NCBI GenBank assembly: GCA_965637545.1
Contig: OZ281495.1
Coordinates: forward strand, 11,842,001-11,906,000
Reading direction: 5' to 3'
Length of the DNA stretch: 64,000 bases
DNA from: Phallusia mammillata
Taxonomy: Eukaryota
This document shows, piece by piece, positions 1 to 64,000 of this stretch; within the stretch, counting starts at the first letter, position 1; every line of letters begins with the position of its first letter. Under the pieces are notes generated by a model. It was not told the DNA's origin. It saw nothing but the letters and a program-made list of their open reading frames with translations, and did no database searches. The position numbers were made by a program, and so were the translations under genes.

Positions 1-91
1 AACCAATAAAAAAACTAGATTTTGCAGTTCTAATTTCACAAAACAGGTCAGTTATCCAAAAAGCAAAATTTATCGACATTCATTTTCTCAG

Positions 92-1458
92 GTGTGGTAT
101 TTTCGGCGTTTGAATCTTCACACAAACCTGTACAACCTTCTGCTCGAGTCGCAACTGCTTCGTGCGCAATCCAACGTTTCCAATAAAACGAAGGGCGTCG
201 TCACTTTCCATCTGATGTGGGATAACATCAAGTTACACGGGGATGCAGAAAAGTCGCCCCTTTACTTTGTTTGGCACCAACGTAAGTCCTTGTGCTTTAT
301 TAGACCAATTGTAACTGCAAAAAAATCGTTTAACCTTGCAGAATTTAGACTAGTTTTCGCCACAGTTGCTTTTCCAAAAGATCATAGACACAGTTTTAAA
401 ATGTAAAAAATAACGCAACTTGACTATTGTGATGTCATATGTAAAGTAGCGTCCTGAAACCCAAGCATTTACGTAAGATATTCCGTTTAGCATTCCATTT
501 TTTTTGTTTTAGAACTTGCGATTTTGCCAATCATTAACGAGTGTTTTATATAACTTACTACACCAATTGGACAAACACTGCATAAAATTGTTTTAACCCG
601 ATGCTATTTCAGAGCGTCCACTTACCTAAGCCTAATCGTTTCACTTGTTTAGTGGCAAACAACAGCGCTATGGATTCCTACCCACATTACTCAGTGTCGT
701 TCCTCGAGAACATCCGGGACAGTATAATGCAAGATGATGTACGAAGTCCGCTGGTGGCAGTCATACACGAACTGAACGCACAGAGTGGAATCCGAAGGAG
801 CGCCTACAGGGAGATCCTGTACATGGTGATCGTTGCACTCGGCAAAGAGTCCATTGATGTTGGTCAGTATCTACAGCATTTATCGTTGTTTTGGGGCCGG
901 GAGTTTGTGTTTTTGTTAGTGTAACTCGATGTCAAATATGCAGTAAACCTCGGTTGAATCCGATTCGATTAATCCGGGTATTCGCCCAATTCGGTCAAAG
1001 CTCGAGGTACAAATGATTTGTAATGTTGTAAGGCTTAAACTATTCGACATCGATCAATCTGGATCTCCGCCTAAACCGGACAATTTGTTTGGTCTAAACG
1101 GGTCCGGATTAACCGTGGTTCACTACATTTGTTGCATTTTTTATGCAAAGAGTAATTTAATATGACCAAAAAATAAAATTACAGTTGGCTAAAGAAACCT
1201 CTGTCCCCAAAATTAGGTTCTCGAACCTTTGGGTAGTTAAATGTTAGGTTGTAGCAGTTACAAGCAACCGTACCACATTTGTATTAAAATCAACCAACGT
1301 AAAAATAATTTTCAGCCGCCTTTGATCGGGAATACATCCGTGCGTACGAGGCCCTATCACCTTCGGAGCGAGCTCAGGCAAAAAAATGCGACCGTCCTCC
1401 GAGCGAACACGCGATGAGCTGTCGAAACATCTTCGGCGAGTTAGATCTCTACGAATGA
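92..1458 (+). CDS. DENND4: 3' end of a DENND4-family Rab GEF (C-myc promoter-binding protein-like); last three exons 92-281, 653-862, 1316-1458; gene starts upstream of the window
   Basis: The spliced translation VWYFRRLNL...FHLMWDNIKLH...SPLYFVWHQ / ...RRSAYREILYMVIVALGKESIDV / AAFDREYIRAYEAL...CRNIFGELDLYE* matches the DENND4 C-terminus as recalled ([48 protein letters not shown]). GT-AG junctions are phase-consistent. Confidence 0.87.
941..1125. mobile_element. Degenerate MITE (Tc1/pogo-like TIRs) in the last DENND4 intron
   Basis: CAGTAAACCTCGGTTGAATCCG at 941 is an imperfect inverted repeat of CGGATTAACCGTGGTTCACTA ending at 1125. No clean TA TSD. Confidence 0.45.
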
Positions 1459-2808
1459 TCCTTAACGGTGCTGAACATGCCAATTTAGCAAAGCTTGCAG
1501 TTAAAAGGAGTTCAAATGCTGATGGTTAGACAACCCAAGTGGAGCCAATCGTCACTGTGACGTACCTGGTGCTATTTCGCTGCGTCATGTTTTTTTTGTG
1601 TTTTTCATGTGCCAGTCATGGTCCATGCATTATCGCCGCGATTTGTTTTTAGATGCTAGTAACTATATTTGTGCATTCGTCCCATTTTTTGTCAATTTCT
1701 CGCTTATCTGAGCCGATTTTACAGTACCGCTTATATGCATTAACCCTTGAGCATCCATGCAGGGTGATTTATTGCCAGTCATTAACCGAAATTGCGCCGA
1801 CGCATATGATCAAGTGCACAGACTGCCAGCTAACTGCCCTGTTTTTCTGCTCTGGGTGTCGCAACAGCCATACTGTACCCCATAAAACATCTTTGCAGTT
1901 TTTTTTTAAGTATTTAAATGTTGCACAATGAAAACACCTTGAGAAAAATTGGTTTCGTCAAATTGAAATCTAACATGTGATCAAAAATGTAAAACTACAA
2001 TTGATTATGTAAACCGTTATTTGCTTCTAAAGTGTCTTTTTTGACCCTAACCAACATTACAGTAAAAACTAATCCAAAACGTTTTGTTTTTGTGTTGACT
2101 AAATAATTGCCTGGCGATTGATTGAATTTGTGTACTTTTCAATGCTGTATGGTGTAAAAATGCTGGTTAGTTTTTCTTCCTATCAATCGCAAAAAACAAG
2201 GGCCTTGACTGGCCATTGCTTTGCTTTATCATCTGTTCGCCACGCTGCTTTACATTTTTTAACAAATAAACCTGGAGGAATAGTGTGTCTGTGTGTACCA
2301 TATTTTTTGTTGTACCTGCAGGTAGAACTGTGATGCAAATGATTACTGCTTGTGATTTAAATCAGGTAAAAAAGAGACCTGCAGTTATTATTTGACAATG
2401 TATGTAAAACTAGATTAAGCCTCTGAAAATAATTTGTGAAGACTGCAAATGATCAAGGTAATTTCATCTCGGTAAATACATTGCCATATTTTTATCGTGG
2501 TAATTCTTGCCGAGCAATTCCACTGCTTAATGTTTTATTGTGTAAATCACCCAGGAAACACAGACACCGTCTTTGGGAACCATATACTGGTCATGTAAGT
2601 GTGTACACAAATAGTGGGTTAGCACTAGAAATCTTTGTTATCAATTGGATCACTCTATTTCAGTACAATTTCTGATTTTTCTTAGTCCTCTTCATGATCC
2701 TTTATCAATATTTGGGTCATGCCCTGAAATAAAATGCCCAATTTTAATATTTGAGATAGATAGAAACAAAAATTGTAACGACCTTCCAATGTGATGGCAA
2801 TTCTTAGA

Positions 2809-3582
2809 TTAAATTTTTCGAAGATCAAGTTTTGCAATGTTGCATAGTTCCAATAAAAGATCATCACTAAATGACTTCAACTGGTTACCACACAACAACA
2901 AAACATAGAGCTGAGTTGCTCCTGTAGCAAAAAAAGAAAAAGTATCGTGGAACAGAGAAAAGAGTGAAATAATATTTATCCGCAACAATATACCTGAAAG
3001 CGTAGTTGGCATCACATCAATTTTATTGTAATTTAGGTTTAAGAACTTTAGCTGCTGTAATTGGCCAACATTTGGAAATACAGAAAATTCATTCTCACAG
3101 CAGTTCAGCCAGTTTAGGTTTCTTAACGAAAGAAACTCTTTTGGCAAAGTTTGTAGTTTGTTTTTCTTCAAACCGACATGCTGCAGTGCTATTAGATTGC
3201 CAACCTCTTTTGGTAGTTCAAAGAGTTGACATTCATTCAACCATAAATGTTTGAGGCAGCATAGATCGCCAATCTCGGGAGGAAGGACCCCAATGTTGTT
3301 TTTACTTATACTTAAAATCTTCAATGCTTTAAATCGACCAAAATCAGCAGGAAATACTGTCAAATTGTTGTCGTCTAATATCAACTCAGTAACAGTATTA
3401 GACAATGAAAGCAGCTCAACAGGTGGAAATAACAACTTGTTATTGTTTAGAAGGACAACTTTTATCCACTTTAATAATTTAATTTTGGGGGGCAGAATTC
3501 TAAGTTGTCTATGGCTCAAATTGATGCAAATCTGATGTTTGTTGATGTTGTCATTTATAATCGCTTCCACAAACTCATCCAT
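2809..3582 (-). CDS. Leucine-rich-repeat protein (about 9-10 LRRs); exons 3582-2994 and 2921-2809; C-terminus possibly truncated
   Basis: Repeated LxxLxLxxNxLxxLP units (e.g. LKHLWLNECQLFELP, LQHVGLKKNKLQTLP). A 72-nt GT-AG intron (2993-2922) with a pyrimidine tract is in frame and stop-free. Confidence 0.85.
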   Translation of the reverse strand: MDEFVEAIINDNINKHQICINLSHRQLRILPPKIKLLKWIKVVLLNNNKLLFPPVELLSLSNTVTELILDDNNLTVFPADFGRFKALKILSISKNNIGVLPPEIGDLCCLKHLWLNECQLFELPKEVGNLIALQHVGLKKNKLQTLPKEFLSLRNLNWLNCCENEFSVFPNVGQLQQLKFLNLNYNKIDVMPTTLSGILLRINIISLFSLFHDTFSFFATGATQLYVLLLCGNQLKSFSDDLLLELCNIAKLDLRKI

Positions 3583-4096
3583 CTATCTTCACAGTCTAAT
3601 ATACTCAACAGTTATATAGGTCATTTTGGTTAAAAACTATAGGTAATCATCTAAAAATTTTGCTTGCAAACTAAAAATTTCGAATGACAGAAATTTCCAA
3701 ATTATCACACATATCACAAAAAGTTTAAACTGTTCACCAAACTACGGCTGGGAGGCCATTTCATTCCGCCCCCGACCACATTTTTTGGTTTGCTAAATCA
3801 TATCGATAACTTTGTAACATTTAAAAATTAATCTACTCATACGTAAGTTTCCCTGCGAAATGTAGAATTGATATTACCTAGTTTCATACGATTACAATGC
3901 CAATGATTAATACAAAGCCAGTTTGCTACCTCACAGACAAGAATTGTGCGCAAGCAATTGCTTTTATAATATACAAGTGTTGCTCGTAAGATGAACTTAA
4001 CTATACGGTTTAAAAGTCACTTCACCAGATTTTGAATAGGATTGTATAGCGCCCATAAAAAAATCGCCTCGCTGGCTAAGTTTGGAAAGACGGTAC

Positions 4097-4173
4097 TAGG
4101 GCATGTGAACTATGCGGCCCGCATGAATCATTGTTAAACTTATCCGGCCCGCATAAAAGTTTGGTGAACCCTG
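4097..4173. mobile_element. Short remnant of a hAT/Charlie-type MITE
   Basis: Contains GCGGCCCGC / CCGGCCCGC motifs and an AAAGTTTGGTGAACCCTG end, like the MITE at 53941. Confidence 0.3.
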
Positions 4174-4299
4174 TCCTTGGCTGTAAGAAAACTATGCACA
4201 AACATAATGAATGCATTTGCACTAGCTCTGAAGCTTTGTCATTTGTGGTAATGCAGCAGAAGTGCTTGCTTTTGTATTGTTTGTTTTTTTTGTAGTTAG

Positions 4300-4440
4300 T
4301 GCCGTCAATAGTGGTTAGCGTAACCGCCTTTTGGTTTACAAGCTTGTGGCTAGTGGGTTCTAAGTTCTAACCCTGTTTTGGTCAATTATTTTTCCCTGAG
4401 CAAGACGTTTAACTAGCGCTGCTTGAACCTTGTGGACCAT
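4300..4440 (+). mobile_element. tRNA-derived SINE head (degenerate)
   Basis: A-box-like TAGTGGTTAGCG and B-box-like GGGTTC, followed by TTCCCTGAGCAAGACGTTTAAC, a core shared with the copies at 8.3 kb and 30.2 kb. Confidence 0.35.
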
Positions 4441-5135
4441 TATGATTGCAATACCCCTGTTCGCATCCGATCTGGTGGTAGGTTTAAATACTAGAACAAC
4501 ACTGATCGATTAACAACAATAACAAAAACCGAGAAAACTCTACATAATGGTTTTGTAAATGATATTTTGCAAACAATTCCGAACTTTTTTCTTATCTTAT
4601 TTTTGTTGATGTTAATTGTCATGGTAGAAACACTATATTTTGCTAAGTAGGAAAACACGTTTCCCACAAACAAATTATTATCGATCCGAAAATTTGGAAT
4701 TTATATTTCGCCTGAAGCATTTTCATTGCTAGATGTCTAGTTGAATAAGGAACTGACGGTATGTGGATTTGACCACACATGAATACCACACAGGGTTAAC
4801 GCCAACTTGTCCTGCACAAAACTCAGTTATTGTTTCTGTAAACATATTGTGACGTCATTGGTACTTTTCCCAGCGGGTGCTTTCCTTAATTTATTTACGT
4901 GTCGTTAGTGCATGGACAGCAAAGATTTTGATCAGTGGTTCTAAATTACTTTTTCAGTGCTAATGTCAAACATTTTTCTGTGCTAATGAAAAAAAAATGT
5001 TTTACATCATGTTTATTCTATAGCATAGGTTGTCATATAAAGACTAAAATAAAAAAATGAGTAAAAACTCTAGTTTTCCTAAAACTTAACTTATTTCTAT
5101 TCTAAATAGTTCTATTAAGTGGAAAAAGAACAAAT

Positions 5136-8100
5136 ATGGGTAGGATCAGCAACATAGTGATTGCTATTGCAAATGGACGGGATACATTTCAACCTGGCAA
5201 GTTTGTAGAAGGGAATGTTTTGATCAAAATTACGAAAGCGGTCAAAATTTGCAGTAAGGTTTTACCAAAATATCAGTCTTAACTGATTTATCACATGTTT
5301 ACTTGTTTGCAGAAATAATTATCAGAATGGTGGGAAAGTGCAAGACAAAATGGAAAACAGGATCTGGTGACAATGAAAAGTCATACAAGGGAAAAGAACT
5401 ATATTGCAATTTAGATACTGTTCTTTGGGGCTCAGGTTTGTTCGGTTATCATTTAAGAAATTGTGGTGTATATTTTGGGAGATAATTTACCTGTTTAGGA
5501 ATGTGTTGTTTATGGTCTTCTGCTATTGCCCACTGATTGTACCACAAAGTTTAATTGCATATAACGGGTGGTACTATAGTACTATAGTATTTATAAATAC
5601 TGGATGTGACCGCATGTGACCACATGTGATTGCATGTTACCGCATGTGACCACATGATATTCCGCTTAAAATACTGCATTGTATGTGAAATGTGGAAATA
5701 CAAGCCCAACAAGGGTAAAATAAACCAGTTTATAGTGTTATTTTATTTATAAACTCTTACCCAACCCGAATAGCTCTAACCGTTAGCACTTTCAAAAGTC
5801 CGCAAAATTATACTTTCGTAAAAGCATATTCGAGTTCTTTACAACTTCCCGTTTTGTGATAACATGCGGTATACCATGAGGTAACATGCGCTATCATGCG
5901 GTAACATGTGGTAGCATGCGGTGCTTATGACCAGGGTTGCCATTGACATGGACCCCAAAATAAGGACAACTGAAAAATTTAATTTTTGTAATAAATGAGA
6001 CAAACATTTTAAACAAATTTTTGCATTTATATGTGCCATGACATATCACATGTCATATATAGTGCCTACTGAGTACTTGCAGTGTTAACTTTAACATATC
6101 CTTATGATTAATTCTTACAATAATGTCATATATATACAGCATCATTTCCTCAAAACAATTTACAATACAGATTCTTCAAATAATTTTCCGCATCCTCCAT
6201 GATCGACTTGATATCAGTTCAAGATTAACCAGTCGATTGTGATCAACGATCATGTATTAATTGTAGCCCACAACCCTGTATATGCGGTGTATATATTTTG
6301 TCATCCACTGGTCATCAGTTTTGCTTTTATGGTGCAGATCAGCAAGAAACACAAATGGCAGCTGGTGACTTCAGCAAACCATTTCGTTTTCGGTTACCTC
6401 GTGACTGTCCATCAACTTTTAGCAGTAAGTTTTTGTCATGTACATTTTAAGCCATGTGAGTGCCATGATAAATCATTCCACATTTAAGCCAGAACCACAT
6501 AGTATAATGACTTGATAAAGCAGATAGAGTTTAAAGTGCTTTCAATGATGTAATAGCAAATTTCTTTACTGTATTTGCAAGTTGCAATGAAAATATATAT
6601 ATTGCCTGTGTTTTCTTTTTGCAGCTAAACATGGTGATGTGTGGTATGTACTTGAAGTAGTGTGCACTTTCCCTGGCATTATGTCAGTAGACCAAGAACA
6701 TACTTTGCCTATTCGAGTATATGACAATGTTAACCTATCAGCTGACCCCCAAACAGCAGAAGTAAGTATGTTTTTTGTACTTTAATGATGATACTGTTTT
6801 AAATTTTTTGTTTAGTTGGTATGTAGACCTCTTCAAATAAAAGATGAACAAAAAGAGGATTCATGTTGCTGCAGCGATGTTTCTGTTACCACAGATGTGA
6901 CGTTGGATAAGAGCGCCTATGCCCCAGGGGATACTATAATTTTAAATGGATACATAGAAAATGGGTGGTATGTACTACAAATATATCATTTTGTGTTTCA
7001 CTTCTTCATCTTGATTAAAAAATCAATTTAATCTGTTTTTTTTTCTCTATTGGAGAAAGAGCCAGCAAAGTTTTCACTTATTTCCTATGTTGTTAGCTCT
7101 TCGCCTATGCCATACACAATTGTGTTAAAGCAACAAGTGATTTGCTATGGCACACGCTCTGATTTTTCCTTTACCTCCTCTGGAAACCTAAAAAGCAAGG
7201 AGAAAACGGAAGAAGTGGTATCATGGAAGGGGCAAAAAATTCCCACTCGATCCAGAAAAGTTTTCCAAAATGAGGAGACAATGAAAATACCAGACATTGT
7301 GGCATCAGATCTTCGAAATTGCAGACTCATTACAGTTGGATACTATCTAAAAGTAAGTGTAGATTTTTGTTCTTTGTTCTTAGGTGATATATTGTCTCCA
7401 CATTACCAGAGTATTTCTCAAGTAAATTGTGCAGTAATTGTGTTGATAATGAAATATATGGCTGATACTAGTACATATTTTACAAGATAATCATGTGAAA
7501 AAGTTAACAAAAATCATGAAACTGTTTTACTGTTCGAATGCTTCATACGTAACATATTTTTTTTTAAACGGCAATAATGATTAAAGTGCATGATCTAGTA
7601 CTTTTTTTTTATATACTTTTTTGGTTGGTACATTGTAAAGTGTTTCAAAGAATTTTTGTAACTTTTAATTGGATTTACCCATTTCCACTTCGTAAGCCCC
7701 AAAATATTTGATTTTGGCTGTCTTTAATACCTTTTTATTATCAATTGAATACTATTGATTGTGCTGTATGCTTTTTTAAGATAAAAGGAATTATGCCAGG
7801 CTCCTGTTGCGATTTGACATTTGAGTTGAAGAAAGTTCCCATAGTGATCGGTGGTCGTCCAAGATTCCAAGGTCCTAACTCCAGTGTTCCTCCAACTGCT
7901 CCGTCTTTGGGTAAATGATCATTTTTTTAAATGGGAGGTTATTGAATGTCCCTTAGTTTGTTTTTAACTGTTTATTTTTACTTTGTTGCAGCTTTGCTTT
8001 ATGCCATTTATTGTTGCAGTGGTTCTTAATCTTTTTGATTCTCTTAACCCAAAATGTGTGATGAAGTGTACCCTTTTAACACTTGACAAAAACAAATCAA

Positions 8101-8805
8101 TTTAATAATTGTTTCCAACCTCCACCAGGAAAATTTACTTTCTCATAAATAAATTTAATAGGCAATTGTTTTAAAACCGTTTATAATATCCCCATACCTT
8201 GGTGCTTTGTACCCTCTGGTGGTACTTGTTATCCTTTTAAAGAATCCCTGTAATAATGACTTTGACCAAATGGTTAGTGCAAACACCTTGTGTATTTTGG
8301 CTGCTTGTGTTTCCCTCAGCAAGCATTCTCGAGCTTGCGAACTCGAGCGGCATTGCTCCAACCCAGTGCTACTTGATAGGTTGAACTATTTTCTGGGTAC
8401 AAGTCGAAAAAATCAAATAAAAATTGATTTAACAAACTTACAATAAAACAGGCAACTTGGCGGCGGACTCTTTGTAAGCATAAAACATTCAGGTGTTGCC
8501 TGCCCACCGAGGATAAAAAGGAAACAAACAAACTACAATTTACTTTCCTTGGTGTGACATCTGTCTAAAAAAAATTTCGCTGTTCAGATCTCCCATCATA
8601 TAATACACTTGAACCATCTGCCCCAACACCTGGAGATATAGTTGAAGTAAAGATCAATGATACAGAACCACCTCCACCAAGCTATGAAGACTCTGTAGGA
8701 AATGTGGCTTACACTGCTCCATCTCAACAAGAGATAACTCGAGATAACGTACCATCACAAACTACTTACTATGATTGGAGCCAATCAGCATTTACCTACA
8801 ATTAA
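5136..8805 (+). CDS. Alpha-arrestin (ARRDC/TXNIP family); exons 5136-5253, 5313-5435, 6338-6424, 6625-6761, 6816-~6967, 7097-7352, 7781-7910, 8588-8805
   Basis: Arrestin-N motifs (FQPGKFVEGNV, GKCKTKW, PFRFRLPRDCPSTF, HGDVWYVLE) and arrestin-C motifs (LDKSAYAPGDTI, IPDIVASDLRNCRLITVGYYLK, VPIVIG). The tail carries LPSY and PPPSY WW-binding motifs. All junctions are phase-consistent. Confidence 0.88.
5604..5930. repeat. Intronic element: two inverted arrays of a ~10-bp CATG(T/C)(G/T)ACC(G/A) unit
   Basis: 5604-5660 (gaccgcatgt gaccacatgt ...) is the reverse complement of 5860-5930 (aacatgcggt ... aacatgtggt). The central part contains CCCAACCCGAATAGCTCTAACC. Confidence 0.55.
8255..8533 (+). 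mobile_element. tRNA-derived SINE (Cics-1-like family)
   Basis: A-box-like TGACCAAATGGTTAGTGC, core GCGGCATTGCTCCAACCCAGTG, 3' end TTGCCTGCCCACCGAGGATAAA and a (CAAA)n tail. An inverted copy lies at 14.3 kb. Resemblance to Ciona Cics-1 is from memory. Confidence 0.6.
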
Positions 8806-9957
8806 TGGTGCTTTTATACCCATATGCATTTTTGTGCCAACGGTATATACAACTAGTTCATGCTTTTGTTTTTTCATATTTTTGGTTGGCCATGTCAGTT
8901 GAAAATTGCAACTTTAACCAATGATGCCTTTTGTTTTTGTAATTTTACAGTAGTAACCCTTCTTACATTGAAGAGAAGTAATTTTGAGTCTGTATCATAT
9001 TGCAAGGCATTTTTTACCTGTCTACTTTTTATTTCTTAACGAACCGAGTTTCAACTAAGTGAATGTGTTTAATTGTCCTGTTTTCTACTCTACTGCTGTA
9101 CATAAGTTACCTATCATGTCCATGACATCTACGCTTTGTACATCAACTTATTTGCTGCATGTTATCAGTGCATATCCCTTCATGTCAAACTATATTGCAT
9201 TTCACATGTGTTGCATTATATAATGTATGTTTTTACTGTAGCCTGAAGTGTTGCCTTTTTTGCAAGACTAAAGTGTTCTAGTTAAAACCTGTTTTTTTAA
9301 GATATGTAATGTAATGTCATCCATTTATCACTCTTCAAACTGCTATCCAGAAGGAAACTTCATTCAGTTATTATTCTGTTTTTATATGATTTACTAGTTT
9401 TAAAGTTCTCAAGGTTTGTATCATGACTGAATTTGTATTCTCGGTCTTCTTTCATCACTTGTGAATTTCACAACTGCCTCTTTGTATTTTAGGCTGTTTG
9501 TAACAAATTGTATTGCATTAATAAGTCTTTTTCTGAACCCAATAAACATCCTATGTTGTATTTTGATCCTATACTTAAAACATACTCATCATTTCACATG
9601 TGATTCCACACACCGTCTATCTTATTTATGTTTAGCGACATTTTTCACCCATTTTAGTACAGTTATTTTGACAATTCATTTTCACATTTAATTGTTTTAT
9701 TGTGATGCTTTCAGTTTCAATTGTATCATTGTAATCTTCGTAAATTTGTAACCAATTTCACCAAAACCTTAAGTTTATGATAAACTATTCATATGCCTAC
9801 GATTATTTTTCATTTTAATTCTCATTGTTTGCTCGAATTCCTGGTGCCAAAATTGTTTGCAGCTAGATATTTTATTTGTTTTTTTACAAGTAACCGTCAA
9901 CAGGAAGTTGCATGTCGGTGTCATTATATTTTCTCCATGACTTGCTTGTGTCTAAGT

Positions 9958-10488
9958 CAGGGGTGGGCAAACTTTTCAGTGCAAGGGTCGCATTCAAAGG
10001 TTTTTAATCTTATGGGGCCGCATAGTATTTTACCAATGGCTTGCTTGTTTTTTGTTTTAAAATAACTTGTGTAAAGAATGAGGTTTATATCATATATATA
10101 TATACCATTTTAAGTCGCCTAATGCTCAGATTGATAATTTCTAACTTGGTTCATTAGTTTAGCTGAATGGAGCTAACTGTTTATGACGTCATAAACTGTA
10201 TTGTGACGATTGCGCTGCCTGTTTTTCGCATTGTTTGCACACAATAAGCACATAAAAAGCCTGGCGCATATGGTCACTAGGCTGGTAATCTTTTTTCCAG
10301 TCTCACGAAATCTGTTTTTAGCAGTTTGAAAATCAAAATATTAGGCAATATAGTTTTAGTTACGTCACGGCCGCCAGTACATGTATTTTAACATACATGG
10401 CCACGACCGCACAAACTCGTCTCCGCGGCCGCACAAACTCGTCTCCGCGGCCGCCTGTCGCCTTACGGCCGCACGTTGTGTACCCCTG
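9958..10488. mobile_element. hAT/Charlie-type MITE
   Basis: TIR-like ends CAGGGGTGGGCAA ... TTGTGTACCCCTG and an internal tandem duplication of GCCGCACAAACTCGTCTCCGC. The flanks do not form a clean TSD. Confidence 0.6.
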
Positions 10489-11545
10489 ATTTAGCCCAAA
10501 ATATTAACATAGTATATTTTCAGCTAAGTGCAAATACGTTTGTTGTCACTTTAATGATTGTACACACATTGGTTGAAACGCTACAATTGAAATTGTTTTA
10601 AAAAATAAACAAGCATTTGTTTCAACATAGGCTACACCACGTTTTTTGTTAATAAATTCCTTGCGCTAACAATTAACAATGCGAGCCGCTTTTAGTAGCC
10701 TTGTTTAAATGTTGGTTTGCAAAGAACTGCAACGACCTATAAACTTGATCCAAAGTGACCAAAGTGTTGGCGTCAAATTTTGACAAATACACACTTGTAT
10801 AGGGATAGATTACTATATCAAGTAATTATGTACACGTGGCATAAATTATATGCAGCAGATTTGCGTCAACGATTTAATTCCCCGCACAGAAACACAACTA
10901 TGAACCAATTTGTCCGTTTAAAATACATTAAAACGGCAGAGGCTATGGAAACAACACTGTAACGTAAACATTGCAAATATCGTTAAAGTCGCTTGTTATA
11001 GACATTTGCATCGACTATTCTAACTTTCCTTCTTGGGGCATTATCGTTTTTCAGTCATCACGTTTTTCGAGATTTTTTTTTTAATTTTGCGGTACTTGTA
11101 GCAGAACCGGGTTTCAAACAAGTTTATGAGCAAAATGTGACAAATGTTAGGAGTTCGGCGAGCATACATATAAATGCATGTAGGTATCACTTTGTGTTTG
11201 AAAATAGGTGAGGTTTAGTTGATGTAAATGGAGTTTATAATGTGGCTTAACGGTTGCACGTTGCTGGTTATGCACGCCTGATTTGGGCGATCTTATTGCT
11301 ACTGATCTTTAACGAAATGTAACAAGCAGAGCAAACTACTGAACAAAGTGAGCTTTTGTTTATCACGACTGAATGCAAAATATAGGCGAACCCAGTGTAA
11401 TAAAAAGCTGTACATACGAATAAATAATTACATTGTTTAATTTTTAAGACCACAACCGAAGTAATTTCCCGTTAGGTACTTTCCCTCGATTTAGTTTCAG
11501 GCAATCTTTGACAGTTCCCGTTTTATTTGGACAAAGAAATTTAAA

Positions 11546-14500
11546 ATGTCATCACAAAAGGTTTGCAAAAGTTTATAATTTAGATTAGTATATTAGGAAA
11601 AGAAATATGTGGTATGTTTTTCCTTCTTGACAGCACAACAAATTGTGGGGAGGTCGATTCGATGGCCGAACAGACCAATTGATGGAAAGTTTCAATGCCT
11701 CAATTAGTTACGATAAACGTTTGTGGAAAGCAGATATTGCTGGCAGCAAAGTGTATTCCCTTGCTTTATCAAAATGTGGACTTATTTCGGAACATGAACA
11801 ACTTGCTATACACGATGGTGAGAATTTAAAATCAATTTTCATTTGAAATATTGTTTAAATTGCGACTTTTCGTCAAGAAAAAGTTTTTTTAGATCCGTTT
11901 GTTATTTACAGTTTTTTTGTATTTTGTAAATTTTATTCTGTGTTTTGTGTGACTGCTTGTAGGACTGTCTAAAGTTGGTGAGGAATGGAGCGAAGGAACT
12001 TTCCAGATCATTGAATCTGATGAAGACATTCACACAGCAAATGAACGGAGATTGTCTGAAGTTATTGGTGCCAATATTGCAGGAAAATTACACACTGGTC
12101 GAAGTCGAAATGACCAGGTGGCTACCAGGAGATTAGAAAATTCTTACATGCACAGTGATAACTAATGCAAACAACTCTTTAAGGTAGCAGTGGACACTCG
12201 ACTGTGGCTTAGAGATGAGATTGATAAAATATCCAAGCATGTAGCAACACTGATAAATAACATAACAAATCGAGCAGAGAAAGATGTGGATGTTTTATTT
12301 CCAGGCTATACGCATATGCAGCGTGCTCAGCCAATCAGGTTTGTGTTTAAAAAGCAGATTGAAAACGGCAATTTTGAAAATCATTTTAAACTGGACTATT
12401 GCTGTTTTTCTTTTTTAAATTAAAAATTGGATTTTAAAACTTGGCATGTAAAATTTTAAAAACAAACATTGTAAAATTTGAAATTGAATCTGTTTCACAT
12501 TATTTTGCTTGATTTGAACCCATTTTGTATTCACATGAGATGTTGTTTTCCTGGCCAACAGCTTATTTTGCCTCGTAAAGAACATTTTTATATATTTTAG
12601 ATGGAGCCACTGGCTTATGAGCTATGCTGTAAACTTTTTGCGACAACAAAACAAACTTCAGGAAATTCGTAAGCGAGTTAATATCTTGCCACTGGGAAGT
12701 GGAGCCTTGGCCGGAAATCCATTTAATGTGGATCGAGAACTAATGGCAAAGGAACTTGGGTTTGATGAAATTAGTTGGAACAGTTTGGATGCTACTGGTG
12801 GCAGAGACTACATAGGTAGAGTGTATGTGACTACTTTTTGTCAAAAATTCATGTTTACATATAACCTACTTGTGAAATGATTAAAAGTCATTACAAAATC
12901 ACCTTGGGACACTACATACGGATCTGTTCAAGTTTATGATGAATATAACCAAATAGACTTAAAAAGCGGGATGCTTTATTTTTCAAACTTTTCGGCAAAT
13001 GCTTATGCCATCATCAGTGGTATGAAGGCCACATCAGTTACACCATATACATTTAAGTCACATGAAGGATTGATAAAAAGGTAGGACACAAGCGTCACAT
13101 AAAAACAATAGATAAAAAAGGTGCGCAGAACTCAGGTGTATGCCACCATTTTTATCCAAATAAAATAGAATTGTATTTGCTGAAAAACCAAAACAATGTA
13201 ATAAAACTGATTCCCTGTCAATGTATCTTTCTAACAGCTGAAGTTTTGTTCTGGGCTTCACAAGTCAGCTGTACATTAAGTCGCCTCGCAGAAGACCTCA
13301 TTTTGTACAGTACAAAGGAATTTGCCTTTGTTACGCTTTCTGATGCGTACAGCACTGGTAGCAGCTTAATGCCACAGAAAAAGAATCCTGACAGTTTGGA
13401 ACTTATTCGAGGAAAAGCTGGAACAATTATTGGAAAGGTATTAATTACTGCTGACAAAATATAGTTTTTGTGAGTGCAATCTAATAAACTAAACCTAAAT
13501 TGTTGTGCGATTCTTATGTAATGCACAATGCTTTTTATCGTCAACATTAAACTTGGTTAGCAATTGCTAACATATATATTATGAACCAAAATATGGATAA
13601 AATCTTGAAAAGACTAGCTATTATTGCTGCCTTATTATTTTGTAGCAAAGTTTTCTTTTTTAGTTTTTAATTCCTATATTTTGTACAATTTGTATTCAAT
13701 CTTTTGTGCATGTGTGCTTTATTTGCTGTACTTTCCAAACATTACAACGTGTTACCTACAAATATGTTGAGCACATCATCTGTTTAGTTGCATAATCCTA
13801 AATATCATGAATTATTTATTTTGATTTGACTAGGCTTATTTGCCGATACCATATGTCACACATGTTCACACTCTATTTTTGTATTTACAAGTGCACTGGA
13901 TTTATGGTGACAATAAAAGGACTTCCAAGCACCTACAACAAAGATTTGCAGGAAGATAAAATCGCTCTTTTTGAAGTTTGTGATGCAATCAGTGCTGTAC
14001 TACAGGTGGATATCCTACTGTGTTAATAGAATGTCAATATGCTGCTGTATACATTAAAACAAACTTGTCATACAAACTATTGCATGTGTCACAAACATTT
14101 TTGGAAGGATGCTTTTCTCTGCTTGTCAATTTATATGAGTAGTGGATGTTAAAGAGTAATTAGAATGTTGTGATGCCACTATTTTATGCTTATTCATGTC
14201 TAACGAAGCTTGGGATTTCTCTGTCTTTGCCACCTTATAATCACAGGTTTACGGTTAAGCATTGTTTTGTTTGTTTGTTTGTATCATTTTTATCCTCGGT
14301 GGGCGGGCAATGCCTGAATGTGTTTTTCTCACAATGAGTCCGCCATCGAGCTACCTGTTTTATTGCAAGTCCGTTTCATTTTTTATTGGATTTTTTCGGT
14401 TTTAGGCAGTTGGTGACTCGAATTTAGTTCAACCCATTGGGAACCACTGGGTTGGAGCAATGCCGCTTAATTTTCTTAAATTTTCTTACCGAGATAGGAT

Positions 14501-16945
14501 TATCATAGTCAAGCTTCTGCATAAATTGATTTACTATTACTTTTTATCCAATTTCCACATTTTTTTCCAAAAAAATACCGGAAACCAGTGTAGAATGTTG
14601 ACAAAACATTTCCGTTGATTTTGCAGATATCAGCTGGTGTCATTGAAACTTTGTCCATTGATAGTGATCAAATGAAAAAAGCTTTGAGCTTGGGGATGTT
14701 AGCTACTGATGTAGCATACTACCTTGTTCGCAAAGGGGTAAGTCTTAGTACATCTACCAACAGTGTGCAACTTATTTAAATTTTAAACTGCAAATAATGA
14801 CATTACAGAAGGATGATTTCATAAAACCAATTGATATATTCTATTTACTCCATGTCCAATTAACCTTTAGGGGACCTCTTTTCAGGTTAAGAACAACTGA
14901 ATTAGATAATATTGTTTGTGTGTTTGTAATGATTTGATTTGAATAATATTATACCTAAACAAGAATGCAACAACAATTTTTGAGTTATTTTGGTTTATGA
15001 TACACTTCAGTCTTTGCATAAAATGTACATTTTAACACTAGGTTCCATTTCGTGAAGCCCATTCATTATCTGGCATGGTAGTAAAAAAGGCTGAGACAGA
15101 TCATTGTGAAATGAATGAGATTCCACTGACTGATCTTAAAACAATCAGGTAAACAGAGTTGTACCATACATTTTTCCATAATGAAGAATAACCTAGGGTG
15201 ACTTCCATTTGTTTACTTATTTAATATTTATCTCTATAGCTCCTTTCTTATTTCGCCAATGATTGGACTGTCTAAGAGCTACCTTCTTATGGCATTGCAT
15301 TAAGTTTTGTAAGGAGGATGGTTGCTAATGTGTTATCATGCAGATGCATTTCAGTTGTTTTTCGTTATGTCTCAATTGCACTTCTCAAGCAACAGTCATT
15401 CGTTGTGTTGTTTTTTAACTTGCAGATTTTAAGTTACCAACAAATGTTTTAATGTTTGTGGTGGTTTAAAGGCAAGGTAAAATACTCCATATTTTTTAAA
15501 GTTGATACTTCAACTTAGGATTGGTTTGACATGATTGGATGGCAGGCTGCTCCTTCATATATCACAAGTTCTTTTTACTTTGTTGCATTCCAAACACATA
15601 TATATTGAAATAACCAGTAGGGATGGGCCGAGCCGAGCCGAGCCAGTACCCGAGTACTCGGTACCGAGCGTCGCTGTTTTTAATCCTCGGTGCTCGGCCG
15701 AGCAGTTGCACAAATTGACCCGAGCGTTAAATTTGCATATTCAGCTAACATATGTAACGAGCGTTAAATTTGCCCTGCTAACATATGTAACTAGTGTTCC
15801 AAAGGGTGTCTATAAACAAAAACGAATGATTTTTAAATGCACTCTGATGGTGGAAAAACGCGTACTTAAAGGGCATGTACAGCTTAATAAAACACCGCCG
15901 GTGACGTAAGAGGCCTTGTAGAGCTAAAACGTAGAAAGGGGATTTTTTGTGACGTCATAATGCACCGAGCATGCTCGGCCGAGCACCGAGCATTAAAGTG
16001 AGATGCTCGGTGCTCGACCAAACAGAACACTTGCAGTTTCGGCACATCCCTAATAACCAGTATTATTTTGAGCCACAATGATAACAAAAGATAGCACCAG
16101 GGCATTGATCTGCTCAGAAACAAAACAAGAATCAGGACTCCTTGCCGGCCTGGCACCAAAATAGCTTAGCCGACCACATTCCATTTAGAATTCGGCTGTG
16201 TGGGCTGCTTAACCTGTATTCGCATTTGGCCTGTTGGTTGCAGTTTTTACGTGCTCTAACTCAGTGTGTCCAACCTTTTTTAAAAGCGACCCCAAATTAA
16301 GAGAAAATGAAATCAGCATTTACATGCGACCCCATTTTTTTCGATTATTGCGCTCAAATGTTAGAACCCAAAAGTTTCATTTAAATTGGCCAATCTAATT
16401 CGCCTTAAAGCTCATGCAGAAATCAGTAAATTTATGTAATTTACTTGTGTATTTTTGCCTGTACCTGCTGTATTATTTTGGTCACAATATGTCATTCATG
16501 GGGCTCTATCACTTAACAATGGGTTGGACAACTTGTGTTTTATATAGATTTGGGTCGCAACCTATCGGTTTTTAAGTATTGCATCACAATAATTAAATTG
16601 TGACACAAGAGGTGCCAAGCTGTACTGCTAAACATGAGAAAAGGTTGCGAACTAGAAGAAAAACGTATCATTTTTGGGGTAATAAATTTAACCGCCAATA
16701 AATTGAATTTATAGCAACCCGTGTAAAAGCTTAGGGGCCCCACTTGGGGTCGCGACCTACAGGTTGAAGACTACTGCTCAACTCACTGGTATGCTTTGTT
16801 TCACAGTGAGCATTTTGATGAAGATGTTGTTGGTGTTTGGAATTTTGAAAATTCCGTAGAGCAGTATCAAGCACCAGGTGGCACTAGTAAGTCAAGTGTG
16901 TTGGACCAAATTGCCAAGGTGCGTCAAAATTTGGTCACACATTAA
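11546..16945 (+). CDS. ASL: Argininosuccinate lyase; exons 11546-11560, 11634-11817, 11963-12117, 12184-12338, 12601-12815, 13238-13437, 13892-14005, 14627-14737, 15042-15148, 16807-16945
   Basis: [46 protein letters not shown], the fumarate-lyase signature [33 protein letters not shown] and [20 protein letters not shown], all in one phase-consistent spliced frame. Confidence 0.97.
14262..14480 (-). mobile_element. SINE copy (same family as 8255-8533) in an ASL intron
   Basis: The reverse complement contains GCGGCATTGCTCCAACCCAGTGGTTCCCAATGGG and TTGCCCGCCCACCGAGGATAAAA plus a (CAAA)n tail. Confidence 0.6.
15618..16052. mobile_element. hAT-type MITE with a perfect 8-bp TSD
   Basis: TIRs TAGGGATGGGCCGA / TCGGCACATCCCTA; TSD ATAACCAG at 15610-15617 and 16053-16060; subterminal GCTCGG/CCGAGC repeats. 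Confidence 0.85.
16262..16776. mobile_element. hAT/Charlie-type MITE
   Basis: Ends CAGTGTGTCCAACCTTT ... AGGTTGAAGACTACTG, internal GCGACCCC / GGGGTCGCGACC motifs, and similar flanks CTCTAACT / CTCAACTC. Confidence 0.55.
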
Positions 16946-17774
16946 TACCTTTTTCTATTCTGGAAAGTTCCTGTAGTGAAATAGTTGCAGTAAGAGTGTA
17001 CAGCTGTTATCTCTGAGTGATTTTAAATGAATTGATTTTCTGCGCTTTAGTTACTTCCTGCTTTTTGCTGCAATCCATATAGTTGTTTTGTCGATTCATA
17101 TTAATGAAATTTCTCATGTTAGCTTTTTATTTAGCTATTATTGTTTGCATATATTGTAATATCAAGTGCTTATCATACTACCATCTGCTTATGCTTTTAC
17201 ATACCGTAACTGTGTGTTAACTATTTTTACTTAACCAGTGTGATAAACTACTTGAATGTATTTGCACAAATGTGAAAATTTTAAAGACATTATGTGTAGG
17301 TGTGGGATTTAAACCCTTTTCCTCAATTAACGGCTTAAAATAGGCCTAAATTTTATTGGCAACATGTGTGTTATGCGAAACTTCCTACATTTAAAAAAAA
17401 TACTTTGAACTTTTAGTTAAAATCCCAAATCTTATAGTGTACAATGTTTGATTTTTGATTTGCAAGACATTTTGATATAAAAGCCTGTTTTAGCATGAAT
17501 TATTTTGTCAAAATGAGAATGTCCCTCATTAACGTAACTTTACAGTTTACAGGTATGTTCATTTACACTGTTCAAAAACGTGTGCAATGTAAATTGGTTT
17601 GTAACGGTTATTAGTTCGCCGCCAAGTAGTACAAACGCAATAAACTTCTTCATAATTGTAAGGTGTTTTTACGTGCAACGATTTGACCAACCGTATATTT
17701 GCTGGTAGAGAGCTCTGCGAGCCTGCTACCAACTTTTAAGCCTACCAAATGACTTAAAAACAAAAAACGAGATT

Positions 17775-20103
17775 TCACAACTTAAAACCGTTTATCTCTT
17801 CTGCTTTTGTGTGAGAGTAATCCTCAAGCTGTTCAACCAGAGTGTTGGTGCTAGGACTTGTTTCCAAAACTCCGAAATTGCTGTAGCGACTTCGCTGCAC
17901 GATCACGTCGACCAGCGGTTTTCCCAAGCATTTTGCTTCGACTATTTTCAACCAGGTCTCGTCGTTAAATTCAAGGTTTTGAAAGTGATCTGTAATGCCA
18001 CGTGTCTCCTCGTCAACCTGGTTAGGTAGAAAAAAGGTAAAATAGCTCAATTTTAAAACATTGAACCTTTACATGCAGTTTAAAGTAAAGTACAGGTAGT
18101 GTTAAAGTAAACTACAGGTAGTAAACTACAGGTAAAGTATCGACCTATAAGGTGTCATTAGTGCTTACGGCAAAAAGACGTTGATCGTATAGGCCAGGGG
18201 TGTCCAACTCAAACACAGCGCCGTGGCAATTTTGGTTTTAAAAAATAATCGCGTGCCAACGTTTGGTACTTTTTGCAAACCATGTCTTAAATGTCTCAGC
18301 TGTTCGGACTCAATCCAGTTATTTGGTCAATATGCACTGGTAGGACATTGTATGTTATTGATACGCGCATGTAGCTGAGACTATACGCGTGCAAATTGCA
18401 TGGGTTTCCTTTGGCATGAAACCAATGATATTTTAAAGACCAAGTGCAGCATTCCATTAAGTGGGTCATGTCAGCCAGTTCGGTTAAATCAAACATTAAA
18501 ATGTTATGGATTTACAGGCACTTCCATGGCTAATTTTGACTAAAATCCCGGCTTGCTGATGATATAACCAAGCAACATACCTTGTTTCTGATTGCAGCCT
18601 CCAGTTTTCGCTCCTCCAATTCCCTGTACATTGTGTCGTATCTGTCCCTGTAGTAGGTCTTCGTAAAGCAGCACCTCATCACACTGAAGACCAGAACCAT
18701 AGAGACACTGAACATCACCACCAGAATCCAACCAATCAGCTTCGAGGCACTTTTCGCGCGACTGTACTCATCCGAATACGGGAGAGTCTATATGTACAGA
18801 AAAGATTTACAGGTAAATGTTGATTTTTAACCGTCAATTCTACGCAGGAATGGCCTCACTTTATTCCATGTCGGTGCCATTTCTACTGACTTGTATACTT
18901 GATTTTTTACTCCAAAGTCAAAACGGGCTATGTTACAGTGTAACATGGAATTGCTTCTCGAAAAGCTAGAGATACCGTTATTGGCCCTTTCGTAGTTCCG
19001 AAATAGAAGCATTTTTTTATAATACTTTTTGGAAGTGAATTTGGACGGTACTACTTACATCCTCGCATTTAGTGCCATTTGTTTTGAACTCATATGGAAG
19101 CGTCGACATTGCGCATGCGTAGTAGTCTCCTTCTATGAAAGTAACAGCGATCCAAGCTGATGGTGCGATAAGTGCGGTGAAGGTAGTCACGCTGAAACAC
19201 ATGCAAGTGAAGCCAGTCCAACCTCTCCAGCGCCCCCTGTCGACATGGAAATGTGTTGTAAAGTAGTAGACATTTATTTCGACATGTTATGTACAACTAT
19301 AAAGTGGAGCAAAATGTTTGCAACCTCAGACCAGTTAATTTAATGTGCGCTCTTGGATTGCAGCACTCTATTTTCCTATAGATTTTATCCATAAAATGCA
19401 TGGTTTTTTACTTTACTACGTGAAGTAGGTACGCAATAATCTAATGTCAGCAGTCATTCCTGTAGAGCAAAAAAAAGATAAGTCGGGCATTTCAAAAAAA
19501 TTCTCAGTCACCCTGACAGTGCAAACAAAAGGGAGAGAGCAAGAGATAGAGGAAAAGAAAATAAGAGAGAAGTCTTACTCACACAGTGCCAAGTTAGATC
19601 TTTACGCCCGAATTAAACCAGTTAAAAATTAACATTTTTGAATAAATAGGATGTTTAGTAGGTTTTGAACCAGTTTTCTCAATACATTTTTATTCTTGTT
19701 TGTTGTCGATGCAGCTCCCTCAATAAATTAACAACGTGGCGCCATGAAGCATATCTGTCGTCTGGCTCGGCAAAACGTTTTACCTGTAACATTTTCCAGT
19801 GAAAACCTTCCAAACATCTGGATTCCACATCACTCCTACCACTAACAACGCCATCGCTGGTAAGAAAATGTAAGTCCAACCGAACGAGCTGTTTTTCAAA
19901 TACTTGCACTGCTTCGCTGGTTTACCACAATTCTCTTCTACAGTACGTGGGGAAACGCATGGGCATTTGAAGTAATAGTGAATGATAAGTTCAAATGTTA
20001 TAACTGTCAAAACGACTGCGGTATGTACAATGACCTCTTGAAAGTAGATTATCCTTTCTCTCATAGGTTTCAGTTCATACACTTTTGTCATTGACGGTTT
20101 CAT
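17775..20103 (-). CDS. CALHM: CALHM-family (calcium homeostasis modulator) large-pore channel; exons ~20103-19784, 19236-19059, 18787-18581, 18017-17775; start codon uncertain (alternative at 20166)
   Basis: FKCPC after TM1, PAMALLVVGVMWN..W (TM2), ALIAPSAWIAVTFIEGDYYAC (TM3), SKLIGWILV (TM4) and RCCFTKTYYRDRYDTMYRELEERKL parallel the CALHM1 motifs. Junctions are phase-consistent. Confidence 0.85.
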
Positions 20104-21527
20104 TTTGTTGTTGTTATACACGCTTATGTTTCGAGATTGCCTGCTTAGATAATGAAGAAAAATCATCTGTTCAACGCGGTGTTGTAGACGCTTATGTTGT
20201 TTGCGAAAAAATCGATCTTGTTGACTAAAATATGTGCCTTATTCCGAACTGCGATTACGGCTTTTTAATGGATGTCCAAATACGGTTTTGCCCGGCAATG
20301 GCGATTTACCAGTGTAAACAACGATTTTTGGATTGTCAAACAATGTAGCAATTTTACCCCATAAAGATTTTTTAACAAATTTGTACATTAAAAGAATGGA
20401 CACGTAGAGTTGGCATTATTATTCTTTTTATCAAAATATATGGCAAGAAAATCACAAAATGTCTAAACAATGCTGGAATTAAACACAACTAATAAATTGT
20501 GGCCTATATAACTTCTAAAGTGTAAATGTTCACAAATGGCACGAACACCAAAGATACATCTCAACTGACCTACATTTGTCTTTTGTTAGCCTACTATACA
20601 TACCATATATCAGTAACTTTTTGACGCCTGTTTGCCTACAAACGCTGATATTTTGTAATTTCTATACTCATCGTTTACCTTCACAACCACATACAAGGCA
20701 GAAACCACTGCTTTTTCACCACTACGACGTCCATTAACAAACAATTCCACCCCGGACACAAAGTGTCTTTACACAATTTATGCCTGGCAACTATCCAGCA
20801 AGTTGACAAACTTCCACGGCAAATAGCCGAGTGGAAATTATTTCTGCATCGTGGACCTTACTTTGCAACGACCGGTAGCTCTGGCATTGGATATTTTTCG
20901 AAGTAAAAAGTAAAACAGACTGACCGAAACTTAAGTGTGCATATTGACATAAGTAAAGCTGTCAGGCATTGTCAAAAAGGCAAATTGATTTGGTAAACAT
21001 TTTTATTTGTCAATTCGATGGAAGTCTATAACATTTATGAGCCTAAACTACCGTTTCGAACATGTATTTTTGATTAGGCTATAGTTTCTCCCGGAAGCGA
21101 GTGCGATTGTGCGAATCATTGCATTACCTCTACTATGCATATTTTCCCGCTTAATAGTTTTTTGGTCATGTAGCCTATCTGTTTAAAAAGTGCGATGTGA
21201 CTGGGATGACACCGATTTTGTGCAACTATTTCCCCCTAAAAGTGCCCCCCACACTAAAAAAGTTTTTGGGATTTGGGAAATCCCCATTTATTCTTTGCTA
21301 GGTGTCACTAGAGGTGTTGTGGTCACCAAGGAGACATGACACCATTTTTAGGTAAGTTCTACAAACGCAAACTTGTTTTTCTTTTTAGAGAAATACCACA
21401 TATGATGTGACATCAATTAGATTTAGAAAGAAAAAACAAAGCTCTTTTGTCTGCTAAACAAAGGCACCAAGGAGCCAATGACAAAATTTGACTTGCTGTT
21501 TTGGCCGTCAAAGTTTTGCACAAAATT

Positions 21528-24500
21528 ATGACTACCACCAAAGATCCTGTTTCTGTGGCTGATTACAATGTCAATAAGAGACATGTGTTCCATGGAAGAA
21601 AACAACGTGGAATGTATGAACTTGACTACTTGCCAAACACGAAATTGGAAGAACAAAAGAAGTGTTTCAATGATTTGGGTTCCTTGTCACTATTTAAAGC
21701 AGAGGTAACACTCTTTGTGACATAAATATTTTATATCATTGAGTCCAAAACTTTTTTACTTGGTTTTGTGCAGTACATATGTACCACCGATATTCAGAAA
21801 GCTCTTGCATACCACACCAACATACATACTGATAAACATCACAATATTATCTCTATAATGCATCTGTTTAATAGGTGGAATCTATTTTAAGGATACATAC
21901 ACATTTTTGTAGAGATCTCTTCATTTTAAATTGATGCAAAACTATTTTACTAATTAATGTGAAATTGTGGCCTGACAGTTTGTCTGTCAACATAATTATG
22001 TGTTGGTTTAACAATGTCAGATTTGGCCAAAAATTAAACTAATGGTATATATATACAATTAGGCTCAAGAAAGTGTTGTAAAAGTTGATGTTGGAGAAAG
22101 ACCAGTCACACCCATCAATGAAGCAATTCGCTCTGTTCCCAAAACTTTTACCATGTTATGCAAACATATTCGTCGAAGAATTAATCCAAGACCACAGTGG
22201 GAGCATATTTCAGTTGAGGATCAGAGAAGCCTCGTAAGAAAATACATTTATATTTATGCAAGTGTAAAATTATCAAACTTTCTGATGGGATTTTTTTTCA
22301 GGGTGCTGTAATTTTGGGTGAAGTGAATGCTGTATGGCCAACGTTTAGTAGACAAGTAGAAGACCCATTTTTGACAGATCGCCAAAATAAGGAACTACAA
22401 AGAAGAATAACGGTTAGTTAAATGTGTTTCTAGTTATCGCATGGATTAAATTTTGATTTGGCAAAAATATGAATCAAATAAACTAAAAAAGCTTTGTAAT
22501 CGGTTTTGGTCATTAGAATAGTTTAAACCATAAAACATCTATTGGTTAATAATGATATGGTAAAAACAAGATTGTGTTTGTTTACAGTAAGTTGGTTTGT
22601 ATTTTAAATGTTCAGAAAATATTTGCATTACCCTTTTCAAATTTTTCCCAGTATTAAACATAAAATGTAACCTCAAAAGTTTATTTTTTTACTTGTATTT
22701 AAGGTACATGTGGTCACTGTATGTGAACAACTTTTTCTTTATTATTGTGCCCAAGTAAAAGTTCTCAATGCAAGAGGAATTTTTAGTGAAGCTGCAAATC
22801 TATCAAGAATTCGTGGACAACTAGCACTTGATGCAGACAAATAGTAAGTGATGCCTTCCGTCTTAAGTGTACCATCAAAATATGTATTGATGTTTTATTA
22901 AAATCCATAATGCTGTTTTATTTTTGATAATTTTTGTTTTTTTTAGTTTGAATTTACTTTCTGTGAGGAGACACATAATCTCTGATCTAAAGAAAACATC
23001 AGGAGATGATTCAATGATGTTAACCAAAAAGAAAGATCCAGTTACACCTCTGCCTCCTAAAGTAAACTTAAACATAATTGCAACTTTGTTTTAACTTAAA
23101 AATCCAAAGTTGTGTAGTCACAAATGTAAAGGTACTACACATTTTTTGCTGACGTGTCATTTGAATCATTAAGTTTTTAAATTATTGGATTCAGCAATGA
23201 TTTTTTAAATACAAGCTGGTCATCAGCAATGCTGCTATTAACACACACTTTTGTGTTCACAGTCTCCAAGTCACCTTTCTTTCCGTAGTCTATTTCGAAG
23301 TAGTCGACCTAAAGAACACAAACAATATGAATTTAAAATGGGGGTAGAGCTCAAGGACTTGAGAAGTAAAATGCCTGCTATCAATATGGACCAGGTAAAA
23401 ACAAAATCATAACTGGCCACACAATTTATCTATTTTATTTTACACTTTTATAAAACCATTTAGGCTATTTCGTTATTGCCAAAACATCGAATATTTGTTG
23501 ATGATGAAGAAGAGATTGATGAAAGTTTAATGGCTGGTTATGCAGATCAAATGTCAACCTACAGAACTGAAAGTCCACAACCCAATTATAAAAGGTAAAT
23601 TTCTGCACGTATTCCATTGCTTATATTTGGCTGTAATGGGTTCAGTCATTCTTGGATTTTGCACACTTTTTTTCTTACTGCATGAGGCGTGTTTTGTAAT
23701 ACATTTATACTTAGGTTCAGTGCATGTTGAATTGCATATAAAGTTGAATAAAAAATGGTTAAATAAATCATTGTTTGTGGGTTGTAGTATTTTCAAGAAG
23801 TGGGCATCTGAACCTATGTTGGATATCCCAAGTTTGTTGCTCGATTCTTCCAAAAAAGACAGAGAGGTAATCTAAATTGTTATCACTTTTTATAATTTAT
23901 GTGTAAAGTTTATCTGGTCCTTATAATAAACCATATTTAAAAAATCTAATCATAATTTTTATAAAGGAATTGGAAAGTCCTCTTGCACGATCCAGAATGC
24001 AGTTCAGTCCTCAGAATCCTCCTTCAGCTGCACAGAAGCAGATGATTACAACTAGAATGATTTCAAGTGCACCTCATTTCCGTGGAAAAGGTATGTCCAT
24101 TTATTTATTTCTTTAATGCATAAAGCTACTTTATTTCAAAATAATATTAGTGTATTTTTCCTGCACAATATCTTGTCCATTAGTTGTTTTTTCTCACAAT
24201 GAGTCCATAGTATTGCTGCTTGTTTTTTGCATGGTCATTTTATTTGTTTTTTTTGGAGTCAGCGACTTAAATTTATTTCATCCCTTCGTCTTGGAACAAT
24301 GCAGCATAAGTTTTGCTCAGGAAAACACAAGAGGTAAAGATGGGCAAAAATCCATAAACTCGTGAGCACAAGGCAGTTGCTTTGACAACTCGCCAAATCA
24401 TCTGTTGTTGCTCCATCACTTTTATAGTTTGGCATGAACCCCCGAAAAGTATTGCAGAAACCATTTGGTTTGTTGTAGGATCAAAGGAAACCACAGCACT

Positions 24501-27500
24501 TATGGCACCATCAGGAGTGTTGGATCCAAAACAAGACCTTGCAAACTTAATTGCAAAACAAAATAATGTTATGGCAAGTTGTCCCAGCAGTGATGATGAA
24601 GAAAAGGACATTCCTCCACTCATACAAGCAATCACAAGGTCAACTCTAAAACTTCACTTTTTAACTTTCTTCTGGTACCTGAAACTATTCAACAGTTTTT
24701 TTCCCTGTTAAACCCCACCCTCTTTGCCACGGGTGGTTAATTTTAGATCTCAACTTAACTGCTACCACCAACATCACATTTCTATATGTCACAGCCGGGC
24801 TATGGATGAAACTATAAACTTTGTATATATTATTGCTTTAGTAATCTACTTGTCTGGTTTGACAAATGTTCTCTGCCCAGTCCTAATTCTAAATGTGACA
24901 ATCTCATCCTCCTACTTGAATCCTGTCATTTAACACCTAGTAATGTATCCACCAATTGTGCCAATCAATATTTTTTGATTTATAATGTCCCACATTACAC
25001 AGCATTTTGGGGCTTGGTGATTATTGTTGCTTGAGTGCAATAGTTTTACCATGATTTCTTTTACCAAGCAAAAAAAAACTTAACTCATCTTACTATGGCA
25101 GTGGTTCCCAACCTTTGTTAACAACCTCATTACTTAACACCACAAAACATTTTTATTTTTCCCCACTAGACTACATAGTAGATGCTCAACCATGCAAAGT
25201 TGTTTAAAGTTGGGTCGTTTACCAACTTCATAGGTTATATTCCCAATGCTAAAGTGCCTTTTTACAAACCACATGATCTCGCTTGATTGGAAACCACTGT
25301 ACTATGGTCTTATTATTAATGGAATTTCTTAGGAATTAGAAATAAAACACAGCGCATTTGACAAGGTTTTGATTTTCACTATAGGAGAGAGGAACAGGAA
25401 GAAAAAGTAAAGAAATTACATCAGCAAGAAGCTGATCTTGATGAAAGAAAACGAATATTTGATGAGGAGGAAAATCGATCACTCCCAGAACCAATCTATC
25501 CACAACCACCTACTGTGCAAGTTAAACTGGTGAGAAAAGTGCCTGACATTTGTTGATAGACCAAAAGATTTGCATATGATTTTCTTTTAAATGCTTAAAA
25601 ATCTGAAACGTGTTCATTTTAGCCAAAACTTTTAATGTTTCAGCCTGGACATGTCAATCCTTTGGATCACAGTTCAATAACAATTAGAACATCGGATATA
25701 CACATTCCTGATAAAGTGGACTTGCCTACTGTTGCACTGGAAATGTATGGGCCACTATATAATGATCTCACAGGTAGATATCAAGTTTTCTTCAAAAAAT
25801 ATGTCGCAGTGATCAAGTACTTGCATTTAGGAATTCTTTGCATCATATATAGTGTGTTTCACCTAGCAAAGAGTTGAAAATTTGGATTGTGGCTGAAAAT
25901 CTTGTGTCATATTGTGAAGTAGGGACATTATATTCCCGTTTTTAATTTTTACCTTGTTTTTACCAGGTGAAATATCTCCTGCCACTGTAAAAGAATTAGA
26001 TGCTAATCTATTCCAAGGCGAAGAATTAAAGGAAGTTTACGATGAGATTATAAAAACCGTCCCAAATCTTCACCTGCGTATGGATAATGATCCCATGGTT
26101 CGTTGTATGTTTCGACTTGTCATCTGCTTCAGGATGGCTTTAGGATGCAGGTCAAATGCAGCCCATTAAATAGAAGTTGTGGGGCTCGCGGATACGTTTG
26201 GATTTTAAATGAAGTGTGGTCCGCTAAAAGATTTCAATGCAGTGCTAGCAAGCGACCAATGCGTCTATTTTGTATGCACCCTTCCGCAAAGGCCAAATCC
26301 TGAGAGAATACGTTGCCTTGACCATTAACTTAATTTAATCGGAAGATAGATCAAGTTTTTCGACAAAAAAAGTTTGTTTTTTGAAAATAATGCGTCGCTT
26401 TAACCATTAATTGACCCTGTCTATCAACCCCGAGATTAGGTTTAAGTATGCCGACGTAATAAGTTGTTTTTCATGTCAGGTGATAAAACCGACAGAGGAA
26501 GTGAATCTGAGTCAAGTTCTTGCATCAAGTTCTCTTGTTCGTCCTCGGTCTCAGCAAATTATTAATCCCGACCTCACAAAGTTCGGTCTTCGTCCACCCT
26601 GGGGAGAAGAGGTTAGAGTTGAATAAAATACTAGTTCTTACAAATAAATATCTAAAATTAAAATGATAATTCGTGTGGGTAATAACGGCAACATAGTTAA
26701 ATCGACCTTGCATGCTAATAAAAGGTTGAAATTTGGATTCCTGTAAACTTTTGCTTTTTAATATTCCAATGATTATTTAAAAAATTCGGATATCACGTAA
26801 TTTAACTATTTTTTGAATAAAACAGCGAAAGTTATGAATGTATGTAAATCGAACTTCTGACAGTGCATGTTTAATAAGGTCACATCAGTGCAACTAGTGA
26901 AAAGATGTTGACATAATAGGCTAGTCATCTAGTGTAATGACATTAACTTCCAGTTTGTTGGGAGTATTACGCGAAAAAGCCACCCCCCACCAAACCGTTT
27001 GATGTCTCAAATGGGCCTAAATACACAAACACTGGAACAACAATAGCCAAATGCCTGCTCTGGAACGCGTGGTCGGCCAAATGTTACTAAATTACTAAAG
27101 CATTGAACCATTGCTTGATAATTATTCATCGTTCTGTAATGACACGATGCTGTAATACTTGTCAACCTAATAATATATATCAACCCGTGCATTTTTGTTG
27201 CAGGACCAGACAGTTTGGGAAAAGAAGGACCGACCTGCACTTTCAGCACGGGAATCTGCATCAACCCGAAGTCGTTTACCTTCACATTTCGCTTCAGCGG
27301 AGAAACCGTCCAGAGCTTACGCATCTTGGCTCGCTTGGTGGAAGGCTACCATCACCACAGACGATTACCTCAAATTTCTCTCCACACAGGTACTAAGGTT
27401 TGAAGTAAAGTTACCGACTAAATTCACAGGACTAAGTTCAAATGATTCGACACTTTTCAAATGCGACAAGTTGTTAGACAAGAATCCAAAGATTTATGTA

Positions 27501-30500
27501 GAGTTGTAAGGGGGATACAGAAAGCACAAAGCCTGAAACCTCGCTCGTATAAAAACTCGTATTTTTTAAATAATAAAGCGTTCCGTTAGGCCCGAATAAA
27601 GTCAGTTTTACACAGACTTAAAGCCAAAAACCGACCCGAATTACAATTCTGTGTTGTTATGCTAAACTATAAACTAAAATGTGGCTGTTTTATTAAAAAA
27701 CACGATGTGCAAGGAATCAAACTTCTATGTTGTATGCGATTTTTGTGCAGGAGACAGATTTTCTTGGTGTTATTTTTCACTTCTACGACAGTGAAGCGAG
27801 CGAGTCAATTGCAGATTCCGAATCAAAACATGCAAAGTTGGAAGAGGAAAGGTGAGTAAATCAGACGTTTTTTTACTTTCATTTGTTTGCTATGTTTATT
27901 TCCTTGCAGTGTTTTACTAGTGGTTTACGTAAAATAATTCTAAAATCGCAACCCTCCAAAAAGAGTTTCTGTATTTTTTTAAGGGTTCTTGACTCTGCAT
28001 CTATTTAGTTTTAAGGTTCTGCAAGTTTCCAGACCGTGTCCACTTCATAAATCGATTCAAAAACATATGTTTCCAAGGCCTTGTTACGGATGTCCGTACA
28101 TTTACCACTCTATGTATTTTCAGGAAAAGGGAGAAACTTCTCGGAGAAATTAAAGCAAAGAAGGAACATTTTATTCGCGGAGTATGGAACGCCAACTCTG
28201 TTCTGCTTGGCGGGTTGGGCAAATACCCGGATTTGCAAGGTAGATAAATGAGTGTTTGAAACAGGCCATGGAGATTGCATAGGACGTCGAAACGTCGATT
28301 CTTTGCAATAAAACTGCTGGATGAGCAATACTTGGTTATACATGAAGATTAAGGTTGAACAGTGAAATCAGTAATAACGACTGTATTTTCTGCTGTTGCT
28401 TTGAATCTTAGATATAAGTATACAGCAGCATTTGATAAGGTTCATCTTTGTAGAATACGAGGAAGCTACGAAGGCAGAGGAAGAAGAAGAGGATATGGGC
28501 GCGGGGGACGGAGAACACTCACGTCCCGATGCTTTCCTCTTGTCACCCAGGGACTTTCCAAACTCTGTATCAGCTTCTGACGACAGGTTTGCGATTTGCG
28601 GTTCGACAGCGGCCATTGCAATTTGGCAGAGAGAACCTAGTTTTTATACGACTAAACCTGACTAAAATTTATTTTGGGTTTATAAATGTTGTTTAGTTTC
28701 TTCAAACTTAGTATTTTATTTTTTACATATTGAGCTAATGAGTTGAATCAAGTAATTAAGATCATGTCATCTAAAGATCGCGGAACTACATTTGACGTCA
28801 TATCAATGTCCAGTAAATCGGACATTTTTTAAACCATTGCCCAATTTAAATAGGTAAATTAGCGTTACAAAAGTTACACCAAACAAAACAATGACATGCG
28901 TCGAATTCTTATGCCAGATTTTTTTTTTATCCAAGTGTTTAAAATTAAAACCTGTGAACTACTTCCGTACAGTGTCGGAAGCGAATCAAGCTTTCAACCT
29001 GAAACTTCTCCGCGTCGTAAGTCGGCCTCGCCTCGTCGGCGCCATCGGCCGATTATAACGATACCGAGCACATCTTCCGAGTCAACAGATGAACAGGGCA
29101 CTTCCTCTGCTAGCCAAACAGCCACGAGTGATGAAATTTCTTCAGGACAGGTCGAGGTCCCTGTAGTGTCAGGCATGAGAAAGCTTGTTGATGTCCCAAC
29201 GTACAAGGACAGTGGGCTAAGCAGTGTTGGAACCGACACCGATATAGTCGAGAGTGGTTTGAATAGAGATGTAAGAGTGTCCCACGACGAGCGTTCTTCA
29301 GGTGAAGCATGGTTGTCTGTCGTATTAGCTCGGTTTGTTTGGTATTTGCACGTTATTTGTATCAAACCCCAAGGGCAAGAAAATTCAAAACAGAGTATTC
29401 AGACAATGTTAGTTGTTAACCCAAGCCTGATTTAGGATTTCAGGTCTGATAAAAATGCACTATGTGATATAAGCTGTAGCCTGCAGGCCTGGCTTTTTAC
29501 AAGGCAGTTACAGAAGTAGAGTGTTACAGATGTTCATATTCAGAAAAAATATTTTTTGAATTTTTGACTGGAAGCAAATTAGTTTGCACACTTTCGCAAA
29601 TTAGCTATGCAGTTTTAAGACGTAAGTGGAATTGTTTTCGGCAGGTTACGTTTCAAAGGACGAAGTAGCTGCTTTTATGAAAAACATACGGATTACCAAG
29701 CACAGGAAGAGCGTCGCACCGCGAAGGACGAGTAGGCAAGGTGGCAAAATGCATTATATAGCTCTCTGTATGAAATAAAATAACTGCACATAATAAGGTT
29801 TAGAAGCAAGTTTTAGAAGTTTAGAGATACATTTTGTTGGTCAGCTTCCATTTTGCCGAAACAGAACGCAGTCACAACTGTAGTATACAAAGCTGAGTGG
29901 GTCCCAACCAAACCAGCGAAAACCCCGATCAACCTTCTAAAGGGATTTTACAAGTAGGTTGTATATTCGAGCAAGAAATATGTATTTGGTGGTGTTATTC
30001 ACAGGCAGTTTATCTCATGTAAATTTCTCGCCGAATCGGTTAAGGTAAAAGGTTAGTTTGCAGAAAAATGAATTAAAGTTAGTGTACAATGTGTAGCGCC
30101 TGAATGCGCTATGTTGGTAACCTCAATTTAGTCCAGCCCATAAGTTTCAACTGGGTTGGCAGCTTTGGGGCAATGCCGCTCAAGTCTCTTGTTCAAGAAA
30201 CGACAAGCGGTCGAGACAGGATTAGAACCCGAAACCTTGCGAACATAAAGCGGTTGCCCTAACTCTGTCATCTTAGAGATTTGATATTGTAACTTGCACG
30301 AGTCTTTGAACACTTTCTTTTCAATTGAAATCACCATTGGCAGGTCAACAAGTCAAGCTTTCTCTCCAACGTTAAAGAGCCAGTCTCAGCCTGATAAATC
30401 CACCGTTGCGACATCTGAAGGACAATCTCAGCCACCTCAACAGCCGCTTCAATCCCGCCTGGAGACAGTGTGGAAAAAACTGAGGATGTCAGGAGGCCAA

Positions 30501-32725
30501 AAACTGGACGCAGCTCTCAAGTACAGCTCAGATCAATATTTGCCCCTGCTTGAAGCGGTAAGCAATAATTTTGTAGATAAGCATACTGTCAATTTGAAAC
30601 TTGAAGAGCTGTCAAGCTTTAACCTTAAAACAGGCAGGACGAAGTATTCTATGTGGAATAATATTGGTTTACTTTACGATTGATTAGTGTCAGTCAATAA
30701 CCTTTCAACGGTACATGAGAGTCTCCCTTTGAACAGTTCAAATCATGATTTCTACATTCCTTTTGCATACATATATTATGTGAGTTATATATTACTCATC
30801 TAAGCCGTACGGAGACATTACTACGGAATTGTGTGACATATATTAGGCATCGTCTTTGATATGTTTACTACTGTTCCATGAATTACCCAAAGGGGTAAAA
30901 ATTAAACTGTGCCTAGCCAATTGAAGTGTTTAAGTTTAAATATGTTATGTTTGGCAGAGTGTTACCGCGTGGGAGCGAGTAACCGAGTTGATTTTAAAAC
31001 GAGAGAAAACCCTCCATGACCTGGAAACATTTGAACGCGATGCTTCGGATCCGACAAGGTTTTTTCAGAGAGGTAAGAAAAATGTTTGTAACGTTTATTT
31101 GCATGTTTTTCATTCAGATAAAGATCGAGTAATATGTAAATAAGCCAATGGTTTAAAATGCGTTTCTTTAATAACGTCATTGTGTAATGACGTTGTTCTA
31201 TTATCACTCTTTCCATGAAATTTTTTTGACCAAATAAAAGATATTGAACCAAGCGACGCCTTTCGGTCATGATTTAAAACATATTTTTTCAAAAAAAATG
31301 TATTTATCGCCAAAGCGATTTGCTCGATATTCATGCATTTCGAGTAGTATCATTTCTAAAATCCGTTTTAGACTAGATGTTTAGACTTTTCAGCCTGTTG
31401 CTCCTGACAAACTGGAGTGCCGTAGGGTGACACTAGCTTATATGGTCAAGCTCTTGTCACCAGGTGAACGGACAGGGGGAAGGAACTTAGCCGCGCCTGA
31501 CCCATATACAGATATAAAAAAATAACTTGATCGGCATTCGTCCCCGGGAGTGTCCTGGGTCCAAACCCCGTGAAAAAAAGGTGCACGGACAGGACCTTGC
31601 AGGTCGAAACAGTGTCAACTGTTTGCTGTTTTAATTCTGGTTTAAAAGATTGGCGGTTGCTTTAAAAGTAAACACGTTATTGGGTTGGGGCGTAAATTGG
31701 GAATGAGGCTAGTTGTTTACATGAAAACTACTTGCTTACCACTGACGCTTTTTGAAACCAAGACTGTTAAATGTAACACAGGGTCACGTGGCTCCTCGTC
31801 AACCAGACTTCGAGAGGCGAAATCTCGATCTCGTTTGTATCAGCGACTCGAGGGATATGAGAAAATTATTTCGGGAATGCTTCAATCCGTCCACGCCCAA
31901 TTCAACGACGTCATCACGTTTGGTGGACGCGCCTATCAAGACAAAATGGCATGGGATAAGTAAGTACTGTGCAGTCAGGACTAGACCTAAGTAAAAGTGT
32001 CTGAATTAGCTTATTGCTACTAAGTGAAATAAAAGTGTACCACGAAATATTTATTTTTGCAGAAGAATTAGGTTGCAAGATTCCTGTTGTCTAATAAACA
32101 TTGTTGATGCATTGTCATTTTTTAACCTTTGATTGTCAGTTGTTGGCAAACAAATTCGGAACCACTTGTTTAAAAACCGGGTTTCAGTAGAATAATGTTG
32201 TAAATGTGAAATGAAATCCATGAGCTTATTGTCACGTAACAGAACGAAAAATATTAGGTTGCAATGTTTCTGTTTTTCAAGAAAGTTTGCTTGTGTGTCC
32301 ACACTTTGTTGCTTTCGATTGTCAGTTTTTGTCATAAATAATCATAATCACTTATTTATTAACCTGGTTTCTGGATGAAGATGTTGCAGCAAAAACGTAG
32401 ATGTCGAATGTGACACTTGTAATGTCACGTAACAAAACGGAAAGGTTTAGACTACATTAAAAAGATTCCGGATATATTGACATTTTCTTAACCGTTGGTT
32501 GTCACGTTTTCTCAAAAACATTTCATAACCACCTATTTTACACCCGGTTTCAGGATAGAGATGTTATACTGGCTGCAGCAGGAACGTAGATGTCAAATGT
32601 TGTCTGACCACGGTTACCCGCAACAACTTCGGCAATTCATTCACGAAAACAACACGTCAGCAGCAGTTAAACCAATAACAAGAGTGCCTGCTCCAGTGCC
32701 AATCAACAACGTAACTATCGACTAA
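21528..32725 (+). CDS. CCDC87: Coiled-coil domain-containing protein 87-like; more than 20 exons (first coding exon 21528-21704, last ~32554-32725)
   Basis: N-terminal VILGEVNAVW..EDPFLTDRQNKELQRR..CEQLFLYY..RGIFSEAANLSR, central WWKATITTDDYLKFLSTQETDFLGVIFHFYD, and C-terminal LETVWKKL..LDAALKYS..AWERV..LETFERDASDPTRFF..GRAYQDKMAWDKIEMLYWLQQERR match CCDC87 as recalled. A few central exons were not fully traced. Confidence 0.8.
27499..27650. mobile_element. Small degenerate MITE (AGAGTTGTAAG TIR family)
   Basis: AGAGTTGTAAG ... TTACAATTCT inverted ends; related to 57485-57770. Confidence 0.35.
30080..30275 (-). mobile_element. SINE 5' part with a tRNA-like head
   Basis: Reverse complement: TGACAGAGTTAGGGC (A-box-like), GGGTTCTAATCC (B-box-like), then TTGAACAAGAGACTTGAGCGGCATTGC..CCAACCCAG as in the other copies. 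Confidence 0.55.
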
Positions 32726-33119
32726 GAATTCGCACCAAGCATGTACCTACAGCCCAAGTAGCATGACAACCTGAGTAGCATTTTTTTCTATCTTGGACCA
32801 TTTTTGCGTCGAATAAATTCCGTCTATAGATTAGCGGTTTGATGTATAGCCTAAATAGGTTTGAGACCGCGTATTTTTTTTAAATTCAGTTCTAAATCGT
32901 TGCGAGCTTTTTGGATCACGGTCGAGTTCGAGTTTTTTAATTCAGTTCTAAAAAGTTTTACTATAATCTTGGCATCATTGGTGTCTTACTTTTGATAATT
33001 TGCAGGCTTCATTCGTGTTTGTATTGAAAAAGTTGTATTCAGGCCGGGTATTGGGCTTGGACTTTGGGGTGAACTAAAAAGTAAAGGAATACTGTAAACA
33101 GTTATGATGCGTTTCGCTG

Positions 33120-33480
33120 TCTATGTGACTAAATTTATTACAACATGCAGGAGTTGATGATATTGTCACTTGACAATATATGTGACTGAACGCAGTTGCA
33201 GTTCATGGCAGTTCTTATAATTTTGCCATCTAATTACTAAATGAGATTGGAAAATCTACATGCAGTTTGCAAATTGTGTATTTCATCGCTTCAATGCAAA
33301 TGGTGTTCATACAGTGTTATTGGCAACAATATCGTTAAGCTCTTTTTAGTACATTAATGGTTGGAATAACTTCCTCCATTCGTGGAAGGGGTAATTTATA
33401 TTACCTATCGGTGCTTTATTTGGTGTCAGTTACGTACATTTCCGTTGTGCAGGGGGGGTTCTATCTAAACACTTAATGAT
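33120..33480 (-). mobile_element. Possible highly degraded Gypsy-type reverse transcriptase fragment
   Basis: With one frameshift the minus strand reads PNKAPIGNINYP(L)PRMEEVIPTI, and about 214 nt downstream SSDNII (YxDD-like position). Many stops; weak. Confidence 0.3.
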
Positions 33481-33737
33481 CTGCCTACATCCGGATTTTC
33501 GCGAACAGTGACACACGCGCTGCATACAACAATACCTTAACTCAGCGCTCACGTTATAAACTTGCAGGACGGGAACTGCTGTTTAGCCATGCAGTAAGCT
33601 TGACTCGTTGAGCATATGCATTAGAACCATTTCAAATTATTAGCACAGATAAAGCAACTTAGGTAAAGTAGGCTAAGTCTAGAATTTCTTTGATTGGAAG
33701 TTCAGACATGGTTTTATACGCTCGGTATAGCCTATAG

Positions 33738-34157
33738 CAGTGGTTCCCAAACTTTTTCATATTTTTTTTCTAAACGGTCCCCATGCCATTATTTCAAGGG
33801 CTCGCGGTCCTTAAGCCTAAATGTGTATTTTATAAAAACGAAAGTTTATTGCAGGATTTTAGCTAGTTGTGCAAAATTGCGCATAATAATCATCCAAAGA
33901 CAGCATGTGACATCACAAACAGGACAAAAACATTACGATTGTGCGCGAACAATTGCATTTTTTTAGTTGTCATTCAATAAAGGCCATTGTTTAGCAATGG
34001 AGACAGTCGATTCTCAATTCTGCTTTGATTTAAACTTATTTAGTGGCACAAACTGACGCCAAATAAGATTATAGAATTACTTCAACCGCTTCGCGGTCCC
34101 CCCAAAATTGCCTCACGGACCCCTAAAGGACCGCGGACCCCAGTTTGGGAACCGCTG
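33738..34157 (+). mobile_element. hAT/Charlie MITE with a perfect 8-bp TSD
   Basis: TIRs CAGTGGTTCCCAAAC / GTTTGGGAACCGCTG; TSD GCCTATAG at 33730-33737 and 34158-34165; inverted sister copy at 60292-60705. Confidence 0.88.
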
Positions 34158-34397
34158 GCCTATAGCTTGTAAAAACGACCATGAATCGGTACATAGATAA
34201 TAGCAAAGTTTACATTGATTTAATTCTACCATACTGAAAGAAGATGCATACAATTACTCTGTTGCTTAATTTCCATTTTATGCAAATATTACAGGTTCTA
34301 ACATAATGAAACTTCATGTTTTGTTTAACATGTAACTCAGCGCTGACAAATGCTGCTAAAAATCGCTATTAAATAAATCACAAGGCAATCAAAAGTA

Positions 34398-35404
34398 ATG
34401 TATCTAGTCGGCACCGTTTTGCTAGCTACCACTGTAGCAGCCTCGTACCATATACAGAATCTCACCCAACAAAGCGGTAATGTGTTTTACACGTCAGTCC
34501 AGGATGACGTAATCTGGTCGTTCACTTGGGCTGAAAACAGAAGTGATGCATATCTGGTTCTTACTTCATTTACCTTTTTTGCGTTCAAATTCGGCGAAGG
34601 CTCGGTTGTTTTGCCGGACCGTAAGAATTTATTTTACTTTAACCCCTGTTTGTCAAATAAACAATGTAAATTGTTTCGATAGGTGTCGCTATCGCGCCCA
34701 ATTATTTCGCGTGGGGTACTGACTTGCCAGTTCATTGCGCGACTTATACCAAACCAAACTCCACCTGCAATGGCGACAATGATGACCTCAAGTTTAATTG
34801 TGACGTCCTTTCGAACATGATGTCAAGTACAGTTTGGCCACCAGCAATCAATTCAACATTGCGCAGGGCTGCTATCCAGTTTTCTTACTATTTTCACAAG
34901 TGTTCCAAACCAGAAACTTTTTCTGGTAGGTCTGGTTTTTTGTTGTTGTTGCTTATTATTTTTTTCATGAAACTTATTTTTATCAACATATTTTTTGTTA
35001 TGTATTTATTTTAGTCTGTTACAGCAAAAGAAAGCAAAGTTTGATTTAAGTTTCTTACAGTTTCGCCGTCTCAATCAAACAAAGTAGAAGAAAATGACAC
35101 TTCGCTTCTTTACGTGGTTGTGGCGTTGGCAGTTGGTAACCTTCTCTGGCTAACCTTGATCATATTTTGCGGGTATGTAACCACACTTCAAACAATCTTT
35201 TTAGTTTTTTTCACCACTTGTAATTTTAGATGTTGCCGAAAAAAGAAAAAGCAACCTCTTTCCGTGAATCCAATTGTAGAAGTGCGGACTACAACTGATG
35301 CTGCTACTCACAATATCTGTAACATAGTAGAGGACGCTTATGCATTTGCGGATAACGATGACAACTTAGAAAACAGTCAGGCTTACTTGACTGCTGCTCA
35401 CTGA
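34398..35404 (+). CDS. Orphan type I single-pass membrane protein, 250 aa; exons 34398-34620, 34683-34925, 35061-35172, 35230-35404
   Basis: Four exons join in phase (753 nt). Signal peptide MYLVGTVLLATTVAAS; ectodomain with 4 Cys and 5 N-x-S/T sequons; TM LLYVVVALAVGNLLWLTLIIFCG; stop-transfer CCRKKKK; tail with two Tyr. Confidence 0.75.
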
Positions 35405-38400
35405 GTTTACTGCTAACCTGCCAAAAAGCAAACCTTGCAAATTTTATTTAAAACTATGTGTCGATTTTACTGTCTGCATTGCCATTAGTCGGTAATAATA
35501 ATAATTAATCAACATTTTACTTTATAATTGTAAAAAGCGTATTTTTTGTTGCTACTCGCAAACAATATAAATGCACTGAAATCAGTTAATTTTTGGTAAA
35601 TTATCTAAAAAACGAATTAAAGTTTGTGAATAAAAACTACCAACAATCTCTGTTTTCAGGTTTATAAAGCTTCTAGACACTCCTGCCCTTATATGTTGTG
35701 TGCAAAAGACATTGCTATGATCACAAAATAAAAACACTGATGCTCGCCAAGAAGTTGCAACTTTATATTTTTTGTTTCAAAACTTATTTTTTGTAACCCA
35801 TTTTGCAATTAATGCCACATTCAACAACTTTACCAATAAAAATACGTTTTGGGTATAAAACAGTAAAACATGTGCAAGATATTCTGCGGTCGACTGTTTT
35901 TTTTTCTATTCTGCGATAAGAAAAATTGCTTTGACTGCAATTTTATAAAGCATGATACAAGTATTCGTTGTGGTGCAGGATATGATTTGTTTAAAGTTTG
36001 GAGTGCAAAAACCTCTGCGATTATGTAACGTTCTTGTAGATTAAAAACAACACTATACTGTATTGCGATGTTTGTAGATTTCTACCACGACTAAGCTAAA
36101 ATCACAAGTTTAAGTAAAACAAAATCACAAAGCATTTTAAAATAATTGAGGTTTATTTCGTTTCTAAATCATCGATCAAAAGTATGATCGTATAAATTAG
36201 GAGTCACATAGCTTTCAGTTTTCGTTGTCCATCACATCACCTGTTCCTTGGTTTTCATCTGCGACATAATCATTACTCTTGCGTTGCGTTTTTCCTGGTT
36301 CGCTGATGTCATCACGGTCTTCTGAACAGGTAAAATGTAAGCTACTTTTCAAAAATGTTAGTATGCCATACGTTAGACCAGTTGACCAATTAACTACCGT
36401 TTAACCTAGGTTTACCAGCATCACATTTCAAACCCTTTTTTAGTTTCAGAATACAACCGATATCCTTGTACGTCTTTCAACAGAAAAACACCCAACAAAA
36501 AGGCGACGAGAATGAACTTGTTCATCTGCAAAAAAAGCTTTAAGGTAAAATTTGAGCAATTCGTTTAATATGCTGTCGCACTTTCTTACACTTACTGCAT
36601 TGTGAAAACCGTTTCAAACATGGATAAAAACTGAAAAGTAGCACCTACCTTACGTTTTTGTTTGGAGTCGACCTGTTGCCACGACGTGCTTTATCGAAAC
36701 AGATTGTGTCGTTTTCAAACCCCCATCCAGATGTTTTACTTTTTCCTGTAGCTTCTTGTAACAGTTGCAATAAAAAACTGCAAAGGAAACAGTTTGTTTC
36801 CTCTTTCTGTTTTATTGTCCAGAGACTATGTTTTGTAGTAGAAAATGCGCGCGTTTGTTACCGCGGTGGCTATACGCTTTTATTGTACTAGTTGTTATCG
36901 TTACAACTGTTTTGCAGCACTATGAAGTATTGGACAAACTTTAAAAAACGAGACTTCTCCAAAGCACCGTCGCAGTTTTGTCAGTTATAACTTACTTAAT
37001 ATTGAAGCTGAAAAGTTAAAACGAAACATGGAATGCGGATTACAACCAACAACAAAAAAACATCGCTATAAGTATCCCCTTTGAGCTTGTTATTGGTTAA
37101 TAAATGTGTAGGTTACTACATGAGTTACATTTTTATGCTCAACGTGAGTTGCACAAATGTGAACATCTGCAGTCCGACAAGCGAACTTTGTGGTTCGGTT
37201 TACGTTTTTACTTTGATGTTTTCTCCATTTTTTGGTAATCTGAATAGAGTCATATTCATAAAAATCTTTGAAGTGTGTCTTTGGTTCGTTTGGTGTTAAA
37301 GCGTGTTGTATTTTTTTAATATTTAGTTTTGCAATTGGTTTTATTTTTGATTTGTTAAAAAAACTTTATGAACAGTGAAAGGGCTTGATTTTTATGCCAG
37401 GCCTTGTGTTTTCACTAATTTATTCACCAATATATGTACGCTTAGAAACAGCGCTTAAACATCGAGCAAAACGTTGAAAAGTGTGCAAATTGGAATTTTT
37501 TAAACATTTCAACGTTGTCACTGTTTGAAAACATGCATCAGAGTCAGTTCCAAGTTTCCCACGGAGAAACAGCTGCGGGTTCTCGACGTTTTGTCGTGCA
37601 TTCTAGGTTGTTGTCTGGGGTATCTTGATCGCTCTTGCGCGGCCGTTCCCCGGGCTCGCTCTCATAAGCAACGCGCTCATCTAAACAGGTAAAATGTAAG
37701 CTACGTTTTCAAAATTTTATCAATCCAAAACGTTAGACTAGTTGACTGATGAGCTACGATTTAAGTTTAAAAGCACCAAATTTCAAAACCTTTTCCAGCT
37801 CCATCCTCTTGACTTAGATCCTTGTCCATTTTTCACCAGAAAAATACCTAACAAGATGGCGACGAGAATTAACTTGTTCATCTGCCAAAAAGGTAAAATT
37901 TGAGCAATACGTCTGATTTGTTTGTCACACTTGCTAATACCATAAGCCATTGTAAAAAGGGTTTAAAGCACGAATTAAAAATTAAAACTTGCACATACCT
38001 TTTACGTTTGTGTTTGAATGTTGACCTGTTACGACGATGTGCTTTATTGGAGCAAATTGTGTTGCTTTTCAAACCCCTTATCCAGATGTTTTACTTTTTT
38101 CTCCTGTTTTTATGTAAAAACTGCAAAAGATCGAAAAGGAAACAGATTGTTTCTGTTCTCCGTTGCTTTTCACAAAACTGTATGTAACAGCTTGCAGCGA
38201 ATGGACGCGAGTTTGCTATTAATTCGTTAGAATTTTTCTGTGGAAATTTTTGATCACATGGGTCGTAAGTTATAGGGATCTCATTGCAAGTAAAAAAACA
38301 TGTGATTTATCGATTTTAGATTAAAAATTAGCCTTTGGTTTACCGCGACGAGATACACTTGTTTACCTGCAGGAAACCAAACTCGTTCAAATGTGAAAAT

Positions 38401-38864
38401 TTGTCGGACTTACTCATAGCAATGATTTATGAAATTCACACACAGTCCATGAATTAAAGTAAAAATATAGAAACATTGCTCACATTAATTTCTGGTCGTT
38501 TTACTCGACTTGTTACGACCATGTGCGTCCGTGGAACGGGTTGTGTTTCTATTCAAATCCTAAATCCAGATGCTTTGCTCTTTTCGGTGAAAAATATCGC
38601 AGTGAAAACAGAATATGTTTCCAGTCGAATCTGTCGTATGAAAGGATGCGCTGTTTCCGCATCAGTTACAGGATTTTTTTCGGCGCTTGGGGAAAGTAAA
38701 TTTACACGTCGAATTTTTTTCTTTTGTTACCACTTGATCCTGCTTTTTTCGAAGAAAAAACCGCTTTCTTGTTGAGTTTTCCAGTACTTTAAAAAGGCTG
38801 TCAAAAATGAATAGAAAACAAAACGAACACATGGTAATCCCCATAAGCATGGGCCAATTACGTT

Positions 38865-41630
38865 TTTTGGTAGGTTTTTTTTTACCATTTTTATGAAAAT
38901 CAAACGAAGTTTACAAACTGTCAAAATTCGTTGTGTACAAATTAAACATATTTTATTGTGTAATTTAGCTTGTTACAGAAAAAGAAGCCAATGTTTGATT
39001 GAAGTTTTTTTTCAGTTTCGCCGTCGAAATCAAACAAAGTAGAAGAAAATGACACTTTGCTTCTTTACGTGGTTGTTGCGTTGGCAGTTGGTAACCTTCT
39101 CTGGCTAACCTTGATCATATTTTGCGGGTATGTAACCACACTTCAAACAATCTTTTTAGTTTTTTTCACCACTTGTAATTTTAGATGTTGCCGTAAAAAG
39201 AACTAGCAACCTCTTTCCGTAAATCCAATGGTGGAAGTGCGGACTACAACTGATGTTCACAATATCTGTAACATAGTAGAGGACGCTTATGCGTTTGCTG
39301 ATAACGATGACAATTTAGAAAACAGGCAAACTAACTTGACTGCTGCCAACTGATTTTACTGCTAATTCCTGCCAACAAGCAAACCTTGCAATTTTTTTGA
39401 AAAAATGTTTATCGATTTTACTGTCTGTATTGTCATCAGTCAGTAATAATAATCATTAATCAACATTTTAATATGGTACTTTATAGTTGTAAAACGTGTC
39501 TTTTTGTTGCTACCCGCAAACAACATAAATGCACTGAAATCAGTTGATATAGAGAAAATCATCTAAAAAACGACTTTAAAAACTGGTGAATAACAACTAC
39601 CAATAATCTCTGTATGTTGGTTTATAAAGCTTTTAGCAACTCCTCCCATTGTTAGCACCAATGTTGTGTGCAAAGACATCGCTAATCACAAAGTAAAGAT
39701 ATGATATAACACTGACGCTCGCCAAGAAGTTGCCACTCTATATTTTATATTTCATAAACGTTTTTATGACCCATTTTGCGATTAATGTCACATGCAACAA
39801 CTTAACTATGTGAAAAGAACGTGTCGGGTTTGAAACAGCGTATACTACGGACAGCAAGTTTACGCCTTAGCAAACTTTGCAAGTGTGACCAAATAATCTG
39901 GTCATGCACAATAATGTTTTTTTGGACACTTTGTTTTCCTGATTTGGCACCATCACGTGCATTTCTTTTCTTTGGTGTTATTTGGTTTGTGGCACGTTGT
40001 TAGCATTCCCTCCCTTTGCCTGACGATTATGAAACAGCATTACGGACAGCAAGTACAGAATACCCCTTAAAAACATTGCAAGAAGTGACGATTTTTTGTT
40101 TGTTTTGCCTTTTTTTTTTAATTTTAGTGTTGTTGAATAATTTATGCACTAAACCGTAAAAATATCTGTAATATATTTTGCAGTTGACTGTTCTTTTTCT
40201 TCTGGTAGGAAAAAAATGCTTTAACTGCAAATTGGTGATTTAAGTTTAATTAAAGTTTTCGTTGTGGTATAAGATATGATTTGTTAAAGTTCTTGTAGAT
40301 TAAAAACAACACTATTGTATTGCATTGTTTGTAGATTTTTACCATGACTGAGACAAAATCGCTAGGTTAAAATAAAACAAAATCGCAAAGCATTTTGAGA
40401 TAATCGAGGTTTATTTCGTTGCCAAAATGATCGATCAGAAGTATGATCGTATAAATTAGGAGTCACATAGCTTTCAGTTTTCGTTGTTTATCACATCAGC
40501 TGTTCCTTGGTTTTCATCTGCGGCATAAACATCGCACTTACCCGGCGTTTTTCCGGGTTCGCTTTCATAAGCAACGCGGTCCTCTAAACATGTAAAATGT
40601 AAGCTTCTTGTCAAAAGTGTTAGTATGCTATACGTTACACCAGTTGACTGATTATCTACCGTTTAGCCTGGGTTTACCAGCATCACATTTGAAAACCTTT
40701 TACATAATCGATATCCTTTTCCGTCTTTCAACAGAAAAAACACCCAACAAGAGAGCGACGAGGATTAACTTTTTCATCTGAAAAAAAATGTTTGAGGTAA
40801 AATTTGAGCAATTCATCGGATGTGTTTGTCGCACTTGCTTACACTTACTGGCACTGTGAAAACCGTTTAAAACATCGATAAGAACTGAAAACTAGCACCT
40901 ACCTTACGTTTTTGTTTGGACATCTACCTGTTACGGTGATGTGCTTTATCAAAGCAGATTATGTTGCTTTTCAAACCCTTGCAGATGTTTTACTTTTTCC
41001 TGTAGCTTCTTTTAACAACTGCAATAGAAAAACCACAAAGGAAACAGTTTGTTTCCTCTTTCTGTTTTATTTTCCAAAGACTATGTTTTGTAACACCGAG
41101 TAGCAACTGGACGCGTTTGTTACCGCGGTGGTTAGGCCTATATGGTTTTATTGTAGTAGTTGTTATCGTTACAACTGTTTTGCAGCACTAAGTGTGGAAA
41201 AAACTTCAAAGGACGAGACTTATACAAAACACCGTCGCAGTTTTATCAGTTATAACTTACCTAATATTGAAGCTGAAAAGTTAAAACCAAACATGTAATG
41301 CGTATTACACCCAATAATCGCTACAAGTACCCCTTGATGCTTCTTATTGGTTAGTATATGTGTAGGTTACTGTATGAGATACATTTTTATACTCAACGTG
41401 AGTTGCACAAATGCGATCACCTGCAGTCCGACAAGCGAGCTTTGTGGTTCGGCTTACTTCTTTACTTTGATGTTTTCTCCATTTTTTGTTGATCTGAATA
41501 TAGTGTCATATTCACAAAAATCGTTAAAGTGTGTGTTGGGTCCGTCTGATGTAATAACGTGTTGTATTTTTTTCATATTTCGTTTTGCAATTTTTTTTGA
41601 TATGGTTGAAAAAGCTTTCTTAACGGTTTA
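38865..41630 (+). repeat. Segmental duplicate of ~34920-37375 (receptor intron 2 through its 3' flank and first array unit)
   Basis: Collinear similarity with an offset of ~3955 at the TM exon (35061 vs 39016), rising to ~4262 at the array anchor (36330 vs 40592) because of an extra ~0.3 kb near 39850-40165. Confidence 0.85.
39016..39353 (+). pseudogene. Partial copy (TM exon plus tail exon) of the orphan receptor with a premature stop
   Basis: Exons 39016-39127 and 39185-39353 keep their splice sites. AAA AAG AAA AAG has become AAA AAG AAC TAG (stop at 39204-39206). The signal-peptide and ectodomain exons are absent upstream. Confidence 0.75.
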
Positions 41631-44600
41631 GCAAACTTGCTAAGCAAAACCAGCAAAACGTGCAAAATAGGATTTGCTGAGCATATCAACGTTGTCACTA
41701 TTTGAAAACACGCATTACCCTATGGTTAAGAAGGACCTAATCTAATGTGTTATTTTGCAGTTGACCTGATGGAGCTTGGAACAGACCTAAATTATGATGA
41801 AAAAAACGCTTGAAGAACAATCTCATAAAGCATGGGCTATCGTTTTAGATGTGAAATAGAATAAGATTTAAGTCTGTTCAAGTTTGCCTTGCAGAAACAT
41901 TTGCCGGTTCGTGACTTTTGGTCGTATAGTATCCGCTGATCGTAAATAGCACTGCCTTGTAATGTTTGTAAATGACGGCGTTGTAGATTTATATCATGAA
42001 TGAGCTAAATTCCCAAACTTACAATACAACAAAATCACAAAGCTAATTGAGATAACCGAATTTATTACGATTGCAAGTCATCGATATCAGATGATTGGAT
42101 TTTTCTCGGCGCTTCGGTAAAGTAATGTTAACGCGTCGAAACAATATTTCTTTTGTTACTACTTGAGCCTGCTTTTTTCTAAGAAAAATCCACGTTCTTT
42201 GTTGTTGAGTTTGCCAGTACTTGGCAGTTAAAAAATGAATCGAAAAAACACGTAATTATTGGGATCCAACTGAAAACGAACTATCCCCATAAGCATTTGC
42301 TAATGTATCCCTATTGATTCGTTTGCAGGTTTTGCAAGGTATACTGTGGTCCATGATACATTTGTGGATTATACAGGGGTGCAGTTTCGGTTTTGGTTAA
42401 TTAATTTGATGTGTTTAATTAGGTATTGTTGATGCTTAGTCAAGCGTGTCTGCATTGTGATGCTTGTAACTGACGGCGTTGTAGATTTCTATCATGAATG
42501 AGCTAAATGCCCAAGAATGGTGGTTATATGCTTTTATTGTACTGGTTGTTATCGTTACAACCGTTTTGTCACACTATAAAGTGTAGAAAAAACGAGCGTT
42601 CTACAAAACACTTTTGCAGTTTTGTCAGTTATAACTTACTTAATATTGGACCTGAAAAGTAAAAACAAAACTTGTAATAGGGAATACACCCTACAACACA
42701 AGGACACATAGCTATAAGTATCCTCTTTGGGCTTCCTATTGGTTAATGTATGTGTGGGTTACTATATATGAGGTACATTTTTATACCCAACGTGAGTTGC
42801 AGAAATGCCAACATGTGCCGTCCGACAAGCGAGCTTTGCGGTTCTACAAAATTTTATCAATGTCAGATGCCAAACAAGTTAACTAGTGAACTACGATTTA
42901 ATTGCAACGGGCCCGATTTGCAGAACCCATTCCATCTCCGTCATGAAGTTGTGTTTGTCCGTCTTTCACCAGCAAAATACCAAACAAGATAGCGACGAGA
43001 ATTAACTTGTTCATCTGCCAAAAAGGTTAAATTTGAGCGGTACGTCTGATTTGTTTGTCACACTTGCTAATACCATGGCATTGTGAAAAGGGTTTGGGAC
43101 GGGCCTGATATAATATGTTATTATGATGGAGCTTGGAACAGACCTAAATCATGATGGACAAACGCTCGAATAGCAATCTCATAAAGCATGGGCAATCGTT
43201 TTAGGTGGGTGTAAAATAGTATATGATTTAATTTTATTACTAGTTTCTCATGCAGAATCAGTTGCGGGTTCGTGACGTTTGGTCGAATAGTCATCGCTGA
43301 TCAAAAACAGCATTGCATTGTAATGTTTGTAAATGAAAACGCTGCAGATTTCTTTCATGAATGAGCTGAATTCCCAAAGTAAAAAAAAACAAAATCACAA
43401 AGCTAATTGAGATAATTGAAGTTTATTACGATTGCAAGTCATCGATTATCCGATGATCGCGTACGTTAGGAGTCACACCGCCTTCAATTTTCGTTGTCCA
43501 ACACTTCACCTGTTCCGCGGTTGTCCCCTGGGGGGTAGTTATCGCTCTTGTGTGGCCGTTCCCCGGGTTCGCTCTCATAAGCAACGCGTTCATCTAAAAA
43601 GGTAAAATGTAAGCTACTTTTCAAAAAAAAATTCTCAATGCCAGACGTTAGATTAGTTGACTAATGAACTGTGATGTAATTGCAAAGGGCCCAAATTGCA
43701 AAACCTTTTCCATCTCCGTCAGGAAATTGTCCTTGTCCGTTTTTCACCAGAAAAATACCTAACAAGATGGCGACCAGAAGTAACTTGTTCATCTGCCAAA
43801 AACGTAAAGTTAAGCAATACGTGCGATTTGTTTGTCACACTTGCTAATACCCAAGGTATTGTGAAAAGGGCTTAAAGCACAGAGAAAAACTAAAAACTAC
43901 CACCTACCTTACGTTTCTGTTTAGATGTCGACGTGTTACGACGATGTGCTTTTTTGCAGCAAATTGTGTTGCTTTTCAAACCCTTATCCAGATGTTTTTA
44001 TTTTTCTCTCCTGTTTTCATGTAAAAAAACTGCAAAAGACCGAAAAGGAAACGGATTGTTTCTGTTCTCCGTCGCTTTTCACAAAACTGTCTGTAACAAC
44101 TTGTAGAGAATGGACGCGAGTTTGTTATTACTTTGATAGAAGTTTTATGTGGAAATTTTCTATTATGTTGCTCATTTAAGTTGAGGGATCTCACTGCAAG
44201 TAAAAACCACGTGATTTGTCGTTTTAAGATTCAATATTTTAGCGTTTGGTTTACGGCGATACACCTGTTCACCTGCAGGAAATATATTTATAGCCAACCT
44301 CGTTTAAAAAGTGAAAATTTGTCGAACCTGCTCATAGCAATGATTGATGAAAATCACACACAGTCTATTAAAAACCGGTAAAATATAAAACCACTAATCA
44401 CATTAATTTCTTGTCGTTTTAGTCGACTTGTTACGACCATGTGCTTTTTGGAACTCTCTTTTCGGTGAAAAATGTCGCAGTGAAAACCGAATGTTTCCAG
44501 ACGAATCTGTCGCATGAATGGACGCGGTGTTTCCGCATAAGTTACAGAATTTTTCTCGGCGCTTGGTTAAAGTAACGTTAACACGCCGAAACAATATATG

Positions 44601-46508
44601 TTTTGTTACAACTTGTTCCTGCTATTTTCGAAGAAAACCACATGTGCTTTGTTGTTGAGTTTTGCACTACTTTCCAATAAAAAGGCAATTAAAAATGAAA
44701 AAAAGCACGTGATCTGTTTGGATCCAATAGAAAACGAACACGTGGCTATCCCCATAAGCATTTGCACAGAAAAAGGGCTTTGTCTTTATGCTAGGCTGCT
44801 TGTTTTTATCGGTTTTGCACGAATATAATATCTTAACGTTTACAAACGACGCCTAAACATCGAGCAAAATGTTGAAAAGCAAAACGTGCAAAGTAGGATT
44901 TTTTTAACATTTCAACGTTGTCACAATTTGAAAACACGCATTATCCTATGGTTGGGACGGCCTTGATCTAATATGTTAATTTGCAGTTGCGTGATGGAGC
45001 TTGGAACAGACCTAAATTATAATGGACAAACGGTCGAACAGCAATCTTAAAAAGCATGGGCTACCGTTTCAGTTGTGAAATAGGATAGGATTTAAATATG
45101 TTCAAAGTTTGTCGTGCAGAATCAGTTGCGGGTTTGCAACGTTTAGTCGCATAGTCTTCGCTGATCATAAACAGCAATGCCGTGTAATGGTTGTAAGTTA
45201 CGACGCTATTGATTTCTATTATGAATTAGAAAAATTTGAACAAAATCACAAAGCTAATTTAGATAATCGAAGTTTATCACGAATGCAAGTCATCGATTAA
45301 CGGATAATCGCGTATGTTAGGAGTCACGCCGCCTTCAGTTTTCGTTGTCCATCACATCACTTGTTTCCTGGTTGTCTTTTGGGGTATAATTGTCCCTCTT
45401 GGGCGGCCGTTCCCCGGGTTCGCTCTCATAAGCAACGCGTTCATCTAAACAGGTAAAATGTAAGCTACTTTTCAAAATACTTTATCAATGCCAAACGTTA
45501 GATTGGTTGAGCGATAAACTACGGTTTAAGTTTGAAAGCACTAAATTTCAAAACCTTTTCCAGCTCCATCATACAATTTGACTCCTTGTCCGTCTTTCAC
45601 CAGAAAAATACCTAACAAGATGGCGACGAGAAGTAACTTGTTCATCTGCCAAAAAGGTAAAATTTGAATAATACGTCTGATCTGTTTGTCACACTTGCTA
45701 ATACCCAGGCATTGTGAAAGGGTTTAAAGCACAGAGAAAAACTAAAAACTACCACCTACCTTACGTTTCTATTTGGATGTCGACCTGTTACGACGATGTG
45801 CTTTCTTGGAGCAAATTGTGTTGCTTTTCAAACCTTCATCCAGATGTGTTTACTTTTTTCTCCTGTTTTCATGTAAAAAACTGCAAAAGACCGAAAAGGA
45901 AACGGATTATTTCTGTTCTCCGTCGCTTTTCACAAAACTTTGTTGTGCAACAGCTTGTAGAGAATGGACGCGAGTTTGTTATTACTTCGATAGAAGTTTT
46001 ATGTGGAAATTTTCTATTATGTTGCTCATTTAAGTTGAGGGGATCTCATTGCAAGTAAAAACCACGTGATTTATCTTTGTAAGATTCAATATTTTAGCGT
46101 TTGGTTTACGGCGATACACTTGTTCACCTGCAGGAAATATATTTATAAGCCAAACTCGTTTAAAAAGTGAAAATTTGTCGAACCTGCTCATAGCAAAAAA
46201 ATAATTTCTTGTCGTTATATTCGACTTGTTACGACCATGTGCTTTTTGGAACCGGTTGTGTTGCTATTCAAATCCTTAATCCAGATTCTTTGCTCTTTTC
46301 GGTAAAAAATTTTGCAGTGAAAACATATAGTGCTTCCATTTGAATCTGTCGAACAACTGGACGCGCTGTTTCCGCATCAGTTACAGGATTTTTCTCACCG
46401 CTTGGGTAAAGTAATTTTAACGCGTTGAAACAATATTCTTTTTGTTGCCAATTGATCCTAGTTTTTACGAAGAAAACCCCACGTTCCTTGTTGTTGAGTT
46501 TTCCTTTG

Positions 46509-47626
46509 GGGCGGCATTACGAACACATCTCGCTAAGTTTAGCGAGCTCGGTATTGACGCACGAACTCGTTAAGTTGAGATTTGGTATTACGAACCCCCG
46601 TCTCGCTAACCGGACCTAAACTCCTCGCTAACTACGAAGACCTCAGACCACTCGCTAACGCCAAATTGTTGTTGACAAAGTCACACAGTCACGTCGGAAA
46701 TCAATTGTGGCTACGTATTATGCTGGTAAAAGTTTGTACAAACGAAGAAAAATTGTAAATGTCGGTTTTAATTTAATTTTAAAATGGCGTTTGCGAAGAA
46801 TAACTGTATTGGATTGATGCCATCAATTCACGAGGATTTACACATTTTCCAGTTAAAATAAGTTGCAAAAAATCCGGTAAAAAGTATCTGATGCTGGAAG
46901 AACAAGTCCTTATTATATACTTCCGTGTGCGCAATACAGTTTAAGAAATCTAATTTGGGCAAACACAACATTTAAGCCATTGTACCAACCGTCCGTGTGG
47001 TAGTGACTCAAAGTTGTTTACACCCTGCATATTTTCTTTCAGCACTCTAGATATAAGATGAACGTGTCAAGATAGGTTGTTTTTATTGATCACAGTAGTT
47101 ATTTTGTGTTAAATTTATAACATTGTCATGTATTTTTTAGTTTTTTAAATACTTGTCCGTTTTGAAGCACCAACGTTTTCTTTTAATAAAAAATATACCA
47201 AAAGATGTTTTGCACCTTTTCTAAGATATGAAACTTCCATTTCAACTGTTGTCCACGTTTCAATAAATTCTTGCAATGTTTCTTGATGTTCTTATGCTAC
47301 TTTATCAAATAAACAAATTCCAAGCTGTCCGTAAATTAGGAAATCCAAACATTTTGAGGTTATATTGCAAATTTACATTAAAAACAGCATAAATGACAGG
47401 CGAAAATTGTTTGTCGCAAGGTGTCGCATAGCGCGGCGTGACGATTTTGCTGAGTCAGACGTCTTTTTTCTTACGATTTTGACGCATTCTCTCGTATTTG
47501 CGCCAGGCTTTCGCGAGGCGTTTGCGAGGACACTTTGTAATACCAAATACTTTACCGAGTTCCTCGCTCGTTAAGTCCTCGCTAAAGATGTTTTTACCGA
47601 GCGAGGAAGTGTTCATAATGCTGCCC
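46509..47626. mobile_element. Non-autonomous TIR element, PIF/Harbinger-like, inserted in an array unit
   Basis: TIRs GGGCGGCATTACGAACAC / GTGTTCATAATGCTGCCC; 3-bp flanks TTG / TAG; multiple subterminal CTCGCTAA motifs; absent at the equivalent position of sister units. Confidence 0.7.
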
Positions 47627-50600
47627 TAGTACTTTGAAAGTGCACTTAAAAAATGAATAAAAAACATGTATTTGAATAAAAAAAATGAATAAAAAACATG
47701 ATTTGGGGTGTTTAATTAGGTATTTTTGATGCTTAGTCAAGCGTGTCTACATACTTTGTTTAAAATCCTAAAACACTTCACCGTGCCATGCAGAAACATA
47801 TGCGTGTTCGTGACGTTTTGTCGTATAGTCTTACTGATCATAACAGCACTACATTGTAATGTTTGTAAATGACGGCGTTGTAGATTTTTTTCAAGAATGA
47901 TCTAAATTCCCAAAGTTAAAATGAAACAAAATCACAAAGTTATTTTAGAAAATCGAAGTTTATTACGATTGCAAGTCATCGATTAACGGATGATTGCGTA
48001 GGTTAGAAGTCACACCGCCTTCAGTTTTCATTATCCCACCAACCATCTGATTCCTGGATGTCCTTTTGGGGAGAGTTATCGCTCTTGTGTGGCCGTGGAC
48101 CGGGTTCGCTCTCATAAGCAACGCGTTCATCTAACCAGGTAAAATGTAAGCTACTTTTCAAAATACTTTATCAATGCCAAACGTTACATTAGTTGAGCGA
48201 TGAACTACGGTTTAAGTTTAAAAGCACCAAATTTCAAAACCTTTTCCAGCTTCATCCTCTGACTTAGATCCTTGTCCGTCTTTCACAAGAAAAATACCCA
48301 CCAAGATGGCGACCAGAAGTAACTTGTTCATCTGCCAAAAAGGTAAAATTTGAGCAATACGTCTGATCTGTTTGTCACACTTGCTAATACCCAGGCATTG
48401 TGAAAAGGGCTTGAAGCACGGAGAAAACTGAAAACTAGAACCTACCTTACGTTTCAGTTTGGATGTCGACGTGTTACGACGATGTGCTTTATTGGAGTAA
48501 ATTGTGTTGCTTTTAAAACCCCTTATCCAGATGTTTTACTTTTTTCTTCTGCTTTCACGTAAAAAACTGCAAAGGAACGGAAAGGAAACAGATTGTTTCT
48601 GTTCTCCGTCGATTTTCACAAAACTACCTTTAACAGCTTGTAGCGAATGGACGCGAGTTTGTTACTACTTTGTTTGATTTTTTTGTGGAAATTTTCTGTT
48701 ACATGGGTCCTAATTTGAAGAGATCTCATTGCAAGTGAAACCATACAATTTATCGTTTTTAGATTCAATTTTTTTAGTCTTTGGTTTACGGCGACGGGAT
48801 ACACGTGTTCACATGCAGGAAAATTATTTCACCCAACTCGTTCAAAAATGAAAATGTGTTTGCTCATAGCAATGATTTATGAAAATCACACACAGTCTAT
48901 GAATAACCGGTAAAATATAAAACCACAACTCACATTAATTTCTGGTCGTTTTATTCGATTTGTTAAGACCATTTGCTTCCATGGAACAGGTTGTGTTGCT
49001 ATTCAAATCCTAAATCCAGATGCTTTGCTCCTTTCGTTGAAAAACATCGCAGTGAAAATGTTTCCAGTCGAATCTGTCGTATGAATCGACGCGCTGTTTC
49101 CGCATCAGTTACAGGATTTTTCTCGGCGCTTGGGTAAAGTAATGTTAACGCGTCAAAACAATATTTTTTTTATGCCACTTGATCCTGCTTTTTTCGAAGA
49201 AAAACCCACGTTCTGCTCTGTTGTTGAGTTTGCCAGTACTTGTCAGTTAAAAAAATGAATAGAAAACAACACGTAATTTGTTTGTATCCAACAGAAAACG
49301 AATACGTGGCTATGCCCATAATCATGTGCCAGTGTCTCCCTACTGATTCGTTCGCAGGTTTGGCAAGGTATACTGTGGTCCATGATAGATTTGTTGAATA
49401 CAGACGTCCAACTTCGGTTTTGTTTAATTGATTTGGGGTGTTTAATTACGTATTTTTGATACTTAGTCAAGCGTGTCTACATACTTTGTCACTTCACCGT
49501 GCCATGCAGAAACATATGCGTGTTCGTGACGTTTTGTCGTATAGTCTTGGCTGATCATAACAGCACTACATTGTAATGTTTGTAAATGACGGCGTTGTAG
49601 ATTTCTATCAAGAATGATCTAAATTCCCAAAGTTAAAATAAAACAAAATCACAAAATTATTTCAGAAAATCGAAGTTTATTACGATTGCAAGTCATTGAT
49701 TATCAGATGATCGCGTACGTTAGAAGTCACACCGCCTTCAGTTTTCATTATCCCACCAACCATCTGATTCCTGGATGTCCTTTTGGGGAGAGTTATCGCT
49801 CTTGTGTGGTCGTGGACCGGGTTCGCTCTCATAAGCAACGCGTTCATCTAAAAAGGTAAAATGTAAGCTACTTTTCAAAATACTTTATCAATGCCAAACG
49901 TTACATTAGTTGAGCGATGAACTACGGTTTAAGTTTAAAAGCACCAAATTTCAAAACCTTTTCCAGCTCCATCCTCTGACTTAGATCCTTGTCCGTCTTT
50001 CACCAGAAAAATACCCACCAAGATGGCGACCAGAAGTAACTTGTTCATCTGCCAAAAAGGTAAAATTTGAGCAATACGTCTGATCTGTTTGTCACACTTG
50101 CTAATACCCAGGCATTGTGAAAAGGGCTTGAAGCACGGAGAAAACTGAAAACTAGAACCTACCTTACGTTTCAGTTTGGATGTCGACGTGTTACGACGAT
50201 GTGCTTTATTGGAGTAAATTGTGTTGCTTTTAAAACCCCTTATCCAGATGTTTTACTTTTTTCTTCTGCTTTCACGTAAAAACTGCAAAGGAACGGAAAG
50301 GAAACAGATTGTTTCTGTTCTCCGTTGCTTTTCACAAAACTACCTTTAACAGCTTGTAGCGAATGGACGCGAGTTTGTTACTACTTTGTTTGATTTTTTT
50401 GTGGAAATTTTCTGTTACATGGGTCCTAATTTGAAAAGATCTCATTGCAAGTGAAACCATACAATTTATCGTTTTTAGATTCAATTTTTTTAGTCTTTGG
50501 TTTACGGCGACGGGATACACGTGTTCACATGCAGGAAAATTATTTCACCCAACTCGTTCAAAAATGAAAATGTGTCGAATTTGCTCATAGCAATGATTTA

Positions 50601-53600
50601 TGAAAATCACGCACAGTCTATGAATAACCGGTAAAATATAAAACCACAACTCACATTAATTTCTGGTCGTTTTATTCGATTTGTTAAGACCATTTGCTTC
50701 CATGGAACAGGTTGTGTTGCTATTCAAATCCTAAATCCAGATGTTTTGCTCCTTTCGTTGAAAAACATCGCAGTGAAAATGTTTCCAGTCGAATCTGTCG
50801 TATGAATGGACGCGCTGTTTCCGCATCAGTTACAGGATTTTTCTCGGCGCTTGGGTAAAGTAATGTTAACGCGTCAAAACAATATTTTTTTATGCCACTT
50901 GATCCTGCTTTTTTCGAAGAAAAACCCACGTTCTGCTCTGTTGTTGAGTTTGCCAGTACTTGTCAGTTAAAAAAATGAATAGAAAACAACAAGTAATTTG
51001 TTTGTATCCAACAGAAAACGAATACGTGGCTATGCCCATAATCATGTGCCAGTGTCTCCCTACTGATTCGTTCGCAGGTTTGGCAAGGTATACTGTGGTC
51101 CATGATAGATTTGTTGAATACAGACGTCCAACTTCGGTTTTGTTTAATTGATTTGGGGTGTTTAATTACGTATTTTTGATACTTAGTCAAGCGTGTCTAC
51201 ATACTTTGTCACTTCACCGTGCCATGCAGAAACATATGCGTGTTCGTGACGTTTTGTCGTATAGTCTTGGCTGATCATAACAGCACTACATTGTAATGTT
51301 TGTAAATGACGGCGTTGTAGATTTCTATCAAGAATGATCTAAATTCCCAAAGTTAAAATAAAACAAAATCACAAAATTATTTCAGAAAATCGAAGTTTAT
51401 TACGATTGCAAGTCATTGATTATCAGATGATCGCGTACGTTAGAAGTCACACCGCCTTCAGTTTTCATTATCCCACCAACCATCTGATTCCTGGATGTCC
51501 TTTTGGGGAGAGTTATCGCTCTTGTGTGGTCGTGGACCGGGTTCGCTCTCATAAGCAACGCGTTCATCTAAAAAGGTAAAATGTAAGCTACTTTTCAAAA
51601 TACTTTATCAATGCCAAACGTTACATTAGTTGAGCGATGAACTACGGTTTAAGTTTGAAAGCACCAAATTTCAAAACCTTTTCCATCTCCATCCTCTGAC
51701 TTAGATCCTTGTCCGTCTTTCACCAGAAAAATACCCACCAAGATGGCGACGAAAAGTAACTTGTTCATCTGCCAAAAAGGTAAAATTTGAATAATACGTC
51801 TGATCTGTTTGTCACACTTGCTAATACCATAAGGCATTGTAAAAAGGGTTTAAGGAACGAAGAAAAACTGAAAACTAGCACCTACCTTACGTTTCTATTT
51901 GGATGTCGACGTGTTACGACGATGTGCTTTATTGGAGTAAATTGTGTTGCTTTTAAAACCCCTTATCCAGATGATTTACTTTTTTCTCCTGTTTTCATGC
52001 AAAAAACTGCAAAAGACCGACAAGGAAACAGATTGTTTCTGTTCTCCGTTGCTTTTCACAAAACTACCTTTAACAGCTTGTAGCGAATGGACGCGAGTTT
52101 GTTATTACTTTGTTTGAGTTTTTGTTTGTGGAAATTTTCTATTACATGAGTCCTAATTTGAAGGGATCTCATTGCAAGTGAAACCATATAATTTATCGTT
52201 TTTTGATTCAATTTTTTTAGTCTTTGGTTTACGGCGCGGGATACACGTGTTCCCATGCAGGAAATATATTTATAACCCAACTCGTTCAAAAATGAAAATG
52301 TGTCGAATTTGCTCATAGCAATGATTTATGAAAATCACACACGATATATTAATTACCGGTAAAATATAAAACCACAACTCACATTAATTTCTGGTCGTTT
52401 TATTCGATTTGTTAAGACCATTTGCTTCCATGGAACGGGTTGTGTTGATATTCAAATCGTAAATCCAGATGCTTGGCTCTTTTCATTGAAAAACATCGCA
52501 GTGAAATGTTTCCAGTCGAATCTGTCGTATGAATGGACGCGCTGTTTCCGCATCAGTTACAGGATTTTTCTCGACGCTTGAGTAAAGTAATTTTAACGCG
52601 TCGAAACAATATTTCTTTTGTTACCAATTGATCCGGCTTTTTTCGAAGAAAAACCCACGTTCTGCTCTGTTGTTGAGTTTTCCAGTACTTTGAAGGGGCA
52701 GTTAAGAAATGAATAGAAAACAACACGTAATTTGTTTGTATCCAACAGAAAACGAACACGTGGCTATGCCCATAAGCATGTGCCGGTGTCTCCCTACTGA
52801 TTCGTTCGCAGGTTTGGCAAGGTATACTGTGGTCCATGATAGATTTGTTGAATACAGACGTCCAACTTCGGTTTTGGTTAATTGATTTGGGGTGTTTAAT
52901 TAGGTATTTTTGATGCATAGTCAAGCGTGTCTACATACTTTGTTTAAAATCCTAAAACACTTACACTTCACCGTGCCATGCAGAAACATATGCGTGTTCG
53001 TGACGTTTTGTCGTATAGTCTTGGCTGATCATAACAGCACTACATTGTAATGTTTGTAAAGACGGCGTTGTAGATTTCTATCAAGAATGAGCTAAATTCC
53101 CAAAGTTAAAATAAAACAAAATCACAAAGCTCATTGAGATAACCGAATTTATTACGATTGCAAGTCATCGATTATCAGATGATCGCGTACGTTAAGAGTC
53201 ACACTGCCTTCAGTTTTCGTTTTCCAACCCTTCTTCTGTTCCCCGGTTGTCATCTGGGGGAGAGTTATCGCTCTTGTGTGGTCGTGGACCGGGTTCGCTC
53301 TCATAAGCAACGCGTTCATCTAACCAGGTAAAATGTAAGCTACTTTTCCAAATACTTATTAATGCCAAACGTTAGATTAGTTGAGCGATGAACTACGGTT
53401 TAAGTTTAAAAGCACCAAATTTTGAAACCTTTTCCATCTCCATCCTCTGACTTAGATCCTTGTCCGTCTTTCACAAGAAAAATACCCACCAAGATGGCGA
53501 CCAGAAGTAACTTGTTCATCTGCCAAAAGGTAAAATTTGAGCAATACGTCTGATCTGTTTGTCACACTTGCTAATACCAAGGCATTGTGAAAAGTGTTTA

Positions 53601-53940
53601 AACCACAGAGAAAAACTGAAAACTTGCACCTACCTTACGTTTCAGTTTGGATGTCGACGTGTTACGACGATGTGCTTTATTGGAGTAAATTGTGTTGCTT
53701 TTAAAACCCCTTATCCAGATGTTTTACTTTTTTCTCCTGTTTTCATGTAAAAACTGCAAAAGACCGAAAAGGAAACAGATTGTTTCTGTTCTCCGTTGCT
53801 TTTCACAAAACTACCTTTAACAGCTTGTAGCGAATGGACGTGAGTTTGTTACTACTTTGTTTGAGTTTTTGTTTGTGGAAATTTTCTATTACATGAGTCC
53901 TAATTTGAAGGGATCTCATTGCAAGTGAAACCATATAATT

Positions 53941-54235
53941 CAGGGGTGGGCAACCTGCGGCCCGCGGGCCACATGCGGCCCTTGATTAAAGGTTGTGCGA
54001 CCCGCGAAGTCGCTTGGACTCCCAATGTACTGGCAAACAAGTCCAATTATTATATATTTTTGAGCAGATTAGTGCGCCTGTGCTATTTTTCTACGATTTG
54101 GCAATATGCTGCGAGAATCAAATACGAATTCTACTTGTAGTAAGGCATTTTTAATATGCAACGAAGTAAAATCATTTTGTGTTATATAAAGGTGCGGCCC
54201 GCGATCCCCACAGTGAAAAAGGTTGCCCACTCCTG
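53941..54235. mobile_element. hAT/Charlie MITE with a perfect 8-bp TSD in the last array unit
   Basis: TIRs CAGGGGTGGGCAAC / GTTGCCCACTCCTG; TSD ATATAATT at 53933-53940 and 54236-54243; the empty site CCATATAATTTATCG is seen in the sister unit near 52185. Confidence 0.92.
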
Positions 54236-54859
54236 ATATAATTTATCGTTTTTAGATTCAATTTTTTTAGTCTTTGGTTTACGGCGACGGGATACACGTG
54301 TTCACATGCAGGAAAAATATTTTTACCCAACTCGTTCAAAAATGAAAATGTGTTTGCTCATAGCAATGATTTATGAAAATCACACACGGTATATTACCGG
54401 TTAAATATAAAACCACAACTCACATTAATTTCTGGTCGTTTTATTCGATTTGTTAAGACCATTTGCTTCCATGAAACAGGTTGTGTTGCTATTCAAATCG
54501 TAAATCCAGATGCTTTGCTCCTTTCGTTGAAAAACATCGCAGTGAAAATGTTTCCAGTCGAATCTGTCGTATGAATGGACGCGCTGTTTCCCCATCAGTT
54601 ACAGGATTTTTGGCGTTTGAGTAAAGTAATTTTAACGCGTCGAAACAATATTTCTTTTGTTACTACTTGATCCTGATTTTTTCGAAGAAAAACCCCATGT
54701 GCATTGTTGCTAAGTTTTCCAGTGTTTGTCTGTTAAAACAAATGAGTAGTAATCAACACGTAATTTGTTTGGATCCAACAGAAAACGAACACGTGGCTAT
54801 GCCCATAGGCTGAGTATGCCCCTATTGATTCGTTTGTAGGTTTTGCAAGGTATACCGGT

Positions 54860-55034
54860 CAGTGGTGGGATTCATTTTGTCAGCCGTTCTATCAAAAAAG
54901 TCATATTTTTCAGCCGGTTCTGTTACAAAAAGTCCGTTGACAGTAACCAGTAACACTAACCGTTTCGCTGATCCCATAAAATTTCGTGGGACGGTTCTAT
55001 AGAACCGGTTCGAACCGGCTGAATCCCACCACTG
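54860..55034. mobile_element. Small hAT-type MITE
   Basis: Perfect 14-bp TIRs CAGTGGTGGGATTC / GAATCCCACCACTG; interrupts the GGTATACTGTGGT site of sister units; left TSD degenerate. Confidence 0.8.
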
Positions 55035-55753
55035 ACTGTGGTTCATTATACATTTGTGGACTACAGAGGTGCAACTTCGGTTTTGATTTAGGGTGTTTAA
55101 TTGTGTATTGTTGATGCCTAGACAAGCGTATCTGAATACTTTGTTTAAAAACCTGGAACACTTACATTTCACCGTTAAATGTCCCTTGTTTGTCAATTAC
55201 TGAAATCGTATGCTTATGGGCCAATGTAGATTTCAGTAATTTATGTTTTGTCATAATAATCCTATTTTAGGTTTCTTTTGAAGTTTGTGTTATACTTCTT
55301 AAAATTGAACTTTTTAGCCCAGCTATGAGCGTTGTAATCCCAAGATACACAAACACATATACGCCAGCGTGGGTTGGATAAACGTACTAATTTTTTTCGG
55401 CTTGTTACTCTTGACCGGGGTAAACTTACGATTTAAAGTATACCTGGCACAGTTTGTAGGCTTTTATGAAAACAGCATCCTAGCTGCTTTGAGTGAACAG
55501 CACTTTACCATTGCGCACAAGAGCACAATGGCTGAGACTGTTAAATCGTACATGCTGATCTTGTTACACAACCCGGGATCCAGTTTCAAACGCTATTGTT
55601 ATCCCACGCCCGACCTCTATGCGCAATACCACAGTACAAGCAGTAATATTACCAAATGCCATCCAGTACTTTTCCTGTAGAAGTTAGCTTTTCAGTGGCA
55701 GCTTTTATAAGTGCCTGTTTGTGACGTGATAACAGATCATTGACGCGATAAAC

Positions 55754-58700
55754 ATGAACACCGCAGTCATTTTTTGCTGTGTTCTGCTGGTTTTTGGACA
55801 TGCCAAAGGGCAGAATTTAAATCCAAGCTTGTTTGCAACAAGAGTAAATGAAATTGTTGAGGATTCCCTTAAGTTTTCTGATATGCAGGTACAAAATATA
55901 TGTTATCAACCAAATTGATTTTTTTTCTGTTGCCTTACACAGCAGTAAACCGATATCAACCTTTATTGCATTAATTATTCCGTGTATGCTTTTATTTTTA
56001 ATAGTGTCGGTGTAACTAGGCAGGTGTTAATATTACACGAGTTGTACCTAACGGGTGGCAAATTGATTTGACTAAAATCTGTTTAATGAAATTCTTTAAA
56101 TGTTACTGAATATATACCTTTTTCACCCAGAGTCATCTTGATTCACTTAGCTACAGCACTCAGACGACGGATGGTACAGCTTTATTGAGTGAGGTGGGTT
56201 AACATTTTGTAAACCGTTTACTTAAAATGGAAGGATATTTTTGCGGTAGTACAAACACAAGCATAACAAATACTTTAACACCTTGGGTTGCTCTCAAGCA
56301 AAACCAACCAACTAAGGTTATTGACGGTTTAGACCAGGTTTACCAAACAATAGCACATAAACCTTCAGACATAATCGTTGCAATAACAAACAAAAAAACA
56401 AGGGCTTAATACAGGGATCGGCAACCTTTTAGGCGACGGGTGCCAATTGACTTGTTGCGTGATAAAAACCATAAACTAGTAGTGTACCAGGTACTGTTAC
56501 TTCAACATAAACACGCAAATCGGTTGGCGTGCCATGAAAAAGCACCTCGCCTACCCCTGGCTTATTGTCTACAGCAGTGCTCTTCAACCGGTGTGCAAGG
56601 GTACACCGTGCACACCGGTTGAAGAGCACTGCCCTAGGGTGCACCAAAATATGCATGGGGTGCACCAGTACGAAAAGGTATACAAGGGTACATCACAAAC
56701 TTTTAATGCACCATTAATATTTGACTTTCAGGATATTAGAAATAAGATGTAGGCTTCAACTGATGCCTAATCCAGGTAAACTTTTTCAAAGTTTTATCCC
56801 TGTGTCAAGTTTGATGGTGTGTGGGTTACATTCGGGTTATGTTAGAATATCGAGTGTTGGCTTTTTCGCCGATGTTTCATAGAAAATTCGCGAACATATG
56901 CTTGGAGTTAATTGACATGATGATATATACATAATGATTTTTCATTTTAAGGGTTCACAAAACCAAAAAAGGTTGAAGAGCACTGGTCTACAGAAAACAC
57001 GTTGAGGCCTAACATTTATATAATATTAAATGTTATTACTTTACCCACTTGACCAAATGCAAATACTCAATCCAAGTTATAAAAGCAGCTCCTGTACGCC
57101 ATCTATAGTAATCTGAGCTTCTCGACCATTGAACCGACATGTCAAAACAGCCCTCATTGCAGCACTTATTCTTCAAAAGATCTTATGTGCCAACCTCGCA
57201 TATAATAGGCCTACTACGTTTTGTAGTTGAGCGTAACACTTGGAAACAAGTTCCGGAGCCGCATTGCTACTGTACAAAGTGTGCGTGAGGCGGTGGTTTC
57301 CGCGTATGGCGGCAATTCAGCCAACCAGATGTGTTGCAGTCTTTCATCAAACATTTTGACACAAGATACAAGATTCAATCAACCGGTAAGCTTGAAAAAA
57401 ATGCGCTGTTGTTTAAATAACGATATACTTTAAAAGTGCAATTCAACATAATTTTGGATGCCAAGTTGTAAAAAAACTCAACAAAGAGTTGTAAGTGGGC
57501 CTGAAATTCGAACCCTAACCCGGCCGGAACCCAAAAGTACAAACCCGAAGCCTGTTTAGGTCCGAAAATTTGATTAACAGGCCTTTACATAAAAGCCTGC
57601 AAAATGTACTTTACAAAATAGAATATAGAAGACATATACAATGACTTAAACAAGACGTTTTTAGTTCTGTTGAGCAATATGTAAGCCAAGAAGCCATTAG
57701 ATAATAAAAACTACAGACACAGAATTTCAAGTCAGGCCCCTAACCTGGCCCGACTTGCAGCTTTGACTTAATATATCGAAAGTTGCATTGTTACAATATA
57801 ATGTAGCTAACGTTTGCTAACAGGATTGTATAACCAAGATTCCAAATAAGAACTGAGTTTTTCGTTTCAAACACAGTTCACCATAAGTATCAAGCAAAGT
57901 TGAAATTTGTTTATTCTTTTAATACTATTATCAAATTTTCAGGTCTCGGATTCTCACGTGTGCGAACGTGTTTCATCCGCTGTATCAAGCGAGGCTGTGC
58001 GTCTCTCAGAGCTGTTTTTGGCGCAGTGCATCACCAACCTTCAGAACACACCAGCTTTAAAATGGCAGTACTTTGGCAGCGAGCAGGGCATTACTACCAT
58101 TTTTCCTGCCGCTTTATTCACCGATTGTTCTACTTACGACAACCGATTCAGGTTTGGAACTTTTTGGTAGTTTTATTTGAACCTAAAGTTTCATAATTAG
58201 ACCTTCGTATTAATATATCCAAATGACTGCCTAGGAAACATGTGTAGCTTAATTGCAAAGTGCTTTCCCAAATCTGTTTAGGGTTGTATGTAGTCCTATC
58301 TTTTAGGCTTGAAATTTAAGTTTACCATATGAGTTCTTTTGATAGACAGATCCACAGAAAAACCGCGAAATCTATGAGTGTATAAACATTCTTTACACAT
58401 GCACTTTTATGCGAAAAAAGTAAAATACTAGGTAGAATTTAAACAACTTGAAAATTTTGATCAAATTTTCCACAAGTCTAAACCCGGTCCGAAATCCGAA
58501 CCAGATTTAAAAATCCCTACACGACTGACTCAATGGCAATGTCAGTGTCATTTTTTTCTTTAGTTCATATCCCTCTATTTTCTATTGATTTCAGACCATG
58601 GTACGTGGAAGCCAGTGTGCCGGATGCGAAGCAGGTTGTGATAGTGATTGATACAAGCGGTTCCATGAGTCAAACGGACAGCAGTGGTGTGTCGTTTCTA

Positions 58701-61700
58701 TCTCTGGCCAGAGATGCAGCAAAAACCGTTATCAACACATTGAACCCATATGATAAGGTTTGTTTTGATTTGTTACTTTCAATACCAACTATACTAGGGG
58801 TGGAGTATTTTTTGCGTTTTATGTTTATGTTTTGCTTTAAAATGGTTTAAACATATCCTTGTCCCAACTTATCTTGTACAAAAAAAACCTACAATAAAGT
58901 ACAAAAAAAAAACGTAACGTTACAACGGTAAACTTAGTTGTAAAGACATAACTGCCCCAGCACACAAACTAACTAAAAATTTACCAAAATCGAAAATCTT
59001 ACTTAATAATGCTTTACAGTTTGCGGTGGTGACATTCGCAACAACCGCCCAAGTTTTTTCGTCCACTATTCCAAACGGAGATTGTTATTCATCGAGTTTT
59101 GCACAAGCCACACCGCAAAACATAGCCAGAGTAGAAGAGTTTATAAATGGCATTCAGGCCTCCGGTAAGTAAATCCATAAAATGTGGTCATGTGGGCTGT
59201 AGGTAAAATGTATTGCAGGTGATATTTACGTTTTATGGAGTATTGTGTATTTTATGTGTGTTTTACTAATGACTGATAATTCCAAAATAAGTTTTGTGAT
59301 TCAGGTGCAACTTATTACAGCAGGGCCCTAAACAGTGCATTTGCATATTTTTCCAACAACCCAACAGCGGATCGAGGTACGTTGATAAAACGAGCATCTG
59401 CGAATACCTAACAGCTAGGGCATATTGAAATTGATACTAATAGCGTTCAAATACCTTCCACGACGTTTGCAATTGCATGATAAATATTTCCATGTAAGAG
59501 TAAAATAGGTTCGCGCAAGGCAAAGTTTGATAACAGACCACGAAGCTAATGTAGAATTTGGAATTTTCACAAACCTGTCTACGTATTGTTGCCGAGAGAC
59601 AATTTGTAACTTGATCTTCGTCTGTGATTGTTCAGTTATGTAAGATACATGTGTTTCGTAACACGAGATATCAGTCACATGATGTTGTCATGTGACTTAA
59701 CAATGGCTTTGGTACTGTTTTATGCAGTATAATTGTTCAAAAAGTTTAAAACAGATGTTTTCTTTACCATGATGTTAAACGGTGTAAAACAGAGAATAAA
59801 CTTCCAAACCCTCACTCTCACCCCCAACATTTAAAAGCGACTAAAAACAATACTAAATTTTGTTCCATGGATGCATCGAACCTATGCATGATAAGCTGCA
59901 GACAATACACAACTGTCCTATCTGCAGCGTATTGCATAGGTTTGTGAAAAAATTCCTCTATTTGTTTCTATAGATCGGGTGATACTGTTCATGTCCGACG
60001 GCGAACCCACCGACGACACAGCGATAGAAACACTCAACACACTTAACGACAATGTGGGCAACTCAGTTGTGCTTCTAACATACGGAATGGGATCAGGAAC
60101 AGGTTGGAAAATATGATGTAACGTTTTGGTATTTTTTACACTTAAAATTTTCGCTTTCATTGTAGACTTCTCTGTGCTTCGAAACATGGCAAATGCTACA
60201 AGCACCCAAGTCGGAACAATTCAAAAGGTTATTGTTGCGCAGATATTTTTGTGTTCAAAATCCTGCTGTTTATGTTTCAAAATGTCTAGTTCAGCGGTTC
60301 CTAAACTGGGGTCCGCGGTCCTTTAGGGGTCCGTGAGGCAATTTTGGGGGGGACCGCGAAGCGGTTGAAGTAATTCTATAATGTTATTTGGCGTCAGTTT
60401 GTGCCACTAAATAAGTTTAAATCAAAGTAAAATTGAGAATCGACTATCTCCATTGCTAAACAGTGGCCTTTATTGAATAATATCTATCAAAAATGCAATT
60501 GTTCGCGCACAATCGTAATGTTTTTTGTCCTGTTGTGATGTCACATGCTGTCTTTGGATGATTGTTATGCGCAATTTTGCATAACTAGCTAAAATCCTGC
60601 AATCAACTTTCGTTTTTATGAAATACATATTTAGGCCGCGAGCCCTCGAAATAATGGCAAAGGGACCGTTTTGTAAAAAATATAAAAAAAGTTTGGGAAC
60701 CACTGGTCTAGTGGAATTAAGTATTAATTATGCGTTACGTATGATCAACAGAGAGGAATCTTTACCCAAATTACCACTCCGTCAAATCTTCGCAACGAAA
60801 TGGCTTCGTACTACACGTTTTTCACTGTCACTGGTCAAGTTACTGATGTTCCGATTTGGACTGTACCTTACCTAGATGCCTTTGGTCTCGGTAAGTAATG
60901 CAAACTGCTTCAGGCTTGTTTCAAAAATCACTAAAAGAATTTGGATAATGTTGATATAATTGGGACATCGGATAGGCAAAGATTCGCTCAAGAACCGATT
61001 TAGGACGGTTATTGTCTTGCAGATTTTGTAAATAAAATAACGGTTTGTAATGGTCGCAAAAATAACGAGTGTTGGGTGCTGCAATTTATTTTAATTGTAC
61101 TTATTTAATAAGGGTGAGACATTAAGTCTTTATCCACTTGACACCCATATTGTAAACGTTAAGTTGATGTAAAGTTTAAACGCACCAAAACTAATTGCAA
61201 AATATGTTCCAAGGTCTTTTAATAACTGCAAGTTTGCCAGTCTACATCAATGACAATCTCGTGGGGGTGGCAGCAGTCGATCTTACAATTGAAGAGCTGC
61301 TCGCCGATGTTAGTTTCTTCAAACCAACTCAGACTTCATATTCATTTGTAATTAACGATCGAGGTAAGGGACGTATTGTATTTTATATATGCAAGTTCTA
61401 ACAACGTTTTTATATAGGTCTGATTATAAACCATCCCAACTTTCCTTACATCACTAACAATGATCCGCTGTTCGTCGAAGCGACAGCATTTGAGCGGGAT
61501 GAAAACTTTCTCTCTGTTTTCGAATCAATGAAAAGGTAAGCTTACAACTTATAAATCGCTAAGTTATTATCGTTTGTTTTTAGCAATGGTAAAACAACTG
61601 ATATTGTCGTATATTTTACATCAAAATGAACTGTCATAAAGTATGACGATATAAAAACTGTTCTAGTGACTCAATCTTTAGGTTAATTTCGCCCAAAAAA

Positions 61701-63927
61701 TGTTTTTTTTTTATAAATTATTATCTTAAACTAACAAAGCAGAATAACAAACAAATATTAAGTTTGGTTGTTTATAGAGGTGATTCAGGAAATAAAACCT
61801 TCGTATCCACCAAAGTTCTTCCACAAGGTGACAGCACAATGTACGGTGTGAGAGAGGTTACTGTGAGATCGACATACTTCTGGCAACAAGTAAGGCCAAG
61901 AATTTTTGTAATAGTCCACACATACATCTGAATGCTGAGCCTCGAAATTTTGTGCTCGATACATCTTGTGATAAAAAGAAGCAAATTTTCAACTGTAACT
62001 TGAGATGTGAAAACACAAACGACCCCCTTTCATACTAAAACAATGATTATTATTATCAATTCGATACACATCCTGTGCATATGTACGTTTGTGCAGTGAA
62101 AAAATAAATCAATGTAAATGAGGTAGAGTTACAATTTTAACACGAGTCTTTGCTGTAAACCTTTTAGCACTACCCGACCCGGCCTTCCACTCTGTTTTGG
62201 TTCACTTTTCCTAATGCCTCCCCATAGAGTTATTTTTTAAGCCTTTAAACATTCTACGCGTTGCAATATAAATCTCTTTTGTAGATTCCTGAAACAACAT
62301 TTTCTCTTTGTTTGGTGCTGGTTGAGGAACAAACCCAAGCTCTACTTCAGAATCAAGGTTCAGTTTCAACTGGAGGTTTCCTTTATCATCGCATTGATCT
62401 TGTTCCACCTCGACAGGCCTGTCATCATTCCGAGAACTACTGCTCCATAGGTTAGAAAACAATTTTATTGGCATTTACAATATCGCGGAATTTCACGACC
62501 CAAATTAATGTTACTGTTGTGACCAAGCACCAATTGGAAGACATTTTTTTGCATACTTCAGATAAAAAAAAATTTGAATTTGGTTTGCATCTTCTTTTTA
62601 ACGTAATTGTGTGTAGGTGTTGGGTTGTAGCTTTTTGTGGTAAAGTATATCTCCATCAGATTTATAACCTTTAAAAGTTCACTACCTAAGTTTGTTCTGA
62701 TATCAAATTTATGTTACACACTTGAAAGTGCACCACATACTTATGCCTCGCAGTTGTCTAATTGCAAAAAACTAATAGTCACAATTTTCACGTAAATAGT
62801 CATGGTTTATTCTTTAAAGGTTGATGTTAAATAAAATAGAGTTTTTTGGAAGAAAGCAATCAACCATTTCAATAACCAACATGGTTTATGTGTAGGTGAA
62901 AGTTCTATAGCACTGGCAGCAAGATCGTTTCAAGACCCTGAACTTTATCTGGCAACTGAAGAAACAGCTGGTGACGTAAACGCAATAGTTGACTACATGG
63001 AAGGCAGAAGCAATAATAGAGTCAATATAAAGGTGAAAAAAAAACTAACTAATCGCTAAAGTTTTGTCAACCTTAAATGTGTTCTTTTTGCAGGAGGGCA
63101 TTAAAAATGTGGTTGTCGCTACCCAAATAGCAAACCAGTTTTGGAATTCCTCTAGCGATGGAGAAGTGAATAGACGTGTTCTGTGGAGATACATTGGGAC
63201 TTCAGATGGGATTTTTCGTAACTTTCCAGGAACACAGATGCCAAGCAACTTCGACCCTGTGTTGCGTGACTGGTCAGTAGCCTTAAGCACTTTGTTATTA
63301 CTACTGATCAGATGTCCTCTTTATGATGATAGCACATACACCCCTTGCCTAGTATTTGCATAAATGACAAAGGTTGTTTACTGGGCAAAGGTTGTTTACT
63401 TGTGTAACTGGGGTCACTAAGGAATATTACAATGTGATAACACATGCAATTTTTCACCAATGCATACATAGTGTTTTCAAAGTATGAGTATTGACTATGC
63501 CAAAGTTGAAGGCTATGGAGTTTAAGGTGAAGGCTACATCACGTTCAGTTAAAACCTACTTGATCGTATAAAACTAAAATAATAGGGTTTAGGAAAAATG
63601 GTAGGGTGCAAAAGGCTGATGTCAACCAAGATAAGAACGATAAAATATAAAAACAAATACAAGGTACCGAAAACAGACCAACGTTCTGCTTGGGGCTGTA
63701 ATCTTGTGAAGTGACTTGCATGCCAAATGCGCGACCGATCAGAGGACCTGGCGGTTTTGTTCAAATTTCTATTCAAGTCTCAGTTTATAGTATTGGCTAC
63801 ACTGACTTGTTTTAAGGTATGAACACGCTCAAGCCAACCCGGGCAAAATTGCCATTACGCCTCCGTACAGCGATGCAGCAAGCGGAGAAAGCGTCATTAC
63901 TTTGACCAGAGTATTGTTTGAAGGACA
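55754..63927 (+). CDS. alpha2delta/CACHD1-like secreted or membrane VWA plus Cache-domain protein, 5' part (continues beyond the window); first exons 55754-55888, 56131-56193, 57227-57385, 57943-58150; last visible exon 63818-63927
   Basis: Signal peptide MNTAVIFCCVLLVFGHAKG; LKWQYFGSEQGITTIFP..YDNRFRPWY (VWA_N); VVIVIDTSGSM, GATYYSRAL and ILFMSDGEP (VWA/MIDAS); PIWTVPYLDAFGLGLLITASLPVY..LVGVAAVD (Cache); second Cache-like WRYIGTSDGIFRNFPG..FDPVLRDWY..ITPPYSDAASG. Confidence 0.88.
56412..56559. mobile_element. Short hAT-type MITE remnant
   Basis: Ends CAGGGATCGGCAACC ... CTCGCCTACCCCTG; flanks GCTTAATA / GCTTATTG (6/8). Confidence 0.5.
56575..56985. mobile_element. hAT/Charlie MITE with a perfect 8-bp TSD
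   Basis: TIRs CAGTGCTCTTCAACC / GGTTGAAGAGCACTG; TSD GTCTACAG at 56567-56574 and 56986-56993. Confidence 0.9.
57485..57770. mobile_element. Degenerate MITE (AGAGTTGTAAGT TIR family)
   Basis: AGAGTTGTAAGTGGGCC ... GGCCCGACTTGCAGCTTTG imperfect inverted ends with internal CCCGAA/CCCTAAC motifs. Confidence 0.45.
60292..60705 (-). mobile_element. hAT/Charlie MITE, inverted sister of 33738-34157
   Basis: TIRs CAGCGGTTCCTAAAC / GTTTGGGAACCACTG; TSD GTCTAGTT / GTCTAGTG (7/8); the body is the reverse complement of the 33.7-kb copy with few differences. Confidence 0.88.
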
Positions 63928-64000
63928 GTAAGTTACTGTGGCAATTATGTTTCCTATCAATAGGGGGTTTCATAATATCTTTCTACAAAAACGCATGCAA

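What the first reader, a model, noticed from the sequence alone, without database searches (positions are those of the whole stretch)
36060..55180. 19-kb tandem array whose units look like small spliced transcription units without a conserved ORF
Seen: each unit has the same ordered signals. (1) CTTCAGTTTTC (Inr-like TCAGTT, also readable as an acceptor) about 115 nt before (2) a GTAAAATGTAAG donor, with GT kept in 9/9 copies. (3) A 143-154-nt intron-like spacer ending in a pyrimidine tract and AG. (4) A micro-exon followed by a second GT donor. (5) A further conserved (T/C)(C/G)CAG acceptor candidate (CCTTATCCAG; e.g. ~38083, ~45843, ~50248). Downstream ORFs are broken by T/A-run frameshifts that differ between copies. 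Inference: this is an amplified family of lncRNA or small-ORF genes, a long poly-exonic non-coding transcript (possibly a small-RNA/piRNA source), or an amplified decaying gene 5' end. It does not resemble a simple satellite or any TE family I recognise. Caveat: two-base signals can persist by shared ancestry without selection.
Basis: partly seen in the sequence, partly recalled or inferred. Interest (0 to 1): 0.75.

Follow-up and report, generated by a model that had tools for sequence, protein, structure and literature searches.

The report
Tandem genes for small secreted peptides

Summary
The tandem array is real. It has ten units between about 35.0 and 55.2 kb, 72-98% identical to each other, and it occurs only at this locus in the 240-Mb genome.

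On the minus strand each unit is a compact gene:
- a leader exon ending in a conserved GTAAGGTAGGT donor;
- a CAG acceptor directly before the ATG;
- a 91-nt exon encoding a classic signal peptide;
- a 109-113-nt phase-1 intron;
- a 110-nt last coding exon ending in ..NEN-stop;
- AATAAA 56-58 nt after the stop, followed by a T/GT-rich element.

Its "Inr-like" motif overlaps the stop codon. Its "micro-exon" is the signal-peptide exon.

Six copies keep the frame, and their coding exons differ in length only by multiples of three. Four copies are broken or partial. The signal peptide is the most conserved part. The mature peptide is the least conserved and diverges faster than the flanking introns.

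No homologue was found in Pfam, the word search, the 1.84-billion-protein HMM search or the Atlas. No RNA evidence could be obtained. The verdict is a lineage-restricted family of secreted-peptide genes: a new member of a known kind, of modest interest.

The parts
35007..55175 (-). Whole tandem array. It has ten units with a 1.72-kb period at the young end (c1-c4) and a 4.26-kb higher-order repeat at the old end (pairs c10+c9 and c8+c7).
53210..53519 (-). Gene c1, intact, from ATG to stop. Exon 53519-53429, intron 53428-53320, exon 53319-53210. Its C-terminal part resembles that of c6 (mosaic).
51458..51768 (-). Gene c2, intact. Exons 51768-51678 and 51567-51458.
50168..50282 (-). Reference copy c3: putative non-coding leader exon. 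It is preceded by TGCAG and ends at a donor block AAAC|GTAAGGTAGGT that is nearly invariant in 9 of 9 copies. The transcription start is unknown.
   Evidence: sequence grammar only; no RNA evidence
50049..50167 (-). c3 leader intron. It ends in CAAATTTTACC-T(n)-GGCAG directly before the ATG. The AG is kept in 9 of 9 copies.
49958..50048 (-). c3 coding exon 1 (91 nt, ends in phase 1). It encodes a signal peptide of about 21 residues plus the start of the mature peptide.
49848..49957 (-). c3 coding intron (110 nt, GT..AG).
49738..49847 (-). c3 last coding exon (110 nt including TGA at 49740-49738). It encodes the acidic mature peptide, which ends in ..NEN.
49676..49681 (-). c3 AATAAA poly(A) signal, 56 nt after the stop and followed by a conserved TTTGTGATTTTGTTTT-like element. 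AATAAA is present at +56 to +58 in 7 of 8 copies.
48021..48331 (-). Gene c4, intact. Exons 48331-48241 and 48130-48021.
45335..45645 (-). Gene c5, intact. Exons 45645-45555 and 45444-45335. Its poly(A) signal is the variant GATAAA.
43484..43792 (-). Gene c6, intact. Exons 43792-43705 (88 nt, with an in-frame 3-nt deletion) and 43593-43484.
42927..43014 (-). c7: fragment holding the signal-peptide exon only. It has no last exon, and the unit is rearranged.
40474..40777 (-). c8: pseudogene. Its exon 1 is 81 nt and out of phase. Its exon 2 ORF is still open.
37628..37881 (-). c9: pseudogene. It has a 1-nt insertion in exon 1, and its unit is truncated inside exon 2.
36215..36525 (-). c10: oldest subtype. 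The ORF is open, but the exon-1 donor has changed from GT to GG, so the next GT shifts the frame. It is probably a pseudogene.
46510..47690 (.). Insertion of a dispersed repeat, an internally deleted transposable element with dozens of copies genome-wide. It lengthens the c5-c4 spacer.

Best explanation
The array is a locally amplified, lineage-restricted gene family on the minus strand. Each unit is a gene of about 0.6 kb with three exons: a non-coding leader, a signal-peptide exon, and a last exon with a stop codon, AATAAA and a downstream element. The predicted product is a 65-66-residue pre-peptide. After removal of a signal peptide of about 21 residues it would leave a secreted 44-45-residue peptide that has no cysteine, is strongly acidic (pI about 4.3, net charge -5 to -8) and is probably disordered. 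Six copies (c1-c6) look functional and four (c7-c10) are decayed.

Shown directly: the gene grammar, frame preservation, the conserved signal peptide against the fast-diverging mature part, confinement to one locus, and the lack of detectable homologues.

Inferred: the genes are transcribed and translated, and the pattern (tandem amplification, conserved export signal, rapidly changing secreted part, birth and death of copies) reflects a role at an interface with other organisms or cells. Candidate roles are defence/immune or mucosal/tunic secretion, or gamete interaction. I put about 0.75 on 'expressed secreted-peptide genes on the minus strand' and only about 0.3-0.35 on the defence-type role.
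For: - All ten units carry ATG plus a signal-peptide-like exon on the - strand, with a maximum 12-residue hydropathy of 3.3-3.4 and small residues at -3/-1 (G-Q-G).
- The splice sites are canonical and phase-compatible. The coding intron is 109-113 nt, and the joined frame ends at the same ..NEN-stop in 8 of 9 last exons.
- Coding-exon lengths change only in frame. Exon 1 is 91 nt in c1-c5 and 88 nt in c6. Exon 2 is exactly 110 nt in 7 copies and 107 nt in c10, although the best alignments of the C-terminal part need several small indels that cancel out.
- Introns and UTRs carry many indels: 14-42 gap columns per feature against the old copies.
- Identity to c3 by feature: signal peptide 0.95 (c5, c6) and 0.85 (c8, c10); introns 0.88-0.91 and 0.80-0.81; mature-coding parts 0.68-0.70 and 0.53.
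- The mature part diverges faster than introns plus 3'UTR: Fisher P=1.3e-5 for c3 against c5 and 1.5e-5 for c3 against c10.
- Signal-peptide dN is 0.00-0.065; mature-peptide dN is 0.22-0.26 between subtypes.
- AATAAA lies at +56 to +58 after the stop in 7 of 8 copies, followed by a conserved T/GT-rich element.
- The leader donor block and the CAG|ATG acceptor are invariant in 9 of 9 copies.
- The family occurs only at this locus.
- The exon-2 peptide is predicted to have no secondary structure (pTM 0.14, mean pLDDT 64).
Against: - There is no transcript evidence. The only runs holding the stretch (X1, X2) are DNA-like unitigs covering introns and spacers without splice joints. Two runs guessed to be RNA from the same species label (X3, X8) held nothing.
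- No homologue was found in any database, so there is no cross-species conservation to support coding.
- dN/dS between subtypes is 0.3-0.55, not above 1. It exceeds 1 only in c1 against c2-c4 (whole CDS 1.0-1.6; mature part 1.5-2.4). There the differences look imported by recombination from a c6-like copy.
- Gene conversion of introns could inflate the contrast between exon and intron.
- dS in the mature part is also high.
- The leader exon and transcription start are grammar-only, and some copies carry a short upstream ORF in the leader.
Confidence: 0.75

Rival explanations
1. The array is a dead or dying gene family. The units descend from a secreted-peptide gene, but the array is now silent or non-functional, and the fast divergence of the mature part is relaxed constraint rather than selection.
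For: Four of the ten copies are clearly broken. No RNA evidence was obtained. dN/dS is about 0.4-0.5 with high dS in the mature part. There are no homologues.
Against: Six copies that differ by up to 24% in the mature-coding part have no stop and no frameshift. Their exon lengths are identical or differ in frame, while neighbouring introns and UTRs carry indels. The signal peptide, splice sites, stop context and AATAAA are kept better than the surrounding sequence. Neutral decay would not make the exon diverge 2-3 times faster than both flanking introns.
Confidence: 0.13
2. The units are plus-strand spliced non-coding (lncRNA or poly-exonic) transcription units, with a GTAAAATGTAAG donor, an intron of about 150 nt and a micro-exon.
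For: The + strand GT and AG dinucleotides are conserved in 9 of 9 copies.
Against: Each of those motifs is fully accounted for by a minus-strand feature: stop codon, branch/pyrimidine tracts, signal-peptide codons. The + strand 'acceptor' lies inside a conserved Leu codon. The + strand has no ORF, no poly(A) signal logic and no independent support. The pattern of conservation follows minus-strand codons and exon lengths.
Confidence: 0.03
3. The array is a small-RNA (piRNA-type) source locus or a long read-through transcript covering the array. In this reading the ORFs are incidental.
For: A tandem, locus-restricted array carrying a transposable-element insertion is a plausible substrate for such a locus. 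Nothing here tests small RNAs.
Against: It does not explain the signal peptide, the phase-compatible introns, the in-frame-only length changes, or the per-unit AATAAA and downstream element. The units are all in one orientation and each carries complete gene grammar.
Confidence: 0.05

Closest known systems
[quoted passage not shown]
   Same: Both are short secreted peptides with a highly conserved signal region and a much more variable mature part. Both are multi-copy, lineage-restricted families with gene birth and death.
   Different: MgCRP-I peptides are cysteine-rich with six invariant Cys. The peptides here have no cysteine, are strongly acidic and are predicted to be unstructured. There is no sequence similarity.
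Ascidian antimicrobial peptide precursors such as styelin-like botryllin and the Ciona linear cationic peptides (PMC9966394 and PMC7387483, abstracts seen)
   Same: Both are small signal-peptide-bearing precursors from tunicates. From my own knowledge, many of these precursors carry an anionic extension.
   Different: Those precursors contain a cationic, amphipathic mature peptide. Here the whole post-signal part is anionic (net -5 to -8) with no cationic helix and no conserved dibasic processing site. No similarity was detected.
Tandem clusters of short immune-induced secreted peptides in other invertebrates, such as Drosophila Bomanins and C. elegans nlp/cnc clusters (from my own knowledge, not checked here)
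   Same: Both are tightly packed tandem arrays of genes with two or three exons for peptides under 100 residues, restricted to one lineage, with copy turnover.
   Different: Induction by infection is the defining property of those clusters and is untested here. There is no sequence relationship.

Membership tests
Protein-coding gene for a secreted peptide (generic eukaryotic gene grammar) | N-terminal signal peptide: a charged n-region, a hydrophobic core of at least 10 residues, and small residues at -3/-1 | tested here: met
   The n-region is M-N-K and the hydrophobic core has 12-13 residues (12-residue hydropathy 3.3-3.4). G-Q-G precedes the predicted cleavage site. This holds in all six intact copies and is recognisable in all ten. 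The assessment is heuristic; no SignalP run was available.
Protein-coding gene for a secreted peptide (generic eukaryotic gene grammar) | Canonical GT..AG introns whose phase joins the exons into one open frame | tested here: met
   The coding intron is phase 1 and 109-113 nt, with GT and AG in c1-c6, c8 and c9. The donor is mutated in c10.
Protein-coding gene for a secreted peptide (generic eukaryotic gene grammar) | Frame preserved among diverged paralogues, with only in-frame length changes | tested here: met
   Exon 1 is 91 nt in five copies and 88 nt in c6. Exon 2 is 110 nt in seven copies and 107 nt in c10. Introns and UTRs carry indels.
Protein-coding gene for a secreted peptide (generic eukaryotic gene grammar) | Poly(A) signal and downstream element after the stop | tested here: met
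   AATAAA lies at +56 to +58 in 7 of 8 copies, followed by a conserved T/GT-rich block.
Protein-coding gene for a secreted peptide (generic eukaryotic gene grammar) | Transcription and splicing observed | tested here: inconclusive
   Only DNA-like unitigs cover the stretch. Two possible RNA runs held nothing.
Cationic antimicrobial peptide precursors (ascidian styelin/clavanin/Ci-MAM type) | A cationic amphipathic mature peptide | tested here: not met
   The mature part has pI 4.27-4.42 and net charge -5.2 to -8.4. No helix is predicted.
Cysteine-rich secreted peptide families (MgCRP-I, defensin-like, vanabin-like) | A conserved cysteine framework | tested here: not met
   There are no cysteines in any of the six intact mature peptides.
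Dispersed transposable element or satellite | Many copies dispersed in the genome (transposable element), or short non-genic head-to-tail units (satellite) | tested here: not met
   All 19 matches of the unit lie at C2:11.878-11.897 Mb. TRF finds no short-period array. The units carry gene grammar.
Any Pfam or other known protein family | Significant profile or sequence match | tested here: not met
   Pfam gave no match. The word search gave none. The HMM profile against 1.84 billion representatives gave only three hits, in long (503-3085 aa) multi-stretch proteins; the two inspected were a repeat-translation artefact and a zinc-finger linker. The Atlas gave only unnamed clusters at chance-level recognition.

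The most novel reading that the evidence does not exclude
The array encodes an undescribed, sea-squirt-restricted family of secreted anionic, disordered peptides whose mature part is being actively diversified. The evidence for diversification is threefold: substitution rates at both synonymous and non-synonymous sites exceed those of the flanking introns; small indels compensate each other so that exon length is kept; and C-terminal modules are swapped between copies. If true, this would be a new effector class for tunicate defence or for self/non-self or gamete recognition.
Probability: 0.25. Interest if true: 0.5.

Novelty: new member of a known kind. Interest (0 to 1): 0.3.

Why it matters
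The main value is corrective. A feature flagged as a possibly new class of spliced non-coding unit is an ordinary, though unannotated-looking and orphan, family of small secreted-peptide genes read on the wrong strand. If the genes are expressed, the family adds a cysteine-free, anionic member to the poorly known repertoire of tunicate secreted peptides. It would also offer a compact natural example of a conserved export signal paired with a fast-changing payload. It does not open a long-standing question.

Tried and rejected
- **RNA support.** The look-up of sequencing runs and read laying gave no usable RNA. X1 and X2 behave as DNA, and X3 and X8 were empty. I draw no conclusion about expression from this.
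- **Homology.** All four searches were blank or artefactual: the word search with the 46-residue exon-2 ORF, an HMM profile of eight exon-2 peptides against 1.84 billion representatives, the ESM Atlas and Pfam. A 35-residue, low-complexity, fast-evolving query has little power, and the libraries are poor in tunicates. Absence of hits is therefore weak evidence of true orphan status.
- **Joined protein.** It was only translated inside scripts for description. This also ruled out exact-sequence look-ups in transcriptome-derived protein sets and junction-pattern searches.
- **Promoter.** They are not kept in the oldest copies, so I make no promoter claim.
- **Other readings rejected.** I considered and rejected a transposable element, a satellite, exon cassettes of one large gene (each unit has its own stop and poly(A) signal) and a fragment of a larger parent gene (no other copy in the genome).
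- **Formal tests of positive selection.** I did not attempt them. There are too few sequences, and recombination between copies is evident.
Full report
**Observation**

TRF finds no short-period repeat, but seed-and-extend repeat finding and a BLASTN of one unit against the window show a long-period array. Units start at about 36072, 37628, 40329, 41885/42847 (rearranged), 43297, 45161, 47834, 49551, 51271 and 53025. They are 72-98% identical to the reference unit 49551-51270.

The four youngest units (c1-c4) have a 1.72-1.75-kb period. At the old end the spacing 36184 to 40443 (4259 nt), together with a duplicate of 35007-35863 inside the array, shows a 4.26-kb higher-order repeat made of an old-type unit plus a young-type unit.

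The unit is not dispersed. All 19 matches in the 240-Mb assembly fall at C2:11,878,072-11,897,144, which is this array.

**What the motifs are**

Reading the minus strand resolves them. Family D16 contains ..AAGATGGCGAC.., whose reverse complement is part of an ATG-initiated hydrophobic stretch. Scripts then recovered the same gene model in every unit. Coordinates below are for reference copy c3.

| Feature | Coordinates (c3) | Detail |
|---|---|---|
| Leader exon | about 50282-50168 | Ends at AAAC\|GTAAGGTAGGT, nearly invariant in 9 of 9 copies |
| Leader intron | 50167-50049 | Ends in CAAATTTTACC, a T-run and CAG directly before the ATG |
| Coding exon 1 | 50048-49958 | 91 nt, phase 1 |
| Coding intron | 49957-49848 | 110 nt, GT..AG, with CTTACATTTTAC and a pyrimidine tract |
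| Last coding exon | 49847-49738 | 110 nt, TGA stop |
| Poly(A) signal | 49681-49676 | AATAAA, followed by a conserved T/GT-rich block |

- CTTCAGTTTTC (49736-49746) overlaps the stop codon and the last two codons.
- GTAAAATGTAAG is the reverse complement of the branch/pyrimidine tract.
- The + strand 'acceptor' at 50006 sits in a Leu codon of the signal peptide.
- The 'micro-exon with ATG GCG AC' of the sibling note s1-395796 is the signal-peptide exon read backwards.
- The second 'donor' GTAAAATTTGAG is the end of the leader intron.
- CCTTATCCAG lies in the leader/promoter region.

**Coding evidence**

Six copies (ATG at 53519, 51768, 50048, 48331, 45645 and 43792) join into open frames of 65-66 codons ending at the same ..NEN-stop. 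The other four are degraded:
- c7 (43014) is an exon-1-only fragment.
- c8 (40777) has an 81-nt exon 1 that is out of phase.
- c9 (37881) has a 1-nt insertion and is truncated.
- c10 (36525) has its donor changed from GT to GG.

Coding-exon lengths change only in frame. Exon 1 is 91 nt, or 88 nt in c6. Exon 2 is exactly 110 nt in seven copies and 107 nt in c10, even though the best nucleotide alignments of the C-terminal 15 codons between subtypes need several small indels that cancel out. Introns and UTRs carry many indels.

By feature, identity to c3 is highest in the signal-peptide codons (0.95 for c5/c6, 0.85 for c8/c10). It is intermediate in introns (0.88-0.91 and 0.80-0.81). It is lowest in the mature-peptide codons (0.68-0.70 and 0.53). 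The excess divergence of the mature part over introns plus 3'UTR is significant in several, non-independent, pairs (P about 1e-5).

dN in the signal peptide is 0.00-0.065, against 0.22-0.26 in the mature part between subtypes. I do not claim formal positive selection, for three reasons:
- dN/dS between subtypes is 0.3-0.55, and dS is also high.
- Values above 1 occur only for c1 against c2-c4. There c1's C-terminal module is c6-like, which points to recombination between copies.
- Gene conversion of introns could contribute to the contrast. However, the short hypervariable stretch at the end of exon 1 is flanked on both sides by well-conserved sequence, which conversion tracts do not easily explain.

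**The product**

The predicted signal peptide has a K in the n-region, a 12-13-residue hydrophobic core and G-Q-G before the likely cleavage site. The remaining 44-45 residues have:
- no cysteine;
- 12-14 D+E against 5-7 K+R;
- pI 4.27-4.42;
- GRAVY about -2.

Invariant positions in exon 2 are few: R2, S-E-P-G at 7-10, K15 and the terminal N-E-N. AlphaFold on the eight-sequence exon-2 alignment gives no secondary structure and pTM 0.14, consistent with disorder.

**Relatives**

None were found. The word search, Pfam, the Atlas and an HMM profile against 1.84 billion representatives gave nothing real. The profile search returned three hits, all in long (503-3085 aa) multi-stretch proteins; the two I inspected were a repeat translation and a zinc-finger linker. 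Within the genome the profile and the signal-peptide exon hit only this locus. The power of these searches is low for so short and variable a query, and tunicates are thinly represented in the libraries.

It was translated only inside scripts.

**Expression**

Expression was not testable. The two runs that hold the stretch (X1, X2) give short unitigs over exons, introns and spacers alike, with no splice joints, so they are DNA. Two runs of the same species label guessed to be RNA (X3, X8) held nothing. This is no evidence of silence, because an adult tissue-specific or induced gene would be missed.

**Context**

Earlier notes of the scan say the genome is a sea squirt's (not verified here). 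The array lies between two + strand genes. One ends near 35.4 kb in a single-pass membrane-protein exon, part of which was swept into the array's higher-order duplication at 39057-39206. The other, from about 57.9 kb, is an alpha2delta-like gene whose exons hit VWA_N, VWA and Cache. Further upstream are LRR, arrestin-domain and CALHM exons. The c5-c4 spacer carries a dispersed, internally deleted transposable element.

**Interpretation**

The best-supported reading is a birth-and-death tandem family of lineage-restricted secreted-peptide genes on the minus strand. The combination seen here is, in other invertebrates, typical of defence or recognition effectors such as MgCRP-I in mussels (PMC4558851). 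That combination is a conserved export signal, a fast-changing cysteine-free acidic payload, local amplification and module exchange between copies. That functional step is inference only. The peptides fail the defining features of cationic antimicrobial peptides and of cysteine-rich families. I therefore file them as a new member of the general kind ('orphan tandem secreted-peptide family'), not as a member of any named family.

**Verdict**

Interest is modest (0.3).

Noticed in passing
window 46510-47690: The enlarged spacer between c5 and c4 is an insertion of a dispersed repeat. Its two halves (1-655 and 650-1120) occur dozens of times in the genome at 87-97% identity, usually 0.7-2 kb apart, so this copy is an internally deleted element of an unclassified transposable-element family.
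   Followed up: partly
window 35007-35863 and 38960-39840; ORFs 35114-35404 (+) and 39057-39206 (+): The old end of the array is a 4.26-kb higher-order repeat. It has also duplicated part of the last exon of the neighbouring + strand gene, a single-pass transmembrane segment followed by a basic stretch. The copy at 39057-39206 is truncated.
   Followed up: partly
window 39884-40022: An element of about 140 nt has at least 38 copies across the genome at 77-91% identity, often in pairs about 1.5 kb apart. It looks like a MITE or the terminal repeat of a transposable element.
   Followed up: no
window 47900-53890 (runs X1, X2): DNA unitigs from another sample show joints that skip 1765, 3444 or 3485 nt (one or two units), or go back 3445 nt. 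One joint carries 28 extra letters. This may be copy-number or arrangement polymorphism of the array, or merely k-mer graph paths through paralogues.
   Followed up: no
window 50650-50760 versus 50170-50283 (and the same offsets in c1, c2, c4): Young units carry an internal duplicate (74% identity over 81 nt) of the leader-exon region about 490 nt further upstream. It also ends in a GT donor (GTGAGT). It may be an alternative leader exon or promoter, or a decayed duplicate.
   Followed up: no
window about 50300-50320 (minus strand) and equivalents: A palindromic block GAAACA-N3-TGTTTC lies just upstream of the leader exon. It is nearly invariant in all nine copies, including those only 72% identical overall, and is a candidate regulatory element.
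   Followed up: no
window 55754-64000 (+): Exons with VWA_N, VWA and Cache-domain similarity appear in order, consistent with a calcium-channel alpha2delta-like gene. A second VWA_N-like exon at 63064-63363 may indicate a duplicated exon or a second gene.
   Followed up: partly
window 53941-54235: A 296-nt insertion, absent from c2-c4, lies in the upstream spacer of c1. Its origin was not examined.
   Followed up: no
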